Part shown: positions 1 through 64,000 of the stretch, piece after piece
How the letters are laid out: each line of letters begins with the position of its first letter
Position numbering within the stretch: position 1 is the stretch's first letter
Assembly (NCBI GenBank): GCA_973895155.1
Contig: OZ316891.1
Coordinates: forward strand, 27,905,145 to 27,969,144
DNA from: Marsupella aquatica
Lineage: Eukaryota; Plantae; Marchantiophyta
DNA length: 64,000 nt
Direction of reading: 5' to 3'
Made by a program: the position numbers and the translations under genes
The notes under the pieces: model-generated
The model's database searches: none
What the model saw: only the letters and a program-made list of their open reading frames with translations
Told to the model about the DNA's origin: nothing

Positions 1-1653
1 GCATCCCAATGCTCATATGTCCCAGTAAAATTCGGGTAGACATAAGTATTAGGCGCGGACTCTTCTCTCTCTGCCTGCCCAAGATCAGGGTTTACTGGTT
101 CTAATTGCTAATTCAGTCCCCATTTAGAAAGACCTAAGAAATTTAACTATCTTCGAGCTTTATTGTTTGTTTTGGCAAAATCTTCCTTTGCGGCCAGCAG
201 CTGAGGCCCAGCGTCCACGATGTCCGATACATTTTTCAAGACATAAGTAAGCTGGCTGGGAAATGCCTTTCTCCTCAATCTCAAGAGATGATTTTTCTGG
301 AGTCTGCTCACGTATTGCTCTTGCTTGTCCAGAACCTGAACAGCTATTTACCACAACTGAATCAAGTGCCCGAGTTCTGACCAAGTTGTCCTTTGTCTGT
401 CTGCTGTTGATTTCTGATTGCTACTTGTTGGATTTGTCTGCTATGTTCAATTCAGTTTGTTGTCTTGTTGTCGTCTGACAATGTTTGTGGTGCAAGGTGA
501 GCTTGATCTCTTATTATTACAATGTAGTCCTTAGTTTTCCATTGTATGATGTTTTCCTTAGTCTGTCTATGTTCCTCAATGAATTGGTTTCCTTACTCTT
601 CTTTTGACATCCCTCTGTATCATAGCCCTTTTCTTTTCTCTTTTTTTTACTGAAGAGAAGTGCAAGCATGTATGGTGAATCCTCACTTGATTCCAGCAGC
701 GACTCTGTAGAATTTTGTCGCCAAAAAGTTTCAGAGTTTCGTGTGTGGTTTGCCAACTGCTGTGCCACCTCAGAGAATTCCTTAGTGGCTTTTGTACAAG
801 CCTTGCTCTTCAACTATGGTAATTTACAGCTAACTGTCTGATGTTCACACAACATCCATACACAGCAATGAATACAACTCCATGAATACAGCCACATGAT
901 TTCCTTTGGTCTGCAAACTGGACAAAACTAAACTAAAATCAGCTTGGTCAATTTTAAATCCTTCGTAAGGGTCTCTGACAGCAGCCCGGTATAGTCATTT
1001 GTGCACGAAGATAGAGTACGGTGCAGCTTTTGAAAAAGTGGGTGGACCAGCAGCTTGTTGAGAGTAAAGCAACTTATGGTTCTGTAACAGATGTGTGCAG
1101 CAGCTTAAGATGTAGAAGGCACACAATAAAACTTGATTTTTACAGATTTAAAAAAGGGCAGGGTGAGTGAGCACTGCATGTTGAACTCACAGGTCCGAAT
1201 CTTGATTTGATTTCGCTGCTAAAATTCGTATCTCTTGCCTGAGTCCCAGTTTGCTGGAGTTTTGTTGCTCTCTGTGCTTTGTTGTGCACATTGTTGTGTT
1301 TGCTCTGTCCATTTTAAAACTTGAGAGCCAAATGAATGCTTTGCTGAAACTCAATTGCTATTTTTTCTGTGTTGCCCTTACAGATTTTAAAAAGGCAGGG
1401 TGAGTGAGCACTGCTGTACAGCAAGCAAAGGCATACAGGTTGCAATATTTGTGATTGCTTCCAATCATCTAGGCCAAGGTTATTTGCGCTGCTCAGTCCT
1501 AAATGCTTTGCCATCTATAAAGCATTGGTTTATGTTGCACCCTTGTGGTTACATGTCATATTTTATGCTGCACCCTCATTCTTTTGTGTCATACTGCACC
1601 CTGTTATTCCTTCTTGTTTCACAATCTGATGTAGGGTCTGAGTGTGCAGGACC

Positions 1654-2313
1654 ATGGCTCGCAATAAGCAGAAGGCCATGAATCGTTGCAGAGGTGAATC
1701 CTCTCAAGCACCTCAATTGTCCTTATATTCAGACATTGAGATTAACCAGAATAGTCCACATGTATGTGCGATTTGTGATGAGGGAGGGGATCTCATTGTT
1801 TGTGATGGGCCTTGCCACCGACATTTCCATAAGAATGTTTCCTGTCCTTTGGGTCAGCAATGGCTATGCCCAACTATATCCCTCGCTGATGGCCATGTTG
1901 GAGAATGGCTTTGTGTTGATTGCAAGAATGAGGAACATTCTTGCTTTAAGTGCCATGTGTCTGGAAAAATTGGTGAAGAGGTAAGAAAATGTCCAGACTC
2001 TCTCTGTGCCCGGTTTTACTGTCGGCAGTGTTTGGTTCCTGGCACAGCATCATGTGGACTCCATATTTGTCTTACTTGTGGACAGGGGCCCAATGATGGG
2101 GCTAATGGCTTTTTGGTTCAGTGCATGAGGTGTCCTAAGGCATGGCACAAAGACTGCCTGCTGTTTATCCAGCAGAGGGGATTTGCCCATGATCGAACAA
2201 TTTGGGATCACTCAGCGCATGGGCAGCCCAAGAAGGGGATGTTTTACTGTCCTGACCATGACATTGACCCTACACTAGGCACTCCTGCTAGGAGCCACAT
2301 ATCTTGGATTTGA
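1654..2313 (+). CDS. Stand-alone EDM2/NSD-type multi-PHD zinc-finger protein (219 aa), intronless, apparently CACTA cargo
   Basis: CAICDEGGDLIVCDGPCHRHFH...WLCVDC...CFKC...CARFYC..C...CGLHICLTC...CMRCPKAWHKDCL...FYCPDHDIDPTLGTPARSHISW. The Cys/His spacing and the YCxxHxID..LxTPxRxH end match my recollection of the PHD module of plant EDM2. ATG at 1654. Confidence 0.85.
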   Translation: MARNKQKAMNRCRGESSQAPQLSLYSDIEINQNSPHVCAICDEGGDLIVCDGPCHRHFHKNVSCPLGQQWLCPTISLADGHVGEWLCVDCKNEEHSCFKCHVSGKIGEEVRKCPDSLCARFYCRQCLVPGTASCGLHICLTCGQGPNDGANGFLVQCMRCPKAWHKDCLLFIQQRGFAHDRTIWDHSAHGQPKKGMFYCPDHDIDPTLGTPARSHISWI

Positions 2314-2910
2314 TTGAGGCTGGATCGAACACAAACTTGAGATAGAGCTTTTTGATGGTTTCACGTGGACTTAAACAATTTTCAGAGTGCTAAAACATGT
2401 GGACTATTTATATGCAGTTTGATGAACTCCTCATGTATACACACTCTACGACAGTGCATTGCGGATTGAGGCAATTAATTTTGAGAAATCAACTTTATTA
2501 TCTTTTCCAGGGTAGGATTCTGATTTTCAAGCATGTACTTTGAGTGTGACTTTCCTCCATATTGATGTCTAAACTTCACTTGTAAATTTGTCACTGGTGT
2601 CACAAACGTTACTTATTCCAGACCTGTCTGCTCACATTCCTAATAGGCAAACAAATACTGGAAATGATGAAGGCACAGAGATTTACGTTCATAGTATCAT
2701 TCTGATGACACTGTATGTGATGCTCTATTTGTATGCAAGGAGAAGGTGCCCTACTACAGTGGATTTGAGAAACTGGGCTCTGTGGGTTTGAGCAATTGGA
2801 CTGTGGTTGGCATCGGTTGTACAACTGTGACGGTAGGCCCAATTTTGTATGCATGTCACTCTGATTCAGTTTGAAAATCATAGTTTGAATACAATTTCAA
2901 TCAAGCTAGC

Positions 2911-5900
2911 ATGGCACAATTGCCACAGAATACGTTAGGTGTGGGTAGAACTCCAAAGTTGCCGCTCTTCCATCCAGCTAGAGTACAACATCGTGATGAT
3001 GCTTTGTGGGTTCGAGAACAGAAGGCCTGCCACAAGAGTGGGGACCATAAGATGTACTGCCCTTGTGTGAACTGCAAAGGGAATTATAGGACTAATCGGA
3101 ATACTGCTAGACTGCACCTTATTAAACATGGTCGGTACCCTGCATGTCGAGTGTGGGTGGGAGAGGGACAGGACTCTTCTGATGAAGAGTGGGGTGCTGA
3201 CTACATGTCACAACATGGCCCTGAGGCATTGAGGGTAGCAAACCTTCAGCAGGCAACCTGTGCACAACAGCCAACTGTAGATGTTGAAGAACATTTATTT
3301 GTAGATGTTCCAGAGTATCCAACTGTGGATGTTCCAGAGTATCCAACTGTGGATGTTCAAGAACATCCAACTATAGATGTCGAAGAACATATCAGGGCTC
3401 TACTGGAAGAAACGTTGCTGAGAACCAGTGAAGAATCCCCTGAGCATGAGCTAGATGATCAGGACCGTTTTGACTTGGATTTTGTACTTGGGGATGATGA
3501 GAGTGAAGGAGGTGCCCATCCTGTAAACCCCCTTGAAACCTCCAAAACTCCTGTGGAGACTGATCCTGCACAGTTATCTTTAGATGCAGCAATGCAACCT
3601 TTGTTCCCAGGCAGCAAAATAGATGTTGTGTCATTCATGTTGCTTCTGCTGAACATCTGTCATGGCCATGGATTCTCAAACAAAGGAGTGAATGCATTGT
3701 TGTCTTTGATGGGGGAGCATGGTATGCCTACAGAGCATAATCTGCCCAAGAACTTATATGCTGCAAAGCAGCTATTGAGAAAGCTTGGCTTGGATTATGA
3801 GAGAATCCCTGTCTGTGAGAAAGGTTGTATGCTCTTTAGGGGTGAGAATGCCAAGTTAGAAAACTGTTCAGTGTGTCAGCAGCCCAAGATGAAGAGAGTG
3901 GGGAATTCATTACAGGCAAGGAAGGTAGTGCGGTATTTCCCTATAATTCCCAGGTTGAAGAGATTGTATGCCACTGCTGGTACATCTAAACTCATGACTT
4001 GGCATCATGAGAATAGAAGCACAGACAACATGGTTCGGCACGCAGCAGATTCAAAGGCTTGGAAGCATGTGGATACAAATATTGATCGGGAATTTGCAGC
4101 TGAACCAAGGAATGTGCGATTTGGGTTGGCACTTGATGGGGTGAATCCCTTTGGGAATAATTCCACAGCTTGGTCTACCTGGCCAATACTGTTGTTGAAT
4201 TACAATTTACCTCCTTGGCTTACCACCAAGAAGTTCTTTGTCATGCTAGCTATGCTGATTCCAGGACCTGATTCAGTAACAGAGGAACAGCTAGACATAA
4301 TATTGGGCCCATTCTATGAGGAGTTGGAGCTGTTGTGGAAGAAAGGAGTGCCCTGCTTTGACAAATTGCCACGCCCAGGATTGTCTCAACACTTCAACCT
4401 TAGGGCTGTGCTATTGTGGACAATCAATGATTACCCTGCATATGGTTTAATATCTGGACAACAACACTCTGGATACAAAGGATGTGTCATCTGTGGGCCA
4501 GAATGTGTGGCACGTGGTTCTAAGCACTTGCAGAAATTAGAGTACAGTGGCCACCGTCGATGGTTAGCAACAAGGCATCTTTTTCGTAGACCAGATAGTG
4601 CACAATACTTTGATGGTGCAATTGAGAGTCGACCTGCACCGTGTAGAATGACAAGCTCTGATAGAAAGAAGTGGGGAGACGAGACAACAGAATATTTGAA
4701 GAAGGGAGGAACCAAGGTTGAGGATGAGAAATGCCCCATAAAGGTGCATGGAGTGAAGAGGGCTACTGGTCTGTACAAGTTGCCCTATTGGAATGTAAGA
4801 CTCCATACTACTACAATGAATTTCTGCAATCTCTTCATATGACTTTGAAATATATTCTCTTCATATACTTCCTGTAGCCCAGATTTTGTAATTGTTGTAT
4901 TCAATGCACTAATTTCTGAATTGTGTCCACTGCACAAACTACTGCCCAGTGATGCCAAAAGTTGTATTCAATGCCCTAATTTCTGAATTGTGTGTCCACT
5001 GCAGAAACTACTCATTAACCATTGTCTAGATCCCATGCACTGTGAGAAGAATCTTGCACACAACATTGTGCACACTATCATTGGGACCAAGGACACTCCT
5101 TCTGTGAGAGAAGACATGAAGCTCTTACAGGTGCGCCAACACCTATGGCTTGTACCCAATCCAGCTCCCAAGCGTAAGGATGACAAATTGTTGATGCCCC
5201 CAGCCCCATATTGCCTGAGCAAGAAGGAAAGAACAAGGTTCTTGGAGGTTTTATTGACCTTGAAAGGGCCCACTGGTTTTTCAAGTTCTTTGGCAAAGTG
5301 TGTTACAAAATCCAAGAAACTCTCTGGGTTGAAATCACATGATTTCCACCAACTCATGCAACAGATTCTCCCTCTGGCAACAATGGGATTACTTGATGAA
5401 GGGGTTCGCTTGGCCATAGCTGGGGTGAGCAATATCTATCGCCAGATCTGTACGAAGGTGTGGGACCCTTCAATGTATGAGAATTTGATGATGGATGTTG
5501 CATTCACTCTCTGCATTTTGGAAATCCATTTTCCACCAAGCTTCTTTGATGTCATGACCCATTTAATGATTCACCTAGTGGAGGAATTAGACTTGTGTGG
5601 CCCAGTTACAGGCAGATGGATGTACCCAATAGAGAGGAACCTGAAGGTATTGAAGGGTTATGTACGAAACAAGGCACGTCCAGAGGCTTCTATGGCTGAA
5701 GGCTATGTATTAGATGAGTCTTTGGGATTTCTTTCTGAATACATGATTGATGCAAAGGGAGAGGGAAAACGAACCTGGGAGTTGGAGGAGGATGCTGGCG
5801 TTGCAGGCATTGTTTTGGAAGGGGCTGCAAAGGCGATAACTTTGGATTGGTCTGAAATGATGGCCATGCATCATTATATATTAGAGAATGAAGAGACAGT

Positions 5901-6904
5901 GGCTCCATGGTATAGGTACATAAACCCTAGAAACTCTCCTATCCTTAGGCATATGGATCATAATTATGTTTCCCCATTGTGTTTGTATATTCATGGTGGA
6001 TCGTGCACTAATGTCTTCAGTGTTGTTGTTGCCATGCAGGATATATGATGCTACCAATGAGACTGTTACCAAACGAAGAGTGGATTTCCGGAAGGAGTGG
6101 ATGAGGAAGCCTGCCAATCGAAGAAAACCAGTGGAATTTCCCGTAGACTGCCAAGAATTGCCACCTTTCAGGGAATGGTTTCAAACATTAGTCAATACCC
6201 ATAATTTTGAGAAAGAGTCTGAGCGGTCATTACTATCTGCATACTCCACACCACCTAGTTTGAAGGCACGACTGTATAGGGCATGTAGAGCCTATGGGCA
6301 CCATTGGAGGACTATTCCATCCTTGGGGTGTTTGAGTGATTGTGATTCTGGTGCTTTCAGCACTTTTGATTCTGGGATGGCTTCTACATTCACTGAGAAG
6401 CGAGTGGACAGGTCTGGTGCAACCATAGAAGAATCTGTACAGTATGTAGGGGCCTTGACAGATATCTTGGTACTGAATTATGGCAGCTTGAGGAAAGAGG
6501 TGATTCTTTTCAAAGGGAAATGGGCAGATCCATCATGGACTCCTAAATCCTCTGCCAGTATGAGGTATACCAAGTCTGGTCTTTGGCAGGTGAATTTCCA
6601 TAGAGAACTGGGTGTGTCCAAGAAAATGGATTACGTTTTCCCAAAGCAAGTGGAGCAGGTTTTCTTCCACCCCAATGAGAAGGGGATAGCATGGAGAACA
6701 ATCCTCCACAAAGAATCCAGGTCCACAAGGGTGTTAGGTGATTACACAGACGTTGATTTCCATGCTACAATGGAAAACAATGTCAAATTACACATCGAAT
6801 TGGCTAAGGCCTGTAGGTCCAGAGAAAATCCAGGACCAAGTACTGGTCCCAAACGAGGCAGAGATGCAGAGGGATCTGCAAGAAAGGGCAGGCCTAAGCA
6901 GTGA
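2911..6904 (+). CDS. tnpD: CACTA transposase (TnpD/Tnp2-like), spliced 2911-4794, 5005-5915, 6040-6904; about 1219 aa, frame intact
   Basis: N-terminal CPCxxC...HL..HG finger, RNVRFGLALDGVNPF, WPILLLNYNLPPW, WTINDYPAYG, LDPMHCEKN, LKSHDFH, FFDVMTHL..HL, RWMYPIER and a DUF4216-like C-terminus. GT-AG junctions give a 3660-nt continuous frame. Confidence 0.93.
3271..3390 (+). repeat. 24-bp in-frame tandem repeat (about 5 units) encoding PTVDVxEx in the transposase linker
   Basis: ccaactgtggatgttccagagtat-like units; protein reads PTVDVEEH-LFVDVPEY-PTVDVPEY-PTVDVQEH-PTIDVEEH. Confidence 0.8.
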
Positions 6905-6994
6905 ATAGGTTTTAGCTAGGTGTGTGAAGTCCATAGATGGACTACATGTATGGACTATTTATGAAATCAGACTAATGGTTTATCCATTTGTGCA

Positions 6995-9900
6995 GTTGGT
7001 GAATGCAGCCTGTGAAAGGAAGATTGCAAGGGTTGTCACATTCTGTGAATCCTTATGAGGAGGCCCGAAATCGGAACATAGAGCATAATGTCAGAATTAT
7101 GCGTGATCTAGGACTGGGGCCAGACTGCAAGCTGATGTGTGTGTTGATATGTCTATTGCAAATTTGATTCAGTAGATGGAGTTGTCAGGTTCATGTTCTG
7201 TTTTCATATTCCAGATTGGTCTCATACTAGTATGGATCCTGTACATAAGTACTAGTGTTATGGTGTTGTAGATTCATTTTGCATGTATGTTTGATCTGCA
7301 TTGGTGTATGTTGATGATTGCTTTGTTCCTTAGAGGCCCAACCACACATGTACAACGAGAGAGAGGAAAGCCTGCTTTGGTGAAAGGTACTTCAACTGAA
7401 ACATTGCCAAAGAGGAGGAGCTCTAGACTATCAGAAGTTACCAAGGTGAACATGGCAGAGTTTGGTGATGATGGCTATGGTTCTCCTTCTGAGTATGACA
7501 CTGAGGATTCTGACATTGGAGGGTCAGAACCAGAGAGTGCACAACAGGTAATGCTTGAACTTCATCATCCTAATAGGAAGGGATCCTTGTCCCTTTTTCA
7601 AATTATATGTTGATATGCTTACGTTGTCCATGATGTAGGTACAGAAACAAAATCGTGGTCCTAAGAAGACTGGGCCTGGTGGAGGTGGGCTAGTGAGATG
7701 TTGGAAAGACCCAGACACTGGACTCTTATATGAAAGTGAGTGGATTGTACTGTTCTACTTTTCAGGTGTGTTTGGAAGTTGATATTCTACTTGGAAATGA
7801 AATTAATTGAAGTGCTTTGGTGTTGTGTGTTTGTTTAGTGGTTCCATCAGCATCTGAAGGCAGATCAGGTCAATCTGATGTACTACATTCCAGAGGATCT
7901 TCAGGTAATACACAATCTGCTCGTGTTGCATATGCAAGTACATTTGCTCAACTTTTCAATCATGTACATATTTTTTGATTGAATGCATGTGTGTGCATTG
8001 CAGGAGGGGCCTCTGAGATGCGCAGGGAACGAAGGCATGCTAAGAAGCAGTTTGATAATACTGCCAAACAACGAAGGGATTGCGGAGAGGTGCCCAAACA
8101 CATTAAAGTGAGTATTGTACTTGTTTGTAGATTTAGACAAATCTGATCCTCTCTGTTGTTGTGTGTATAAAACCTGGACTCTGCATAAATTCCAGAGTTA
8201 TGATCTGACATTGTCTATGAAATGCAGATTTATGACAATGATATTGATGATTCTGATGGCAACAAACAATACTGGCTGGAGGAACTTCGTGGCAACGTAC
8301 TCAGAGTCTTTGATGTATCAAAGCCAAAATGGACTGATCATCCACAAGTTCATACAACCACAGTGTGGAATAACATGGCAGCTGAGTGGGAGTATGTGGG
8401 TGGGGAATTTATTAACACCAAATTCCAGAGTCATTGTCGTGGCATATTGAAGAGAGAGCGCCATAAAATGCATGTTTATTGGAAGAAAGTTTGCAATGAG
8501 GATCCAACCAAACTTGGGCCATCTGGTGTTGATCCAAAGAAATGGGCAGCTTTGGTATCTCATTTTACCAGTCCAGCATTGATATCTTTGAGTAAACAGA
8601 TGACTGATAAAAGAGCACGAGTGCAAGATACCTCTCACTTTGGAAGGGGAGGGCATGCTGCAGCAGCAAAGAGAATGGTAAATTGTCTATCATTTTCACT
8701 ATCAATTCTGTCTTGTTTGTGAATCTTGATGAAAACAAACTCTGTGATTTCTCATTCATTGTGTGTTTGAACAGAAGCAGAAGAGAGGATCAAGCCCAGG
8801 TATATCTGACCTGAAAGAAAACCATGGTAGTCAGGGTTCATTGCCAAAGGTGACAATGAGCCCATCATTGGCAAGTGCAGAAGGTCAGACTGGTAGTTTT
8901 GTGGGAGCAAAGGTGAGCCCATCATTGGCAAGTGGGGAGGGTAAAAGTGCTAGCTTACTGGGGCAAGGAAACAGACATGGATCAGCTGTGAGTATTGTCA
9001 TACCAATTTGATTTGTACATCATTCTCCATTTGACAGAGCCAGTGTTGTGTCGTTTGTAAGTTTGACAGTGAGACTGTTGTGTTGGTTTGTGGTTCATTT
9101 ACAGACCCCACATTCAAAAGAAGAGATCACTGCCATTGGGGCTGTGAAATTGGATGTCGCTGAGTTGAAAGGCACTGTGAGGGAGTTGACAAACATGATG
9201 ACTACGTGGATGGCACATCACCCCAGTAATGCACAAGTTCCAACAGTTGTGCCTAGTCACAGTAAGTTGACTACAACTACCAAACAAGGTAGTAGAAAGC
9301 GATCTCTTACTTTTTCAGGCGATAATGAAGGTAAAATTCTCTATCATGTATACACTGTCCATTCAATGTAATTATTGTGATGTGTATATGTCATTGCATG
9401 TTTATAATGTTCTTGCATGTTTTTAGTGTGATTATATGTTGCTGGTGTATACATGTTTGTTTATGCATTTCTTTTGTGTGTGTTTTATGACAGCATCTTT
9501 AGGGGAGCCTCCTGTGTCGCAGGGAAGACCAACTGACACAGCTAACAGTACTCTAAAGCAAACTGAATTGGAAGTGAACCTTTTGCCATCTAAGTTGCCC
9601 AAAGAAGCCATTTCAGATGTCTTTCAGTTGCCAGAGGATAAGTCGACTCAGTTGACACCAGATGTAACCCCAGAATCATCTGAGTTGCCAAAAGAAACTC
9701 CCATTCCAAGTGAACAGGATGACACTCCATCAACTAGAAAGGGAAAGAAGAAAAGGAAGAAAGGATCCTCAGCAAATGCATCACCTGCACAGAAGAAACC
9801 AATGCAGTCTCCTAACCCCGTTGCAAAGGTAAATGTGTGTTTGATTTGAGTGTTCTTCTATCTTTCAATTTCTGTTTATTGCATTTTTAACAAAATGTGT

Positions 9901-10170
9901 TGTTCACAGTTTGCAAGAGGAGATTTGGTGAAGATGAAGAGCGTTGTGGACAATTCCATGATAGTGGCAGAAGGTGAGGTGACAGGGCTGCCAGGAGAAG
10001 ATAAGTTTCATTGTGCAGATTTTGAAAGCCCTTTCTTGCGAGTGCGTGTGATTGAAGTGTTTGTAGATGTGGCATTGCCATTTGCCAATTCAGGGGAGAA
10101 CCAGTCTAAATTATCTGATGTGAAAGGGATGAATGCCCTATGGAACTCTAGATTGCTTAAGAAGCAATAG
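6995..10170 (+). CDS. Multi-exon TnpA-like second CACTA gene (Ptta/Transposase_24-like core, Tnp1/En-Spm-like last exon); exon boundaries approximate
   Basis: Core exon ~8228-8677 (KKWAALVSHFTSP...HFGRGG) and last exon ~9910-10170 (VAEGEV...RVRVIEV..DVALPF...LSDVKG..ALW). Colinear paralogous exons occur at 43.4-46.5 kb. Confidence 0.75.
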
Positions 10171-10519
10171 AAATAGCACTCTATCAAGAAACAATAGACA
10201 TGATAGAATGACAACTCTGTTTTTCTATAAACATGCAGAGTGATTGGTATGTCAGGTTGTAACAATTGACAATCTAATATTATTGATGTCAATGTAATTT
10301 TGTTTCATAAATTTGCATTGAGTTCAATATTTACCGTGAGACTTATGAAGGTATCTTGTATGAATATCAATTGGATTTGTGATATATATCGAATGTTTCT
10401 TTAAGTTTTCATTTAGCAACTCTATTGAATGGCTTTGTAATATATGATTTTTGATTGACATCAAGTTTTATCTATCATGATCACTTAAATTTGAATTTCT
10501 CCAAATCATTGAATACTTC

Positions 10520-11240
10520 GTCTGAATGATTGGCTTGAATGACTAAATGACTAGCTAGAATGACTGATGTAATGGTCATTATTCACAACTATCTTTGTGA
10601 CCAATATGACTCAACTCTGGTCATTAAAGACATAGACTAAATGATTCAAAGAATGACATATACAATGACCTTTCTCATGGTCATTATAAACAAGTCCACT
10701 ATGACTCACTTTATGTCATTCAAGACATGTCATTAATGACTAATGTGTATCTTTACGTGTCTTCTCCCAATTGAACCACGTGTCTCAATATGACTTGTTT
10801 ATACTGTAGTCATTTTGGACACGTCCAAAATGACCCAAATATATTGCCAAATGGTGAATCCTCTTTGAACCACGTGTCACTATTTGATTTGTTATATAAT
10901 GTACGTCATTTTGGACTGTCCAAAATGACCAATGTTATTAGTTTTTTTATTGCCACGTGTCGTTGTGTGATTGGGTACGGGGACCATCGACGGTCAACGG
11001 CAATTGACCGTCGATGGTGATTTGTGTCGTCATTTTGGACCGTTCAACATTTATGACCATATCATAAAAACGGTCATTTAGGATAGTATGAAATGACCAC
11101 ATGTTTTTAGCGTCATTTGTCCAAAAGGACCGTGACCAAAATGTCCGTTGTGACGTGTCTGGAAAGACGAGAACAATTGCGTCATTGTTTTGTTAAAAAG
11201 ACCTGATTAATAGTCATTGTTTTGGTCATAAAATACATTG
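10520..11240. repeat. CACTA subterminal ATGAC/GTCAT motif array (putative TnpA-binding sites)
   Basis: Dozens of ATGAC and GTCAT pentamers in both orientations immediately inside the terminal TAGTG. Confidence 0.8.
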
Positions 11241-11253
11241 TTTTCTACTAGTG

Positions 11254-13395
11254 TGATGCATATGCTCACACAACAAAGCAGAATAGGATCAAGTTGGATC
11301 CTACATCCAAGAAATATATTTTTCTTGGGTATTAGAGTGGTGTGAAGGCCTATAGGCTATGGGATCCTATTGCCTGTAAGCTCGTTGTCAGTAGGGATGT
11401 TTCCTTCAATGAATCCAGATTATTGAAGGAGGGGGAGAATACTCAGGTCTCCCGTACTGACAAAGGAAAATCTCTTATCCCGGATCTGGTTGAGGGGGAG
11501 ATTAATCATGAAGTGCATGATCAGAGAGAAGGAGGTGCTCCAAGCATGGAGTTGGTTCCTGTGCCTGAGGAACAAGAGGAGCTTGTTGATGCTGGTGAGC
11601 AGCAAGTGGATGCTGCTGAGCTTCAAATTGTACCACTAGACGCAATTCAACCGGAGTCATCGGCTAGAAGAACATTTGGTCGCACTGTACGCGCTCCTCC
11701 TAGGTATGGACAGTGGGTTGATTCATCTCAACTACAAGAGGATGATTTTGCAGCTGATGATGAGGGTGATGCATTAATTTTGGAAGAAGGGGAACCTTCT
11801 TCATTTCATGAGGCAAGTGCTTCAAAGGAGAAGCAGAAGTGGACTGCAGCAATGCAAACAGAGATGCAGTCACTGAAGGACAACAAAACTTGGGAGCTTG
11901 TTAAGCTACCTAAGGGTCAGCAAGTGGTGGTCAACAAGTGGATTTACAAGCTCAAGGATAATTCCGCAGGAGATGGATTGAAGGTCTACAAGGCTAGGTT
12001 GGTAGCAAAGGGATTCACACAAGAGAAAGGTGTGGATTACAATGAGGTCTTCTCACCAGTTGCTAAGTACTCTACAATACGGCTATTGTGTGTGCTTGTT
12101 GTAATGTTTGGTTTGCTGCTAGATCAGATGGATGTTGTCACAGCTTTCCTCTATGGCACCTTGGAAGAGGTGATCTTCATGAGACAGCCGCTAGGTTTTG
12201 TGAAGAGAGGACAGGAGGAATTGGTTTGCAGATTGCTGAAATCCTTGTATGGGTTGAAGCAGTCACCAAGACAGTGGAACAAGCGGTTTGACGATTGGAT
12301 TCGGTCACAAGGTTTTCACATGAGTGTGTTTGACCCTTGTGTATATTTAAAACTGGTGAAGAATGTTGTCTTTGGGTTCATTGTTTTAGTACTTTATGTG
12401 GATGACATGCTTATTGCGGCCATGGATAGATCTAAGATTGTTAAGCTTAAGGCATTGCTAAGTATATAGTTTAAGATGAAGGACCTAGGGCCAGCTAAGA
12501 CGATTTTGGGTATGGAGATCACTAGGGACTTGGAGGCTAATAAGCTATGGTTGACACAAAGCAGTTATGCGAGGAAGGTAATTGCTAGGTTCAACATGGG
12601 GATAGTAAGCCAGTAAGTACCCCTTTGGCTCCACACTTCAAATTGTCATCAGCTTTTTGTCCCACAGATACGACAGAGAAGAGGCTGATGTCAAAAGTTC
12701 CTTATGATAAGGCAATGGGAAGTCTCATGTATTTGATGACTTGCACTAGACCTGATCTTGCCATGGCTATGGGCAAGGTGAGCAGGTACATGTCGAATCC
12801 AGGGAAGGTACACTGGGAAGCAGTGAAGTGGATTATCAGGTACTTGAAGGGTACCGTGGATCATGGTCCTTTATTTGATGCAAATGCAAAGAATGCGAGA
12901 TCATTGACTGACTATGGACAAGATCTGGACAGAAGGAGATCAACAACAGGGTACGTGTTCACACTTGGCGGTGGATGCATAAGTTGGAGGTCTACTTTGC
13001 AAAAGTGTATTGCTCAGTCTACTACAGAAGCGGAGTATGTTGCAGCAGCGGAAGCAGCGAAGGAAGCGATTTGGTTGGATAGACTTATCACTGAAATGGG
13101 ATTGCCACAGGGGAATGTGAAGCTCCATTGTGATAGTCAAAGTGCGCTCCACCTTGCTGTGAACCAGGTGATCGATAGTAGAGTGAAGCACATAGACGTC
13201 AGGTACCATTTTATCAGGCAGACTGTGTTTGATAATTTGTTTGAGCTAGTCAAGATAGACGATAAACTCAACCCAGCTGACACATTTACCAAAGTGATTC
13301 CTTCGGAAAGTTTCTCTAGACATCGTGACGTGCTGCAGGTTTTTGCAATTGCGTCACAAGTAAGGGTTTTTCTTAACATTCGTTGTAATTACTGA
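11254..13395 (+). pseudogene. pol: Copia pol (RT/RNase H) with in-frame stops and a frameshift
   Basis: Stop in GY*SG near 11335, stop at 12467-12469, and a frame change near 12600 between ORFs 11342-12469 and 12625-13395. Confidence 0.88.
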
Positions 13396-13555
13396 TATAT
13401 GCTCTTCTTCACTCCTAGTAATAGGCTACGACTTAGTTCTGGTTTGCTCTAGTTAGAGAGAGGAAACCATGTTGGTTTTCATCCAGAACTTCCCGCTGAG
13501 GAATCATATAGGTTAGCAGTATTACCCTCCCCTAGACCAGAGTCAAGGGGGAGAT

Positions 13556-13911
13556 TGTTAGGTATTTACTCAAGGTCTAGGGTTACGGCATGTAACCGTA
13601 GTTAGACTAACCGTAGTTGGAGACGTGGTTAGGTTAACTAGAATGCACACTATATGCCAAACGGTGTTTGCTTGGATAAGTGGAACTTAGGCTCATTGTT
13701 ATGGAGCCACTTGAGAGATGAGGAGAGCTTACAATGTAAAGACTTGGTATGGCCGACGGGCTTAGAGTTCAGTAAAGCTCTCTTGTGTGTTCTCGTGGAC
13801 GTATCCTCGAGGAGGTGAACCACGTATCTCTTGTGTTGACTACTTGCGCGTTGAATGTGTCATGTGCTTACCGTTACAAGTGTCGTCTATGCTCAACAAG
13901 ACCCCTAAACA
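13556..13911 (+). repeat. Copia 3' LTR (about 356 bp)
   Basis: Starts TGTTAGG right after the PPT and ends CCTAAACA (imperfect terminal inverted repeat), followed by AT-rich flank. Confidence 0.72.
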
Positions 13912-14488
13912 CATAATTTCAATTGGTTTTGACCAAGTTTCAATTGTTTATATCAATTTTTAATTTTTTTTAACTTACAATTTTGGATTCTTTGAGTTGA
14001 GAGGTACAAGAGATTAGTAAAAAAACAGAAAACCTAACATGGTCAATTCAAGGATGTAAAGTCATTATGAAGAAGTAAAAACTTGCCTCATAAAAAGTGG
14101 AGTTGCGGGGTGGGAATGAGGTGTGACTCTACCACTTTACATATATACACATTCTCCTATCCTCTGTGAAAATGATATATGGGAGGAAACCTCAAGAAAA
14201 TGGGAGTATGTTCCACATGGAAAGGAGGTACTAGATCTGCCTTGAGCACAACTCCCCTTCCCATGCTGGCTATATATATAGTTTGGCTGTACACCCCTGT
14301 ATTGTAAAAAGCCTCTACAATATGGTTTTCATAACTATAATTTGAATTCATAACTATAAAAACCTTCTACAAGTTGGCTTTGAATGGAGAGCTAAAAGTG
14401 CAGTTGACTAAAAAATGAAACCTACCATGGTCAATTAGACAAAAGCTCATTATCAAGAATAAAAAATGTGCTATAAAAATGGGATTTC

Positions 14489-14788
14489 CCCAGGTCCTCA
14501 CTTATTTTCTTCAGACCCATCACACGCAAATAAGTATAGGGTTTTTTTATTGAGTTTAGTGAAATATTTTTAAATTTTTGTTGAAGAACATTAGGGTTTA
14601 GGGATCCAATTTTGAGAATTGTAAGAATCATAGGGTTTTTTAAAATCAAATTTGAGAATATTCTTGGAATATTCCATTAAGTTAGGGGTAAAAAATTCAT
14701 AAAAGAACTTTATTGACTTAATTTGTAGGGTGTTTATTCCCCCAAAACTTTGCGCTTGATATGGGACACACCTCGGATTGAGGCTTGC
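14489..14788. mobile_element. Degenerate MITE related to the 30424-30720 element
   Basis: Shares internal blocks (agaacattaggg...atccaattt..gagaatattc..gaatattcc) and a similar length. Ends are degenerate and no TSD was verified. Confidence 0.45.
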
Positions 14789-16589
14789 ATATTTGAGTCT
14801 CAATTTCTCTGTCCTTGTTCAAGCTCGACCATGTTGAGTCCCCTTCACAGCTTGTTGATGATGTACACAAGGTCTGCTCAGTTTTGTTAACAATCATAAT
14901 AATAGTCAACTCGCGAGTCAACCTAATTTTCCATGGGATGGAGGTCACACTATATGGAAGACAATACATCATGTGCAAAAAGTTACTTATGAGCCCCTAT
15001 AATCTTGCACCCTACAAAAACTTGTATGAACTAAGTCAATCATATGTATGATGTGCTGGGCCTCCGTCCAAGTAAAATTAGTGAACTCCACTGCAATTGT
15101 GACCTTGTCCCGGGCCGGTGCCTCTTATCTCTTCAGTTGTTATTTCTGTTTTTCTATAAAAAATGATCTTGTTACCGGTAATAAATATTAATAATTATTA
15201 GTTTAAAATCTATATAAATGAATCTTGAAGCATTTGCACTACTCCGCATATTAGTTAAGACTGAGGGCCCAGGGATAGGATGACATGCATGCATTTAATA
15301 ATTGAAAAACCTTATATTTTATTTCACAATTTAGCCAATCTTTCTCAAGATAATTAAAATGACCCCATTCTTCCTTGCATGTGATCAATGTTCCATGCAC
15401 TTCCATGGAAGTGATCCCCCTCCAGCTGATGTTTTCAGCTATAAATGAGGAAAGAGTAAGTTGAGTGTGCACTGAACTAATTAAGTGAACTTTTTAAGCT
15501 CAAAATCAATTAAATCTTTATATAGCACATAAAAAATGATAGGTTGTTAAGTCAATCACATCAATGTAAGTTTTGCCCTTTCTTCTTTGGCATCCATGGA
15601 AGAGAAATATGACTGAATGAAATCTAATAGAAGATCTGAATGGGAAGAGAAAATTGGTTATTATTTCATGCATATTAAGAGAACTGGCCCCTAAGTGTGA
15701 TTGGGGTCCCTGCCCCCCCCTCTTAGGTAGGATTGGTAAGTGAGAACTATTCAGAGGTTATTTTATTCATTCCAAGGTAAATTTTAGAAATTATTATCTT
15801 ATAGCCCCTGTTTCCATGGTAAACAAGACATGTAAGTAATGACTGTAATATATTGAGAATTTGGTGTGTATTAGATTTCATGAAGGGCCCCCCAATAGGT
15901 ACTGATGTGTGTCATTGTTTTAGTGGATCGACCAGGTGTCAATACGTAATAATTACTAATGTGACATTATACCCACCTTCAAATATTACCAAATTCATTC
16001 ATAATTATGGGCCTATGGGTTTTAGGCCAGGTTTAGGGTAGGATTTATTCAAAAGTTTATTGGGAGGTAGGGGGTTTAAACCTTAGTGTTTCTGCAAGAG
16101 GAAACACAATGGCCCTTTGGAATGGTCCAAACCCTGGCCACTGGATCCCAGGGAGACAACATCTAGGCCCTACATTGATCAATCCATGGTCGAGTTAACC
16201 CACAAGGCAGCGGGTTCCAGAATATGAAGTATTGAGTGTCTAATGACACTTTTGGGACCATTCAACAAAGCAAAGCTTACATTTGCACTCAGGTTCACAC
16301 TGCAATTTCATCCCTGCCGTTTCATTAGTGTACCCAATGGATGGCTCCTTTCGGATCAGTGGAATAGACGAACAATGACTAGCTACAGTAGCTACAGCAG
16401 GAGGCTGAAGTGAGTAGATAGCACTGACTATTGACAACTAGGGTGATTGAGCAGCATTTACGAGTACGTGGAGTGCAGAATCTAGGTAGTATTGACTATT
16501 GACAAGTAGGGCGATTGAGCAGTCCGTGGAAGGCAGAATCTAGGTAGTATTGACTATTGACAAGTAGGGCGATTGAGCAGCATTTAAGA

Positions 16590-17219
16590 GTATGTGGAGG
16601 CCCTACTCCTGGAATACTTGTGCAAACACATTTTGGCGTTGCTGCTTCTCCTTCTCCACCAAATTAGCTCTTCAATTCTGAAGATTTGAGGGCCTCGCCT
16701 ACTAACGAGTTTGCTCAGAACGGAGACACTCTTCCACCCTTTTCTCCCGTAGAACAAGCTACTCTCTTAGACGAAGTGGGGAACACGGACAGTTCGAACT
16801 ACATGCTTTGAAGCTGCTGTCAGGCAATTCAGTGGGGCGCAATGGAACTAGTGTCGATAGTTCTAATGAAGCGTGCACTGCGGAGCTGCTTTCATGGAAT
16901 TCATTGGGGCGCAATAGAACTAGAGTCGATAGGTCTCTTGAACGGTGCACTGCGAAGACGGGCGTTCATTGCCACTTGCCGAATTTGTCAAGATGAGGGC
17001 GAGCTCAGGAACCTCGACAGTCCATGCTCTTGCTCTGGTTCGATCAAGTACGTCCATAAAAAATGTCTCCAGGACTGGTGCGACGCGAAAGGAAATACCA
17101 TGTGTGAGATCTGCCAACAGCCTTACAGAGATGGCTACAGAGCTGGTCCTCCATCTCGTCCCCAAGTGGTGGCCAACCATATGGGCCAAATTGCAAACCT
17201 TGGAGCCGTAACTAGCTGA
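16590..17219 (+). pseudogene. Intronless RING-CH (RINGv/MARCH-type) E3 ligase-like gene, copy 1, frameshifted and truncated
   Basis: CRICQDE...LDSPCSCSGSIKYVHKKCLQDWCDAKGNTMCEICQQPY (C4HC3). The upstream part shifts frame relative to copy 2 and has a 69-bp internal tandem duplication at ~16812-16953. Confidence 0.8.
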
Positions 17220-17222
17220 CAA

Positions 17223-17634
17223 TGTTTTGGAAGATGTGGAGGGCTATGTTTTGGAAGAAGTGATGGCTTTTTAGGATAAAGTGGGGGTCCCCAGTGGAAG
17301 AAGTGGAAGAAGTGGAGCCCACTGGCTTTCTCACTATGGCTGATTGATTGCCATTGCGGTTCGTGTTGCCCGGCAGGCCAATGTGCAAGTTGAAGACCCC
17401 CTCAATTGGGTGTTGGAAAGGACCCGTTGGAGCTAGCTAGTTCTCCGGATCGATATGTCTAGGGTTGGACGGATAGGACTGAAGAAACCACCCTTGAACC
17501 ACAGAATTGTTAGGGCATTAGCTCCCGGCTGTGAGTCGATCACCTGGGCTATAGGAGTCTAGTATAAGAACCTGGTTTGTGTCGTTCAGTTGATATCTCA
17601 ATTCATTGTGTCAATTCTAACATGCTATCAGAAC
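17223..17634 (+). mobile_element. Probable copia-type LTR remnant with degenerate tRNA-iMet PBS
   Basis: TGTT... at 17223 to ...CTAACA at 17622, followed by TGCTATCAGAAC (canonical PBS TGGTATCAGAGC). Sits where RING copy 1 ends. Confidence 0.45.
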
Positions 17635-19555
17635 GGTTCTCATTGGGATCTCTGCTCGTATTACCAGTACTATGTTATCATAAAACATAAAGCATGACTG
17701 CCACTACAGTCCTATGAGAATCTTTCTTAGTCGGTAAAACTGGTACTGCGGAATAGGAGGATGTGATCTACGTGATTTGTTAATTAATTTCCATTGACTG
17801 GAGTTGTATGCTTTGTTTATTTCATTGACTGTATGAGGAAATTTCTGTGCGCAGCAAATATATATACTTATTTCTATCTGAAAGCTACAAGCATGCAAAG
17901 TGCATCTATGGTCATTTTATCAGAAGTCTCAGAAAGTGATTGGAGACCAAGTACATAAGAAGGACATGATGTGCGAGACGTTTGAAAATGTGATAATTAA
18001 GGGCATGTAAAAAGAAGAAGAACCGGACTGCGTTAATGCGTACTGCCCCAGGTTTAATACGAAACTGGTTTATATCGAACTACAACTTTCTCGAGTAGAC
18101 GTCGTTGAGGCAAAGGACGCTGCCAACTATCATAAAACATAAAGCAATCACTGCCAGTACTACACTCGTATGAGAATCTTTCTAAGTCAGTAAAAAATGG
18201 AACCCCTTTTGTTAGGACAGCTTTACTCAGGGAGACAGACCAGCTGAACTTATGAGAAAGCCTAAATGTCTTGTTCATCGTATACTATGATCGAGCTCGG
18301 CAAGTCTAGCTACTTTGGCTGAATTACAGATTTCAAATGTCTGAACAAAATACTCCCCTGTACTCCCCTAGATCTCGCTGACCGATTAGGTACGTTAGTG
18401 TTAGTTAGGGTTAGTTCCATCCACTAGGGAGAGTAGTGAATAACGGCAAGTACCTGCTCGACGGCTCTTGTCATATTTAGTTTACTAAGCTGCAGGCCAT
18501 TAAGGTTGGTGCGCCCCGTTACTGTTCACTCTCGGCCTGCCCCGGCCTTGCCGATGTGTATAATACCTCCTTGATCGGAGAGCTTAATCAAGCTTTACTG
18601 AAAAATTTCCACAGAAACCCCTCAGGGCAAACAAATGCCACTCAATATTATAGTATGCAATTCAATCCAGTCAAATTAAGGAACCTCCATATATTCCATT
18701 ACTTCAGCATGATCTTTTCCTAGCTTGATCTTGGTCATTTTTGCAAATCTTTTATTTCTATAGTCACATTGCGGATGGAGTCCGCGCAGTCACAAGTGCA
18801 CTCAATAATTGCTATATCTAGTCTCAAGTGCAGGCAATAACATGACTACTGTATCTGGTCACAATAAATAAGATAATTCGTCCTATCTGTGATGGACAGG
18901 CTCAAAAGTTTATCAAGGAGTAGTCAAGGGGAGTTGTGAGATGCGTTCACAAATCACCGTTTTTCTACAAGTTAAGTGCTTCATCTGATGCCATTTAACT
19001 TGATCGATCGAGTGCAGGACCTGGAGGCTGGGGAACTTTTCGAATTTTGCATTTTGTGCAACTGAGTTTTTGCACAACCCTCATGCAACCGAAAGACCAT
19101 GGAGCTTAAAAGTGATATGAAGAGGACCCAAAATCCCCACAATCAAAATCTAAAGGGCTTGCAAAAATAATGTCCATGAAGGGGTAGTTGATCAGAAAAA
19201 AAATCAAGCTCCAGAGATAGTACGTACAAACCAAGCCAGGGGAAAGCTCTATTAAGCACACCAAATAGAAACGACAAGGTGCACAAACCATAGCCCAGGA
19301 GCAAATAGTTCAGTGTAAAACGTTTTCAAGAATATATATCAAACGGACCTTTGAGGAAGATAATTTAGTTTAAAATGATCATTGATGTTAATTTATGATC
19401 CAGGCCCGCTCCAGGTTGATCGAGGATCGATCATGACGATATCTACACCATGCGCCTTATACAATAACTAGAGCTGTCATGCATGTAAAGTAAGTACGTT
19501 GTGCATTGAACTACGTACTTAAATTCTAAATTAAGTTCAAATAAATATACATTAA

Positions 19556-19557
<2 letters not shown>

Positions 19558-19597
<40 letters not shown>
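19558..19597. repeat. (AT)20 microsatellite
   Basis: Read directly from the sequence. Confidence 0.95.
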
Positions 19598-19599
<2 letters not shown>

Positions 19600-21783
19600 T
19601 CACACCTTCTTAAGCCAATGACATCAAATGTTAGTTTATCTAGTACGTGAGTCCTTCGTTCTTTAACATACACGGAAGATAGTGATGGAAAGAAATTTTT
19701 AATTAATAGAAAACTTCATAGGCTAGCTATTATTTCGTGCAACTTAGTTGACCGCGCGCAAAGAATTATGCTTGATGTACTCAGAATGTGGTTGTGTTGG
19801 TGGCAAGACATCGATCAGTCAAAATTTGATATAGCCACGCACGAGAAGCTTCCGAATATCAGTACAGTTAGAGTCAACCTTGCTTACGAACCAGTACTAG
19901 CTGTCCGCAAGTGAGGGTAAACCCTAAAATATGCATTCTAGGCTAATTAATCTATTAGGACTAGAGCCATTTCAAGATTAAACCTACGGAATTTGATTTC
20001 GAAGCCCCTTAGTGAGGCAAGGATGTACTATACTAAGGAATAGGAGGGTGTAACTTACGTGATTCTTGACTAGATGAAAAAACATGCGCAAATGTGACTG
20101 ATGCCCCTGTTTGAGCAAATAGATTTAACATTGATCGACAATATATATGACTGTGATTCAGAAGAAACTTGTGCCTTGCAAGAACCAATACGTCTCGAAC
20201 GTAGCAAAGAAAGGTGAAGTACCTCGCCTTGAAATGTCAGGCCGGGAATTCAAACCATCAGAAGGAAGCTAGGTCTGATCGTGCGAACTTATTCGATCTG
20301 AGTAAGAAAGGACTGATGTTCTGTCGGCAGTAAAGATGCGATGAGCACTTGAAAAAAGTTCTCTAGCTTGACAGTGGCATTCGATCCGGAACAATTTCTC
20401 TAGCTTGACAGTGGCATTCCAGATCCTAATTGTTCCGTTGAAGGCCCTGGAGGCCCAAGGGATGTTTAGGACTTAGAGCTACGTACGGTTGCTCTGATGA
20501 GAATGGGGATTCTTGTTATTGTCATAGATGGGTAGTAAGGGACTACAGTCTTCAGCGCATATAGCGTATGCTCAACTTCAACTATACGCAGGGACTTGAA
20601 CTTGAAGATGGAAGAGGCACAGACGACAAGGGTAACCAGGTAATGTAGAAAGGTCCTCCACTCTTCTATAGATAAACTATGCTAATACTCCAAATCATCC
20701 ATTTAAAACTAGAGTAGCATGGGCTCATACTTTGTTCAAGTATTAATGTCAGCATTGTGGCCGTAAAATTCGATACTATAAAGGAAATGAAGTATGTTAA
20801 TTACGTAGTGAAGACTAGCCACAGTGATGCAGACGATCGCAATTAATGTTACAATAAAAGTTTTTTGCAACAGTGAAATATATATATATCAAATCTCCAT
20901 GCATTCAACAGCTATGTTTCTTTGATAAGAAGAGTCAGAAACGGATTTAGGACGTTTCTATACACAAAAGAGTGAAATCATTGCCCGAGTCGTTTAAAAA
21001 TGTGATGAGAGCAATATGTAAAAGGTAGAGGAACCGCGTGGCGTTAATTTGTCCCAGTGCCTTATCGAGGTTTAATGAGTAACTGGTTGATGTCGGACTA
21101 CAACTTTCTCGAGGAGATATTGAGGCAAGCGGACGCTGCCAAGCCACTACCATTTCGGCTGGCTGGTGGTGGCAAGAGTGAGGTAATCTTACTTAATTAA
21201 CTGGTAGACCCACACACTAGGGAATTTTGTCTGTACCGGAATTTTGTCTGTACACTCTGGGCACCGTTCAATCAAACAAAACTTACATTCCCCCTCAGGC
21301 TCCCACTGAAGTTTCATCTCTGCCGTTGTACCCAATAGATGGGTTCTTTTAGATGAGTGGAGGAATTGAGAGATGAACAATGACTACAGCAGGAGGCTGG
21401 AGTGCTGGCTGGAGTGGTGGATGTAGTTAACACTAGCTGACTATTGACAGGTAGGTTATTGTGCAGCATTTTGGATTGGAGAAGAGTGGAGTGCAGGACG
21501 TAGATAGCTAGCGCGCACTGACTATTGACAACGTACTAGGGCGAGTGGAGCAGAAGTTACTTAAGAGCTAGTACATAGAGGACCTACTCCAGTATTGCTA
21601 ATGCAAAAACGTACAGTTTGGTGTTCTTGTTCTCCAGCTCTACAACCGCTACCTCGCTCCTCCAAACTTTTCTGAAGATTTGAGACCTCTCCTAGCTGCG
21701 AACAACTTTGCTCAGAACGGAGACACTCTGACAACTATCTTTTCCGCAGTAGGACAAGCTGCACTCATAAACGAGTGGGAAAC

Positions 21784-22221
21784 ATGGATACTTCATGCGC
21801 TTCTCGGCTACTGTCAGACAGTTCGTTGGAGCGCAATGGAACGAGGGTTGACAGGTCTAGCGGAGCGTGCACTGCGAAGACAGGTGTCTTTGCCGCTTGC
21901 CGAATTTGTCGTGACGAGGACGACCTCACAAATCTGGATACTCCATGCTATTGCGCTGGTACGATAAAGTACGTCCATCGCAAATGTCTCCAGGATTGGT
22001 GTGATGCGAAAGGAAATAAGGTCTGCGAGATCTGCCAACACCGTTACAAAGATGGTCACAAAGCTTGTCCTCCATCTAGTCTTCAACAGGAGGCCAACCT
22101 TGACGAAGACGCCCAAATTCCCAATTTATTGGCCGAAATATGGGCTCGACTGGACGCTGCCCATGCGGCTGGTGTTGCCCAACTACAAGCCTACACTGCC
22201 CAACGGCAGGTGGGTCGGTAA
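21784..22221 (+). CDS. Intronless RING-CH (RINGv) protein, copy 2 (upstream part frameshifted, may be a pseudogene)
   Basis: CRICRDEDDLTNLDTPCYCAGTIKYVHRKCLQDWCDAKGNKVCEICQHRY. About 0.9 kb including upstream sequence (~21250-22080) is homologous to ~16250-17160. Confidence 0.78.
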   Translation: MDTSCASRLLSDSSLERNGTRVDRSSGACTAKTGVFAACRICRDEDDLTNLDTPCYCAGTIKYVHRKCLQDWCDAKGNKVCEICQHRYKDGHKACPPSSLQQEANLDEDAQIPNLLAEIWARLDAAHAAGVAQLQAYTAQRQVGR

Positions 22222-25200
22222 GCGTTTTATGCTGAAATTGAACACCTCAGTCGCAGGCACTGATGCTGAAAGTAATACATATGTGGCTCTGGAAGCCAAT
22301 ATTGGAGACAACGCGTGGACGAGGCAATCGGCGTTCAATGCTGAAATTGAACTCACCTAGCTAGAGGCAGTGTGTAGCTGATGCCCAAAGGAACATCTAG
22401 CTTTGGAAGCCATTCTGTGGAGGAGACACAGGGCAAGATGTATAGGAGGCATTCAATAGGACCCAACTTGTCCAGACATTTTCAGATACAAGTTTTATTT
22501 AGTTAATTGGCTAGATTGAGAGAAAGATCGGGAGTGTTACAAGTTGTGTGCATATTTCTTTTTCATTTAATGTGCTAAATATACATTTTGAAGACTATGC
22601 TTTCTTCTTAAGAACTTCCCTAATTGGTTGTTTTGCAAGCAGTATGACTTGTTTATGGAGCTTGTTTATGGGATTCACATTTTTGGCCTGTGGAAACCCC
22701 TGAGTGTCCAAATTTGCATAATCTAAAAGCACAGTTTAAATGGCATTTAAATGGCATCAGATTAATTAAGGATCTTCCAGATGTCATTTAAGCAATCAAG
22801 TAATAGTTTATCATTCTCACTGTGTGTTGACTGGTCCAACCCAAATGCATACTCACCAGCACAGACATTACTAGATATAGCATGCTCATCCTGGAACATG
22901 CTTGCTTTTTTGTCTTGTAGTGATCTGAAAGTACATAAAATATGAGAGCATAACTAGAAGGATAAAATAATGTAAATGAAGTGTTTACCAAGTTTAATGT
23001 ACACAACTACACAAATAAGGCACAGTGACCAATAAAAACTACAGTCAAGTTTTATGACACAACTATGCTACGGCTTAATTAATTTAATGTGCCTATGAAT
23101 GACACTCATTTCAATAAAAACCATAAACTTAGGAAAGAAAAACATGAGGGGAACTTAAGGCATTATCCTAAAGTATAATACACAGTTGCGCCACTTTTTA
23201 GAGTGGTCGTCATTCAAATTTGAAGGGCATAAAAATTTAAAAATGTGATCAAAGGTAAGTAATAAAATCAAAATGTGGATTGAGTTTAGTGTGACACAAA
23301 AAGTTACACCATTGTCCAAGACAAGCCAAATAATCACATGAGACACCCCAAAAAGTGAAAGACTTTAATTAATGCACGACAATCAATGCACGAGGATCAA
23401 GGAGGATACTCCCTCCAGGCCTCCATGATCCGTATTGTACATACTTAGAGTATTCTACATATTCAATATTATGTGCAACATAGTTCTGTATAATAGTGAT
23501 AAGAGGAGTTTAATTGCTAATAATATTTTAGTCACTTGATAAATAAAAAATTGTTCTCCCAATATTTGTGGTGATTTTTAGAGTCATTTGCACTATCAGT
23601 TTCAATGCCAAAAACAACAGTAATAAGGCCCAAAGACATAGTGAAACGCATGACACGGACGTTGATGGCAAGTTGTCGGGCGAGGGGCACACTTGCAATG
23701 TAGGGCAGCCCCTCGAAGGGCTCCAGTCGCGCACGGGTGGGGAGGGAGGGGGTGGCGAGCGAGTGGAGTGATGGTGAAATGGGGAAAAGGAGGAGGTTAA
23801 GGTTTAAAAGGAACATAAGAGGAAAAGAAGTTTAAAAGGGGGGAAAAACACCTCTCATTTTGTTATACTTTTGTGGTTGTCATAGCCAGTGGTTTGTGCA
23901 ATGACGTCTTTTATTCAAAGAATTTTTTTGTGCAAGGAGAAAAAGAAAAAGGGAACTTTTGTGGCTGCCGTGGCCAGTATTTTGCACAATGATATCTTTC
24001 ATTCAACAAAAAGTTTTGTGCAATTTTTATTCAATGATATCTTTTGCACCATGAGCTATTTCTCAACAACATCTTTTATGCAACGCACGGGGATTGAAAG
24101 GATAGCGATAAAATGGTCATCTTTGCTAAACCCTAAAACCTTAAACCTGAAACCGATAATATAACATTGCGCCAATGTATAGAGTGGTCGCCATTCAAAT
24201 GCAAGGGCATTTTGGGTAAAAAACAAACAAAGAAAAAGACTTGCTCCTTCTCTCCTTGACTTTTTACTTCATAACATCTTTCACATAATGACAACTTGGA
24301 TGAAACGACACCTTTTTTTTCTTTATAACATCTTTTACTTCACGATATCTTTGGCAAAATGACACATTTTTCTTATCAACATCTTTCACATAATGGCATC
24401 TCATGCCTAAGCATGGTTTTTCCTAGTTAAATTTAGCCCTAGAAACACATTTTGTGGAATATGGCAAAATTTGCCACTAATAAAGCCATCTAGTTAATAA
24501 GAGTTCCCAACACCTGCAAAAGAAACATATATAGCTCAGGGCCCACAATCCATTAAACTTAATGAATTACAAATTCTTGTGGCAGGTAATCTATTGTAGC
24601 ACTGATTCTATAGGTATAAGTAAATTGTGATATGAGAAAGGATGCAAAATATTTCTATGGAAAATTTTGAAAGATTGATTCTAAATCAATTTATCTTTGG
24701 GAGACTTTTATATCTATGGACTTTTATATGTCATTGTAGAGTATGTGCCCAAAGCATGTGAGTTGCACAAAAGATGTTGAGATGCATTCATAGAAACTTA
24801 ATATCAATGTCAAGGTGAGGAAAAGAAGTTGAGGTGAGAAAAAGATATCAAGGAGTGAAAAGAAGGCAAGGTGAAAAAGATGAGAAAAAGATGGGGGAAA
24901 AGATGTTGAGGGTTAGGAAAATATTTCATGGCACTAGTACATTTTTGGCCCATTATCCGATGCCACATCCATCGGATCCATTCGGAAATGAAGCAAAGTA
25001 AAATTGGGCTGTTCGAAGCAACACGCTACGCACTTTCCCATTCAAAACGCATGGGATATGGACCATATAGGAGGGTTTGAAAGAGAGGTTTCAGTTTTAT
25101 AGTATCTTGGGTTACTTTTATGGTATCTTAGGAGGGTAACCAAGAGGGGTGGCATATAATTATGGTAGAGAGAAGCATAGGATGGTTGAAGGGAATTGAC

Positions 25201-25231
25201 CATTTAGGTTTTTGCTAACTTCATTGGCTTA

Positions 25232-26280
25232 CGCTTTTAGAGTTCCCAAGGGTCTATGGTGGGTTTTTATTGCATGGCACTCACCTTTCACTTGAAGCGG
25301 GATGAGGTTTTGGTTTTTATGCTAACAATTGAGGGAAATCCCATGTAATCATGATCCAGTGCAGGACCATCACTGCTTCCTCAACTTTTGTCTAATGCAT
25401 ATGCATTGTGGGAACCCGGACATCTAAAAGGTATATTTAAACATGTATGTTAGCAGGGTTTGATAAAGAGATTGTTCATAAACCTTGCCCTTCTTTGTTG
25501 TGCAAGAATATCTATATGCACATGTTTGGGGGTCTACAACTTGAGAGAAGCTAATGGCTATCCAAACTTACTTTTTTGTTTCCAGTATTTTCCTCGTGCT
25601 TCTAGATTCAGCTCATGTTCAATGAGCCACACGACCTACAGGCACTATTGAGTCTGGATCTCATTCAGGTAATTATTGTCCAACTTCATTCTGGGCTTAG
25701 GCCTTTAGAGTTTTCCCAGGGGTCTAGGGTGGGTTTTTATTGCATGACACTCACCTTTCACTCGAGGGGGGATAAGGGTTTAGGGTTTAGGGTTTTATGC
25801 TAACAATTGAGGGGAAAACCCATGTAATCATGATACAACGCAGGGCCAACACTACTACCTCAACTTTTGTCTAATGCATATGCATTGTGGGAACCCGGGC
25901 ATCTAAAAGGTATAACATCATGTATACAGTCAATGTTGTTAGTACAGATTTTTATGCTTGCCCTTCTTTGTTGTGCCATGATATATGTGGGTAAATGTCT
26001 AAGATTCCACAACTTGACGGCTGCTAATTACCATCCAAACTTACATTTTGTTTCCAGTATTTTCCTCCTACTTCTAGATTTGGCAAATGTTCCAAAAGCC
26101 ACGTGACCTATAGGCACTGTTGAGCCCGGGTCTCATTCAGGTAATAATCTAACCTCACTTAGGACATAGGGTATTACAATTTTCCGAAAGGTTATAATGT
26201 GGTTTCTTCTTGCATGACACTCACCTTAATTTGGGTTTCATGCTAACAAATATAAAAGGGTAATAAAACCCCATGTATAA
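25232..26280. repeat. Diverged ~470-480-bp tandem repeat, about 2.2 units
   Basis: gtgggtttttattgcatg.cactcacc recurs at ~25259, ~25729 and ~26199 with colinear downstream blocks (tctaatgcatatgcattgtgggaacccg, tttccagtattttcctc, tctcattcaggtaat). Confidence 0.8.
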
Positions 26281-26383
26281 ACCAACCTAATTGTTTTTTG
26301 AGTTCATTTTTTTAAAAATCGCTTTATATATGGCCTAATTTTTCCTAATCATGCCCTACATGCAATGTAATGTGGCAGTGGAT

Positions 26384-27555
26384 ATGTCCTCTTCCTCTGA
26401 ACTATCCAGTAGTGAGTACTCCTCCGATGACGATATACCCCCTCCTCCTCAGCCCGAGGTTACTGGTCCTCGTGGTCCACCCCGAAGACTTTGTGACTGC
26501 GCCAGATGTGTGGGCCAAATTTCTCAAAAATCTTATGTGTGTGCTCAACATATTGAGAGATATGGACGTCATAGAGGTCTTACTCCCGGGGCTTCTTCAT
26601 CCCATATGGTAAGTTTGTTTCAATTGATTGCCGTTCTTTACTGTTATTTTTAGAGGTGAATCAATGTTTACACATATGGTTTACACATTTGGTTGTTTGT
26701 GGGTGTTTGCATGGAATAGGGATCCAGTATGCGTAGATTGGTGACACCACCACCCTATGTCCCATCACAAGGAGTTTTAGATGCTATAGGCAATGCACTT
26801 TCACAAGCCTTGGGTTTGGGAATTAGTACCAGTCATGGGACAGAAGGGGAACACCCTCATGTGCCCACTAAGACACGAAGACCCCGGTCCAGGCCCCAAT
26901 CCAACAGGAGGCCACGAGCACCCAATGACCCATCCAGAACACTAGTTCAGGGTAGGTGGGGTGTTTGTTCATTCACTGGCAAGTGTGCCTCTATCATCAA
27001 GGATTGGGAACCTATCACTCTTGGCTTGCCTTATTTTACAGATTTTGATGAGGAGATTGTGGTTTGGGGTAGACGTTGGATTGTGAAAACTTCCACACTT
27101 GGAGAGAGACATGGATATGGAGTATTTGCTTGTGAGGATATTATCATGGATGAGGAGGCCAGGGTGGGTCAAGTGTTCGTGGTAGAGAGGGTCCTACTTT
27201 GTTCCCATACGGTGGACCCATCTACAAGAGAAGACATTGGAACATGATCCTTGCACAACATCCTGAGTGGAAAACATATGCTCTAGAGATGGATACTTTT
27301 GATGGTAGCACTAGAAGGTATAGTGAGCAGCGGGTGATAGATGGTGATCCCATACGTAATGGGAATATTGCTGGTTTCATAAATAGTACTGTGGGGACTC
27401 GGCCCAAGCGTAGGGCCAATTGTGAGTGGGTTTTTACTGATGGTCCAATGCCGGCACCATATGGCACGACATATCATAAGGACCATTGCTTAGTTCTTGC
27501 TACTAGGACCATTAGAGCAGGAGATGAGTTATTCACACACTATGAGTGGGATTAG
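26384..27555 (+). CDS. Zn-finger exon (26384-26608) spliced to a SET-domain exon (26720-27555); one frameshift near 27170
   Basis: Exon 1 has CDCARC...HIERYGRH (CACTA transposase-associated finger). SET motifs are VKTS...GYGVFACEDI, FPYGG, GNIAGFINS, NCEW and ATRTIRAGDELFTHY. Phase-0 GT-AG junction. Confidence 0.8.
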
Positions 27556-27766
27556 GAAATCATGTCCTTTATCCTCTTGCACCTATTTTGGACTTCCCAT
27601 TTACTATTATATATATGGCCTTTGGGCTCATTTTGGAGTAATAAGGTTTTAGCCCATGCATTTACTTTAATTCTTAATGTCTTGAATGAATGGTGTTAAG
27701 TCTATTTTAATTTGTTGTACTTGGTCAAATATACATGAGGAGGTTTTTTGGTTGTAATGTGCATAG

Positions 27767-30700
27767 AATGCGCAACCATCTCAACAAATGTTACCACGAA
27801 GGTTGAGAGCAACATATCGGGAGATGGGTATGCCAGAAGAGGGAGAACCATCAGAGGGTGATTCCTCATCAAGTAATGATGTAGGTGGTGCTGATGAGGA
27901 AGCCGCACCTCGGACTGATGACCAGGTCATGCATGATCAAGATAGAGCCATGGATGACTTCATGGTTGATTGGTTTGGTGCCGATGTTGAGGATGATGTG
28001 CCTCACATTGGTCATGAGGTTGGCCCTTCAAATGACCCACGGCCACAACATACTCCAGAGGGACAACAACAATGGAAAGAGGCAGAGGAACATGCTCGAA
28101 CACCTATTTTTGAGGGTGCTCGGTTGAGCCGTCTTTCTGCCATATTGGGGCTCTTGAACATTCAAGCCAAACACAAGACAAGCAATTCTATGTTATCAGA
28201 CATATTTGAATATTGTCATGACTTGATGTTACCCTCGGAGAATGTGTTGCCAGGGACCTGGAAGGATGCAAAGAAGGTTCTCTCATCCATTGGTATGGAT
28301 TACCATATTATTCATGCCTGTGTGAATGATTGCATGTTATTTCACGGGGATACAGCCCATATCACAGAATGCACAGTGTGTCATGAGCCACGGTATGAGC
28401 CAAACATGCTAACCCAGAAGGTACCAAGGAAAGCAGTTCGTTGGTTCCCCATAATTCCTCGCTTGTTGCACATGTATAGATGTTCTGACTTGGCCGAGTT
28501 GATGGTATGGCACAAGAAACATCGTTCGGAGCCCGGTGTCATGCAATTACCAGTTGACTCCCCTACTCATAAACATGTGGAATCAACATGGCCAGATTTT
28601 GAGCGTGACCCTCGGCATGTGCGACTGGGGTTGGCATCAGATGGAGTTAGCCCTCATTCACTTGGAGGGAAGGGGAGACCTACATCGGTCTGGCCTGTGG
28701 TTCTCATGAATTACAACCTTCCACCATGGTTGTCCATGAAAAAAGGTTTTTTGTTGCTATCTTTGATTATCCCAGGGCCAAAGAAGGTGAAGAATATGGA
28801 CACCTATTTGACATTACTGGTTCAGGAACTCCAGAAATTATGGGAAGGAGTATGGGCATATGATGGTCGAAAGACTACAGGGGGTACCCCACGGGTTTTC
28901 AAACTCAAAGGGGTTTGTATGTGGACCATGCATGACTACCCAGGTAAGAACTTTGTTGTTTAAATGCATCATATTCTAATGCATGGTATCCCCTCATTTC
29001 CATGTGCTAGTCCTAACATAATGTGTGTTTATATGACCAGGATTTGGCTTTGTGAGTGGGTTGCAAACCCAAGGCTACAAGGCTTGCTCCACTTGTGGCC
29101 CAAGCCTTGGTGATGTAGCCAAGTATTCATCACATCTTCGCAAGATTGTTTATCTTGGGCATACAAAGTTTCTTCCAATGGGACATCAGATGAGGCGTGA
29201 CCCACTACTATTTTCCTCTATTGATATGCCCTTTGGTGACGAGCGTGATGTACCTGAGCCAACAACTTTTACACACTGGAAAGACATGGCTGCAAGAGTG
29301 GTAGACCCAGAGGATCCCATGCAATTTGACGGTAGTGGCTTGACAAGGTGGAGTATATTAACCACTTTGCCCTATTGGGGTGAGTTGAAGATCCGCCATC
29401 TATTAGACCCCATGCACATTGAGGGAAATGTGGGAAAGGCTTTGATAAAGGCTTTCTATGGAGAGAAAGACACTAACTTCAGGGAGGCTTGTGAGGATCT
29501 TGAGATGCATCCAGACGTGTGGGTCATAAGTGATCCTATCACAGGGATCGAGCATCGACCTTCAGCTCCATGGGTGCTTCCTATTGGCCAGAGAAGGGAG
29601 TTTCAGAATCGCATAGGAGACATGCGGTTTCCTACTGGTTATGGTGCCAATCTCCGAAAGGCCTTTGGGATGGAGGACAATCATAAGTGGCCAAGGTATC
29701 TCAAGACACATGACTACCATAGGTTATTGCAGCACATATTGCTTGTGGCCATAATAGGTTTGGCAAGTGAAGAAGTGCAAGATGCCCTTTGGTCATTGGG
29801 AAAACTATTGAGATGGGTATGCTCTAAGGAGATATATACTGATGAGATCCCTGGGATGGACGTTTTGGCAGCAGAGGTGGTATGCAAGTTGGAGAAGGCC
29901 CTTCCTCCTTCCTTTTTTGACTGTCAAGTGCATTTACTTGTTCATCTTGTTCATGAGGTGGCCATTGCAGGTCCTGTGCATTGTCGGTGGATGTATTGGC
30001 TAGAACGATACATGGCAGTGTTAAAAGGTTATGTACGTAACCGTGCACGGGTTGAGGGAAGCATGGCTACAGGATACTTAGCAGCTGAGAGTATGTTCTA
30101 TTGTAGTAACATATTGGCCACAATTGATTGTACCTCTCCCCGTACTTGGGTAGAGGAGAGGGAAGATGAAGAGGATCGTTTAACAAGTGCTAGGAAAACT
30201 CGCATGTTGACACCAGTGGAGGTGAAACAACTGACCACATTCATGTTGAGTAACAACACTATCATGGAAGAATGGAGGGATTTCTATGAGGATGCCAAAA
30301 GTAACAGCACAAGACCAAGGATTTTTCCAAAGTACCTTGACTATATGAAGGAGAAGTTAGTTGAGGTGGATGACATGGTGGTCAGGGGAGAGAGTGTATT
30401 ACATTTTCCGGCTATCACAAATGCTCGGGGGTTTCACTTCCACAAAAATGGCATATCACGTGTGACGAAGGATAGGGTCATTTTATTGGTTCTAAGGGAA
30501 GACTTAAGAATTTTTGTAGAAGAACAATAGAGTCTTTTAAATTCAATTTTGAGACTTATAAGAACATTAGGGTCCTTTTAATCCAATTTTTAGAATATTC
30601 CAAGAATATTCCAACTTTATAGGGGTTAAAAAATAAAAAAAATTTCTTACATTTTAGGGGGTCCGAGGCCTAAAAACGTCGCAGGCAATGGGGAGGTCCC

Positions 30701-31465
30701 CATATAGTGAGACCCCTGAGCACAAATGATGTTCATACCATTGTTCATGGTCCCTTGAGAGTGGTTACAACAAGGACAGCAATGTGGACACAAGGAAGAC
30801 ATTTCAGGTGATCTCCATCTACCTTAGTAACCTTTGATTTGAATCACTTGGTTTAATTTAATTCATTTGTAATACAAGCACGTATATTGAAGAGGCAGAT
30901 TCTTGGTGTGTTCAATTAATTGGAATATGTTTGTGTCTATTTTTGTGTAACATATCCTTATGGTTTGATGGATTTTAGGATTTCTTCCCTTGATGAGAAG
31001 AGGGGTCGTACCTTTGATTGTGGAGTTCAAGGACAATTCTCTCAAGATTCCCGCAGCAGTCGCCATGACACAAATATTATTCGAGATGTTGTGCCACATT
31101 ATGGAAAGGTAGAAGAGATTCTAGTGATATCTTATGATGCACAATCAAAGTTTGAAGAGTATGTCTTCAAGTGCAAGTGGTTCAAAGTGAACCTTGTAGG
31201 TAACAATCCTACTGTGGTTCAAGATGAGTGTGGATTTACACGACTGAAGACGTCTGCCACTAGTTTCCAGCCATCTCATTGGCAAACATCAGAGCCGTTC
31301 ACTTTTCCAAGTCATGTGGAACAATGTTTCTATATTCCATACCCCCCAAACCCAGAGGAATGGTCACTTGTCATCACATATGTGCCACGGTCTCGATCAA
31401 TCGTTGGGGAAAAGCCTGATATTCTGGTTGTGTCCCAACCTGAAGATGATGAGGACCAAGTTTGA
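27767..31465 (+). pseudogene. tnpD: CACTA-2 transposase (exons ~27767-28943, 29041-30807 split by the MITE, 30979-31465), probably preceded by exon 26384-26608
   Basis: RHVRLGLASDGVSP, WPVVLMNYNLPPW, WTMHDYPG, LDPMHIEGN, LKTHDYH, FFDCQVHLLVHL, RWMYWLER and DUF4216-like FKCKWF...DECGFT...EPF.FPS.VEQCFY. Removing the MITE restores FPAITNDVHTIVHGP. Confidence 0.9.
30424..30720. mobile_element. 297-bp MITE with 15-bp imperfect TIRs and an 8-bp TSD
   Basis: TIRs CTCGGGGGTTTCACT and AGTGAGACCCCTGAG (13/15 match). TSD CACAAATG at 30416-30423 and 30721-30728. Confidence 0.9.
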
Positions 31466-32391
31466 GGGGTCTGTGTTTGTGGATATATAGCTACACGGAT
31501 ATATAGTTAGATTTGATGATATGAAGATTTCTCTTCTCGGTAGAATGGAGAAATATGTGCTTCTCAATTATCAATAAACTTATGTTTTGTAAGTATATCA
31601 TTTTCAAATGTTGTTTTCTATATCTCCCATCCCTACCCCACACTCACCACACCTTTTGGTAGACTTTATGCAAAGAAAACTCATGTTGCTTGTAGTCCTC
31701 TATCCTCCATGCTTTCCTAATCCCCCCCTAGCTGTTCTCCTTATTACTTGTACCCACCTCCCTCCTCCTTTCTTTCATTGTCTGTCCCTCTTATTAAACC
31801 CTCCTTCCTCCTTCCTCTCCTTGTCCCAACCCCTGGCTTTCTATTTCAACCCTATACTTTCCTTACTTTCCACCCCTGTCCCCCACTCTTACCTATACAA
31901 CCTAGCTTCTCTCCTCCCTCCTAAACCTATACCCTTAAACCTCACTAGTAGAAAATGGGGCCTTTTATGACTATGACACATATGACTTATGTGCTCAAAT
32001 GACAAAATGTGTAAATGACATAACATAAATGACATTGAAATGACTGTCCAAAATGACGGGGTGCAAAAAATGACTAATACTTGCAATAGTGTCATTTAAA
32101 CCAATGAGCCAAATGACTTTGACTGCTATAATGACAACAATCATGAGTTGTAGTCATTTTGGACAGTCTTTGTGAATGACACAATTAACAAAAACTCTGT
32201 CATATCAGTGTTTCACATATGGGAAGTCATTTCAGACGACGGTGACTAATGACTAATAAATCAAATATGCAAATATCAGTGTTTAAAAATGTTAGTAGTC
32301 ATTCAAACCAAAAGTTATAAATGACATGATAAACAACATATGACTATTTTGAGGTTTATGGTTTAGTATATGTTTAGGGTTTAGGGTATGA

Positions 32392-35286
32392 TTAGCCGGC
32401 CATTAGGGATGCTACCCACTCCACATGGTGCGGGATGGGGTACTTGTACACCCTGAGCCACTAGTTATGCCACTTGGCCTCCACAACACATTTTAAAACA
32501 CACATTTTGCATCATGGAAGGGCATCACCCAACTTTGGGCAAAACACTCCCAACTTGTATGACTTTGGAGTCATTTGCCCAAAGGGGTGCAAACCATTCT
32601 AATTTGGTCATTTGCAAGGGATCTTGAGTCATTTGTGCAGTTGACTAAAAGTTTTTGTCATTTGTGGAGTGCCGAGGGGTGTCATTTAAGCAAATGACAC
32701 AAAAATAAGTCATTGATGATGTCAATGCGGCAGTCAAGCATGCCATGGACAATATGACTCCTTGGCATCGTTGGGGGCTTATTCGCAATATACGTGATCG
32801 TAGCCGGCCATTAGGGATGCTACCCACTCCACATGGTGCGGGATGGGGTACTTGTACACCCTGAGCCACTAGTTGTGCCACTTGGCCTCCACAACACTTT
32901 TTAAAATACACATTTTGCATCATGGAATGACATCACCCAACTTTGGGCAAAACACTCCCAAGTTGTATGACTTTGGAGTCATTTGCCCAAAGGGGTGCAA
33001 ATCATTCTAATTTGGTCATTTGCAAGGGATCTTGAGTCATTTGTGCGTGTGACTAAAGGTTTTTGTCATTTGTGGAGTGCCGAGGGGTGTCATTTAAGCA
33101 AATGAAACAAAAATAAGTCATTGATGATGTCAATGCGGCAGTCAAGCATGCCATGGACAATATGACTCCTTGGGGTCGTTGGGGGCTTATTCGCAATATC
33201 TGTGATTGCAGCTGGCCATTAGGGATGCTACCCACTCCACATGGTGCGGGATGGGGTACTTGTACACCCTGAGCCACTAGTTGTGCCACTTGGCCTCCAC
33301 AACACTTTTTAAAATACACATTTTGCATCATGGAATGGCATCACCCAACTTTGGGCAAAACACTCCCAAGTTGTATGACTTTGGAGTCATTTGCCCAAAG
33401 GGGTGCAAATCATTCTAATTTGGTCATTTGCAAGGGATCTTGAGTCATTTGTGCGTGTGACTAAAGGTTTTTGTCATTTGTGGAGTGCCGAGGGGTGTCA
33501 TTTAAGCAAATGACACAAAAATAAGTCATTGATGATGTCAATGCGGCAGTCAAGCATGCCATGGACAATATGACTCCTTGGGGTCGTTGGGGGCTTATTC
33601 GCAATATCTGTGATTGCAGCTGGCCATTAGGGATGCTACCCACTCCACATGGTGCGGGATGGGGTACTCGGCAACCCTTGGCCACTAGTTATTCCACTTG
33701 GCCTCCACAACACTTTTTAACACACACATTTTGCATCTTGGCAGGGCATCACCCAACTTTGGGCAAAACACTCCCAAGTTGTATGACTTTAGGGTCATTT
33801 GCCCAAAGGGGTGCAAACCACTCGCATTTTGTCATTTGCAAGGGATATAGAGTCATTTGTGCGCTTGACTAAAGGGTTGTGTCATTTGTGGAGTGCGAGG
33901 GGATGTCATATGAGCAAATGACACAACTAGGGGTCATTCATGATGTCAATAGTGCAGTCCTGCATACCAGGGACAATATGACTGCTTGGGGCCTCGGGGG
34001 GCTGATTGGCCATATTGGTGCTGTTAGCCGGCCATCAGGGACGCTACCCACTCCACATGGTGCGGGATAGGGTACTCGGCAACCCTTGGCCACTAGTTAT
34101 TCCACTTGGCCTCCACAACACTTTTTAACACACACATTTTGCATCTTGGCAGGGCATCACCCAACTTTGGGCAAAACACTCCCAAGTTGTATGACTTTAG
34201 GGTCATTTGCCCAAAGGGGTGCAAACCACTCGCATTTTGTCATTTGCAAGGGATATAGAGTCATTTGTGCGCTTGACTAAAGGGTTGTGTCATTTGTGGA
34301 GTGCGAGGGGATGTCATATGAGCAAATGACACAACTAGGGGTCATTCATGATGTCAATAGTGCAGTCCTGCATACCAGGGACAATATGACTGCTTGGGGC
34401 CTCGGGGGGCTGATTGGCCATATTGGTGCTGTTAGCCGGCCATCAGGGACGCTACCCACTCCACATGGTGCGGGATAGGGTACTCGGCAACCCTTGGCCA
34501 CTAGTTATTCCACTTGGCCTCCACAACACTTTTTAACACACACATTTTGCATCTTGGCAGGGCATCACCCAACTTTGGGCAAAACACTCCCAAGTTGTAT
34601 GACTTTAGGGTCATTTGCCCAAAGGGGTGCAAACCACTCGCATTTTGTCATTTGCAAGGGATATAGAGTCATTTGTGCGCTTGACTAAAGGGTTGTGTCA
34701 TTTGTGGAGTGCGAGGGGATGTCATATGAGCAAATGACACAACTAGGGGTCATTCATGATGTCAATAGTGCAGTCCTGCATACCAGGGACAATATGACTG
34801 CTTGGGGCCTCGGGGGGCTGATTGGCCATATTGGTGCTGTTAGCCGGCCATCAGGGACGCTACCCACTCCACATGGTGCGGGATAGGGTACTCGGCAACC
34901 CTTGGCCACTAGTTATTCCACTTGGCCTCCACAACACTTTTTAACACACACATTTTGCATCTTGGCAGGGCATCACCCAACTTTGGGCAAAACACTCCCA
35001 AGTTGTATGACTTTAGGGTCATTTGCCCAAAGGGGTGCAAACCACTCGCATTTTGTCATTTGCAAGGGATATAGAGTCATTTGTGCGCTTGACTAAAGGG
35101 TTGTGTCATTTGTGGAGTGCGAGGGCATGTCATATGAGCAAATGACACAACTAGGGGTCATTCATGATGTCAATAGTGCAGTCCTGCATACCAGGGACAA
35201 TATGACTTCTTGGGGCCTTGGGGGGCTGATTGGCCATATTGGTGCTGTTAACGGACCATTAGGGATGGTACCCACTCCACATGGTA
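32392..35286. repeat. 408-bp tandem array, about 7 units, two sequence subtypes
   Basis: The anchor gctacccactccacatggtgcggga recurs every 408 bp (ORF track offsets 32645/33053/33461 and 33879/34287/34695/35103). The later units are near-identical. Confidence 0.95.
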
Positions 35287-36140
35287 TTTTGAAGTCATTT
35301 CTAAATTGTTGTGTCATTTATAAGCTCGTGAGTGAACTTTCTGGTCATTTGTGTAGTGTCGTGAGATGTCATATTTGCAATTGACTATAGTACAAGTCAT
35401 TCCATGTGTCAATGGCAGTGTCATTTAATCCTTCTAAGGCAACATGTCCGGTGAGGGCCCCAAGTGTTGCAAGTTTACCCCTATTTGTTGATTTGCCAAA
35501 AAATTAGGGTCATATGTGGCCATGACTAAATTGGATGGGATTAGTCATCTAATATGTCATTGTCTAAGTATGACAACATCCACCAAATTCTATTTTACCA
35601 ATGTAGAGACGGTTCTCTCAGGGGATTTGGAGACATGCTTTTGGGGGGATTTTACATGTATATTAAAGCGACTATGAGGGGAGGGATGTTACCATGGCCT
35701 CCTTTTACTTTAAGGGGTTTCATGGGTCCCCCTTCATCACCACCACCACCACTTCCCTCTCCCCGATTTGGCATTTGTTTCCCGTTCCCATTCCTGTTGG
35801 ACGTTGCATCTCCACCGTCCACATGTCATCCCCTCATGCCCTGGCACTGTCTTCCTTTAGTCGCGGGAACCTTGTGAAGCACCTAACTCACATTGGACTC
35901 CGTTTTGTGAAGAACATTGGCAGAGCATCTTGAATGTCGAGGGTTTCTGGCATTTGCGCGTAGTCTTAAATGAAGGGTTTATCGTTGCAAGGCAGAGTCG
36001 TGTGCAGAGTTCCACTTACCACATTCTCACAAGCAACGTCTTTCACAAGTGCGGGATTGTATTGGGGACTTTAGTTGCAACCTCTAGGCTGCATCATAGG
36101 GTGAACAAGTGCGAAGGAGTTTCAGGGTTCTCAGCGGCTG

Positions 36141-37560
36141 TCCTGCCATCACATTTTGTCTCCTATTGCGCCTATGCATTGTGCTTTTTGGCAAAGGACC
36201 CTCGTTTGGCCTGGGTTTTCTTCGGGCATTTTCCTCCAACGCCCGTCATTTGTTAACATAGTCGACGACATGTGTATGGAGTCTGCCTGATCCGGGCCTT
36301 GCCTTCTCGCAACTGTCGTTAAATCTCTACGTTGCGTTCCTTTTGCTCTACTGCATCCTGCCTTTGTGTTCCCTCTGCTTTCGGCTCTGCATTTTGGTTA
36401 GTCGATCGAGGTTTAGGCGACCTTGGTTTTGGGCTGTACTCATCGGGAGGCACGCAAGCTTGCTATAGAGGAGCTGCGCCGAGGCCGGAAGGCTTCTCCT
36501 TTTGCCATATAGTTTGCTTCTTGGTGGCCTTCAGTTTAGTCCTGCTTGGTGGCCTTCAGCTTAGTCCTGCTTGGTGGCCGAGACTACATTGTCCTGCGAG
36601 TGGCCAAGCTCTACTACAAGTGAGTTGCAATCAGGGACCTGCTAGCAGCTGCCTGCAAGGAAGGGGCGACCCGCTGCTGCAAGGGAGGGGTGTGAACGGA
36701 GCGGCTACCTACTGCTTCGGGGATTGGGCTAAGTGCGGCTGCAACTAGGTATTTTGTCCATGCTATATAAATCCTACTGCTTGCAATGTGTGTTGTAATC
36801 TGTTCTTCCTGTGATTCAATTTGTTGCTAATATTCTATGTAGAGCTCTCCTGCCATCACATTTTGTCTCCTATTGCACCTATGCATTGTGCTTTTTGGCA
36901 AAGGACCCTTGTTTGGCCTGGGTTTTCTTCGGGCATTTTCCTCCAACGCCCGTCATTTGTTAACATAGTCGACGACATGTGTATGGAGTCTGCCTGATCC
37001 GGGCCTTGCCTTCTCGCAACTGTCGTTAAATCTCTACGTTGCATTCCTTTCGCTCTACTGCATCCTGCCTTTGTGTTCCCTCCGCTTTCAGCTCTGCATT
37101 TTGGTTAGTCAATTGAGGTTTAGGCGACCTTGGTTTTGGGCTTTACTCATCGGGAGGCGCGCAAGCTTGCTACAGAGGCCGGAGCTGCGCCGAGGCCGGA
37201 AGGCTTCTCCTTTTGCCATATAGTTTGCTTCTTGGTGGCCTTCAGTTTAGTCCTGCTTGGTGGCCTTCAGCTTAGTCCTGCTTGGTGGCCGAGACTACAT
37301 TGTCCTGCGAGTGGCCGAGCTCTACTACAAGTGAGTTGCAATCAGGGACCTGCTAGCAGCTGCTTGCAAGGAAGGGGCGACCCGCTGCTGCAAGGGAGGG
37401 GTGTGAACGGAGCGGCTACCTACTGCTTCGGGGATTGGGCTAAGTGCGGCTGCAACTAGGTATTTTGTCCATGCTATATAAATCCTACTGCTTGCAATGT
37501 GTGTTGTAATCTGTTCTTCCTATGATTCAATTTGTTGCTAATATTCTATGTAGAGCTCTC
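36141..37560. repeat. Near-identical ~710-bp tandem duplication
   Basis: tcctgccatcacattttgtctcc...ttctatgtagagctctc at ~36141-36849 and ~36848-37560. Confidence 0.93.
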
Positions 37561-39478
37561 GCTTAGCTCATGAATGCTTTTGGACCCCTTTGTCTGTTTT
37601 TCTAGCTTTCTGAATGCCATATGCAACGACATCTTTTACCCCATGACTAGGCCTAGCATCTGCTACCTACTTAGGGATTGTATGCCAACGCTACCTGAAA
37701 CCCCACCTCAATCCTTGAGACTGCTGTTGCTTTTTAATGCTGTCATTTGCACTTACACAGCCCAATGCTGTCAAATTTTGTTTTCAGTTTCAATGAAGGG
37801 CAATGTCTGGCGAGTAGTAGCAATAGCGATCAACCAAGAGCAGAGTCCCAGTTTGAAGGGCGTTTCCATTCTGGTCTGTATAGGTTTCCATGCATGTTCG
37901 TGCCTATCTCAATCTATTTTTTTTCCTGCTCTAAGATTGATTTTCCATTCTCGGATGTTCCTGGCTCAGCCCTGGGTTCGAAGAGGTTTTGGCAAAAATG
38001 AGTTTTGGCCTGTTTGAATTTGGGCTCTAGATGCCATACAATACAATGAACCTGTACTTTGAAGCCATTCATTGCGTCGAGACAGCGGTATTAGACGTCC
38101 CTTGTTCTCATTGTCATGATATTACCTGAAGAAAATAAAATGCAAGCTTTTAGCGTAGATCGACTGAAATTAAGGTACCATGTCAGAAGAGACAGCAGAT
38201 AGCCTTTTGCCCCGCCTTTTGCTTCCAGGTCGCTTTTTGTTGCGGTGGTGCTTCATTCCAAGGTGACGTTTTCTACAAAAATCCTCAACAAAGTTGCTAC
38301 AAACTCACTAATTCCCTTGGAGGGCGGTTCTGATTTAATTCATGAATTCCGTATTGTCTCCATCACTGTCGTTCGCTTCATCAGTTTTTTTCTATGCTTC
38401 CTATCTTGTGTTTCCACATATCTTGATCAGCGTGAAATGATCACTACAATAATTAACTGTGTAGCTAACTGTAGGTTGTGGAAAAACCCGAAGCTGGAAG
38501 CTTAATTTAATCTTACCTTTTGTTCTTGGCTCAGCCCAGGGTGGGCTGTGCATCATTTTATGAGCTCAGAACCATTCTGCAGAGCAAAATATATCGGTGG
38601 AATATATTTGTGAGATTTAAAGAAGTTGAATGAATTGATGTCCGTCAAGATCAATACGCAGGTTCTCATTATTTGTAGAAACAACAACAAATTGTAACAA
38701 TCTTTGACAATATGAAAGAAATTGATTGTGCTCTTCGTAGGAGATATACTTTGCTCATTGTGTGTAATGTTGTGCAAGAAACTCCTTTTCCAAAATCAAA
38801 GATTGTTTCTCTGATTTGAGGTGGATATTGGAGCTACAAGGACCTGCGGGTGAGCTTTGAGAATCTCCTTGCTGCAAGGTGAGAGTCTTTCCTGGTCGTG
38901 AACTTATGTCCTCTCATAGTCTCATTTAATTTTGAGGAACAATCCATATGCTTCCGTGGCATGGGTCATCTGTCAAATTTTTACTGTGCATTGCTCAAGT
39001 TTGTGGATGGTTCACTTCATTATTCGGGAATGTCCGCATTCACAGAATAGATTGCTTTTCTCCTGCCATCCCTTGGCCACTTGCTTTGCATTTCCATCTG
39101 CATTCCGCTTATTGCTCTGCCTCTCTCCCAATCTCCTTCAAATAACCATTACCACTTACAATATTCTATGAGGAGTAGGTTGTGTACCCAAGTAAATGAT
39201 TTCCAATCTAATATGCTCAGTGTTTACCTGTTGTTGGCATGCATGTACTATTCTATTGTCAATGAAGGCTAAAGTGGGGGCTGCCTTAACGTCAGTTGGA
39301 GTACTCTACCTCAATTGTATGTACAGTATCCTTCACTTGTGCACACATTTGCTTCACATGATACTCTAGAAGATAGTATGGAAGGGTTTGGAGTGGTCTA
39401 GAACAAATTCGTATGCTGTGCAATATGACACAGAAGAAAGAAGTGCAATTGTGTATTTGATTAGGTAGTGCTGCAATC

Positions 39479-42400
39479 ATGGCTTCTTCTAGCCAGGCTG
39501 GGTCACGCAACACTGGACATACAACAGAGGCAGTTCACCATCCAACTGTGCCTTCCTTCGATCCGAGTCGAATCCAACGTCGAGATGATAATTTATGGGC
39601 CCGAGAACAGAGAGCCTGTGCTGGTAGTGCTGATCATAGAATGTATTGCCCTTGCATGCGATGCAAAGGGAATTATAAGACCACTCGAAAGACTACTCGA
39701 CAACATCTTGTTAAGCATGGTCGCTACCCTGCTTGTAGAGTCTGGGTAGGAGAGGGTCAGGACTCTTCTGATGAGGAGTGGAGAACTGATTATATACGCC
39801 ACTATGGCCCTGAGGCATTGAAAGTAGGAAATTGCCCTGAGGCATTGAAGGCAGGAAATTGCCCTGAGGCAACCCACACAGACCACCCTGCAATAGATGT
39901 TGAACAGCAGGTCAGAGCTTTACTTGAGGAGACAATGGCTAGAGCTTATGAAGAAAGTGATGAATTTGTGGATAACGTAGCTCCTTTTGATTTAGACTCA
40001 ATGTTTCAGAATGATGAGAATGATCAAAACGATCAGAATGAGCAGAATGAGGCAGATACAGCCTCTACTGAGGCCAATCATGAGGGCACAAAACTCTCAG
40101 GACCTCCAATAGACCCTGTGCCTGTCCAAGGGTCTTTAGAAGAGGCCATGCGACCTTTATATCCAGGGAGTAAGATAGATGTAGTTTCTTTTATGTTGTT
40201 GTTCTTGAACATTTGTCACAACAATCGTTTCTCAAACATGGGAGTGAATGCCATGCTGTCTTTGTTGACTGAGCATGGAATGCCAACAGAGCACACTCTC
40301 CCTAAGAACCTATATGCTGCGAAACAATTACTGCGGAAACTAGGTTTAGATTATGAGAGAATCCCAGTATGTGAAAATGGATGTATGTTATTTAGAGGTG
40401 ACACTGCGCACTTGGAAAATTGTTCCAAGTGTGGCCAGCCAAAGATGAAGTTAGTGGGGAATTCAAAACAGCCTGTGAAGGTGTTGAGATATTTCCCTAT
40501 AATCCCTCGATTGAAGAGATTGTATGCCACGAAAGGGACTTCTAAACTCATGACTTGGCATCATGAGAACAAGAGCAAGGACAACATGGTCTGGCATCCA
40601 GCAGATTCAAAGGCATGGAAACATGTGGATACAGAGATCGACCCTGATTTTGCTGCTGAGCCAAGGAATGTCCGAATGGGATTGGCACTTGATGGGGTAA
40701 ATCCATTTGGGAATAATTCCACTGCTTGGTCTACCTGGCCAATCTTGCTGCTGAATTATAATATCCCTCCTTGGCTTACCACAAAAAAATTCTTTGTCAT
40801 GCTGGCTCTTCTAATTCCGGGCCCTGAGTCAGTAACTGAGGAGCAGTTTGATATATACATGGCTCCAGTCGTGGATGAGCTTGTGACACTATGGAAAGAA
40901 GGAGTGGATTGTTTTGATGTTCTACCAAGGCCTGGATTGCCTCAACAATTCAAGCTAAGGGCTTCGGTATTGCGGACAATCAATGATTACCCTGCATATG
41001 GTTTAGTTTCTGGCCAACAACATGCAGGGTATAGAGGATGTGTTGTTTGTGGGCCAAAATGCATGGCACAAGGTTCTTCACACTTGAAAAAGTTACTGTT
41101 TGCTGGCCATCGTCGATGGTTACCACCTAGGCATCCTTTTCGCAATCAAGAAGTGGCAAAATACTTTGATGGGGAGGTTGAGGTAGAACCTGCACCATGT
41201 AGAATGTCCAGCTCTGATAGGCTACGTTGGGGAGAGGAGACAACTGCGTATGTGAAAAAGAAAGCAGGGAATAAATTTGATGATGATGATTCTCCAATAA
41301 AGACGTATGGAGTGAAGAGGGCTACTGGATTATACAAGTTGCCTTACTGGAGTGTAAGTATCTGGTTCCTGATTGTCCAATCCACTTAGTTTGTGTACTC
41401 CTATGCAGTAAAGTTCTGCATTCTTGATTCTAACTCACTTTGTATTGTACTGTCTAATGCAGCAACTTCTCATCAACCATTGTCTTGATCCAATGCATTG
41501 TGAGAAGAATCTTGCCCACAACATTGTACATACTATCCTGGGAACTAAGGATACTCCTGCTGTTCGAGAGGACATGAAAGACCTGCAAGTGCGAGAACAC
41601 CTGTGGCTTGTACCGAATAAGGATCCAAAAGGTCCTAAGGTCATGCCACCAGCCCCATATTGCTTGAGTAAGAGTGAGAAGACAAAGTTCTTGGAGGTAT
41701 TGTTGACCTTCAAAGGGCCCACTGGTTTTGCTAGTTCTTTGGCTAGGTGTGTTACAGTCAAGAAGAAGTTATCTGGGTTGAAATCTCATGATTTCCATCA
41801 CCTCATGCAACAAATTATCCCATTGGCAACTATGGGATTACTTGATGAAGGTGTTCGCTTGGCCATCGCTAGGGTGAGCAATGTGTGGCGTAACATTTGT
41901 GCCAAGGTTTGGGATCCTTCACAGTACAATGACCTGATGATGGATGTTGCATTCACACTCTGCATTATGGAAATTCACTTCCCACCAAGTTTCTTTGATG
42001 TGATGACCCACTTGATGATTCATGTAGTGGAGGAACTAGACCTGTGTGGCCCAGTGAACATTAGATGGATGTATCCAATAGAAAGACATCTGAAGACCTT
42101 GAAAGGTTTTGTTCGAAACAAGGCACGTCCAGAGGCTTCCATGGCTGAAGGCTACATTCTAGATGAATCCATAGGATTCCTTTCTGAGTACATGATAGAT
42201 GCTAAAGGGACAGGAAAGAGAACATGGGACTTGGAGGAGAATCCTGGTGTTGCAGGCATTGTCTTGGAAGGAGCTGCAAAAGAGAGAACCATGCAATGGA
42301 GTGAAATGATAGCTATGCATCATTACATACTGGAGAATGAAGAGCAAGTGAAACCATGGTACAGGTATGAGCTTGGTCCATTGAGGCATGTTGATTATGA

Positions 42401-43334
42401 TTATCATTATTAATTGACAATCAATAGTCTAAAATGTTTTGTTGTTTGTGTGGGACTAGAAGTTGACATTGGTAATTGTTGCCATGCATGTAGGATTTAT
42501 GATGATGCCAATGAGGCCATCACCAAGCGCAGAGCAGAAATCAGGAAAGAATGGATGAAGAATCCAGGGAATCGAAAGCGTCCTGTACAGTATCCCTCTG
42601 ATTTGAGAGAGTTACCTCCTTTCACAGAATGGTTTGAAGCTTCAATTAGGTCCCACCATTTTGAGGATGAGGTTCAAAGATCTGTGCTGACAGGGTACAG
42701 TGTACCACCTAGTTTGAAGGTGTTGCAATATAAGGCCTGCAGAGCCTATGGGCATCATTGGAGAACCGTTCCATCACTTGGCTCTTTGATTGACTGTGAC
42801 TCTTTTGGGTTCAAGACATTTGATTCTGGGATGGCTTCTACATTCACTGAGAAGCAAGTGAATAGAGCAGGTGCAACAATAGATGAGTTGGTGCAGTATG
42901 TGGGAGTGTTGACAGACATATTAGTACTAAACTATGGGGGATTGAGAAAGGAAGTGGTCCTTTTCAAAGGGCGATGGGCAAACCCATCTTGGACTCCTAA
43001 AGCCTCTGCAAGTATGAGGTATTCAGAGTCTGGCCTTTGGCAGGTGAATTTTCAGAAGGAGCTTGGTGCTTCCAAAAGAATGGACTATGTATTCCCACGG
43101 CAGTTAGAGCAAGTGTTCTTTTACCCGAATGAGAAGGGGATTGCATGGAGGACAGTCCTCCACAAAGAATCCAGGTCGACAAGGGTGGCCGGTGAATATA
43201 TGGAAGTTGATTTCCATGATACTATGGAAAACAATGCCAAGTATCACATACAGCTAGCAGAAACCTATACCAGTAGATCGCAGCCTAGCCCAAGTACTAC
43301 CGACAAAGGAAAAAGGAAGTATAAAAAGAAGTAA
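39479..43334 (+). CDS. tnpD: CACTA-3 transposase, spliced 39479-41353, 41463-42364, 42494-43334; about 1205 aa, frame intact
   Basis: Same motifs and intron positions as 2911-6904; the splices give a 3618-nt continuous frame. Confidence 0.93.
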
Positions 43335-43412
43335 TCAGGTTGTAGCTTAGTTACAATCAGGGTATGTTTGGTTTATTTAATTTAGACTAAAGTTTTATCC
43401 ATGGATGCTCCA

Positions 43413-46400
43413 GTTTGTGAATGCAGCCTACCGTTCCATATGAGGAGGAATGAAATAGGAACATAGCAGAAATCAACAAGAAATTGGCAGAGCTACTTGG
43501 TGACAGTCCAAGCCTTTTCATGTGTGTATGAACTTGTCCTGTTGCAATCGGATTGAATTACAGTCTTTGCTCTTATGTCAAATCAGTTTCTTCCATGCTG
43601 AACACATGTTCTCTCTTATGGTGTTGATCTATTAATGTTTGGTTTGTCAGAAAGAGTGCAGCACAGGTAGGGCCCAAAAAGAGAAGTCGTGCACATCGAG
43701 CATCTACTACAACTCAGATAACCACACAGAGAAGGCAGAGCTCTAGATTATCAAAGCTTGCGACAGTGAACATGGAAGAGTCTGGTGAGGAGGGCTCTGG
43801 ATCAGAATACGACACTGAGGCTGAGTACGCAGCAGATGATGGACCAGATAATTTGTCCAAGGTAATCTTGTTTTATTTCAATACCCTTGAAGGGAGTAAC
43901 ATGTATGTTGAACAGTAATGTCATCAAGTTACAGGTCTGGACATTGTGTGTTACTTGGCCAGGAGGTACAAAAGGAACCACAGAATAAGTCTGCAGAGAA
44001 ACAACCTGCCCCCAACAGGGTAGGGCCTACAATGAATGGAATGGTGCAATGTTGGAGAGACCCTGCCACTGGCGAGCTATGGCAAAGTGAGAAACCCTAA
44101 ACACTTTCCAATGCATTGTGATTTTTCATTTCCTCAAAATCTCAAAATTCTGTGAAATAATGTTGATTTATGTCAACAATAAGACTCATGACTTGAGTGG
44201 TTGGTGTGACTTTTAGTGGTTCCATCAGCATCCCTCGGAAAATCAGGACAGTCTGGAGTAGTGAGCTCTACTCAACGTTCAGGTATGAAGGTTCAGTTTT
44301 CTTTGTGTATTACACAATTATGAGATCTAATTTTGCAAGCTGCAATGTAGAGAACACCAGCAATCCATCCCAGCAGCGTAGGCAGTCTAGGCAGGCCAAG
44401 AGGAAATTTGATGCTACTTATCAACAGAGGAAGTCTCAAAACCTGAAGGGCAAAGAAATAGCGGTAAGACTTGAATTACTCCACAGATCTACTGTCAGTT
44501 GAGCTTTGTCCTTTCGTGGCCTACAAATAGTATAGGGCAAGGTGTACAATTTTATTTACACAGTAACTGTGGTGCTTGTTCATGTGTAGAAATTGATCGA
44601 TCATGGTGGTTTTTGCAGGTTTTTGACAATGATATTGACGATTCTCATCCAAATAAACAGTACTGGATGGAAGACCTGCGTACCGCTGTGCTTAGATGTT
44701 TTGACATTTCCGTGCCAGATTGGAACCAACAATCTCCAAAGACTGTTGAAGACGTGTGGGGATTGATGAATGCTGATTGGGAGTACATTGGTGGAGGAAA
44801 AATAAGTGACAAGAAATTTAGCAGTCACTGTCGTACATTACTGAAGCGAGAACGTCACAAGTTGCATACTTATTGGAGGAAGGTATGTGGTGCTGATCGT
44901 TCCAAACCTGGACCCTCATATTTGGATCCACAGAAGTGGGCAAGACTAGTGGATCATTTCACAAGTCCAGCATTGATTGCAAAGAGCGCTGTCATGAAGG
45001 CAAGGAGAGCAGAAGTGGTAAACATGGAGCATTTTGGCAGGGGAGGTGCTAATGCAGCAGCCAAACGATTGGTAAGAACATTCCATGATTTTACTGTTTG
45101 CTACAGTTGTCCACTAGAATCTCATATTCTGTTTGCTAGAATAGTCCATGATGTTAGCTTTCATTGACATTTATCTTGGATTGTATTTGATTGTCTCTTT
45201 CCAGAAGCGGCAAAGAGGGGCAAGTCCAGGTATAACAAAGGTGAAGGCCCCTATTCCTGTTTGTTCAGCTCCAAAGGTGGTTGTCAGCCCCTGTGTGGCA
45301 AGCGCCGAACAACCTGGTAGTTTTGTTGGGCTTGGATCCGCACCTGGATCAGCACATGGATCAGCAGTATGTAACCCTAAACCCATTCATGTCTGAATAT
45401 CTAAGTTGTTGGACTATGGTAGTTTGTGCCCAGTACTATCAAATTGTTGGACTCTAGTTGTTTCCCAACAGACTCACAAAACTAACTTGTCTGTTTGTGA
45501 ATGCAGACTCCACTTTCAAGGGATACTGCTCCTGTTAATCCACAACGAATATGTAAAATAGAGCAGAGTTTGGAGAGTTTGACATCATTGATGACTAACT
45601 TCATTGTACAGCATCAACAACAATGGCAAATAAGCCAATCCAATGATGTACCTACATCATTGCCAAGTGGTAGTAAGGTTGCTATTGAACCAAAAGGCAA
45701 TAGCAGAAAATGGTCTTTGACTTTCTCTGGTGAGTGCCCTGGTAAGTACTTGATAACTTGGCCCATTTAGACTTGCACAAAATCCAATCTCTTGCACAGA
45801 ATATGGTCTCTTCTTACAGTTCAATTTTTCTAAGCAATGGTTGTTTTGGATTGTCATAGCTTCTTCAGGAGAGAATCCTGTATCACAGGGAGCAAAGACC
45901 ATTTCTTCAGGAGAGAATCATGATTTGCAAGGAACAAATGTTGACGTGATAACAATGAAAGAGCCATCTCTTGTACAAGAACAACGAGAAGACCCAATTA
46001 CTGTCCTGCAGGAGCAAGATGATGTTGAGAAAGAAACCACAGATGTAGTGGCTAAGGAACATGCAACACCACTGAAGAAATCAAGTTTTGTTCCTGTCTC
46101 GCCTAGTGTACATCGTGTACCAGTAGTCTCTCCAAACCCAACGGCAAAGGTAATGAAATTGTATTATTTTTTTGCATAGTGAGTTTCAGTTGTGTTGTCT
46201 CTCTATCTGTTTTGTATCAGTAAATACTAATTGAAGTGTGGTTGACATTAACAGTTTATGCGAGGAGATGCTGTTGAGTTAAGAAGCATTGTGGACCGCT
46301 CTGTACTTGCATTGGCTCAAGTTACAGGGCTGCCAGGAGAAGATCGGTTTCATTGTGCCTCGTTTGAGAGTCCTTTTATTCGCGTAAGTGTGAAGGAAGT

Positions 46401-46515
46401 GTTTTGTCCTGAAGCGGCTTTGCCAATTCCAAATGCAGAGGAGAAGCAAATATGTTTAGGGGATGTGAAAGGGATGAATGCTTTATGGAATTCTAGATAC
46501 CTTCGAAAGTATTAG
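43413..46515 (+). CDS. Multi-exon TnpA-like gene of CACTA-3; boundaries approximate
   Basis: Exons paralogous to 7-10 kb: FDNDIDDS..NKQYW...KWARLVDHFTSP...HFGRGG, and last exon RGDAVELRS...GMNALWNSR. Confidence 0.75.
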
Positions 46516-46859
46516 ATTGTAGATCAGGCCAGCTCTCTTGAAATTTGGTCTCAATTTTGTTGAAGTGTACATGAAAAGAACATCTTCATCTATGATATTT
46601 GCAGAGTTATAGACTTCTGCGGAACAGTGAGGTGTTTTTTGTGTACTTGTCCACTAAAGGCAATATATAGTAAATATTTTTGTATTTCATTCATATGATT
46701 CTGAAATGTAGCACAGTCTCTTGGTATGATGGCATGGTCATAGAGTTGACATTGTTGTTCAGAGGACCTTCTCAAATTGTTGCGAAAGCATTTTTGGATG
46801 TGAGTCTCTTGTTCTTCAGTCTCTTGTCCCTAAACCCTAAACCCAATGTGACAATCTAA

Positions 46860-47605
46860 ATGATATCTTCTATGACGCCTTGGATGTATTATCGAAATGA
46901 CACCTTAAATGACACTTGCAATGGACTACCAAAATGACATTATAATTGGCTACCAAAATGACAATACAATTGACTACCCATATGACTACACGTGTAATAT
47001 TGTCTTTATCTATGTCTTTGTCATTTAGATAGTTACTCAAATATGTCTAAAATGACTCCATGTGTCAAATTAGCATTTGCCAACGTTTGGTCAAATGGCT
47101 TGTCATTTCAGATATCCTAATGACTGCACGTGGCCCATTGTTTTTCATTGTTATTCTGTCATTTCTTATGTCATTTTGTCACTTCGTATGTCCGAAATGA
47201 CTTAAAAAATTCATTAACTTAAAGGGTCACAATCCACCACGTGGCGCACTCTCATTTGTTCTATATTTTACGTCATTTACAACTTGTCTTATATGACTCG
47301 TTAAATAGTCACATCGATGAGCATTTTGACGCCACGTGTTGTGATACTATTAGTTAATGTTGCGTCATTTAAGACGTCTCTAAATGACTGACGGCCGTCT
47401 AACTAGTCATTTCGGATTTGTAGTCATTATGGACTTTCTGTCATTTATGCAACGCTTTAAATGACCAAAGTAGTTTTAGTCATTTGTCACGAATGACTGT
47501 GACTAAAATGTCCGTTAGTACTCGACCGGAAAGACTGTTTTGGACCAGTCATTACTTGGTAAAAATGACTGGGTTTTTAGTCTTTGTTGCAGTCTTTTAG
47601 AACCC
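46860..47605. repeat. CACTA-3 right subterminal ATGAC/GTCAT array (left counterpart ~31965-32345)
   Basis: Dense ATGAC/GTCAT pentamers in both orientations. Confidence 0.8.
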
Positions 47606-47949
47606 TATTTTGTACTAGTGCTCCCTCATTTCCTTGTCCCTCTCTAAACCAATACCCTCCCTCCTTTCCTTGTCCCTCTCTAAACCCTAAACTCCCTCCT
47701 TTTTATTTTCACTCCCTAAATCCAAACCCTCCCTAAAACTATATCTACATACCCTTCCTCCTCCCTCATTTCCTTGTGCCCCCTAAACCTGTATCCTCCC
47801 TCTTGGATCCCTCCGTTCCTTGTCCCTCCTAGCCCCATTCCCTTCCTCCTCCTTTTCATTGTCCCTCCCTAAAAATTACATGTATCCACCCTCCTTTACC
47901 CTCCCTCCCCAATCCCATTCCTTTTCCACCTCTTTGAAGCGCTCATAAT

Positions 47950-48485
47950 ATTTTGCGAAACATCTTGCAAAACCCCTACACCCGCAAACTCATCGCTACA
48001 TTTGCGATACTTAACTGCTCCCTAATTGCCATCATCCCCTCATCGCAAACTTCCGAAGATACCACCATCTCAAAGTTGCGAAACCAAAACATTCACAAAA
48101 TGAGACCCTAGACAGGCACAGGATTTGCGAGCCTATTACTATTGCAAGTTAGCCATATATTCCACAAACATCGCTCATTTGCGAGACAATAAGACTCGCA
48201 AAATATTTTGAGATGCTTAAATATTCGCAACCATTTAGTTTTCCGGCGCATCTCAATGAATTTGCGAAGCGGTAAAGATCGCTAACTTGTTCAATGGTAA
48301 TTGCTTCGGAAATGTTTTGCGATACCTGAAGTGTCGTAAAATGTTGCGATGGTCTAAGTTTCGCAATTATGTGTTGCGATGTGTGTAGATTCGCTAAGTG
48401 CGATGCGTATCGTATCGCAAGTTTAGCGATGAGATTAATCTTGCAAAGCTTTCTTCCTCTTGTAAAATGCCTTCGCAAAATTGGC
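47950..48485. repeat. TTGCGA/TCGCAA subterminal motif array of the CACTA end at 48500
   Basis: Many tttgcga/tcgcaa-like motifs in both orientations just inside the terminus. Confidence 0.8.
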
Positions 48486-48500
48486 AAATATGTAGTAGTG

Positions 48501-50240
48501 ATTTTTTACCTTGTCTCTCTTTATGTGCAATAGAGACCACAGTGGAGAGTTAAGAAGAAGATAACATCTAATGTCACTTGCATGGGATAGTTTCTCAAGA
48601 CAAGGCCAAAGAATTGTTAGAAGAAAATTATCTCCACCATTGGCATGCGTGTAGGGCACTGGAAATAGTCCGGTCATGCTTGGGTTGGCAAATGCCTTAA
48701 GGGGGGAGTCATCCACAAGGAGGGTGTTGGTTTCATCATATAGATTTCCAAATCCACTCCATACCACCCAAAAATCCTTCATTAGCACATTTGCCTTTCC
48801 GTTTGTAATGTCACGCCTTTGAATGCCTGTGTCAAAGGCTTCCACCTGTGTGAATACAAACTTAAGTTTCGACCGCTCCTCAGCACTGAACATCATGTTC
48901 AACATTTTCACTGTTTGATGTACCCCAGCACATGTCCAAATTGCAATGTCAAATCGGTCAAAAACCAACTTTAGAAACTCATGGAGCCCTGGCCTTTCTG
49001 TGTACATGCGACTAATTCCATTTTTTCTATCCCAATGCACTCCACTTGGGGTCACAACATTTCTGGATTTGCCCTTGCTTTGGAATTCAACTGAATCCCA
49101 AAGTATTTTGTTAAGATCCAAAATCAGCAATTTGCGCTTGATGGAACAAGGTCTTGGTTCTGCAAGTGCAACAAATACCAATCTTAGAGAAAAAACCACA
49201 TTTGAAGTTTGGATAGAGATCATCTCTGTCAATCCAACACAAGTGGCCAACCACAAAAAAAAACATTTGCATACTGACCGTATTCATTGAGAAACCGTAA
49301 AGAGGAGATGGATATTGATACTCATGCTCTAATTATTGTTAAACTTGAAGTATAATTATACAGACTATATTATATCAAATTGATAAGGTCACATCGCTCA
49401 ATCTAGACCTTGGCCAACAATGAGATCCATATTCATCAATCAAGATATCATCACCGAGTTCTTGTTGGATCTCATAATTGACATCGGAGGTACTCTCCTC
49501 TACCCAATAAGGTGCCTGCAGACCAAACCGGAGTTATCAATCCCAATTCTCCACTTCTATAAGTTGGATCTTTCTTGTGCTTTTTGTACGAGTCATTGTT
49601 CAAAATTGATTGAGCAGCATCCAACGCAACTTCAGTTCCTACATCGGGTCCACTTTTCCACACGTAACATCGACAATCATATTCAAGTGACTTATATCCA
49701 GTTGATCCTACTCTCTTCCCTTTCTTTTTTGAGAGTGGAAGGATAACGGGACTTCTTGATTGTGATCGAACAAACACCAATTTGTCATCAGAAGCGGAAA
49801 AGAGTGTATCAGGACAAATTGAAGCACCTGCCTGGTTGTGGTCGTGGATGCACTTGCTTCATTCACGGGAATGTCAACTACTTGGATGGGCTGTGGTCTC
49901 AATCCCAATGTGTCGAGTTCATTGGACTCACCATGCCTCTCCGCACCTTGATTGAGAAGGTTGTTTGAAGAAAGTTTTTCAAACGTATCAACTTCCATCT
50001 CTTGTCCAGACACTTGTGGATGGAGACCATCTCTATCCAAGTTATCATCATATTGGCCCTCGTTGGGGCCCATGGGGGCAACATTTGTAATTGGTGAACT
50101 GCAAGGTGCAGATCCAACAATCATATCGTCTTCCACAAGGTCAATATTTTCACCCTTGCCAACTCGGTCATCCAAATTCTTCATGTATGCCCCCTCCGAT
50201 GGCCCATCGTCTTTGACTAATTGGTCAGGGGTATGATAGC
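48501..50240 (-). pseudogene. FCP1/NIF (CTD-phosphatase-like, HAD fold) domain gene; last exon ~48501-49158 is cut by the CACTA end, upstream exons approximate
   Basis: KRKLLILDLNKIL...ERPGLHEFLKLVFDRFDIAIWTCA...KDF..VW...NTLLVDDSPLKAFANP...GLFP. The HAD motif I reads DxN. The frame runs into the CACTA terminus at 48500. Confidence 0.8.
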
Positions 50241-50860
50241 CATGACAGAAAACAGAAAACAAAAAACCTGTTACCAGGGGTTTATTTTCTGTTAACAGGG
50301 AAATTGTACCTGTTACCAGTAAGCTTGTCCCTGTTACCAGTTTTGCCTGAACCATAACGTGCATATCCACCACTCTAAGGTGCATATCCACCACTCTAAT
50401 GGCATAATTTTTTGGGGGGCAATAAAGTTTAAAACTAACAATTATTTTGTGCCATCCGATGGATGAAGTGTACTATCAATCCTCCATTGACACAACAATT
50501 TATTGTAGAAGATAAAAAACATGGTATTAGGAGTGTGCCTAAAGAAACATTCATGCAAATCAATCTATTTTCATCGCCAAATAGTGACCCTTAGAGTGGG
50601 ACCCACCATAGCACATGTCAATCGTGGAGTCCAAATCAACCCAATCTAAAGGAGTTGATTAAATGGACCTTGTAACGTCACAAACAAATGACAAATCACA
50701 TCCTCGAGGCTTTGAAGATAGTAGACAATTTAATCAACTTACACATTTTAAATAAAACAAGAGGTCATTCTTCCACAATGCACGTACATAATGAAGCAAT
50801 GAATATCCGGTTTCCTAGAACCAGCGCCCGACGCTAACCAACAAAGTCTCAATAAAACAA

Positions 50861-53800
50861 CTAAAATATCCGTTGGAAAAAGACAAAATAGGGAATAACC
50901 GTTATATTGAACGACGACCTATTGGGCAGTTTCGATCTCTCACATAAGCCATTCAAGTTCTGCCTCTCCAGCACAAGCCTGACTTTGCCTAAAGTCAAAA
51001 TAGGTTGGCTACAAAGAGTCGACTCCTCAATCTCAAGTTTGAAAACATTTATGTACACCGAGTATAGATGTTTGCAAGGCATGTACGACTTGCCACGCGA
51101 ATGTCGGAGGAAGAAGTCTTCACAAGAGCAAGCGGGGAAGATACAGATTTGGACGAAGTATGTGCTTGGTGATCAATGGTTCTCATGGGTTCAAATTCGA
51201 AATTGCTTTCCAAAAGCATTTCCGGTCTGAACATTCCATTCCCCATCCAAACTCATCACTTCTTGTCGTGCAGACTCCATTCGCTTCGTGTGACCCACAG
51301 TGAGATTAGACCGAGGCCTTGAGTTCCTCCCATTCTGACTACCAAGTCGGAGATTCGGCTCCAAAAACCTTATTGTTTCTGGGAACACGTTAACATTTAT
51401 CCTGAGGTCAAAAGCAGATGGCACAGATTGACTCAATCCTGTTGTTCGCGCTAAGACAAGTCCTTGCTCTTCCAGGAATGTAATTTCAGAAGGAGACAGG
51501 CTCGTACCCTTCAGAATAGGCAAAATGTCAAGAAAAGGAGGAAGCTTCTGAACACCACGACGCGGATGACTCTTGTAACACGCTTGGTTCAGGCAAAACC
51601 AAATCATTTCGGAGATGGGTTCGCCCCTGAAGAGACGATGGCCCTTCACGACAATTCCGACAACACCTTCAGACGAATGGAAGCCAACCTTCTTGATACG
51701 ATTTCAACACTCATCGCGATCCGAACTCCCATTTAGTGTACCATTGCATTGCGGACCTGCTCCATACTTCGATGTCCGTCGCAACTGCCACTGCCCCAGA
51801 GGGACATCCTTCTCTAGCACAATTGTGCATGGAAGTTGATTCTGAAGTGCTGCTAGGGCACTGAGCGGAGGTTTTGAGGATCTTGTTGTTCGGGTTGTTT
51901 GAGGAGTATAGTCCAGTGAATCAGTATCACTCTCTGATGTGACCATACCTGAGAGATTCACCGCCTTTGTGACAGGATGATCAAAACTTGAGGGAATAGA
52001 AGAAAAGTCAGTTCTGTTCAGGTTCTTCCTTTTCAAACCACGAGTATTTGGTGTGGTTATTAGAACGGTGTCATGCCGACGGGAATCTTGTGGAGAGACA
52101 GTCCCAGTTGCATGTCCCTTCCTCTTCATTGACTTCATCATTATATCTCCATTCAGGGGAGTACTTCTTTCCAAATCGAATTCTGCTGCGTTAGATAGAA
52201 GCATATTAGTCGCTTCTTCAAACAATCTTGGCGAACCTGCTTGATCGGCGGAACGGAACGCCAATTCCCATATAGTTGGCCCCTTCCCCCGGTTCAAGCC
52301 TTTACGGTATGCACTGTATCCGGCAACTTGAGATAGAGCACGGTTTTGGTCAACTTCGCAAGCTTCATAAAGACCGACCTTTTTCTTTGTAGCCGAGGCT
52401 TTCATGGACGCATGCCTTGATTCTGACCCTGTACAGTTGGGGATCAAGGCACCTTCCTCAACGCTTTTGCTCTGCCATACGAAAATGTCAACCGTAAGTA
52501 GTATTCTATTACCAGCGCCCGGCGCTGGCAACATAAATATGTAGAACAAGCCTGAAATACAATTTCAATGTTTAATACTGAATTCTAACTACATATTGGC
52601 TTCAATTTCTTGTACTACTTATTTTGACGTGTATGGAGAAAATAACCAGCGCCTGGCGCTAATATGAAGTTGATGAACATTACAGTCTAGATAGATGGAT
52701 GCCTTACCACTCGAATAAAATTGCCCCACTGGCGCCAACGAACAACCCACCAAGATATCCAGCTTTGCAGCATCTTCAGCTTTCCGGGGACACAGTTTCC
52801 TGATTGCCACCACACAACAATCTCTCGAGACACCCGGTATGCTGCCACAAATGATGGAGCATTTCTCAGTTTCTCCCAAAGTCTCCGATGCTCCGAATGA
52901 CATTCTTCCAGTACTCCTTCCTTGGAATGACGATGAAAAGATTGATAAAAGTGAAATGCATCAGAGCGCTCCTGTGACGCCAATGACATGGTCCATATTT
53001 TGTAATCTGATTAAGTAGGTTGCTGTATGCAAGGAGTAGCTATTGATATTGCATAACAATTAGCAAGATGGCAAGAATAAGGGCAATCATGGCGTTAAGA
53101 GTAGGGAAATAAAAGCTATGTCGCAGGTGGTCGGCGACCATATCTCTTTCAATATGTCACCAAATCCGGATCTGTAAAGAGCATTGGAAAGATCTGGTCA
53201 AGGCGAGTAAAATCGATATAAAACACTCGGGAAACGGAGGTGTATTAAGAAAGATACGGCCTGATTAGTGTGACGGGTTAACTTGTGGCTGGAATTAGCG
53301 GATTCGGCTTCAGTTTCGGGTTAACCCAAGCTCGACCACGGCTTAGCTTATGTGAGCACGGCTTCAGCTTAGCTCAGGTCAGCACGGCTTCAGCTTAGCT
53401 TAGGTCAGCACGGCTTCAGCTTAGCTCAGGTAAGCATGGCTTCAGCTTAGGCTTAACCTAGGTTCGGATTAGATTGAACTCGGGTTAGCCTAAACTCGGG
53501 CTCAGGTTAGCATAGGTAAGCTCGGGTTTGGGCTCAGCTTAGGCTAGGTTAGCCGAACTAGGGTTAGCTATGTAACTCGGGTTAGCGCAGCAGTGAGTAC
53601 CCCCTCTCGGTTGCGGGGGCATAACTCTCTCTGTATTTGACCAAATCGGCTATAATTGACCTCGTTGGAAAGAGGAGCTCAAGCCGCTTCCAACGCTGTT
53701 ATCCACGCAGCAAATGGTTGAATACAGAAATCGGGAGAGGAGGCGTAAGCTCGCAAAAACAATGGAGGAGGGCCGAATCCGAAGTACATAGCCAATTCGA

Positions 53801-56800
53801 GATAGAAATAAAGTTGCGAGTTAGGGTTCAGTAGTTAGAGATAGTGGCGGCTCTATTAGGGCTGGGATGGGGCTCCAGCAGCGTAGCATCCACCCATTTG
53901 GGCTCAATGAGAGAGTATATAGAGCATCCCTCCGGTAGAGGCAGGGAGGGGACTTCAGTTGTGTGATCTCACTTACTCTGAGCAGCGGGGAGGAGCTCTG
54001 TGCAAGCAAGGCTAGACTTGGACGCTGTGTGTTGGGGAGAGCTTGGTTGTGCTATTACTCAGGGAGTAATCAGCCAAGCTTCACAGCAACGGGTTGCTAG
54101 GTTTGCGAGCTGGATTGTGGCTCTTTCTAGTGGGCAGCACAACTGGGTTCTTTTCCCCCGATATAGAGCCTTGGTGATAGGTGATGTATTGGTGATTGTA
54201 AACTGTGGGGAGGATTTCAATTCGATTTGCGGTGGGCACATTAGGGAGGCTGAGGTACTGATTAAGGGGCAGCAGGAGGAACATTTACAGTTCAGTCTGG
54301 CAAGGCTACGTGACCCATGGGGAGTCCCGGCCTTTGTCTGGTGGAGAGCACTAAGGGATCTATGGCCAGAGCTGAGCTTGCAGGGCAAGCGTGAGGCCGG
54401 ACCTCATTGCAGTCTGGGGTAGATCGCCGTTAGGCCTGGTACCAGCTTTGAAGTCGAGTCAACTATGCATGTGTAACTTGACGTTCTGAATTGGAGGTGT
54501 GAGATCTGTATGTGCCCCCAAGAATGAAGTGCAGTGAAGGAGGTTGAGTTCAGGATTGGGCTTGCAGGGCAAGCACGTCACAATCTGGAGGAGACAGCCT
54601 TCGGCCCTAGTGTTCGGATCAAGTGTTCTCAATGAACTATTGTGCACATCTTTGAATCTAATTGAGTTTTCCTCTCAGGCCTCATTTCTCTCATGGATGT
54701 GTGTGTGTGTGAGGCAATCTGAGTGTATGATGGAACTAGCAGCGCCACTGAGAGGTGTACCGGGTGCATTGAAGCGGGCTGGGTGAGGACTGTCATAGCT
54801 CTGATTGTTGAGAGTGGAATGGCAGAGTGGTGGGGCAATGGCTTAGAAGTCCCTAAGCCGGGAATCAGTCAGGAGTCACTGGTTTATGGGTACATTCCGG
54901 CGGCGGAATAGAAACATACCTATGACAGTAAGCATATGTATAGACCTATGCGCACCGTAGCGCTAGGCCCTGTGTGTACGGGCCCGATATGAAGACCCCT
55001 TCTCACCAGAACTATCATGAGCGCAGATGTGATCCCCAACCTTGGTTCCTTGGGATTGAGCTTGGGTGATGTGTGATAGAGTCTTGCTATGATAGTCTGG
55101 TGTTAAGGGCATAAACTGGTGTTTACCGGCATTCACAACATCCCTTCATGATCCTCAGGTACAAGGAGATGGTTTTGGCACCCATAGTGACGTCTTTGGT
55201 GTTAAGACCCATGTCAATCGCGTGACAGCTCCCTCTCCGGGTCCGAGTGTCCACCAAAAAAAACATTTCGCACTGCATTCCATCCAGCTTGTGCATTGTC
55301 AGCCATAAATCGTTGGATGACAACCTCCTGAAGTTCATTTTCTTTGCAAACCTCAATCATCACCCTCCATGCCTTTTCGAAGGACTCAGTGTCTTCACCT
55401 TTCAACTCGCATGTGAAAATTGTACACAGTGCACGGAAATTGTGGTCGTAGACGTGTGCGCTAAAAGTAAACCAATCCGTGGTGACACGCTGCATCACAT
55501 CGAAACTTACCCAAGCTCCTTCGAGTCTTCCACCCGGTTGCATCTGCCTCAAAAGATCCACACCGGAACCGTGACCTTTCACGGTCATTTTAAAGATGTG
55601 AGGCCTATCGTTCTGACATCCCTGACCTGGAAGCAAATACCTCTAGAGAAACGACACATGAATCCTCCTCTACATTTGCGAGAGAAAATCTAATTCACCC
55701 CGACCTTTTTGGTCTATCCTAACGCTCCGACAAAGAGATGCAAACTTCTGCGGAGTGGAAAGGACCATCAGAGACTTCCATATTTCAGTTTCTTCGATAT
55801 CGACCATGTCGTCAACATGTTCGCAGAGAGATTTCACTAAGGACCCTGTAGCAGAATTCAAGATCCCTGCCGGTTTTGACAGAGGATTGGCTTCATGTTT
55901 TTTTAATTGGATCCTCAGCTATCTTCTCCGCACTCCTACAGAAGGTTTTTCTACCTGGATGGTTGTGCTCACCTATATGAATTGCGAGGCGGGACATATG
56001 ACTACATGTTTCCGCATCAAGTAATACTTGGGGGTACATGTAAAACAAACGGGCAGGGCAGTACTTCACGCAAAAAGGAATCTGTTCGCAGTAATGACAA
56101 ACAACACCTTCCTCTTCGATGAAAGATCCCATAGCATACTGACCATTGAGCTTTGGAGTACCCTGCCATGCCTTAGCATTTGCCTTCTTCTTCCTTTGGA
56201 AATAGTCGCAGGACTTGTTCCTGCATTCAATGAATCCCGTACAGGTAACCTTCCCAAACTGCCAAAGGTTTTTAGGATGAACAGTTGCAGTTGTTGGAAA
56301 TATGCGTGTCCAAATATAACAATCTTTGGCACGATCCATGTCCCTAAGCCTAGAGCCTTTAGAGAGCATCTTATCAATGGGCGGCAACTCAAACACGACG
56401 TTACCATTGTACTTAGTTGGCAGACAGGACACTTGTTCATGCCTGAAATCACTTGCTAATATGAACCGTGACAACTCACTATGACCAGTTGATTTGAGTA
56501 ACGTATCCATCGCACTGCGCCGGTACACGACCTCCAACTGCTTAGAGCTTCCCGGAGTCTCAGCTTTCACGACAGCAGGGAGCTCAAAAATATGAATATT
56601 TTTGGATATTTCTATTAATACTTACTCTTTCTATCATTCTAATTTTCTCAATCTCAAAATTGATAACCCCTGAAAATAAAGGACCAGAAAAATGGACCAC
56701 TTATGAATCAGGCATAGAACCTACGAAAGGCGCTCGTATCCAATTTCAAATTAACCTAAGTCAATATTTAATTTTTTCGGAAAACTTTGGGATTGTTTAA

Positions 56801-57249
56801 TATTATAAACACACAGAACCATCTTATTAATGTTCGGGATGGATTGGTGTGGTTCCTCCATGCCTGAGACACCAGAATATCAACCCATAAACAGAAAGGG
56901 GGGGCATGTCCAAAAAAGTATCCTGAAAGAACCTCTTATACCCTGCCCCTTTCTTCTTCGACGGTGGACTTAGAGTACGATCTCCATCCTCACTTGAAGA
57001 AATCTCAACCACATCACATGGAACCAGCGGGAAACTGGACAGTCCTGCATACTGTCTTAAATGAACCGAGTACGAGATCCCTGCGTAGAGATGCCAAAAC
57101 CGTTCACCATCATCGACATTGAACGTTGCAGCATCCTCGATATCATCAATGGATTCGAGCTCTCGAACAATGGCCTCAATGTCATTCATCTTCAAATCAA
57201 ATCTCCCGCAGAGATACCTCTCCTAGACCTGTTTGTACGTATCTTCCAT
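50861..57249 (-). pseudogene. MULE/MuDR-like transposase: GCM/WRKY-like Zn finger, DDE domain and C-terminal SWIM finger; several nonsense codons; split by a solo LTR
   Basis: CTGFIEC..C...CHYC...CPAR...HIGEHNHP. Catalytic WVSFD, FMADNAQAGWNAVRNVF, DPERE|RSDAFHF (rejoined across the LTR) and NCTGSESRHASMK. SWIM YFVQI..FPACSCEDF...PCKHLYSV. An in-frame intron lies at 52472-52707. Confidence 0.85.
52973..55227. mobile_element. Solo LTR (2255 bp, probably Ty3/gypsy-type) with a 5-bp TSD
   Basis: TGTGACGCCAATGACATGG...CCATGTCAATCGCGTGACA, with GCTCC at 52968-52972 and 55228-55232. Excision restores the transposase frame. Internal ~25-bp tandem gcacggcttcagcttagctcaggtca at ~53355-53450. Confidence 0.9.
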
Positions 57250-58276
57250 GGGGACGGGGATAGTCACAATATCTTCAGGACCGAATCGAGAAAGAACGAT
57301 AGACCGAGACATGGTGAACAAAAACAAAAACCGAGGGCTATAGCGTTTGAAAGAAGAAAAGTTCATGGTATTGTTCAGCTTATATCTGTCGAACCTGGGA
57401 ATTTGACGTTAACCGATCCGTTTGTATACGACATAAAACATAGACGATGGAGGATCCGTTGGCACCATAAATGATTTTTGTCATTTTTTCCCTGAGAAGT
57501 CCGGATGTCAGACATGAACATATTGCTAAAAAGATCACCAACCTTACTTAAACAGACCATAAGATATGACAAGGTATTGTCAAATTTTAGTAGCGCCTGG
57601 CGCTAACTAAAATACGCCACTAAAAATGTGTCTGAAATCTTGACATTCCAAACTAGCGCCCGGCGCTAGTATAGAATAAATTCCCTGAAAATGAACATTA
57701 TGACCACATACCAGGTGGTAATTGGGAATAAATGGTGCCTTCAAAGGATGGTTTTGATTGATTATGGATGATAAATGAACATTTATACTAGCGCCGGGCG
57801 CTAGTATTACATTTGAGAAATATTTCTCCGTAAACGATGTACTGAAGGATACTTTAATAAAATATGGGGGTGGAAAGGCCAAAATTTATGTCATAGCTCC
57901 TTCAAAAAAGACCTCTAAATTTCTTCCAGTTTATACTAGCGTCGGGCGCTATTATAAGCATACTCTAAATTGTTCACCTTGATGGTCATCATTAATGCTA
58001 GCGCTCGGCGCTAGTATTGATATGATGTTAGGAAATGTCTTTAACGGTAACATTCAACGGTAACTTATGACTTCCGTGTGTGTTACGCATCTTCTACCAT
58101 TTGATTTTGGTAATTAAACCTTCCGAATACAGACGTTGGAAACCGCCAAACATCAGAGCTAATGGCTTTCCTCTAGGTTATGTCATCCTCCCGCTAGAAT
58201 ATATTACACGTTCAGAGATGATTATAGTTCCATAATTTCATTGTACGATAGTTCGTACGCTTCTAGAAGGAAGACG
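57250..58276. promoter_or_regulatory. Putative bidirectional promoter between the transposase and the ParB-MTase gene, with five palindromes
   Basis: Divergent ATGs at 57249 (-) and 58277 (+). Palindromes at 57592, 57655, 57790, 57938 and 58000. Confidence 0.6.
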
Positions 58277-61200
58277 ATGGAGGTATTCCCCTCTTCTTCC
58301 AAAGGGTATAGTGCGGTTCCTGACCAGGAGCGAGCTTATTCTGAATCTTCGCAGTCTTCGTTTACTGGTTCAGTCTATACACGTCGTGTAACTCGTTCCT
58401 CAAAGTTGTTGCCGCTCACTTCTGTCAGCGGTGTTTTGGGTCCAAATCCTTTGCGAAGAAAGATGGACAACGTAGACACAATTGCGATCCAGGATGTTGC
58501 GGATTGCGCGCTTGTTGAGACTGATCTCATTTCGAAACATGTCATGTCTTTTGGAAAGGATTCTCGTGGATTTGACAAGGAGCCGCCTTGAATCCCTCTG
58601 TGTTGATTGGTTCACATGGAGGTGGTTCATACTCTGTAGAAAGACAGCTCTTCCATCGAGAAGCTGAAAGACTCTTTTCGTAGTATGGGTTACAACTCTT
58701 CGATAGGGATGCGTTTCTATGTGCAGCCAACGGATGAGAATGGAATTGTTCTGACCTGTACCCAGGACATTCGTGATTCATGGGATCCAATATGGCAATT
58801 GGAGAACGAGAAGTTTGAGGCTGAATGCGAGGCTGACCCGGATTTTCTCGTCTTGAAGGATAAGATGTTCTTTGTATTCGATGGAAATCACAGGCTGTAC
58901 TCCTGGACACTTGTAACAGAGGAGAACCCGGACAATCCAAAATATCATCCTCGTGTGCTCTGTACAATATTTAAAGGAGACAAGGGATCTCTCATTGAAA
59001 TTGAGGCAGCTATGCACACCGTGAATCAGTAAGTTCTCATGATTTCCAGTTCTTTCCTTAAATCTTGCGAGTGCTGTATTTACTAGCGCTCGGCGCTGCT
59101 TATACATGAATTGTTTTTCATTGACTCTTACTCTCAACGTTTGTTCGTGTAGGCTTGGCCAAGCAGTTGTAGAGCCTTGGATCCTGGATGCGAACAGAAT
59201 CAAACGAATTCTGGCGTATGACCTTGAGTATTACAATAAACTGATTGACCCGGGTAATTTCAAGAAGTTTGAAAGCATTCGGCTGAAAACTCGGAAGGGG
59301 TCATGGTATACGAAGAAGATGCCACAAGAAGCACTTGCTTACATTCTTTGTGAGAATAAGATAAAGTCGTACTCGCATCAATTCAAACTCGACATGGAGG
59401 CAGCGGAGGCTCAAGGGAGTCCATGGTCGGCGCACGAGATTTCAAAACGGCATGCGGCCATGATGAAAGATGCAACCAAAGATTGGGCAGTGAAGTCTTC
59501 AAAAATTATGCCCTTATTAAGTCCTGAATTTGAAGATTTCCTCAGTTTATGTGCAGAAATGTATGCTGTCACAGAGAGAAACAAGAGAGAGAAGAAGCCT
59601 GACACCGTTGTATGTACGATGGACCGCGCACGATTGTTCACCGCTGTTTCTGCTCTAGACCCGAAGTTACGAAGCACTTTACTTGTGGCACATTGCAATC
59701 CTGAGCTGCGGAGACAGTTTTTTCACCCAGCAAGTGTTAACGATGATCCAGTCAAACAGTGGTGCCACACTTGGATCACTTGGAATAGTGTGGAGGGAAT
59801 TGCTGCTGGCATGTTACATTCATGTCTACGTGAAGTTGAGCAAACCATGCCCGCAATTAGATTGGAAGAGTGGAATTGTAGTTCGTTTGATGATCTAGTT
59901 CAGTTTGTTACAAATGAATTCAAGAGATTTGGTGATTCCATGAAGAATAAGTTCTTTCACACTATGTGGCCTTCAAAGTACCCTGACAAAGAAGATTACA
60001 CCCAGAGAAACCAGAAGCGAGCGAAGAGGTTTGTGTATAGGTTCTACATGCACATGGAGGTAACCAAACCTGATTACTTCTGGGCATATCCTGCAGCTTT
60101 TATGAAGTGGATTTCAATAAGTGAAGATGATGCCTTGGCTGATTTGTACTCTATGTACCCCACGGAGGGCATATTTCCTCCGAGACCAATGACAGAATGG
60201 GAGAGAACTCACTGCCCCTGGTATCTAGATACAGATAGATGGGATTCTCCTTTTGATCAAAGGGAAAAAGATGCCTTCCATAAGCTTTCAAAGTCTCAGA
60301 TGCCAGCAAAACTTGTGTCCGACATGAAGCAGGGTCTACTTGACGATGTAGACAAGTCTGCCACAAACTTGCAAACTATCTGTCAAACAACTGTTGTGCA
60401 TGTGGACCGCAGTCGCAAACCTCGCGCGAAAGCCAAAGCGGAGCTAGCAGCACCGAGCGAGTCTACTAAATCTGGAAAGAAGAGTAAGTATTGCTATCCA
60501 TGATTTTGCCAGCGCCAGGCGCTGGCAAAAAATATTCTGTTGAGGGTATTCTCTTTCTTGGTTATTAGGCTTCGGTTGCGACTTAAGTGAATTGCATTTG
60601 GTTAGCGCCAGGCGCTAGCTTCTTTCAATACTTTAAAAGTACTTATTCTAACTACGACCTGGTTATATTTTAGGAGGGAGGAAGTCTAATACGGTGGGAA
60701 CGGGAGATACGAAAAAGGATGCTACACCTGAAGTTTCCGAGGCAAACACGGGAGCTCGATCGGACCCCATTACTCCAGTCAACAAAGGGAAGGTTATAGT
60801 TCCTATCGACGCCACGAGTACCAGGAAGAAACGAAAGAGAGCTGTCGAAGGTGGACAATCTTTAAGGGAGAGTGTTATAGCTTCTGGTTTCCAACGTGAA
60901 GTTGGAAACTTCAAAACAACTGTGTCTCGCCATTGCATGGTTGAGACAAGCCTTTCTGAATTTTTTGACTCGACTTTCAACAAGGAGGAGAAGCCCGAGT
61001 GGGTTAGTGATGTGGAGAAATGGGGAAAAGACCTCGTTAAGTTGGGATTTAAAGAGAAGGGAGTTGTTTGGGGGGGAAAAGTAAGATCGTTTGGAGTGGA
61101 TGCCGGCTTCATTTACCTACCGATCGGGTTCAAACCATCTATCATTGATAAGAAGGTTCCTAAATGGAACATTCCAGATCACTCAATGGCTAGATCTTTT

Positions 61201-62363
61201 TTCAAATCCATGGATCCATTTTTATCAGATGATGGGTTCCTTGTAATTCTACACAATGGGGAGTACGATCCCATGTCGCAAGTCATTGCTGCCTGTCAGG
61301 AGTCAAGGAAATTTCAGTGTATATGCTTGCATAATGTTGTGATGTCTGACCCGATGTATGCGGCAAAGACAGACCGAGAGATGTTTACCCTCAGGCTCGA
61401 CATATTTGGCCGAATTAATGGGAAATGTAAAATTCCCAAAGACCCCAAATTTTGGCCGCTGTCCATCAGTGAGGACCCTTCGGTTACCAATTTGATCGAA
61501 CTCTCTTCGCTCAAATCAGATCCATTCCCGCAAATGGAGTTTGCTAGAAATGCTCGTCTGTCTGTGGGTTTTATGCAATCTGTTATAGAGCTTGTCACAC
61601 GGCCTCGTGATATTTTTATGGATTGGACTGCTGGGGCTGGAGGCTCTTACATTGCTGGCGACTTCTCTGGACGATTTGTACTCGGGATAGAACACCGGAA
61701 AGAATTTATTGAAACCGCTTCAAAGGTTTTCATGGATTTGTTGTCTCCCAAAGAGATTGCAGTGTTACCTCCACCTGTTCCTACTGCCGACAGAAAAAAA
61801 AAGATAAGCTTCGGTCGGTTCTCAATTTTGATGCTGATGATGAATCGAGTGAAGGTGGAGAGGAACAAGGTACAAGAAACTCCGAGGAGGAAAAGGGAGA
61901 GCGTCGTGCAGCTGCAGATGAAACCGATAGTGATGACTCTTCCGAGTAATGTTCATAAACTCGTAAGCTTCTTTCTCCATTCCCGTCAATTCATAACATT
62001 TCTTTTGTTGTTTTGGGGAAAGGCGCCTTACAAAATGGACTTTGTTATATCAGGTCAGAGTGGAATGCAAGGAGATGATTCAAACTACAGAGGAAGATCG
62101 CGAGACACAACGTAGAAACACCGGAAAAACCATTTGTTCTTCCCTCCTATGCAGAGAAAGCCGCAAGGAAAGCAGAAAGTGCAAGGACACTTTGCTGGGA
62201 AAACAAAGGTCTTCGGTTACGAAGGGGTGTTGACTGAAAGTTCATTAAACATCCTTATGTTGATGACTTCTCCCGCAGCCAGTACGTAGATGATGAGGCT
62301 GTGTCCACGGACAGATCCCAGAGTACAGATTCTGGTTCCGACTTAGAATCTTCGGAACCGTGA
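58277..62363 (+). pseudogene. ParB/sulfiredoxin-like domain plus beta-class N4C/N6A DNA-methyltransferase-like fusion gene (exons 58277-59028, 59153-60483, 60674-~61945; 3' end approximate); three premature stops in exon 1
   Basis: ParB-like IPLC*LVHMEVV.TL*...IEKLKDSF.SMGY...FFVFDGNHRLYSW. MTase-like VDAGFIYLPIG (motif IV position) followed by LSVGFMQSVIELVTRPRDIFMDWTAGAGGSYIAGDFSGRFVLGIE (motifs X-I-II). Both GT-AG introns keep the frame. Confidence 0.78.
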
Positions 62364-62689
62364 GAAGTAGTGGGTAGTTGAGGCTAAATCTTTTAGCAGC
62401 GCCCGACGCTTGTAACATCTGTATTATTTCCCTCTGTTGAGGGTCCTTTTAAATTGTTGATTTCTCTCTACTTGTTGATTACTTTTGACTTCTGTTCTTT
62501 ACAAGCGCCTGGCGCTCGCCAAATGGAATCTCTAAATGGCCGTTTAGTCTTTGTTGTTTCCTGTCAACGGTCATCATCATTGGATACCAACTGCCATTTG
62601 GATTGTGTTCTTTAGTCAGTCGTCGGAAAACCGTTGGGGACCATAGTTTCCGGACGATGATTCCATAGTTTAGGGACTGGGTGGAAGGG

Positions 62690-63000
62690 ACGACTATAGT
62701 TTCAGTTTAGGTTTGTTCGGGACGATGAGAGTTGGGGACGTCGATAGTTGAGGACGACGATAGTTTCGGGAGGATGATAGAACGGGACAATAGAACGGGA
62801 CGATAGAACGGGAGGGGAGACTTTGTTTCGGGATGATGATAGAACGTGACGATAGAACGGGACGATACTTCGTTTGGGAAGACTTTGTTTCGGGAATATG
62901 ATAGAACGGGATGTTAGAGCAGGGTGATAGAATGGGACGATACCTGTTACCAAGGTGAAGATAGTTTCGGGAGGCAATAGAACGGGACGATGATAGTTTG
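62690..63000. repeat. Short degenerate tandem repeats GATAGAACGGGAC / GACGATAGTTT
   Basis: At least 7 atagaa(c/t)g(g/t)ga units plus a duplicated gactttgtttcggga. Confidence 0.8.
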
Positions 63001-63148
63001 ATGGTCGTTTCGAAACGGTAGTGTACGCGGACCTTTATCTGGCGTCTTAGTCTTCGCGGACCTTTCTTTGACCTTTGTCGGCTATAGCACTCGCGGACGA
63101 CGTTCTTATGGGAGGAGAGGTTACATATTAGATCAGGATCTTTGAAAC

Positions 63149-63610
63149 ATGGCGAGTCAATATGAGCCAATGGATTGGGAGGCAACTTTTCGTCCTTCTC
63201 GTGTGCGTCCGGAAGAGAGCCATTTCAGCTCTTTTGAATCGCGGATGGAGACTGAAGAAACTGAAACTTCCACTTTTCGGAACCGTCATGCTCTCCCGTA
63301 TGATGAGGCTATTAGTCCTGGAGAGAAGAACATCCCTTGGATTGTCGATTCCCCTGCGCCTCCGTTCTCTAGTCGGTTTTCATCTCACCCGGGAGTTCTT
63401 GTTGATGGGGTACTCCCAATCGATCGAAGAGTACAAGAAATGTTCGGGCGAGTTGATTTTAAGGACAGTAATATTCCTAATGAACATTTTATGAGGGCTG
63501 TTCGTCGAGGACCTTCAGAGGGATACGTTCGTTTGCGTGGTCTCGGCTTCAAGAAAGATCGGCGGAGAGAAGCAACAGGAGTGGATGATGATTGCAACTC
63601 GGAAAGCTAG
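63149..63610 (+). CDS. Hypothetical 153-aa protein, probable accessory gene of the MULE unit
   Basis: Open ATG-initiated frame with protein-like composition, flanked on both sides by palindromes. No recognisable domain. Confidence 0.45.
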   Translation: MASQYEPMDWEATFRPSRVRPEESHFSSFESRMETEETETSTFRNRHALPYDEAISPGEKNIPWIVDSPAPPFSSRFSSHPGVLVDGVLPIDRRVQEMFGRVDFKDSNIPNEHFMRAVRRGPSEGYVRLRGLGFKKDRRREATGVDDDCNSES

Positions 63611-64000
63611 ATGGAAATTTTGTTTTGCTGATCGCTTTAAGCTAGCGCCGGGCGCTGCTAAAGTTTTCCGGATTTTGTGGCATTGAAGTCGACCTCAGCT
63701 CTGGCGTTAGGGTTTTCCCGATTGTCTACTATTTAGGTTTTGGCTAGCGCCGGGCGCTATTGAAACGACAACGGATTTTGTGGGAGGGAATGGATCTTGA
63801 CTATGTTGTCTGGGTTTGGACGCATCTTGTCTCCAAGAAACGACTAGTTTTCTAGTTAGTTTTTGGCTAGCGCCGAGCGCTGTTCATGTATTAGTCAAAA
63901 ACCTCCGACGGTGTCGACCGTGACTTCATGGATGGGATTTTTAGGCCAGATTGTTGATGTTGATAACTGCATTTTGTATCACTTAAGTCGAGCGCGTTTT

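Follow-up and report, generated by a model that had tools for sequence, protein, structure and literature searches.

A histone H3-like N-terminal arm, conserved as A-R-x-K, on a short triple-PHD protein encoded beside a CACTA transposase

Introduction

Viruses, and a small number of chromatin enzymes, are known to mimic histones. The 64,000-nucleotide stretch of Marsupella aquatica DNA analysed here (hereafter the window) carries, upstream of a CACTA transposase, an ORF for a PHD-finger protein with first residues that resemble the tail of histone H3. The question raised by this locus is whether the likeness is a conserved imitation of H3 and, if so, which partner the arm would serve. A conserved H3-like arm on a transposon-borne PHD reader would extend histone mimicry to plant DNA transposons and, if its predicted self-binding is true, would hand the transposon a handle on host silencing. 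Additionally, with its 219 aa and a fold predicted at high confidence, the protein may serve as a compact model for the PHD cluster of EDM2/NSD, the ligand rules of which matter for the plant reading of H3K9me2 at intragenic transposons. No description of such a family was found in open-access titles or abstract openings, a coverage to which most subscription papers do not belong.

The PHD gene and its start codon

1654..2313, + strand: uninterrupted triple-PHD ORF of 219 aa, EDM2/NSD-type, without any other domain (ORF list, Pfam, fold)
1657..1677, + strand: H3-like N-terminal arm ARNKQKA (family consensus A-R-x-K-x-K-A/S-K-K)
1645..1657, + strand: candidate splice site, an acceptor-like TGCAG (AG at 1648-1649) followed by the start context GACCATGG
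1146..1162, + strand: candidate mini-exon of 17 nt, bordered by ag and gtgagt, probably 5' UTR
1384..1399, + strand: candidate mini-exon of 16 nt, a duplicate of 1146..1162

The 219-codon ORF opens with MARNKQKAMNRC, and translation of 1654-1689 gives M-A-R-N-K-Q-K-A-M-N-R-C, in agreement with the MARNKQKAMNR that the preliminary description had read from the first ATG. This ATG lies in the context GACCATGG; in the unspliced DNA a stop closes its frame five codons earlier, and the AG of the acceptor-like TGCAG, which ends at 1649, stands 5 nt before it. The two mini-exons are candidates; when they are combined with candidate donors, 16 splice forms can be drawn up, and in 2 of these hypothetical forms the frame gains a Met 9 or 12 codons before the ATG. 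The concern that an upstream exon might add N-terminal residues finds support in these two forms, while it is opposed by the 12 of 20 motif-bearing relatives in which the motif comes immediately after Met. An upstream coding exon of the PHD ORF is judged unlikely, and we argue for 1654 as the real start because Met stands directly before the motif in several subclades. The window holds no second copy of the PHD ORF.

Likeness of the arm to histone H3

Compared in register with the H3 N-terminus (ARTKQTARKS, as printed in PMC5415848), the arm matches at A1, R2, K4, Q5 and A7 after Met removal, exactly as first claimed, and differs at N3, K6, M8 and N9. With residue frequencies taken from the window's own long ORFs, the chance of at least five H3 matches in seven is approximately 1e-5 to 3e-5 per N-terminus, and when all 1,814 stop-free ATG starts of the window, on either strand, are compared, the arm is the sole such case. 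Removal of the initiator Met would leave a free Ala1.

The closest protein homolog (83% identity) has the N-terminus MARTKQKA. Near variants of 1625-1725 were surveyed in 66 contigs from four public runs, one of which may be the window's own source, and gave five variant rows, none in the ATG, R2 or K4 codons. One common variant is synonymous and lies in the Ala codon; the remaining four rows represent one low-depth variant reading ARTKHKA, synonymous at A7 and with C12R. Contigs of the four runs cover both the PHD gene and the transposase and contain numerous variants, and the common changes in the ORF (1659, 1884 and 2151) are all synonymous among the variants listed (40 of 477 rows); contig depth was kept out of copy-number estimates. 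A metagenome scan gave 74 pattern matches, none of which was confirmed.

A likeness of this kind could be a non-functional leftover, namely a recently captured 5' piece of an H3 gene, a chance resemblance, or the product of an ATG that is not the real start. CACTA elements do capture gene fragments, and the ARTKQ of the nearest homolog, the ARTKH of the low-depth variant, the acceptor-like AG and the two extending splice forms would all suit this explanation. It is nevertheless highly improbable on the family evidence given below. As a separate observation, the low-depth variant (1659-1687, two runs) reads ARTKH, with which plant centromeric H3 also begins; this coincidence is probably due to chance.

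Domain organization and predicted fold

1723..1764, + strand: family-specific pre-PHD1 segment [FYW]-S-x-x-E-x-x-Q-x-S-P-H, with a short predicted helix
1765..1923, + strand: PHD1, C38-C90, AIRE/CHD4-like by sequence
1933..2064, + strand: PHD2, with a PHD_NSD match at residues 94-127
2068..2310, + strand: PHD3, with a PHDvar_NSD match at residues 139-169 and a conserved C-terminal tail that ends in H-I-S-W

Pfam analysis detected PHD_NSD, PHDvar_NSD, PHD and PHD-1st_NSD on the ORF, which confirms the PHD protein of the preliminary description and places it, as a triple PHD, in the NSD/EDM2 type. The characteristic PHD-PHD_NSD-PHDvar run is present with its conserved Cys/His ligands, PHD2 being shorter than in two outgroup proteins aligned to it, and the pre-PHD1 segment stands where EDM2-like proteins have an acidic run and an Asp. 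The closest solved relatives are NSD2/NSD3 and AIRE, and the first Atlas match is a Streptophyta cluster (score 0.90). AlphaFold2 with a 62-row alignment gave a mean pLDDT of 91.7 and a pTM of 0.84, and fold searches led to PZP and NSD PHD-C5HCH modules (best Z 6.0, rmsd 2.9, 85 residues aligned), none of the fold-search matches covering the arm.

Concerning the arm itself, the mean pLDDT in the full protein is 74 for residues 1-10 versus 60 for residues 11-20, and with PHD1 alone it is 66 for the arm versus 60 for the linker. Neither the full-length nor the PHD1-only model shows a strand in residues 1-25, and no docking site of the arm was located in the latter. A complex prediction of the core (20-218) with the arm (1-30), run without alignments or control folds, scored 0.02 versus a mark of 0.34 and was counted neither way.

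A short PHD-only family and its deep motif

An HMM search of 1.84 billion representatives returned 508 matches, of which 150 were listed. The majority of the listed ones are long and have their PHD run at about residues 220-430, and a DNMT1-RFD domain is present in several; we take these long proteins to be EDM2-like from the architecture of EDM2. A word search (a weak one) found no longer homologs among 69 candidates, whereas the HMM search did find the long EDM2-like proteins. The family set consists of 25 short (~220 aa) PHD-only proteins with a common pre-PHD1 segment, among the matches listed, with a median pairwise identity of 41% over the 25 members. P0066 and P0080, which lack the N-terminal part, and P0017 and P0030, which fall outside the clade, were left out. 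In a quick tree, from which P0132 (too short), P0046 and P0056 are omitted, a 99* branch separates 24 family members from the 35 other homologs included.

The motif [AST]-R-x-K is found 29-48 residues before the first Cys of PHD1 (Cys1) in 20 of the 25 members, the starts of P0003-P0148 being gene-caller starts. The motif-less members are P0005; P0019, which reads ARP and then diverges; P0020, which is truncated; P0148, which has kept the Arg and lost the Lys; and P0004, to which the gene caller probably assigned a start at the Met in motif position 5. By alignment column, R2 is kept in 22/23, K4 in 20/23, A1 in 16/22, K6 and A7 in 16/23 each, and K8 and K9 in 11/23 each, while the linker after the arm shows 17-41% column conservation; R2 and K4 are held at about the level of the zinc ligands, in contrast to the drifting linker. 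The queries of the searches included the motif, its share being small in E-values of 1e-13 or better, and since the members are related, the family counts speak for conservation and not for independent origins.

The conserved core is A/S/T-R-x-K-x-K-A/S, and the consensus ARxKxKAKK agrees with H3(1-9) at positions 1, 2, 4, 7 and 9. Position 3 is occupied by ten different residues in the 20 motif-bearing members, including P, W, F and Y; Pro is the commonest (8/20), Thr occurs in 3/20, and Asn is found here. Q5 is present in 5/20, T6 in 0/20 and Lys at position 6 in 14/20, and Q5, as well as the T3 of the nearest homolog, is confined to a few branches. ARxKQxA was rejected as the conserved unit on these counts of Q5, T3 and K6. 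The expected conservation in sister sequences therefore holds for R2 and K4 across the deep family, and in the MARTKQKA of the nearest homolog, but not for the longer ARxKQxA.

The 20 motif-bearing N-termini comprise 12 in which the motif directly follows Met, six with two extra residues and two ambiguous ones. A1-R2-x-K4 is conserved in N-terminal register, with a Met-[AT]-R-x-K start in those 12, and Met-AR starts are spread over several subclades. A free Ala1 is not family-wide, because two residues precede the motif in 6/20 members and in L036, and neither T3 nor Q5 is kept. L036, the one full family member among 54 loci of a pattern scan, starts MSSARWKAKS, has an in-frame stop upstream and contains an internal stop; the upstream stop indicates that, in unspliced DNA, the two added residues are genuine. 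No transposase match was found on its 1.9-kb contig.

These data bear heavily on the leftover explanation. The motif persists family-wide over branch lengths of 0.2-1 change per site, and its third residue is mostly Pro or another one; on the tree, T3 and Q5 call for two changes each, and a decaying capture would not keep R2 and K4 beside a drifting linker; conservation largely refutes it. As the source of the motif, recent capture of an H3 gene was ruled out, position 3 being mostly Pro across the family.

The same data would also suit a basic targeting arm, serving as an NLS, as an R-P-K-type DNA minor-groove arm or as an arginine anchor for the nucleosome acidic patch, in which case the H3 likeness would be incidental, given that A, R and K abound in the H3 tail as well. 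The consensus A-R-P-K-x-K-A-K-K is basic, with Pro as its commonest third residue and Lys for H3 T6, the two-residue extension is tolerated, and the models lack strand pairing. Moreover, P0030, outside the clade, has an internal arm-like stretch (PRPKMKAS), and three outgroup proteins starting MARxK (grass-like, by an inferred label) run on into long basic stretches. An NLS, on the other hand, needs less than a small residue, a fixed R-x-K spacing and an N-terminal position, so that the small residue before Arg, the fixed spacing and the post-Met position in 12/20 exceed its needs. The H3 register at five positions on a protein made solely of PHD fingers also argues against this rival, and a Gly pattern in PHD1 (see below) is not expected for an NLS. 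We regard the basic targeting arm as less likely than not, but as a strong rival.

Outside the short family, a MAR start was observed in 13 of 138 homologs among the matches listed (P0022-P0026, P0031, P0040, P0075, P0087, P0089, P0102, P0105 and P0128). The short P0102, P0105 and P0128 start with MARxK and form a separate clade, which may represent a possible second origin of the H3-like start on EDM2-type PHD proteins.

PHD1 as a possible reader of the arm

Among solved structures, the best sequence matches of PHD1 are AIRE, CHD4 and PHF21A, at a weak E of 0.002-0.1. PHD1 has G-E-W before the last Cys pair and a His two residues before Cys1, and an Asp follows Cys3 in 24/25 family members; with Met left out of the numbering, the candidate contact residues here are D50 and G84-W86. 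The Asp before Cys1 in AIRE, CHD4 and PHF21A aligns with this His, which is found in 22/24 members. Of the marks of an H3K4me0 reader, the Asp after Cys3 and the G-x-W loop are hence present, and the acidic residue just before Cys1 is absent. The acidic run with an Asp at -3, present in 88/111 EDM2-like proteins among the matches listed, has been lost in the short family.

A Gly 2-3 residues before the PHD1 Trp was found in 10/12 Met-AR proteins, in 0/7 extended ones and in 10/110 EDM2-like proteins, among the matches listed. The association of this Gly with the type of N-terminus (Fisher p 7e-4, uncorrected) is post hoc, the pattern having been seen by eye before counting, and phylogenetic correction leaves three independent pairs, 1.8 changing the same way and 0 the opposite way (sign test p 0.5). 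If real, the co-variation favours binding in cis, because it ties the H3-anchoring loop to the protein's own end. The corresponding Pro and Gly of BAZ2A presumably belong to a P-x-G-x-W loop that holds the A1 amine. According to PMC5415848, P1714 and G1716 of the BAZ2A PHD help to anchor the backbone of H3 A1-K4, which pairs as an antiparallel strand, and in BAZ2A/B the mutation T3A abolishes H3 binding while K4A does not (its Table 2).

The H3 likeness is real and conserved, as A-R-x-K, narrower than the ARxKQxA of the preliminary description. The proposal of a histone mimic draws strength from the deep conservation of R2 and K4 and loses some from the lack of a universal free A1, from the His in place of Asp in PHD1 and from the loss of ARxKQxA. 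On balance, we lean towards the arm being a functional H3 mimic of some kind. More tentatively, as the preferred single reading but with somewhat less than an even chance, the arm is predicted to be an H3-like ligand of the protein's own PHD1. This cis reading is supported by the retention of the motif in 20/25 proteins at 41% identity, of R2 and K4 against the linker and of the 29-48-residue distance to Cys1, as well as by the 99* clade, the Met-AR starts in several subclades and the absence of ATG, R2 or K4 variants. Further support comes from the AIRE/CHD4/PHF21A-like PHD1, its kept Asp, the Gly pattern and the raised pLDDT of the arm. Against it count the BAZ2A/B dependence on T3 and not K4, which is the reverse of the arm's conservation pattern, and the lack of a strand in residues 1-25 where BAZ2A pairs one. 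The His at the Asp site before Cys1 speaks against a strict H3-tail-reader form, and the K6 in 14/20, unlike H3, together with an arm basic enough for an NLS, is likewise unfavourable.

Under the cis reading, Met would be removed to free Ala1, and the arm would fold back through a flexible linker of ~15-30 residues, or reach over to another molecule of the protein, so as to place A1 against the G-x-W loop and R2 against the Asp that follows Cys3. It could then compete with unmodified host H3 tails for PHD1, so that the module would either be restricted to preferred chromatin (EDM2-like, marked by H3K9me2) or engage once the arm's Lys4 has been modified. The element might thereby act on its own silenced copies, through expression, RNA processing or transpososome assembly.

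Comparison with known systems

The protein shares the PHD_NSD/PHDvar_NSD run and the C-terminal H-I-x-[FW] tail with the PHD cluster of Arabidopsis EDM2 and NSD1-3. Unlike EDM2, it is limited to ~220 aa of PHDs and has neither the N-terminal DNMT1-RFD domain nor the long C-terminal part, the 219-aa ORF being stop-bounded in the unspliced DNA and matching PHD families only. It further differs in the replaced acidic run and Asp at -3, in its separate clade, in its own ARxK arm and in its apparent location within a CACTA element. Compared with H3K4me0 readers (AIRE PHD1, CHD4, PHF21A/BHC80 and BAZ2A/B), it has the Asp after Cys3, the G-x-W loop and the best PHD1 alignment in common, but it has His for the Asp before Cys1 and an insertion with two extra Cys, and its candidate ligand is its own N-terminus, without T3.

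Other histone mimics include the ARSK of influenza NS1, the automethylation motifs of G9a/SetDB1 and the UHRF1 linker. Like them, and like the H3K9-like motif of the JC virus Agno protein (bioRxiv 10.1101/2024.11.04.621823), the arm is a short linear motif that resembles H3 although its protein is no histone. Unlike these, the candidate mimic is the N-terminus itself, in register with H3(1-9); it is joined to folds of H3 readers, and its gene is that of a plant DNA transposon. VANC, an accessory protein encoded by the VANDAL (MuDR) transposons, offers a parallel in that it too affects the state of chromatin. According to PMC5735166, however, VANC recognises motifs in DNA, and DNA methylation is lost as a result, whereas the present protein goes with a CACTA element and is of a histone-reader type made up of PHDs only. 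A Pfam scan showed no VANC similarity of the PHD ORF. By analogy, the PHD protein would work as a reader of EDM2 type with a histone mimic acting intramolecularly; it is distinct from EDM2, whose further domains it lacks, and from a canonical K4me0 reader, whose Asp it lacks, and an anti-silencing role in the manner of VANC would be hypothetical.

The arm might instead work in trans, the PHDs anchoring on silenced element chromatin while the arm recruits or titrates host R2/K4 readers as an anti-silencing adaptor or decoy. We consider this mode unlikely; its candidate partners would be WD40 proteins of the MSI1/RBBP4 or WDR5 type and K4 methyltransferases or demethylases. It would account for the conservation of K4 although PHD1 lacks the K4-side Asp, and WD40 Arg pockets tolerate an N-terminal extension. 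Enzyme substrates and WDR5 sites do not usually vary as widely as position 3 does here, with ten residues (P, W, F and Y included), and the co-variation with the protein's own PHD1 loop, though weak, points to a cis partner. In favour of action in trans, EDM2 binds H3K9me2 and affects transposon silencing (PMC7529245, PMC3632883 and PMC9910501), and HP1 is a target in trans of the viral H3K9-like motif (bioRxiv 10.1101/2024.11.04.621823).

The CACTA element and the rest of the window

2884..6904, + strand: CACTA/En-Spm Tnp2 transposase in three open frames, first ATG at 2911 (Pfam)
7272..10170, + strand: further open frames of element 1, without Pfam match, parts similar to 44614-46516 in the second element
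11241..11253, + strand: 3' terminal inverted repeat TTTTCTACTAGTG of element 1
31943-47620, + strand: second CACTA element, 5' repeat CACTAGTAGAAAA at 31943, 3' repeat ending at 47620
26386-27555, + strand: region of a third CACTA element, with a SET-domain ORF at 27154-27555 (Pfam SET, E 1.6e-5, 25.7 bits, above the cut-off)

The PHD ORF lies upstream of the transposase, 598 bp separating its end from the first transposase ATG. Tnp2 carries the Pfam domains Transpos_assoc, Transposase_21, DUF4218 and DUF4216, and the frames at 7272..10170 are presumably TnpA-like by their position. A Tnp2 transposase and a CACTA-type terminal repeat occur together on the element beside whose transposase the PHD gene lies, this locus being the only one from which a transposon linkage of the family is known; no matching 5' terminal repeat was found in window positions 1-1653. 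A Copia-type pol fragment (RVT_2, SH3; 11254-13400, + strand) directly abuts the 3' terminal repeat.

The transposase of the second CACTA is ~76% identical to that of element 1, and the element has no PHD ORF; its flanking 3-mers differ, and it contains a 408-bp unit repeated 7.1 times (32392-35285) and a ~710-bp tandem duplication (36137-37560). In the third CACTA, the SET ORF follows an ORF at 26720-27247 in another frame, and the transposase frames start just after it, at 27767, so that it occupies the slot equivalent to that of the PHD gene in element 1. This matching slot is a further point for action in trans. No PDB sequence match was found for the SET ORF. Upstream of it, a Cys/His stretch with a GTAAGT donor resembles, by eye, a transposase-associated first exon.

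A wider proposal, which we put forward as somewhat doubtful, is that a CACTA family encodes a miniature EDM2 with its own H3(1-9) mimic, the arm of which would both gate the reader and serve as a host H3K4/K9 substrate or decoy, within a swappable toolkit of chromatin cargo. If this is true, the SET domain in the sister slot would imply a swappable histone-level counter-silencing toolkit in DNA transposons.

Apart from the CACTA elements, two related RING-variant (RINGv) ORFs (16812-17219 and 21676-22221, + strand) lie in duplicated DNA, and an NIF/FCP1-like phosphatase-domain ORF (48435-49283, - strand, E 5e-15) is accompanied by unannotated minus-strand frames at 49708-56621. Finally, a 487-aa frame at 60652-62115 (+ strand) has a weak, below-cut-off match to N6_N4_Mtase (E 8.4e-4) and adjoins a 486-aa frame without Pfam match (59043-60503); from their sequences, the frames at 59043-62115 are possibly a mobile element with a DNA methyltransferase-like gene.

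Follow-up and report, generated by a model that had tools for sequence, protein, structure and literature searches.

The transposase gene of a bryophyte CACTA transposon opens with a single exon encoding a putative zinc finger, and its first intron holds a strongly conserved SET-domain exon ahead of the body of the transposase. We propose that the finger exon is spliced to either the SET exon or the transposase, and that the SET product, a likely lysine methyltransferase, would keep the element's own chromatin expressed; we put the probability of this combined reading at roughly one half. The copy studied here lies in a 64,000-nt stretch of the Marsupella aquatica genome (the window). On the proposed mechanism, use of the proximal acceptor, together with a stop codon and a 3' end formed within the intron, would yield a 350-aa finger-SET protein, and skipping of the SET exon would yield the transposase. 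The balance between regulator and enzyme would depend on which acceptor is chosen, and the finger-SET product would methylate the element's chromatin so that the element stays expressed. If this product is made, the element carries its own predicted chromatin-marking tool, although the window copy is broken. SET cargo in DNA transposons and alternative splicing of En/Spm elements are each known already, from the accessible parts of the papers cited below, but our literature searches did not find their combination.

Layout and lesions of the window copy

By its domains and termini, the element is a CACTA (En/Spm) cut-and-paste transposon; its family occurs in both mosses and liverworts. The transposase is of the Tnp2 type, with Pfam matches to Transposase_21 (E 1e-38), DUF4218 (E 7e-34) and DUF4216 (E 3e-8). 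The termini are CACTA...TAGTG: the 3' end at 48500 matches locus L020, four loci with three distinct flanks (L002, L004, L034 and L035) have the 5' CACTACAAC end, and the first 700 nt of L004 hold 13 subterminal TTGCGA/TCGCAA motifs. Both ends were present in none of the copies recovered, so that the 2-3-bp target-site duplication of CACTA elements could be read in none of them. The features of the window copy are as follows (in splice sites, a slash marks the junction).

25070-48500 (+): defective SET-bearing CACTA copy; left edge approximate; MITE and nested CACTA inside
25217-26227 (+): tandem duplication of ~465 bp upstream of exon 1 (blastn self match, 78% over 557 nt)
26384-26608 (+): exon 1, from the ATG at 26384 (225 nt, 75 codons); Ser/acidic leader, then CxCxxC-x13-H finger; phase-0 donor ATG/GTAAGT
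26609-26719 (+): predicted intron 1; 111 nt, 45% T, acceptor AATAG/GG
26720-27555 (+): SET exon, predicted alternative terminal exon (Pfam, homologues, dN/dS, fold)
27156-27160 (+): 5-bp insertion shifting the SET frame
27556-27766 (+): predicted SET 3' UTR and remaining long intron; acceptor TGCATAG/AAT
27767-28943 (+): transposase exon 2 (Transposase_21), without the finger (Pfam, homologues)
29041-30807 (+): transposase exon 3 (DUF4218), MITE inside (Pfam)
30416-30720 (no strand): MITE breaking the transposase; 305 nt including 8-bp target duplication; inverted ends
30979-31465 (+): transposase exon 4 (DUF4216) (Pfam)
31943-47620 (+): nested, different CACTA element in the 3' arm; CACTAGTA ends, 2-bp CT duplication
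47921-48500 (+): 3' arm; 15 subterminal TTGCGA/TCGCAA motifs; 3' TIR, reverse complement CACTACTACATAT

The left edge was drawn from the contig depth in run X1, which goes from 148 to 764 near 25070, and the 3' end was placed by homology to L020. No 5' TIR of the window copy was found, and 23000-25600 contains no TTGCGA/TCGCAA motif; the copy appears truncated on its 5' side. We rejected CACTAGTAC at 24932 as a 5' TIR, as it has no matching duplication, lacks TTGCGA repeats and is unlike the family's CACTACAAC end.

The initial annotation had placed the finger exon at 26384-26608, the SET exon from 26720 and the transposase from 27767, with every join in phase 0, and we recovered the same layout, the AGs before 26720 and 27767 each opening an in-frame ORF. 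It had also reported a 1-bp frameshift near 27170, which we correct to the five extra bases at 27156-27160; these are absent from most near-identical copies in the DNA runs, and in run X1 the most abundant of the near-identical contigs is without them. A programmed frameshift at 27156 was ruled out on the same ground, since the five bases are missing from other copies. The MITE in the transposase and the nested CACTA element are further lesions that had gone unremarked. The joint expected in the absence of the MITE, 30415 to 30721, is present in runs X1 and X2, and one X1 contig continues past 31943 into different sequence.

Splice signals and gene models

Both acceptor AGs are part of in-frame TAG codons that bound each ORF; phase 0 is therefore uninformative by itself, and it is conservation that counts. 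The exon-1 donor GT is kept in all 19 covering loci, the SET acceptor AG in 22/24 truly covering loci (after 11 spurious fuzzy matches were dropped) and the transposase acceptor AG in 21/23. Most of these loci are copies of one family; counted by family, the independent comparisons come down to three for the donor and for the SET acceptor, and to two for that of the transposase. In the transposase acceptor, TGCATAG/AAT, the seven terminal nucleotides are identical in the Sphagnum-type family. The introns diverge (111 versus 117 nt and 211 versus 146 nt) while the splice sites persist. Gene models from several bryophytes join the finger to SET: P0001-3, P0011 and P0014 from Sphagnum, P0004 and P0053 from Calypogeia, the latter with the same junction as the window (SSSHM/GSSMRR), and P0061 and P0062 from Riccia. 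In P0056, encoded on an ENA contig of 1528 nt, both finger and SET lie within a single protein of 424 aa.

With donor and acceptor conserved in three families, independent models sharing the join and purifying selection on the SET exon (below), the finger-SET product predicted by the initial annotation gains support, and we consider this splice join very probable. For the finger-transposase product the support is indirect, coming from the conserved TGCATAG/AAT acceptor and from the finger being an N-terminal domain of related transposases that is missing from this body; we regard this join as probable. The body lacks CxCxxC, in agreement with the earlier statement that the finger is otherwise missing from it. 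We built a profile from eight exon-1 fingers and searched 1259 window ORFs and 20 shuffled decoys. Only two further ORFs passed the threshold, each representing the N-terminus of one of the two other CACTA transposases in the window (E 5e-6 and 2e-3; 22.3 and 14.1 bits, against 11.1 for the best decoy); these N-termini weakly match PF13963, a transposase-associated domain. Exon 1 had no Pfam match of its own, PF13963 included, and an Atlas look-up of the finger gave no usable match.

An in-frame Met is conserved within eight codons of the start of both downstream exons, and each could therefore start alone. Exon 1 might then belong to the SET gene only, with the transposase starting at its own early Met, finger-less or with another leader. 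This would suit the Met at codon 8 of transposase exon 2 in both families, the failure of SET-seeded searches to find any finger-to-transposase gene model, and the spliced and split-gene layouts between which Arabidopsis En/Spm families alternate in the accessible text of PMC13547354. We nevertheless find separate starts very unlikely, since a conserved acceptor lies exactly at the transposase ORF start, only 146-211 AT-rich nt separate the SET stop from it, and related transposases bear the finger. Among the joints listed for contigs of seven of 16 runs (15/174 and 15/43 shown), 26608-26720 and 26608-27767 were absent; long run contigs span introns, so we read these contigs as DNA.

HYEWx is followed by a conserved stop in the window, in L006 and in Sphagnum-type copies, and no single ORF joins the whole SET domain to the transposase. 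Fused SET-transposase gene models use four different junctions, and divergent models (P0018, P0020, P0214, P0227, P0239 and P0256) link SET pieces to CACTA transposase sequence.

The SET domain and its conservation

The SET exon runs through a linker, a family-specific N-terminal extension and the SET core to a TAG stop. Pfam SET (PF00856) matches 27154-27552 above its curated cut-off (E 1.6e-5), and the core carries GYGVFA, FPYGG, FINST and ELFTHY; we take the GxG, YxG and ELxxxY motifs, the last with the catalytic Tyr, to have their usual roles here. By sequence comparison, the protein belongs to a distinct SET subfamily with 136 representatives, which keeps the catalytic Gly/Tyr/Asn/Glu/Tyr. 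We counted residues in 40 new representatives at E<=1e-30. Gly occupies each position of motif I (GxG) in 34/35, Y/F-x-G is kept at 38/38 and 37/38, Asn/Gln in 37/38, Glu in 29/29 and the catalytic Tyr in 27/27. In the NH motif the Asn is kept and the His is replaced by Ser (37/38 close and 56/59 distant representatives). PR/SET enzymes likewise lack this His.

The initial annotation's description of a minimal SET domain, with INS rather than INHS and no post-SET, was borne out: FINST is present and the stop falls three residues past the catalytic Tyr. Across the subfamily, tails past this Tyr have a median of 7 residues (43/65 have 10 or fewer), and none of 125 representatives has a Cys-rich tail. 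The end of the model aligns to residues 337 of SET7/9, 339 of SET8 and 3948 of MLL1. In solved SET enzymes, according to the accessible part of PMC3868588, the post-SET helps to build the cofactor site and peptide groove, and on this structural argument its absence counts against stand-alone activity.

An AlphaFold model of the SET domain reached pLDDT 84.8, although one from a full-length 16-sequence alignment reached only 36.6. The fold match was to SET (Foldseek E 5e-7, TMq 0.48), with a best structural match at Z 11.7 (rmsd 2.5, 124 residues aligned). The top matches, mostly histone enzymes, tie among H3K4, H3K27, H4K20 and non-histone enzymes, PRC2 (Z 11.6) and SET7/9 (Z 11.2) among them, and indicate no substrate class. 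Sequence searches of the PDB gave nothing significant (no matches in one, best E 0.2 in the other).

Taken with the model, the conserved residues lead us to favour, with some reserve, an active methyltransferase, possibly one that needs a partner or peptide to close the cofactor pocket. A catalytically dead domain serving as a lysine-reading or protein-binding module, which the replaced His and missing post-SET might indicate, seems improbable: the Gly and Asn residues that bind the cofactor hardly vary down to ~40% identity, nor does the catalytic Tyr, and pseudo-enzymes seldom retain both kinds of residue. It is also possible, though unlikely, that splicing occurs as proposed and the enzyme is active on a non-histone target, such as the transposase, the product of a second ORF or a host silencing protein. 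The lack of a clear nearest histone enzyme, the place of SET7/9 among the tied folds and an unusual substrate groove, suggested by the missing post-SET and long family-specific loops, would all be in keeping with such a target, but histone enzymes dominate the top fold matches, and other transposon SET cargos are described as putative histone methyltransferases in the accessible text of PMC12730594.

Selection on the exon points the same way as its conserved residues. Between the window and 21 loci, dN/dS was 0.14-0.23 for SET (bootstrap upper bounds up to 0.37), 0.08-0.20 for the finger, 0.08-0.09 for the transposase and 0.41-0.55 for the linker, values by which the SET core, at about 0.15, is under purifying selection. 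Pooled within the Sphagnum-type family, SET (0.72) and transposase (0.67) were similar, as expected of dead copies. Decay of the SET exon in all copies, the outcome that would have spoken against the initial annotation, was not seen, as the exon was open in 5 of 16 fully covered metagenome copies and broken in 11. Synonymous divergence was lower in SET (dS 0.6) than in the transposase (1.3-1.5); we rejected the module exchange this might imply, as the difference at four-fold sites was not significant (Fisher p 0.22-0.38). We likewise rejected a second conserved frame overlapping the first, since all five other frames of the SET exon contain stops.

Possible action at the element's chromatin

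The SET exon is as depleted in CpG (o/e 0.2-0.5) and CHG as the transposase, so the element has long been methylated, which counts against the proposed reading. Recent amplification in organism A is shown by near-identical, high-depth copies whose SET frame is open. That the finger-SET protein acts on a histone at the element, in an anti-silencing role, is a tentative proposal that we rate at somewhat below even. The opposite role, in which the product would limit transposition by writing a silencing mark or by competing with the transposase through the common finger, has a parallel in the P-element repressor isoform. A common first exon would permit such competition by a truncated product, and the tied PRC2 fold and the CpG/CHG depletion would accord with it; the recent amplification argues against self-repression, as does the anti-silencing role of the known plant transposon regulators VANC and TnpA in the accessible literature, and we think it improbable.

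VANC and TnpA are described there as sequence-specific regulators. In maize En/Spm and Arabidopsis ATENSPM3, one alternatively spliced gene gives TnpD and TnpA (accessible parts of PMC13547354 and 10.64898/2026.08.24.746577), TnpA of Arabidopsis Spm3 being the anti-silencing product (10.64898/2026.08.24.746577). The present element is similarly a CACTA transposon, and one pre-mRNA is predicted to give both its transposase and another product, probably a regulatory one. Unlike the DNA-binding TnpA, this second product would have a SET fold, is encoded before the transposase body and shares a coding finger exon; splicing has been demonstrated in En/Spm and ATENSPM3 and is predicted here. VANDAL elements, with VANC, offer a model of an element-encoded factor working on its own chromatin, with function shown for VANC, but they are MuDR elements, not CACTA. 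To our knowledge, VANC is not a SET enzyme.

Transposon SET genes have been described from oomycetes and red algae; the accessible accounts are descriptive, and we found no functional test in them. PAG2 of the red-algal Plavaka elements (EnSpm lineage; bioRxiv 10.1101/2025.02.11.637652) also places SET on an EnSpm/CACTA-lineage transposon, a likeness of domain and lineage. It is a separate gene of a three-gene cassette with SET fused to an N6-adenine methylase, whereas here SET is nested in a bryophyte-type transposase gene. The SET cargos of HarbingerS, oomycete MuDR and Helitron elements (as cited in PMC12730594 and the Bostrychia preprint) are likewise transposon-borne, but come from other superfamilies and hosts and are described as accessory genes. 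SETMAR also unites SET and transposase in one locus, but there a domesticated mariner has been fused to a host gene; the present SET exon closes with a conserved stop, and its element is mobile.

The earlier remark that no TnpA-like gene is visible holds for the window copy, which is apparently 5'-truncated. In Sphagnum-type relatives a 458-aa ORF on the opposite strand represents a second, divergent gene, and the remark is therefore not transferable to the family. This gene weakens the idea that SET replaces an absent TnpA, as it could already fill the regulatory role. It had no Pfam family above cut-off, and a search for TnpA homology gave no support, the hhalign score against the window's other second ORFs being no better than that of shuffled sequences.

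A broader reading, which we consider doubtful, is of an old, widespread bryophyte CACTA lineage with horizontal moss-liverwort spread, in which alternative use of the finger exon would yield a self-targeted, post-SET-less histone methyltransferase of a new SET class, deployed against silencing, as the first land-plant transposon-encoded chromatin writer. With a compact length of 350 aa and many intact copies, the finger-SET protein lends itself to a direct test, in model mosses and liverworts, of whether transposons can place a histone mark on themselves. The family also defines a SET subfamily in which the catalytic residues persist although the NH His and the post-SET are both absent, and hundreds of 'SET-domain genes' annotated in bryophytes are likely to be transposon copies, P0003 alone representing 360 sequences.

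Exon layout and predicted splicing of the SET-bearing element

In the window sequence, an ATG at 26384 opens a 75-codon exon 1 that ends in ATG directly before GTAAGT, and acceptors reading AATAG before 26720 and TGCATAG before 27767 are in frame with the SET-exon and transposase ORFs downstream, in agreement with the phase-0 donor after 26608 and the two acceptors claimed in the initial annotation. Acceptor phase alone is no proof of splicing, because both acceptor AGs belong to the in-frame TAG that bounds each ORF. Over its 3′ half, the middle exon scores above the cut-off for Pfam SET, and ORFs downstream of it match Transposase_21, DUF4218 and DUF4216; a Pfam search of exon 1 gave no match. 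A finger profile made from eight exon-1 fingers and run against 1259 window ORFs picked up two sequences and no others, the N-termini of the two further CACTA transposases in the window (E 5e-6 and 2e-3; best of 20 shuffled decoys, 11.1 bits), which also match PF13963 below its cut-off. The transposase body at 27767 lacks a finger of this type, as had been proposed.

The most likely reading of the sequence is one promoter with two splice outcomes of the finger exon. A single promoter would drive a pre-mRNA holding the finger, SET and transposase exons; joining the finger exon to the near acceptor would give a finger-SET protein ending within the intron, and skipping to the far acceptor would give a finger-transposase. 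Through the finger, SET may then reach the element or its transpososome, where the enzyme would mark chromatin and favour expression. The target and the direction of marking are the weakest steps of this mechanism; finger-SET protein might instead mediate self-repression of the element.

Relatives, conservation and selection

A SET query retrieved 20 proteins, comprising gene models from Sphagnum, Calypogeia fissa and Riccia sorocarpa as well as metagenome proteins, a set that points to a bryophyte as the probable host. The proposed finger-SET join recurs in predicted models of Sphagnum and Calypogeia, and the junction residues of the Calypogeia protein P0053 are identical to those of the window. 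P0056, a protein encoded on a 1528-nt ENA contig, also combines finger and SET and would be a contiguous finger-SET frame if called without splicing. A rival reading is that SET and transposase are separate genes. A transposase piece in the same orientation follows SET in 23 of 35 metagenome loci; most of the other 12 do not extend far enough, and in three (L022, L031 and L032) other sequence comes after SET.

The exon-1 donor GT is present in 19/19 loci, the SET acceptor AG in 22/24 (leaving out 11 fuzzy matches in loci not covering that acceptor) and the transposase acceptor AG in 21/23, most of these loci belonging to one Sphagnum-type family, so that three families (window, L006 and Sphagnum-type) count as independent. 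Among these families intron lengths and interiors diverge and the ends match, with seven terminal nucleotides shared at the transposase acceptor. From this conservation we predict splicing of the finger. Because the SET stop is kept in relatives and no conserved donor was found downstream of it, SET would be a terminal exon. Sphagnum-type transposases have an extra GT-AG intron (L011:2628-2773) that the window's family lacks. The SET exon is open in five and broken in 11 of the 16 loci covering it whole (L022 left out as a spurious match), so it is not decayed in all copies.

By the Nei-Gojobori method, dN/dS between the window and the loci was 0.14-0.23 for the SET core (21 loci), 0.08-0.20 for the finger, 0.08-0.09 for the transposase and 0.41-0.55 for the linker. 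Pooled values within the Sphagnum-type family were high (SET 0.72, transposase 0.67), as expected of dead copies. Four-fold divergence of SET (0.35-0.39) did not differ significantly from that of the transposase (0.44-0.46; p 0.22-0.38), which is consistent with co-inheritance. The finger-SET arrangement is real and conserved, and at the level of selection it is functional.

The start of Sphagnum-type elements, CACTACAAC, lies 3.2-3.5 kb ahead of exon 1, and their 5′ arm carries an opposite-strand ORF of about 458 aa:

L002:7557-9343, (-) strand, uncharacterised 458-aa second gene (also P0143), head-to-head with the finger exon

This ORF has 148 database relatives, and all species-named ones among the 120 listed are Sphagnum models. 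No Pfam family scores above cut-off for it, the 64-kb window contains no match, and profile comparison with the second ORFs of the other CACTAs in the window gave nothing significant. The initial annotation's statement that no TnpA-like gene is visible holds for the window copy, but that copy appears truncated and its missing second gene carries no information on the family, whose Sphagnum-type relatives do have this second ORF.

The SET domain and its precedents

An exhaustive profile search gave 136 SET representatives (50% clustering), 51 at E<=1e-30. The 125 new ones keep the motif-I glycines, Y/F-x-G, a second Tyr, Asn, Glu and the terminal Tyr almost without exception; Ser stands at the His position, and the residue at what we take to be the switch position is small or aliphatic. 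These residues suggest methyltransferase activity; a rival reading makes SET a dead reader. As claimed, post-SET is missing: tails past the terminal Tyr are short (median 7 in 65 scored representatives), and none examined has a Cys-rich post-SET. Since post-SET contributes to the cofactor site and peptide groove (PMC3868588), putative finger-SET activity may require a partner. The finger profile is matched, wholly or partly, by 11 of the 125. In divergent gene models, SET pieces are fused to sequence of CACTA transposases through inconsistent junctions; we read these fusions as annotation artefacts that nonetheless show adjacency.

A high-confidence structure model of the SET part (P0024; pLDDT 84.8, pTM 0.80) matched the SET folds of Set1/COMPASS (Z 11.7), PRC2 (11.6), SET7/9 (11.2) and SET8 (11.2), with Foldseek TMq <=0.50; Atlas likewise assigns SET. 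Such tied matches of a predicted fold give no substrate for the finger-SET protein, and a non-histone target is a rival to chromatin marking. In a midpoint-rooted tree of 26 rows, in which 5 of 23 branches are starred, a starred group unites the SETs of the window, Sphagnum and Calypogeia and leaves Riccia outside. Calypogeia-Sphagnum identity is 79-80% (P0004 and P0053 versus P0003), against about 45% to Riccia; this liverwort-moss closeness would fit horizontal transfer or old paralogous lineages.

PMC12730594 cites SET genes carried by HarbingerS and by oomycete MuDR, and a red-algal Plavaka/EnSpm accessory gene with SET and adenine-methylase, as well as Helitrons with SET, are described in bioRxiv 10.1101/2025.02.11.637652. 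TnpA/TnpD alternative splicing and TnpA anti-silencing are covered by PMC13547354 and 10.64898/2026.08.24.746577, the latter giving no occurrence of 'SET domain' or 'bryophyte'; PMC4158355 contributes exon-number background only. In a search of mainly open-access articles we found no published description of a bryophyte CACTA that carries a SET exon; a Repbase entry for such an element may exist.

Lesions, ends and neighbours of the window copy

The window's SET frame had been described as broken by a 1-bp frameshift near 27170; comparison with DNA contigs instead gives five extra bases at 27156, removal of which puts both SET halves in a single frame. Among the contig runs compared with the window, depth without these bases was 630.8/630.8 in X1, 63157/92375 in X3, 1588/1796 in X4 and 4/4 in X14. 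The gap was not shown by X2 (0/11386), X5 (0/106) or X7 (0/5); the pieces listed at this place for X2 and X7 are divergent relatives. A single X1 contig spans 26900-27193 with one mismatch and the 5-base gap. The insertion can be read as AGG-CC-AGG (27153-27163), resembling a putative transposon excision footprint. Two insertions interrupt the element further downstream:

30416-30720, MITE of 305 nt with an 8-bp duplication, interrupting the transposase
31943-47620, nested different CACTA with a 2-bp CT duplication, in the SET element's 3′ arm

The MITE, presumably hAT-like from its 8-bp target duplication, is lacking in other copies (X1 and X2 have the joint 30415-30721), and its contig depth is very high, at 63130 in the X1 bin. 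In its 5′ arm the nested CACTA has 7-8 arrayed units of 408 bp and two of 707 bp; its transposase lies at 39461-43334, with a second gene near 44475.

The SET element's 3′ end, at 48500, matches that of L020 and is preceded by 15 TTGCGA/TCGCAA motifs. With contig depth climbing near 25070 and no motif-bearing 5′ end upstream, the window copy appears 5′-truncated. Across the element, X1 contigs that carry 0-3 mismatches form a tiling of depth 506-631, against 18 in the left-flank bin. Although depth is not a copy count, this suggests that the family is young and multi-copy and that its SET frame is open.

Elsewhere in the window, an ORF with NSD-type PHD fingers (1642-2313, (+); Pfam E 2.5e-7) sits 570 bp upstream, on the same strand, of another CACTA transposase (2884; 3′ TIR 11253) and may be chromatin-reader cargo; it is missing from the related element at 31943-47620. 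A NIF/FCP1-like phosphatase ORF (48435-49283, (-); Pfam E 5e-15) takes its final codons from the SET element's 3′ end. Two long ORFs at 59043-62115 (+) lie amid CTAGCGCC-GGCGCTAG palindromic repeats; the second of them matches N6_N4_Mtase weakly (E 8e-4, under the cut-off), and the two are possibly a further element with DNA-methylase cargo. ORFs at 16812-17219 and 21676-22221 (+) form a related RING-variant pair, with 81% identity over 213 nt.

Follow-up and report, generated by a model that had tools for sequence, protein, structure and literature searches.

A Mutator-like transposase gene, a divergent ParB-like/methyltransferase-like accessory gene and sixteen dispersed non-coding palindromes at a Marsupella aquatica locus

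Reading of the 64-kb window analysed here (a stretch of 64,000 nucleotides) places a Mutator-like transposase gene, a ParB-like/methyltransferase-like gene and 16 dispersed palindromes between positions 50,823 and 63,881. All 16 copies of the palindrome, YAGCGCCNGGCGCTR, are outside coding sequence. The transposase gene (minus strand) and the accessory fusion gene (plus strand) are arranged head to head, that is, divergently. An earlier note on this DNA had described the divergent pair and the 16 non-coding palindromes, and match counts against shuffled sequence, together with an exon model, bear out that description. The locus very probably belongs to a repetitive family of Mutator-like DNA transposons, of which it is a decayed copy carrying a ParB-like/methyltransferase-like accessory gene. 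Its features, in window positions, are the following.

50,823–50,835: leftmost palindrome, just beyond the transposase stop
50,861–57,312, minus strand: broken Mutator-like DDE transposase gene (ATG at 57,312, stop near 50,861), assigned from relatives, the fold of a relative and motifs
52,472–52,707, minus strand: transposase intron with GT-AG ends and two palindromes (52,514; 52,648); the predicted proteins of relatives break off at the same point
52,973–55,227: solo LTR (TG...CA, 2,255 bp) in the transposase core, outside the system, with a 5-bp target duplication (GCTCC)
56,585–56,950, plus strand: insert of approximate limits in the 5' part of the transposase gene, with an organellar ndhC/nad3-like fragment (Pfam Oxidored_q4, E 5.8e-7)
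57,313–58,276: divergent intergenic spacer with five palindromes (57,592; 57,655; 57,790; 57,938; 58,000)
58,277–59,028, plus strand: accessory exon 1 (ATG at 58,277), a low-complexity start and a ParB/Srx-like domain (DGNHR)
59,029–59,152, plus strand: predicted accessory intron 1, phase-compatible GT-AG, with one palindrome (59,085)
59,153–60,483, plus strand: accessory exon 2, 443 open codons of no known family, a candidate DNA-reading region
60,484–60,673, plus strand: predicted accessory intron 2, phase-compatible GT-AG, with two palindromes (60,511; 60,604)
60,674–61,945, plus strand: accessory exon 3, a beta-class amino-methyltransferase-like domain (Pfam, ESM, family profile) and an acidic tail
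62,054–62,362, plus strand: possible last accessory exon, uncertain, charged, with stops and no family match (GT at 61,946, AG at 62,053–62,060, frame reading)
62,398–62,516: two palindromes downstream of the accessory gene (62,398; 62,504)
63,149–63,610, plus strand: third ORF, 153 aa, kind unassigned, no Pfam match, a possible first exon of another accessory gene
63,644–63,881: three palindromes beyond the third ORF (63,644; 63,746; 63,869)

The transposase is predicted to comprise an N-terminal ubiquitin-like domain, a Cys/His zinc-binding region ending in HNHP, and a core; the catalytic residues (D..D..DAFH..ES.H) and a SWIM-like end (CxC..CxH) are read from the translation. Mutator/MULE transposases are defined by [C/D]xxH after the second Asp and by a SWIM finger. 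The window protein and 11 of the 13 relatives have DAFH, DCFH, DTFH or DSFH in this place, the other two relatives ending earlier, and CSC..CKH is present near the end of the window protein. Local identity to these relatives, one of which is from Calypogeia fissa, is 54–87%, and the Cys/His region is conserved among relatives. The model of one relative (P0003, mean pLDDT 67) has an RNase H-like DDE core with a helical insertion, nearest to IS256/Mutator transposases: its top four Foldseek matches are to ISCth4 (E 1.6e-5 to 2.3e-3), which we take to be of the IS256/Mutator family, and Hermes is next. A VIA-align structure search returns integrase cores and Hermes, with no ISCth4 among the best 50 matches listed, and structure comparison of a relative's model recovers the ubiquitin-like N-terminus with a Z of 9.0. 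Pfam gives no MULE or SWIM match in the transposase, and searches of PDB sequences with its profile and of viral contigs with its alignment give none.

This copy is dead, being interrupted by stops, frameshifts, the solo LTR and the organellar insert. Contigs from other copies connect 52,967 to 55,228, and summed depth over the solo LTR is about tenfold higher. The organellar-type insert corresponds to a gap in the tblastn alignment of relatives, has 30% GC, and has loose ends at 56,585, 56,752 and 56,954. The transposase and accessory genes are both repetitive in related sequencing runs and are similar in summed contig depth, which is not equivalent to copy number, and no single contig covers both. 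Mutator elements typically have terminal inverted repeats and an 8–11 bp target duplication; in the window no element ends were found, and comparison of the left flank with the right part gave no terminal repeat, the element extending beyond the right edge of the window. An Rfam search of 50,000–64,000 gave no match. A NIF-phosphatase-like gene at 48,438–49,283 was considered as cargo and rejected; it is judged to be a different element because its CpG observed/expected (o/e) ratio is 0.15 and its depth is higher.

The accessory gene, on the strand opposite the transposase, has 1,067 codons up to a frameshift at an A-run near 61,793 in exon 3, where other copies have one A more, and thus has the size and layout of the Sola1-1 type considered below; exon 1 contains in-frame stops at 58,589, 58,604 and 58,637. 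ESM Atlas relates the ParB-like domain to unnamed bacterial and phage clusters (0.95), to DUF3723 (0.94) and to a cluster in which 11% of members bear ParB_N (0.93). The DGNHR motif (GxxR, Box II) is present, the PHROG ParB-like match is weak (E 0.27), and neither Pfam nor PDB sequences give a match for this domain. Pfam and PHROG detect no HTH, dimerisation or other DNA-reading domain in the accessory protein and no ParA partner, and CTP-dependent loading and spreading is left with the GxxR motif as its one support. Exon 2 matches no Pfam family and no metagenome contig, and its PHROG match (E 0.018) is to a family without assigned kind; a word-index search, which constitutes weak evidence, found no homologues of exon 2 or of the methyltransferase exon among longer proteins (775–2,210 aa for exon 2).

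The methyltransferase-like domain matches Pfam N6_N4_Mtase (E 8.4e-4; ESM 0.95), and its family profile, of which one relative (P0058) covers positions 2–212 of 221, matches DpnA-type 5hek (E 2.5e-8) and CcrM (E 4.9e-8). It has the motif order IV...X-I-II and the SAM-binding motif of beta-class N4/N6 methyltransferases (PF01555). The SAM motif, DWTAGAG, is intact, and relatives keep the D of motif I in 48 of 53 cases and its last G in 44 of 53; conservation of the fusion domain extends to 86 relatives, with no close relative of the methyltransferase alignment in viral and prokaryotic contigs. Catalysis requires [DNS]PP[YF] at motif IV. The window has YLPI there (61,114–61,125), the closest relative (P0014, 64%) has YLPT, and the catalytic position in the window and close relatives is Y, A, F, S or C. 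The canonical form, [DNS]PP[YFW], is found in none of 42 relatives, nor is an aromatic fourth residue (0/42), while a more distant subgroup (6/42) keeps the first Asp as DPPT, DLPS or DMPT, and a phage relative has DLPF. The register of motif IV is set by alignment to DPPF and DLPF proteins, and the family-wide statement rests on protein relatives. Because motif IV is non-canonical in 42/42 relatives while the SAM site is kept, it appears unlikely that the accessory protein writes 4mC or 6mA, contradicting the earlier proposal that it deposits a non-5mC mark.

Across the whole window, AGCGCYNRGCGCT is matched exactly 13 times and, when one mismatch is allowed, 17 times, whereas shuffled sequence gives 0.01 and 0.08 per window, respectively. 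The seventeenth one-mismatch match (54,959) is a different sequence inside the solo LTR, and the remaining 16 are the copies first noted. No palindrome occurs in 1–50,822, and tolerance of two mismatches adds no copy. Although non-coding sequence makes up only 28% of the element under the exon model, 0/16 palindromes overlap coding sequence (P about 1e-9). Distances between copies range from 62 to 4,944 bp; the copies lie in introns, in the intergenic spacer and in 3' regions and form no tandem array. The sites are internal and are densest around the accessory gene. The CpG in the palindrome arms is intact in 32/32 half-sites, and the six deviations are, without exception, C-to-T changes at CCG. 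Co-variation of the hairpin type is absent from the flanks (P 0.24–0.90) and the arms, for which reason a hairpin role was rejected; this absence fits a double-stranded protein site. A 17-bp palindrome has one match in each of three viral contigs; these are taken as unrelated.

A distant relative of only 2 kb (L004) has transposase pieces that are 46–65% identical, with no blastn similarity, and an intron at the same position as the transposase intron. Inside this intron are three copies of TAGYGCYGGCGCTA, which is the same half-site with a centre one base shorter than in the window palindrome. The two introns align no better than shuffled sequence (−78 vs −79 ± 7); the window contains no 12-bp form, and the chance of the three in L004 is 0.003. 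The flanks of these copies agree over 26 bp, and the arms of one extend to 29 bp, as local duplication would produce. New here is that a distant relative keeps the half-site in an intron that occupies the same position but cannot otherwise be aligned, and these related palindromes, along with the non-coding placement, support the suggestion of the earlier note that the palindrome is an element-specific recognition motif. Another relative (L005) is more depleted in CpG (o/e 0.36) and has no palindrome cluster in 280 bp upstream. The two genes of the element have codon-controlled CpG o/e ratios of 0.57 and 0.78 and L004 one of 0.79, compared with 0.12–0.19 for three neighbouring CACTA elements and 0.40 for a Copia; a family so much less CpG-depleted than the CACTA elements beside it is likewise new here. 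Such low CpG loss agrees with a partial escape from methylation; alternatively, the high CpG content could reflect recent arrival and not escape. The element sequences were nevertheless methylated at some time, as C-to-T changes at CCG and in stop codons show.

The preferred reading, a serious possibility that stops just short of a probability, is that dimers of the accessory protein bind the palindromes and do not methylate DNA. The palindrome would then be a protein site, the nucleotide-binding ParB fold would bridge or spread between sites, and the bound protein would mark its own element and keep it less methylated and transposable, an anti-silencing effect as with VANC. This reading is supported because 16/16 copies are non-coding, as reported for VANC21 sites (PMC5735166), because a similar pairing of ParB-like/methylase genes with transposons recurs in algal elements, and because the catalytic motif is lost family-wide while the SAM motif is kept and CpG loss is low. 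It is unlikely that the palindromes are instead internal sites bound by the transposase's zinc-binding N-terminal region, with some other role for the accessory gene. The conserved Cys/His region would suit such binding, as would the sole cross-family link found, which is between palindrome and transposase in L004, and the AtMu1 transposase, acting alone, binds its own element and removes its methylation (bioRxiv 10.64898/2026.08.24.746577). However, AtMu1 binding peaks lie at terminal repeats according to the same preprint, whereas the window sites are internal and cluster around the accessory gene, and red-algal ParB-like genes with inverted-repeat arrays adjoin an unrelated transposase (bioRxiv 10.1101/2025.02.11.637652).

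Binding of the palindromes by the accessory protein might also serve transposition (end pairing, compaction or tethering) and not anti-silencing, which is distinctly unlikely, as it leaves unexplained both the low CpG loss across coding sequence and the retention of a methylase-like domain. It would nevertheless agree with the methylation-type decay of palindromic C's, with the help that MURB gives to MuDR insertion via transposase binding (PMC12973397), and with the properties of ParB-fold proteins, which bind NTPs and in many cases are DNA clamps, their nucleotide preference not being predictable from sequence (PMC12704722). That the fusion protein is an active enzyme laying 4mC or 6mA on its own element is improbable in view of the substituted catalytic position here and in close relatives and the missing aromatic fourth residue, even though the SAM-binding motifs are strongly conserved, the first Asp persists in six distant relatives, a phage relative has DLPF, and reports describe active horizontally acquired N4C methyltransferases in Marchantia and bdelloids. 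Very improbable is a passenger role for the fusion gene, with a host factor or the third-ORF product reading the palindrome, or with the palindrome spreading selfishly as a repeat: the duplication-like flanks and arms in L004 and the lack of a characterised family for the third ORF would accord with it, but the half-site is kept in the L004 intron, no copy of the palindrome lies in the neighbouring 50 kb of DNA, and many relatives share the conserved fusion domain.

Under the preferred reading, binding by a non-methylating accessory protein, the methylase domain is predicted to be a pseudo-enzyme. Algae had already yielded ParB/methylase accessory genes, so far with proposed functions only, and the window offers a defined candidate site, for which the 12-bp and 13-bp palindromes are a natural spacing variant usable as a specificity control. 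Marchantia is a transformable model within the same plant group. If shielding is true, it would be a new route to sequence-directed demethylation, in which a prokaryotic DNA clamp is reused against eukaryotic silencing. A wider proposal, conceivable but doubtful, is that early land plants have a second, independent anti-silencing system, in which a phage-derived ParB-fold clamp with a dead methyltransferase would load at family-specific palindromes, spread, and shield its own Mutator element from CG/CHG methylation, site spacing and protein co-evolving between subfamilies.

The combination had been thought undescribed, but the same fusion and hypothesis are published for Sola1-1_Ec32 of the brown alga Ectocarpus (PMC12477816), as are ParB-like genes with inverted-repeat arrays for Plavaka elements of Bostrychia (bioRxiv 10.1101/2025.02.11.637652). 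In Sola1-1_Ec32, too, accessory gene and transposase lie on opposite strands, and the accessory protein, of ~1,100 aa, combines a ParB-like domain with an N4/N6 methyltransferase domain, a likeness by description; the authors propose self-binding and self-modification (PMC12477816). Sola1-1_Ec32 is an algal element with a Sola transposase, whereas the window element is a Mutator in a land plant, and the accessible part of that paper mentions neither palindromes nor loss of the catalytic motif, both of which are found here. Like the window element, the DNA transposon that carries Bostrychia PAG2/PAG3 has inverted-repeat units and encodes a ParB-like domain and a PF01555 methylase domain. Self-binding is proposed for the Plavaka accessory proteins, which have homologues in Chondrus Plavaka and Mutator elements, and such genes pass from one transposon superfamily to another, Mutator among them (bioRxiv 10.1101/2025.02.11.637652). 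According to the same preprint, one gene joins ParB to a 2OG oxygenase and a separate one the methylase to SET, unlike the single fusion here, and the repeats are tandem arrays beside PAG3, whereas the window palindromes are dispersed and occur also in introns. Phage fusions of a ParB-CTPase fold with an N6_N4 methyltransferase have the same domain pair and order class (PMC12704722, PMC4738411) and are the likely ultimate source of the accessory gene, phage matches to which are 21–42% identical over parts; the window gene differs in its introns, its 440-aa middle part of no known family and its eroded catalytic motif.

What is new here is, in the first place, a Mutator case of a ParB-like/methylase accessory gene in a land plant, no land-plant ParB/methylase transposon having been found in the literature searched, which leaves out most subscription papers, and, in addition, a VANDAL-like arrangement with motifs in introns and spacers. 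The VANDAL/VANC system of Arabidopsis, VANC being described as the sole proven self-binding, self-modifying transposon system (bioRxiv 10.1101/2025.02.11.637652), likewise combines a Mutator-like element, an accessory gene and a short family-specific non-coding motif; VANC21 sites are located in introns and in intergenic and terminal regions, and the motif varies between subfamilies (PMC5735166). The window element shares the enrichment of a family-specific motif in non-coding parts, and its accessory protein is ParB/methyltransferase-like, with no VANC-type domain detected by Pfam. The function of VANC is proven and that of the window protein is predicted, and VANC motifs are non-palindromic tandem repeats in the same orientation (PMC5735166), whereas the window motif is palindromic and dispersed.

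The window DNA is eukaryotic and rich in transposons, with three CACTA-type transposase regions, a Copia fragment and RING-variant ORFs within its 64 kb. As the earlier note described, a transposase gene and the ParB-like/methyltransferase-like accessory gene are divergently arranged. Features are listed by position.

1,642-2,310, plus strand: ORF with NSD-like PHD fingers, immediately upstream of a CACTA transposase
16,812-17,216 and 21,676-22,218: mutually related pair of RING-variant ORFs
27,154-27,552, plus strand: SET-domain ORF (Pfam E 1.6e-5), immediately upstream of another CACTA transposase and reminiscent of SET-carrying transposons
32,459-34,907: tandem array, 7 sequence copies at 408-bp spacing
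47,953-48,500: 15 copies of the words TTGCGA/TCGCAA, running up to a CACTA-like terminus (TAGTG at 48,500) and likely forming a different transposon's subterminal array
48,438-49,283, minus strand: NIF/HAD phosphatase-like ORF (Pfam E 5e-15) in a CpG-depleted segment of higher contig depth, probably another element's cargo
57,312 to about 50,861, minus strand: transposase gene
56,585-56,950: organellar fragment resembling ndhC/nad3, an insertion within the transposase gene
From 58,277, plus strand: accessory gene
62,763-62,991: three 62-bp direct repeats made of GATAGAACGGGAC units, upstream of the third ORF (63,149-63,610, plus strand)

In the 64 kb the palindrome AGCGCYNRGCGCT matches 13 times exactly and 17 times when one mismatch is allowed, against chance expectations of 0.01 and 0.08. 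One match, at 54,959, was excluded as differing in sequence and lying within a solo LTR, leaving 16 that span 50,823 to 63,881; a two-mismatch search of the window gained no others. The earlier claim that these palindromes occupy non-coding DNA is borne out, with 0/16 overlapping coding sequence although the element is 72% coding (P about 1e-9 under the exon model of this analysis): the spacer holds five copies, the transposase intron two and the introns of the accessory gene three, and the remaining six sit in downstream regions. None of the 32 half-sites has lost its arm CpGs; the six deviations are without exception C-to-T changes, each at the first C of a CCG, and the centre is A or T in 5 of the 16 copies (Fisher P 2e-4 and 3e-3 for this pattern, calculated post hoc on non-independent copies). 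Pairing between bases on either side of the core is no commoner than in shuffled controls, so a hairpin was rejected and the palindrome looks like a candidate protein site in duplex DNA.

The transposase gene is broken by the organellar insert, frameshifts, stops and the 2,255-bp solo LTR, which is flanked by a GCTCC duplication and across which contigs of other copies join; where contigs cover the stops at 57,225 and 51,706, most or all of the depth has a sense codon there. Thirteen of 51 candidates are transposase relatives, in which the D, D and DxxH positions are conserved. The sole named one comes from Calypogeia fissa, a leafy liverwort (56% identity), which suggests that the window DNA belongs to a liverwort or a related non-seed plant. 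A Pfam search of the transposase gave no MULE or SWIM match. The structure model of the protein relative P0003, built from a 22-row alignment, matches ISCth4 best (E 1.6e-5) and Hermes next; a second aligner gave a ubiquitin-like N-terminus and integrase-like cores, with no ISCth4 among the 50 matches listed. On this match to ISCth4, a member of the IS256/Mutator family, and on the motifs DAFH, ES.H and CxC..CxH, which are characteristic of Mutator transposases, we call the transposase Mutator-like.

The accessory gene has two phase-compatible introns (splicing predicted) and 1,067 codons before a frameshift near 61,793. Exon 1, which carries three stops, looks ParB/Srx-like, judging from ESM features (0.95), a DGNHR motif and a weak PHROG match; its nearest named ESM sets are DUF3723, a cluster with ParB_N on 11% of members, and DUF6551. 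Exon 2 matched no known family in Pfam or PHROG and had no homologue among proteins of 775-2,210 aa. Exon 3 encodes a domain resembling the beta-class amino-methyltransferases, and its family profile matches 5hek and CcrM.

A HMMER search with the methylase domain returned 87 proteins, 86 of which were aligned after exclusion of a 1,598-aa bacterial-type methylase on length; the alignment includes at least one false match, the repeat protein P0071. With the register set against a DPPF protein and a phage DLPF protein, none of the 42 rows covering motif IV has the canonical [DNS]PP[YFW] or an aromatic fourth residue. Third-position Pro is present in 40/42 (consensus xLPT), and the first residue is D or S in 10/42; six of these have D and fall in a subgroup that is more distant. 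By contrast with motif IV, the SAM motif persists (D in 48/53 rows, first G in 39/53, last G in 44/53). The conserved xLPT is not random decay, indicating that the loss of motif IV is old, and the domain is probably catalytically dead family-wide. Matches end at query residues 152-164 in 21/87 and begin at 160-178 in 17/87, a pattern suggestive of an intron in many of the relatives, which would make them eukaryotic genes; a search of viral and prokaryotic contigs found no close relative.

Five sequencing runs from three coded organisms contain the stretch, four with at least half its words, and all 30 bins are covered in the four runs compared. Summed contig depth is alike for transposase and accessory exons (about 6,000-12,000 in run X2, 7,000-16,000 in X4; 40-150 for single divergent contigs). 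Since such depth is not copy number, one run is perhaps the window's own source, and no contig piece among those listed spans both genes, depth is read only as repetitiveness; both genes are repetitive. Metagenome loci encoding transposase relatives were found in 4 of 160 stretches, and the intron is covered by locus L004 alone. At the protein level the L004 exon pieces are 46-65% identical to the window transposase; blastn shows no similarity. The 317-bp intron of L004 can be aligned with the window intron no better than shuffled sequence, yet it holds three TAGYGCYGGCGCTA palindromes with the window's half-site and a centre one base shorter. At 1,172-1,231 of L004 one of the palindromes extends into a perfect inverted repeat of 29 bp, hinting at a way in which sites may multiply. 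The other three loci, L005-L007, which cover little non-coding DNA, lack the cluster.

CpG observed/expected at codon junctions is 0.57 in the accessory gene, 0.78 in the transposase and 0.79 in L004; values are 0.12, 0.19 and 0.15 for CACTA elements, 0.40 for Copia and 0.36 for L005. This retention is consistent with a long history of partial escape from methylation, or with the element having arrived recently. Stops in the element copy include CAG-to-TAG and CGA-to-TGA changes, which together with the CCG changes indicate that methylation-type decay did occur.

Our leading reading, held tentatively and at somewhat below even probability, is that the accessory protein is a non-catalytic self-recognition protein that hinders host methylation. 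Beyond the anatomy, we infer that it would attach to the palindromes in dimeric form, that its ParB fold would be a nucleotide switch leading to bridging or spreading, and that the bound protein would hinder methylation of the element. This hindrance is proposed by analogy with VANC, the Arabidopsis VANDAL anti-silencing protein, which acts via motifs in comparable kinds of places (PMC5735166). That the transposase binds the palindromes instead is unlikely, with a precedent in AtMu1, and a role of the accessory protein in the mechanics of transposition is slightly less likely again. An active methyl writer would agree with the retained SAM motif; motif IV, canonical in no row, makes it improbable, and with it the non-5mC mark envisaged earlier. 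Least probable, by a little, is that the accessory gene is a passenger.

The earlier note's impression that the combination was undescribed does not hold. Ectocarpus Sola1-1_Ec32 encodes a 1,104-aa ParB-like and N4/N6 methyltransferase protein opposite its transposase, for which self-binding and self-modification are proposed (PMC12477816). Bostrychia has ParB-like and methylase accessory genes with inverted-repeat arrays, and Chondrus Mutator elements carry homologues of these genes (bioRxiv 10.1101/2025.02.11.637652). Phage ParB-methylase fusions have been surveyed (PMC12704722), and a 4mC literature exists for Marchantia and bdelloids. Our literature search found no land-plant example of a ParB/methylase transposon, and the accessible parts of PMC4738411, PMC12973397 and PMC6431247 do not mention one. 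The system of palindrome, transposase and accessory gene is real and well defined, a variant of a published type to which it adds a land-plant Mutator host, a probable family-wide pseudo-methylase, sites scattered through introns and a naturally occurring spacing variant.

Follow-up and report, generated by a model that had tools for sequence, protein, structure and literature searches.

Palindromes in the non-coding DNA of a Mutator-like transposon as possible sites for an element-encoded dimer

A palindrome of about 19 bp recurs 16 times in the window, the whole 64-kb stretch of DNA analysed here, and its copies lie within a multi-copy Mutator-like transposon, in which the transposase gene and a methyltransferase-like accessory gene stand head-to-head. 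We tentatively favour the explanation that the palindromes are family-specific sites for an element-encoded dimer that would protect the element against CG methylation by the host, and within that reading the most likely binder is the methylase-like, possibly ParB-like accessory protein. A sequence-only reading of this DNA had proposed either sites for a dimeric protein or hairpins. Judged from sequence, dimer sites are the best-supported reading because the bases are fixed, the spacer is a fixed 1 nt, lone half-sites are few and the purine at position -3 is invariant; hairpins are weighed below as a rival.

The palindrome family and its setting

Exact matches to AGCGCCNGGCGCT number 10 in the 64-kb window, where 0.00 are expected by chance, and at two mismatches or fewer there are 17 matches against 0.52 expected (10 exact, six with one mismatch and one with two). 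The exact and single-mismatch copies form our set of 16, which spans 50823-63881, and the family claimed by the sequence-only reading is therefore real. Its absence from the first 50 kb also held, with no match at two mismatches or fewer in the adjoining 50 kb, made up of host and transposon DNA, as did its absence from the inserted solo LTR at one mismatch or fewer; the single two-mismatch match (54959) lies inside that LTR with a broken arm, at chance level. Allowing three mismatches adds four matches (17520, 21033, 37174 and 53676), none of them in the element's own non-coding DNA.

The consensus is a dyad of about 19 bp, RCYAGCGCC-N-GGCGCTRGY, with T-rich flanks. AGCG is present in 32/32 half-sites, the purine at -3 likewise in all 32, and a pyrimidine at -1 in 29 of the 32; the arms are always separated by 1 nt, and the masked element holds a single lone half-site. 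The centre had been described as free. All four letters do occur there (plus strand: C 6, G 5, T 3, A 2), but since four letters collapse in a palindrome there are just two states, S in 11 copies and W in five, separated by one C>T. The core is the same in all 16 copies apart from changes within the central five bases, and the flanks are otherwise unrelated, as had been claimed: the best 40-bp pair agrees at 36/80 positions, below the null 95th percentile of 37 from shuffles. Over 38 nt that include the motif, two of the 3' copies agree at 84%. Had the copies been tiny insertions, target-site duplications might have given them away, and we saw no consistent duplication around them, only direct repeats of 2-5 nt, for which no null was computed.

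The placement in introns, promoter and 3' DNA was as first described, with two copies in the transposase intron, five in the divergent promoter, one and two in the accessory-gene introns and the remaining six just 3' of genes (Table 1). None of the 16 lies in a modelled exon, the exon at 62024-62362 being a guess, although non-coding DNA makes up 28% of the element (p ~1.4e-9); frequent exonic copies were thus not seen. Each of the three introns has GT-AG ends and preserves the reading frame when spliced. Nine close spacings between palindromes cluster near whole helical turns, with a best period of 10.38 bp (scan-corrected p 0.016). This phasing, a post hoc observation, weakens to p 0.11 once two near-duplicate spacings are left out, and periods of 14-16 bp fit about equally.

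Table 1. Coordinates of the element's features and of the 16 palindrome copies in the window
Feature	Position	Strand	Remarks
Palindrome copy 1	50823..50835		One mismatch (CCG-outer C); ~25 bp 3' of transposase stop
Decayed Mutator-like transposase gene	50861..57312	-	Broken by stops/frameshifts and two insertions
Transposase intron	52472..52707	-	GT-AG, in-frame splice
Palindrome copy 2	52514..52526		Exact; transposase intron
Palindrome copy 3	52648..52660		Exact, W centre; transposase intron
Solo-LTR-like insertion	52973..55227		TG...CA, 5-bp duplication; skipped in contigs of other copies
366-bp insertion with ndhC-like (PF00507) fragment	56584..56949	+	Skipped in contigs of 3/4 runs
Divergent promoter region	57313..58276		Five palindromes
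Palindrome copy 4	57592..57604		W centre; contigs of other family copies list no other letter; divergent promoter
Palindrome copy 5	57655..57667		Other family copies vary at 57663 (G>A, CCG-outer C); divergent promoter
Palindrome copy 6	57790..57802		Perfect over 23 bp; other copies vary at 57794 (C>T, CCG-outer C); divergent promoter
Palindrome copy 7	57938..57950		One mismatch, common to some contigs; divergent promoter
Palindrome copy 8	58000..58012		One mismatch at 58005; divergent promoter
Accessory gene	58277..61949	+	Three modelled exons, 58277-59028, 59153-60483 and 60674-about 61949; start codon assumed
Palindrome copy 9	59085..59097		One mismatch; accessory-gene intron 1
Palindrome copy 10	60511..60523		Perfect over 27 bp; accessory-gene intron 2
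Palindrome copy 11	60604..60616		Exact; accessory-gene intron 2
Palindrome copies 12 and 13	62398..62516		At 62398 (one mismatch) and 62504; 3' of accessory gene
153-codon ORF	63149..63610	+	Inside the multi-copy element
Palindrome copies 14-16	63644..63881		At 63644, 63746 and 63869; 3' of small ORF

The multi-copy status of the element is seen in the coverage of 30/30 depth bins in all four sequencing runs and in many variant contigs. We take the transposase to be Mutator-like from its motifs, presumably a Cys/His-rich N-terminal part, a DDE-like middle and a SWIM-like CxC...CxH end; a Pfam profile search of its fragments gave no match. Elements of the Mutator (MULE) superfamily have terminal repeats and an 8-11-bp target duplication, as described in part of PMC6446971, and the right end of the element here runs beyond the window.

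The accessory gene and a diverged relative

In this copy exon 1 of the accessory gene is interrupted by three stops, and one base has been lost near 61793. The gene's protein is laid out as a domain with a DGNHR motif, a middle of 443 amino acids and a beta-class N6/N4 methylase-like domain. The last was matched to PF01555 with E 8e-4, below the curated cut-off, and to DpnA with E 7e-4; Atlas gave 0.94 with 184 shared features, and hhalign 94.8% over the SAM-binding half. The SAM-binding D..G.G region is kept, and the catalytic motif IV, (D/N/S)PP(Y/F), is missing: a DPPY-type motif is absent from both of the two sequences available, and where three phage methylases read DLPY, DPPY and DIPY, the sequence here has YLPI and a 62%-identical relative YLPT. 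The ParB label rests on the DGNHR motif, which we take to be GxxR-like and which is conserved in the relative L001. Neither profile searches nor a fold search with a poor predicted model (pLDDT 43) matched this domain, and no helix-turn-helix or ParB fold was confirmed by either kind of search; the two structure predictions, this model included, came from two-sequence alignments and were poor (pLDDT 32.5 and 42.9), which makes fold searches with them uninformative. The middle domain gave no usable Atlas match (best 0.87, recognition 1728). Among the ORFs scanned there was no ParA-like Pfam match, and no Pfam match to DUF1985 or DUF287 in the 18 and 8 protein pieces scanned.

Homolog searches returned one protein for the methylase exon and one for the middle exon, and none among longer ParB-like proteins. 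Scans for related loci found one in metagenomes and none in viral contigs or in prokaryote genomes; for the palindrome itself, viral contigs gave only isolated or GC-rich chance-like matches (L002-L005) and prokaryote genomes none. The diverged relative L001 has exons 46% and 65% identical to those here, with the intron at the same position and phase. It has no copy of this palindrome, and all 14 of its AGC-N6-GCT palindromes fall within that intron, in a tandem repeat with a 20-bp period that could be an unrelated insertion. The argument that each family has its own motif rests on this one relative.

Base changes in the palindromes and CpG retention

All six palindrome mismatches fall on the outer C of a CCG. 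Cytosines of this kind were changed in 6/22 cases, against 0/42 for the other cytosines at positions 5 and 6 (p 0.001), and the changed cytosines are not dyad-symmetric. The sequence-only reading had placed the mismatches as C>T/G>A within a CCNGG centre; they do all lie in the central five bases, but they follow the CCG-outer C and not the CCNGG dyad. The pattern fits host plant methylation, though counts from the host background give no sign that such cytosines are hot in general: changes numbered 0/17 in a young duplicate pair, 2/7 in a 408-bp repeat and 5/20 in old pairs. In angiosperms mCCG is under-represented, according to part of PMC5221884. Position 58005, in palindrome copy 8, is C in all four runs (93-100% of depth).

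The CpGs of the arms are intact in 32/32 cases, whereas three of 11 non-motif promoter CpGs have been lost in this copy, as scored relative to the contigs of four runs (p 0.013); the count leaves out seven places found only in low-depth contigs of run X4 and an X4-only change at 57759. Inside the promoter alone the contrast is 0/10 against 3/11, which is not significant (p 0.21). The losses are at 57515, 57641 (45-100% of depth by run) and 57881. Among the 14 variable promoter places listed, none is in an arm and three are on CCG-outer cytosines of motifs. Because this copy lost CpGs adjoining motifs, any protection would be local or historical, and the intact arm CpGs are explained equally well by shielding and by selection in an active lineage outside our sample. 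Outside motifs and insertions the element has a CpG observed/expected ratio of 0.82 (0.76 for coding DNA only), beside 0.23, 0.36 and 0.28 in neighbouring CACTA elements, 0.38 in a copia element and 0.61 and 0.68 in two other stretches of the window. This high ratio could instead mean that the element arrived in the host recently.

Candidate binders, rival explanations and known systems

In the dimer-site explanation, each dimer would read two half-sites (T-tract, R, C, Y, AGCG) in double-stranded DNA, and the sites would gather where coding stays undisturbed. Occupancy would prevent methylation of the arms, or selection would keep them intact, and host methylation would still mutate the less important middle of the palindrome. 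The methylase domain would serve not as an enzyme but as a module for binding or for recruiting proteins, and from family to family the site would change along with its protein, as with VANC; by analogy, the mode of action may resemble VANDAL/VANC anti-silencing.

All of the sequence evidence for a protein site applies equally if the binder is the transposase itself, through its Cys/His-rich N-terminal domain, for self-activation or assembly of a transposition complex, the accessory gene being uninvolved. We regard this as rather unlikely. The AtMu1 transposase, also of the Mutator family, is a self-activator that binds its own family sequence-specifically and hypomethylates it locally (bioRxiv 10.64898/2026.08.24.746577, in part); however, it binds at terminal inverted repeats and without an accessory gene, whereas here there is such a gene and the sites are internal, over 13 kb. 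Moreover, the sites are densest at the promoter and in the accessory gene's introns, and ParB-like genes of an unrelated transposon superfamily, discussed below, are accompanied by inverted-repeat arrays. The sequence evidence names no binder, and with five copies in the divergent promoter the palindromes might also be captured host transcription-factor sites driving element expression. That is quite improbable, given that 50 kb of adjoining host and transposon DNA holds no copy, that a 19-bp dyad is long for a plant transcription factor and that the single relative carries a different palindrome.

Hairpins or cruciforms of DNA or RNA in which the stem is conserved, the 5-nt loop tolerates change and template switching adds length would account for the fact that every change lies within the central five bases, the would-be loop. 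The perfect palindromes of 23 bp (57785) and 27 bp (60504) that had been pointed out are both real, and these two longest copies have folding z of about -5.4 and -5.8. The symmetric but differing extension of the arms that had been reported is mostly a longer shared consensus, with modest copy-specific symmetry in addition (permutation p 0.008-0.04 for energy and run length, p 0.16-0.26 for paired positions): actual pairs of flanks fold slightly better than permuted pairs (p 0.028 and 0.008), and total extension is 23 against 13.2 expected (p 0.04). Yet a structure-only element would permit compensatory changes, and the core is identical in 16/16 copies despite unrelated flanks; within-copy complementarity at -1 to -8 is close to the cross-copy expectation (60 against 56.3, p 0.26), three of six folded copies are unremarkable (z -0.9 to -1.7) and an Rfam search gave no family match. 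We consider hairpins improbable. The palindromes might instead be targets of an active element-encoded N4C/N6A methylase at CCNGG, in keeping with the beta-class fold, the retained SAM-binding region and the active N4C methylases known in a liverwort and in rotifers. Our evidence did not support this idea, at which the sequence-only reading had hinted, and we now find it very improbable, as the catalytic D-x-P-Y has become Y-L-P-I here and Y-L-P-T in the 62%-identical relative, and the changed cytosines, only a proxy for modified ones, track CCG context and not the dyad. Least credible to us is that the palindromes are functionless, as tiny insertions or remnants of local duplication; the tandem array in the intron of L001 and the two similar 3' copies speak for such an origin, but target-site duplications are not consistent, the flanks lack homology, and the CpG-rich core has stayed intact while flanks diverge and lose CpG.

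Returning to an element-encoded dimer, a bolder version of it, which we think unlikely, is that a land-plant Mutator transposon has a second, independent anti-silencing system made from bacterial parts, namely a ParB-type clamp fused to a catalytically dead methylase and acting on parS-like 19-bp palindromes. Such a clamp would load at palindromes in every non-coding gap, possibly in helical phase, and would spread over the element, excluding host CG methylation, with each family evolving its own palindrome and matching protein. For a direct test of the self-binding hypothesis in a methylated genome of plant type, the locus provides a candidate site, the 19-bp dyad with its invariant positions defined, together with a candidate protein, the footprint left by mutation and a relative whose corresponding intron holds another palindrome. 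Were the hypothesis true, elements would have a second way of escaping silencing sequence-specifically, and epigenome editing could draw on orthogonal protein-site pairs.

Bacterial ParB/parS resembles the element in having clustered palindromes of similar length beside a gene that carries a GxxR-like motif; among the ORFs here we saw no ParA partner, and a segregation role would be senseless for an integrated nuclear transposon. Our literature search for this element, or for such palindromes in land-plant transposons, returned only the algal and Arabidopsis papers cited, and the comparisons that follow draw on parts of those papers. The VANDAL MULEs of Arabidopsis carry short motifs in their introns and intergenic DNA to which VANC binds, removing methylation (PMC5735166). 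VANDAL elements (PMC5735166, PMC10398659) are likewise Mutator-type, with one or more accessory genes and short family-specific motifs only in intronic, intergenic and terminal non-coding DNA, which differ between related families. However, VANC motifs are 8-9 bp, non-palindromic and in tandem repeats, whereas here a 19-bp dyad is dispersed among unrelated flanks; VANC has DUF1985/DUF287 and the accessory protein here is methylase-like; and demethylation has been demonstrated for VANC, whereas for the element here we only infer it.

A similar self-binding design is already hypothesised for algal transposons. Sola1-1_Ec32 of Ectocarpus has an accessory protein of ~1100 amino acids that is encoded on the other strand from the transposase and includes an N6/N4 methylase-like domain, and this ParB-like and DNA-methyltransferase protein is proposed to bind and modify its own element (PMC12477816, which cites Iyer et al. 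2011 for similar proteins). The likeness is by description: that element belongs to the Sola superfamily of a brown alga, its methylase is treated as active and the main text has no occurrence of 'palindrom', whereas the element here is Mutator-like and has lost the catalytic motif. In red algae, the Plavaka accessory genes PAG2 and PAG3 offer a ParB-like gene next to inverted-repeat arrays, proposed as self-binding sites, and a PF01555 methylase is carried as well; these accessory genes occur on Chondrus Mutator elements too (bioRxiv 10.1101/2025.02.11.637652). In that system a 2OG oxygenase is fused to ParB, the methylase has a gene of its own and tandem arrays of the repeats lie beside PAG3, whereas here the putative ParB-like and the methylase-like domains share one gene and the sites are dispersed through all the non-coding gaps.

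A palindrome confined to non-coding DNA

The 13-mer AGCGCCNGGCGCT, a palindrome in the Mutator-like element at the window's right end, was seen ten times exactly in a scan of the whole window (0.00 expected) and 17 times with up to two mismatches (0.52 expected). Sixteen of these matches have at most one mismatch and all lie within 50823-63881; the seventeenth, inside a solo-LTR-like insertion, is at chance level. Allowing three mismatches added four matches, none of them in the element's non-coding DNA, so degraded copies were not overlooked. The set is a real and highly non-random feature. None of the 16 copies overlaps an exon model, with a non-coding share of the element of just 28% (p about 1e-9), and the three introns named in the sequence-only reading are all GT-AG and splice in frame; its claim that the palindrome avoids exons is upheld.

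When the 32 half-sites are pooled, the site proves longer than first described: a dyad of some 19 bp whose two halves are always 1 nt apart. Each half is T-rich at positions -7 to -4, with a purine at -3 (32/32), C at -2 (21/32) and a pyrimidine at -1 (29/32), followed by AGCG (32/32) and two Cs (29/32 each). Lone half-sites are found once in the masked element and twice in the first 50 kb. The arms had also been said to extend differently in each copy. Position-wise complementarity is about the same within copies as between them (60 versus 56.3, p 0.26), and most of these extensions are therefore shared consensus. A modest copy-specific symmetry is left, both in arm extension (23 versus 13.2 expected, p 0.04) and in folding energy (p 0.028 and 0.008), and template switching or hairpins may lie behind it. 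As had been proposed, the flanks are unrelated, their 40-bp similarity being no higher than that of shuffles, and a search around the copies for a target duplication, the sign of tiny insertions, gave no consistent one. The nine spacings below 200 bp agree with a period of 10.38 bp (p 0.016 after correction for the scan), a post hoc fit that falls to p 0.11 without near-duplicate spacings and is about equaled by 14-16-bp periods.

The element and its surroundings

The window resembles plant DNA rich in transposons, with strong CpG depletion, three elements that we take from their translations to be CACTA-like, and a presumed copia fragment. The two-gene element runs from about 50.3 kb to the window's end. 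Its minus-strand transposase gene, presumably Mutator-like by its motifs (a Pfam scan of the pieces gave no match), stands head-to-head with an accessory gene longer than 1080 codons. Contigs from all four runs examined (three studies) cover all 30 bins and skip both insertions in the transposase gene (the smaller one in three of the runs), and they include many variants and near-identical pieces (e.g., 3 differences in 573 bases). The window thus holds a single, decayed member of a family present in multiple copies; read depth was not taken as copy number. The smaller insertion, skipped in other copies and having its own loose-end contigs, may be mobile, and may be a small element with captured plastid DNA.

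Features of the window
Feature	Position	Strand	Remarks
PHD-like Cys-rich ORF	1642-2313
CACTA-like transposase regions	2884-6904, 27767-31465, 39461-43334		two about 80% identical; all strongly CpG-depleted
Three long near-perfect palindromes	10809-11020		two with common 12-bp arms, one with 15-bp arms
RING-like ORF	21676-22221
408-bp tandem unit, seven copies	32392-35285		internal inverted repeats in each
Possibly a separate element that has a repeated motif of its own, or left part of the palindrome element	47950-50470
TTGCGA/TCGCAA hexamers	47953-48473		15, clustered; adjoin next ORF
NIF/HAD phosphatase-like ORF	48435-49283	minus	PF03031, E 5e-15
CCTGTTACCA	50267-50340; 62943		three times, then once; possibly subterminal repeat or second motif
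Solo-LTR-like insertion	52973-55227		TG...CA ends, 5-bp duplication; breaks transposase gene
366-bp insertion	56584-56949		transposase 5' exon; ndhC-like fragment, PF00507, E 1.2e-6
Divergent promoter	57313-58276		five palindromes
Accessory gene	58277-61949	plus	methylase-like, possibly ParB-like
GGGACGA repeats	62687-62990		six, in 3' gap; possibly subterminal repeats or second motif
ORF, 153 codons	63149-63610		inside multi-copy element; no family matches; three palindromes follow

Mutated cytosines and intact CpGs in the palindrome

The central base had been called free. All four letters do occur, yet in a palindrome they make up just two states that differ by one C>T, S in 11 copies and W in 5. 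In all six mismatched copies the outer C of a CCG has become T, which affects 6 of 22 such cytosines versus 0 of 42 others at positions 5 and 6 (p 0.001). In contigs mapped to the promoter, position 58005 is C in all four runs, so this change belongs to the window's copy; the same kind of change is seen in other family copies at 57663 and 57794. The changed positions follow CCG context, not the dyad. The changes fit CCG methylation by the host and do not fit the CCNGG-recognizing methylase suggested earlier. The CCG methylation context is treated in excerpts of PMC5221884. In the host background CCG is not consistently hot for mutation, and the high rate at the motif is therefore only partly explained.

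The CpGs of the conserved AGCG arms are intact in 32 of 32 half-sites, whereas 3 of 11 other promoter CpGs are lost in the window's copy (p 0.013; within the promoter alone, 0/10 versus 3/11, p 0.21). None of the 14 variable places listed in the contig comparison falls in an arm, an unlisted place being no proof of identity. Shielding by a bound protein would explain the intact arms, and selection in an active lineage would do so equally well. With motifs and insertions removed, the element has a CpG o/e of 0.82, compared with 0.23-0.38 in four neighboring CACTA and copia regions, 0.59 in the LTR, and 0.61 and 0.68 in two further stretches. An element that had entered the host only recently could also have such a high value.

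A possible binding protein and comparison with known systems

The last exon of the accessory gene resembles a beta-class N6/N4 methylase domain (PF01555, E 8e-4, below cut-off; DpnA, E 7e-4; Atlas 0.94; hhalign 94.8%). Aligned with three phage methylases, it retains the SAM-binding region, and Y-L-P-I stands in place of the catalytic D-x-P-Y. Decay of the window's copy does not account for this loss, since a relative with 62% identity carries Y-L-P-T. The first exon carries a conserved FDGNHR motif, which is similar to the ParB/Srx signature, profiles and two-sequence models giving no ruling either way; the middle portion comprises 443 residues, for which an Atlas comparison gave no usable match.

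Of the dimer sites or hairpins first proposed, we consider sites for an element-encoded dimer the most likely reading, and a rather probable one. The accessory protein is a plausible but tentative candidate for the binder. The transposase is an unlikely one; excerpts of a preprint describe a transposase able to self-activate (bioRxiv 10.64898/2026.08.24.746577). As binding sites, the palindromes would sit where coding stays undisturbed and could help the element stay active in the face of CG methylation by the host.

L001, a diverged relative locus from metagenomes, shares the position and phase of intron 1, and its exons show 65% and 46% identity. AGCG-N5-CGCT is absent from it, and its 14 AGC-N6-GCT palindromes are all found within the 818-bp intron (335-1152), in a repeat recurring about every 20 bp. 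AGCT-based variants with other spacers are also present there. This single locus is consistent with family-specific motif turnover, and the repeat could also be an unrelated insertion.

We found no description of this element, or of palindromes like these in land-plant transposons, in the literature, supplements and Iyer et al. 2011 aside. In VANDAL transposons, according to excerpts of PMC5735166 and PMC10398659, a family-specific accessory protein, VANC, binds motifs in introns and intergenic DNA and removes methylation. We propose by analogy that the palindrome element may act alike. A Pfam scan of its protein pieces gave no VANC domains, it has dispersed palindromes in place of VANC's tandem 8-9-mers, and it lies outside that group. 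By parts list, with proteins compared by description only, it resembles Ectocarpus Sola1-1_Ec32, with its ParB-methylase accessory gene (PMC12477816), and the PAG genes of red algae, which have arrays of inverted repeats beside them (bioRxiv 10.1101/2025.02.11.637652); excerpts of both reports propose putative self-binding for these algal accessory genes.

Follow-up and report, generated by a model that had tools for sequence, protein, structure and literature searches.

The gene at 58277..62363 of the window (the whole stretch of 64,000 nucleotides that was analysed) is an accessory (cargo) gene of a multi-copy DNA transposon in a land plant. It encodes a protein with a ParB-fold part, a helical part and a methylase-fold part, probably incapable of methyl transfer and likely to bind the element's own CpG-rich palindromes and thereby shelter active copies from cytosine methylation by the host. 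By analogy with VANC proteins, we give about even odds (roughly 0.5) to a role in self-protection, in which a ParB-type clamp would load on the element's palindromes and shield the element from methylation. What we count as established beneath this reading is how the gene is built, the presence of both folds, a degenerate motif IV, the linkage to a divergent transposase, the non-coding and clade-specific palindromes, and the retention of CpG.

Structure and decay of the gene

The window holds a ParB–methylase fusion gene, predicted to be spliced, and homologues support the following splice model.

58277..59028, + strand: exon 1, low-complexity N-terminus, then the ParB/Srx-fold domain (~58586-59026)
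59029..59152, + strand: intron 1, GT-AG, phase 2, one palindrome (59085) inside
59153..60483, + strand: exon 2, conserved all-helical middle domain without a matched fold; the basic linker begins
60484..60673, + strand: intron 2, GT-AG, phase 1, two palindromes (60511, 60604) inside
60674..61945, + strand: exon 3, basic linker, beta-class N6/N4-methylase fold, frameshift, acidic tail
61946..62053, + strand: putative intron 3, GT-AG, 108 nt, phase 2
62054..62363, + strand: putative exon 4, stops at 62076 and 62235, end stop at 62361-62363

The original prediction had joined the reading frames across three stops and two GT-AG introns. Both introns are confirmed, as are the stops, which lie in frame in exon 1 at 58589, 58604 and 58637 (at 58589 and 58637, the two of these positions in the rows listed, the codon is a sense codon in other copies). 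The predicted succession of ParB-like part, helical middle, basic linker, methylase and acidic tail agrees with a ParB plus beta-class methylase architecture that is conserved in the family, but the tail comes into frame only when a frameshift in exon 3 is also corrected, at a run of nine A (61794-61802) where other copies have one extra A. The fusion itself is likewise supported, but a single protein of more than 1100 aa reaching 62363 needs, in addition, the putative third intron and passage through the stops at 62076 and 62235; the full model, including that intron and exon 4, is ~1221 aa long. Intron 3 is placed by frame and by the weak resemblance of exon 4 to the C-terminus of homologue P0023, which 1 of 1000 shuffles equalled. 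With five stops and one frameshift, the window's copy is dead.

Intron 1 can be followed in the family. Of 150 homologues, 77 extend to the end of exon 1, and 43 of these 77 end exactly one residue past a shared Asn, which is where a stop within the common GTAA donor would cut them off; another 21 continue for more than 50 aa beyond the exon end. Exon 2 is matched by 14 homologues, and the exon 1/2 junction falls in register with them once three bases are added at 59177, as other copies have.

The ParB-like and methylase parts

The ParB-like domain that had been predicted from motifs is borne out by both motifs and structure. Exon 1 carries IPLC-X-L, GY and DGNHR (58880-58894), and the last of these is a GxxR phosphate-binding motif; a set of 151 proteins yielded 109 matches to the motif, of which 103 read DGNHR (85) or EGNHR (18). 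The top six VIA structural matches to a model of homologue P0043, rather than of the window's own protein, are all ParB/Srx-fold proteins (KorB, PadC, Pnob8 ParB, Srx, SerK and Atu1540), with individually middling Z values of 7.6-5.2, rmsd of 2.7-5.3 and 89-100 aligned residues; KorB is the best (Z 7.6, rmsd 2.7, 95 aligned). Foldseek, proposed earlier as a check, ranked only ParB or Noc proteins in places 1-10, but none was significant, and there was no match at E <=0.001 among PDB and viral models. Sequence and profile searches of Pfam, PDB and phage genomes did not detect ParB, nor did any of 69 family members match Pfam ParB; weak matches to DUF1015 and DndB were left uncounted. The nearest Atlas clusters (0.96) carry DUF3723 on 47% and 31% of their members, and Pfam DUF3723 itself had no match in the window or the homologues scanned. 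On the evidence of the model, a ParB/sulfiredoxin fold is supported.

The helical middle domain found no structural match among those listed in a whole-chain search with the P0043 model, the ParB helix-turn-helix included, which does not amount to a new fold. In the de-duplicated loci that extend 3.5 kb or more downstream, the middle domain is present in 19/20 and the N-terminal half of the methylase follows the ParB part in 17/20. The C-terminal half was found in one related locus (L010) and in 0/20 loci with long downstream DNA, which introns and decay may explain; the tally of motif I is accordingly limited to two sequences, those of the window and L010. The three-part architecture and the intron position are conserved across a family 25-65% identical.

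For the methylase part, the beta-class N6/N4 fold that had been predicted is supported by matches to Pfam N6_N4_Mtase (PF01555; E 3.6e-4, 21 bits, below the gathering score of 26.7), to PDB 5hek (E 4e-4) and in the Atlas (0.95). A single-sequence model was poor (pLDDT 39) and its fold search uninformative. The motif order is permuted, the motif IV region aligning with phage enzymes in which DLPY/DPPY comes first, and motif I being C-terminal. The SAM-binding motif I, described earlier as intact-looking, does seem to be so (DWTAGAGGS, 61621-61647); by motif only, it and the motif II acid are present in the window (DWTAGAG..GIE) and in L010 (DWNASTG..AFEED).

Motif IV is different. The position reads YLPI (61114-61125), as had been noted, but its suggested origin one base from DLPI, or a sequencing error, is ruled out: the Tyr codon has no variant in any aligned contig from four sequencing runs, and every one of these contigs has Thr as the fourth residue, so that sister copies have YLPT, as does a homologue 63% identical. 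Thus the catalytic signature (D/N/S)-x-P-(Y/F/W) is absent from the sequences of the window and its sister copies. Across the family, a comparison that the original prediction had called for, the first Asp is usual (12/20) and so is Pro (16/20), but an aromatic fourth residue is nearly absent (2/20); P0093 has DVPF and the near-intact L010 has DIPE. The window's sequence does not preserve the HPTQKP segment found in the phage enzymes. Of the 37 variants listed around motif IV, 21 are synonymous (P 6e-4 against 30%). YLPT in sister copies, together with a catalytic aromatic in so few homologues, makes a pseudo-enzyme that does not transfer methyl groups likely. Of the two branches offered originally, the pseudo-enzyme is therefore favoured, and an active writer in intact copies is unsupported for the window's subfamily, in which YLPT is fixed.

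Horizontal acquisition, also proposed earlier, is plausible, both folds having their nearest named relatives among phages or bacteria, but the ParB part resembles the eukaryotic DUF3723 clusters. No close relative was seen in the viral and prokaryotic genome contigs scanned, a first metagenome scan with the methylase exon gave no match, and word-based homologue searches returned nothing among longer proteins and one near-length match.

The host element, its CpG content and its palindromes

Status as a host gene was rejected in view of the many copies and of the linkage, in related loci, to a divergent transposase-like sequence. The original prediction had noted neither the element nor its palindromes. 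Over 9 kb, 1756, 1005, 2249 and 179 contigs from the four runs could be aligned, many of them less than 95% alike, which indicates multiple dispersed copies. Among 23 related loci with at least 3 kb upstream, five have transposase-like sequence upstream on the opposite strand, and no other arrangement was seen. In the window this part of the element is laid out as follows, the transposase regions being assigned by motif.

50990..57312, - strand: broken transposase gene, divergent from the ParB–methylase gene
55893-56582, - strand: GCM-like zinc region, predicted to bind DNA
55229-55642, - strand: D..D
after 52971, - strand: DxxH
near 51060-51130, - strand: SWIM-like CxC..CxH
52973..55227, no strand assigned: solo-LTR-like insert, TG..CA with a 5-bp duplication, splitting the transposase
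56583..56950, + strand: fragment resembling plastid ndhC, an insert within the transposase that other copies skip
57313..58276, no strand assigned: region between the divergent starts, with five palindromes (57592, 57655, 57790, 57938, 58000)
50823..63881, no strand assigned: palindrome array AGCGC[CT]-N-[AG]GCGCT, 17 sites at <=1 mismatch

The transposase is presumably of Mutator type, judged by eye from its motif signatures; searches of Pfam, PDB and plasmid libraries gave no match to it. That it has a predicted DNA-binding region of its own is a point we count against the reading given at the outset. The element is longer than 13 kb and seems to run on to the right past base 64000; no terminal repeats were found among the repeat pairs listed for the window. 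A neighbouring NIF phosphatase ORF was considered as part of the element and rejected (CpG o/e 0.32, no palindromes, present in 0/44 locus representatives).

The element's coding DNA has a CG/GC ratio of 261/292 (0.89), against 198/601 (0.33) in four neighbouring CACTA or Copia stretches, and across codon boundaries its CpG o/e is 0.49-0.61, against 0.05-0.29 in the neighbours. Among 22 selected, well-supported sites at which the window alone has T or A, 16 fall in a CG or CHG context, where 36% would be expected; on this evidence the window's copy is not protected, with methylation-type mutations acquired since its death. CpG is scarce (o/e <=0.44) in 39 of 44 related loci, and its rank correlation with how intact a locus is does not reach significance (rho -0.26, P 0.09, n=44); L011 and L085 are CpG-poor yet have few stops. 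The five CpG-rich loci cluster with the window on the tree, so that lineage or host is a confound.

The palindromes, whose main form is AGCGCC-N-GGCGCT, are CpG-rich. Sixteen of the 17 lie inside the element, all in non-coding DNA, with one in the LTR-like insert, and none is found in the first 47 kb of the window; 60 simulations yielded a maximum of 0. The part of the element that is coding (62%) holds 0 of the 16 (P 2e-7). They are densest in the shared region by the transposase start and occur also within a transposase intron. In related loci, which are not independent of each other, the 2 kb upstream contain 66 long palindromes against 14.5 expected, with 23/32 loci above expectation (P 4e-5), whereas the gene bodies show no excess (13 against 12.9 expected, 25 loci). 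The motifs are clade-specific, differing between clades of related elements. Introns of the near-intact L010, whose available sequence is without upstream DNA, have no palindrome array. A family-specific motif gathered in the element's non-coding DNA, as in VANC-type systems, is found here.

Possible roles of the protein and known systems

In the proposed self-protection, the protein, probably as a dimer, would recognise the palindrome through its helical middle or its methylase fold. Nucleotide binding at the GNHR motif would then close the ParB-like clamp, which would spread from the palindromes over kilobases, while the SAM-binding but dead methylase head may grip cytosines. The spread protein would block or divert host CG and CHG methylases, and with these blocked, the shared promoter and the transposase would stay on. 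From family to family, protein and palindrome would co-diverge in the manner of VANC proteins and their motifs. In the parts of the sources available, VANC motifs are placed in introns and intergenic DNA (PMC5735166), and ParB-fold clamps are described as regulating transcription also (PMC12704722). Counted against this reading are the CG/CHG mutations of the window's copy, the CpG-poor majority of related loci, the middle domain's want of a match to a ParB helix-turn-helix, and L010, which lacks the intron array. We hold at well under even odds, and tentatively, a more far-reaching form: land-plant transposons would encode a ParB sliding clamp, gated by a nucleotide, for which family-specific CpG palindromes serve as a eukaryotic parS and which pulls a dead bacterial-type methylase along the element as a methylation shield. 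This would be an anti-silencing system unrelated to VANC, retargetable via its palindrome, and it may be what the eukaryotic ParB-like/DUF3723 cargo class as a whole does.

It is unlikely, in our estimate, that the transposase, through its GCM-like zinc region, reads the palindromes to activate or assemble on its own element, with the ParB–methylase protein a less specific helper. The density of palindromes by the transposase start and their presence in its intron fit such a role, as do the middle domain's want of a match to a known DNA-reading fold and sequence-specific self-activation by the AtMu1 transposase, as given in the part of the report available (bioRxiv 10.64898/2026.08.24.746577). 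However, the sites are scattered through 13 kb, with at least one in each of the ParB gene's two certain introns, and not at the element ends; ParB-fold proteins are known to target sites of palindromic type; and inverted repeats adjoin the red-algal ParB cargo genes in Plavaka, whose transposase differs. More doubtful still is that intact members write 4mC or 6mA as active, non-canonical enzymes and that this mark on their own element blocks 5mC and CpG loss. Here the frequent first Asp and Pro, DVPF in P0093, motif I in the window and L010, and the existence, in the accounts available, of plant and rotifer 4mC writers of the PF01555 family are set against the rare aromatic, DIPE in L010, the fixed YLPT of the window's subfamily and the lost HPTQKP segment; moreover, replacement of Ser and Tyr in SPPY is described as abolishing the activity of rotifer N4CMT (PMC8885841).

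Two further explanations leave silencing aside. In one, protein and palindromes would compact or bridge the very long element so that its ends pair in transposition. ParB clamps spread and bridge DNA, the present element is more than 13 kb long, and the Atlas family nearest to the ParB part, DUF3723, is described as conserved cargo of the giant Starships. We consider this improbable, as it leaves the retained methylase fold, the CpG-rich motifs and the element-wide CpG retention unexplained. Least credible by far is a passenger gene without a role in the element, the CpG richness reflecting recent arrival or a host that methylates the element little: the CpG-rich loci do form one group on the tree, but the synonymous excess among copies, the conserved architecture and intron position, and the non-coding palindrome arrays all argue otherwise.

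Several known systems share features with the present element and are compared here through the available parts of the sources. In red-algal Plavaka transposons, ParB and methylase domains are already on record as cargo genes of their own: PAG2 has a PF01555 methylase and SET, and PAG3 a ParB-like domain and a 2OG oxygenase (bioRxiv 10.1101/2025.02.11.637652). As in the present element, both kinds of domain are cargo of a eukaryotic DNA transposon, and inverted repeats lie by the ParB gene. Self-binding has been proposed for the Plavaka case, and the accessory genes occur on Mutator elements of Chondrus as well. Unlike Plavaka, judged by description only, the element in the window has the two parts fused around a 450-aa helical domain, with a degenerate motif IV, a land-plant host and palindromes dispersed through introns; no SET or 2OG-oxygenase partner was seen in the window pieces or 30 homologues scanned. 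On the fusion, our literature search (subscription journals and Repbase reports outside its scope) found only this preprint and general papers. VANC of Arabidopsis VANDAL is likewise an accessory gene of a Mutator-like element with short, family-differing motifs in introns and intergenic DNA (PMC5735166), but it has DUF1985/DUF287 domains, which had no Pfam match in the window pieces or homologues scanned, and its motifs lie in the same orientation in tandem repeats, whereas here ParB and methylase folds go with CpG-rich palindromes. Phage and prophage fusions of a ParB-CTPase and N6_N4_Mtase have the same two folds in the same order (PMC12704722) but are prokaryotic and intron-less; the present gene is eukaryotic and spliced, with a long helical insert and no DPPY-type motif. 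N4CMT of bdelloid rotifers (PMC8885841) and MpDN4MT1 of Marchantia (bioRxiv 2021.02.12.428880) similarly place a prokaryotic-kind amino-methylase domain in a eukaryote; they are described as host genes with intact SPPY, no ParB domain and a silencing or sperm role, and not as transposon cargo. DUF3723 (PF12520) is also cargo of giant eukaryotic transposons, the fungal Starships, for which the available account states no methylase fusion or function (bioRxiv 2021.12.13.472469).

The family supplies a second, structurally unrelated anti-silencing candidate for which both the protein and a family-specific DNA site can be named and CpG retention leaves a long-term mark, and the escape of plant transposons from DNA methylation becomes a testable question. 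If the proposed role is true, eukaryotic chromatin would gain a nucleotide switch of ParB type, and the ParB-like cargo of giant algal and fungal transposons would acquire a candidate role; if the palindrome code can be changed, the system may offer a sequence-specific demethylation tool.

Gene model of the ParB-methylase gene

Its CACTA and Copia elements, a plastid ndhC-like fragment and a mutation bias at CG and CHG identify the window as nuclear DNA of a plant. On the plus strand, 58277-59028, 59153-60483 and 60674 onward form one frame once two GT-AG introns are removed, as in the original prediction of a single protein read through two such introns and three stops. The acidic tail, which that prediction included, lies in a different frame, 3' of an A9 run at 61794-61802. 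Among the 40 best-supported of 1419 variant rows, contigs of the sister copies of the element (four sequencing runs) have one extra A in this run and sense codons at 58589 and 58637. A putative third intron and last exon bring the predicted product to about 1221 aa; the last exon is given as putative because its resemblance to the C-terminus of the homologue P0023 is weak (1/1000 shuffles).

58589, 58604, 58637, plus strand: in-frame stops in exon 1 of the joined reading frame
61946-62053, plus strand: putative third intron, preserving the frame
to 62363, plus strand: putative last exon, with two further stops

With the exon 1 domain as query, full HMMER searching returned 248 proteins at E <=0.001, and the best 150 of these were used for exon-boundary counts. 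Seventy-seven reach the end of exon 1, of which 43 terminate exactly one residue past a shared Asn and 21 read through by more than 50 aa; 14 homologues match exon 2. The common end point argues, at the level of sequence, for the exon 1 boundary of the spliced model.

Domains and the state of motif IV

Sequence comparison gave no match for the ParB part. An AlphaFold model of the homologue P0043, built from 91 sequences and confident over most of residues 135-710, has ParB/Srx-fold proteins as all six of its best structural matches (Z 7.6 to 5.2). Each Z is middling taken singly, and support for the predicted ParB-like fold comes from the agreement of the six and from the GNHR motif. No match to the helical middle domain was listed in this search. 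In the protein-cluster Atlas, the neighbours of the ParB part are DUF3723 clusters. Clusters resembling residues 140-320 of P0023 occur in ascomycetes (DUF3723) and in cnidarians, which suggests that ParB-like cargo of this kind is spread across eukaryotes.

The methylase fold, also predicted originally, is supported by DpnA-labelled structures (E 4e-4), Atlas N6_N4_Mtase clusters (0.95) and Pfam PF01555, the last scoring under its gathering threshold. Phage methylases match weakly, with a profile probability of 96% over the C-terminal 75 columns.

Motif IV, the catalytic position, reads YLPI in the window and had been considered one base from DLPI. This view did not survive: none of the 37 variant rows at 61020-61220 falls within the Tyr codon in the four runs, and YLPT is found also in P0001, a homologue 63% identical. 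In each of the four runs the fourth residue is Thr rather than Ile. Of the 37 rows, 21 are synonymous, an excess which indicates that motif IV is maintained in its present form. In 20 aligned family segments, most of them from decayed copies, the first position is D in 12, N in 4, Y in 3 and E in 1; an aromatic residue stands fourth in two. In the near-intact locus L010 (20-3753), which is richer in introns than the gene in the window and has one inside motif I, motif IV is DIPE and motif I is DWNASTG. On this evidence the family retains D-x-P, and probably SAM binding, without the stacking residue; in the window's subfamily the Asp is lost as well. The protein should not be classed as an active methylase, and methyl transfer has probably been lost. 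In rotifer N4CMT, replacing the Ser and Tyr of SPPY is reported to abolish activity (PMC8885841).

The element, its relatives and the palindromes

A broken transposase runs on the minus strand from 57312. We take its regions to be a GCM-like zinc region, D..D..DxxH and a SWIM-like finger, labels that received no support from library searches. Two inserts split it:

56583-56950: plastid ndhC-like insert of 366 bases, confined to the window's copy and skipped in the other copies
52973-55227: solo-LTR-like insert between the second Asp and DxxH; it contains 26-bp tandem repeats and has a 5-bp duplication

The entire 9 kb examined is multi-copy in the four runs, read depth not being equivalent to copy number. 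Between the ParB-methylase gene and the next ORF, 62630-63000 contains short repeats of 13-62 bp, both tandem and dispersed. The first part of that ORF spans 63146-63610 on the plus strand; it is followed by three palindromes, has no Pfam match and is probably a further cargo gene.

A metagenome scan found 208 relatives, of which 80 were retained, collapsing to 44 groups. The locus-search E-values are optimistic, since the profiles were iterated on the very loci they score. Of the 20 loci with enough DNA downstream of ParB, 19 have the helical middle there and 17 have the methylase N-half. Upstream, 5 of the 23 with enough DNA carry transposase-like pieces on the opposite strand.

The palindrome AGCGC[CT]-N-[AG]GCGCT occurs 17 times within 50823-63869, 16 of them inside the element and none in coding DNA, and is missing from the first 47 kb of the window. 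It is absent from the related loci, where different CpG-type palindromes cluster upstream of the ParB gene. Six TTCGG-NN-CCGAA copies, three of them at 75-bp spacing, precede a near-intact ParB exon in locus L015 (1562-2450), and a six-member clade has AAGCT-N3-AGCTT, which looks like a deaminated CpG palindrome. Deamination-tolerant counts are 66 upstream against 14.5 expected, over the 32 of 44 loci with at least 1.5 kb upstream and with related copies not independent, and 13 against 12.9 in gene bodies.

CpG retention and a putative self-protection module

With motifs masked, CpG o/e of the element is 0.65-1.08, whereas CACTA and Copia stretches next to it in the window have 0.23-0.38; two host RING-type ORFs (0.74, 0.90) are similar to the element. 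Among the 44 loci, CpG o/e is 0.61-0.71 in four of the five with <=0.5 stops per 100 residues and exceeds 0.6 in one of the other 39. Over all 44, CpG and intactness show no significant rank correlation, and in an approximate tree the CpG-rich loci cluster together. In the copy that the window carries, 16 of 22 selected sites are C-to-T changes at CG or CHG. Methylation thus seems to have been avoided by the lineage as long as it was active, and is not avoided by dead copies.

Two CACTA transposase genes are each immediately preceded by a CpG-poor ORF, one with a PHD finger (1642-2313) and one with a SET domain (26720-27555), so that other transposons in the genome also carry cargo of the chromatin-reader kind. 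A CpG-poor NIF/FCP1-type phosphatase ORF (48435-49283, Pfam E 5e-15) is probably from another element.

Self-protection is the simplest account of four features taken together: a probable pseudo-methylase under selection, a predicted ParB-type nucleotide switch, palindromes that are family-specific and non-coding, and the retention of CpG. The protein and palindromes would form a module acting like VANC, the anti-silencing proteins of Arabidopsis VANDAL elements, but using ParB machinery, with palindrome binding predicted; we put the probability at about one half. The cargo should not be classed as a VANC. The palindromes may instead be read by the transposase, which we think less likely. That some family members still write 4mC or 6mA appears rather unlikely given motif IV, and a role in bringing the two ends of so long an element together is less probable still.

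In red-algal Plavaka/Mutator elements, separate ParB-oxygenase and methylase-SET cargo genes are described with inverted repeats, and self-binding has been suggested for them (bioRxiv 2025.02.11.637652), whereas here ParB and methylase are in one gene. ParB-methylase fusions are reported as common in phages (PMC12704722). The clades described in the part consulted of a eukaryotic amino-methylase survey (PMC4738411) include no such land-plant transposon clade, and our literature search found no account of a ParB-methylase transposon fusion, though supplements of the red-algal study may contain relatives. The ParB-methylase cargo is real and conserved, and is apparently an undescribed variant on a known theme, that of transposon cargo which likely recognises the element carrying it and protects that element.
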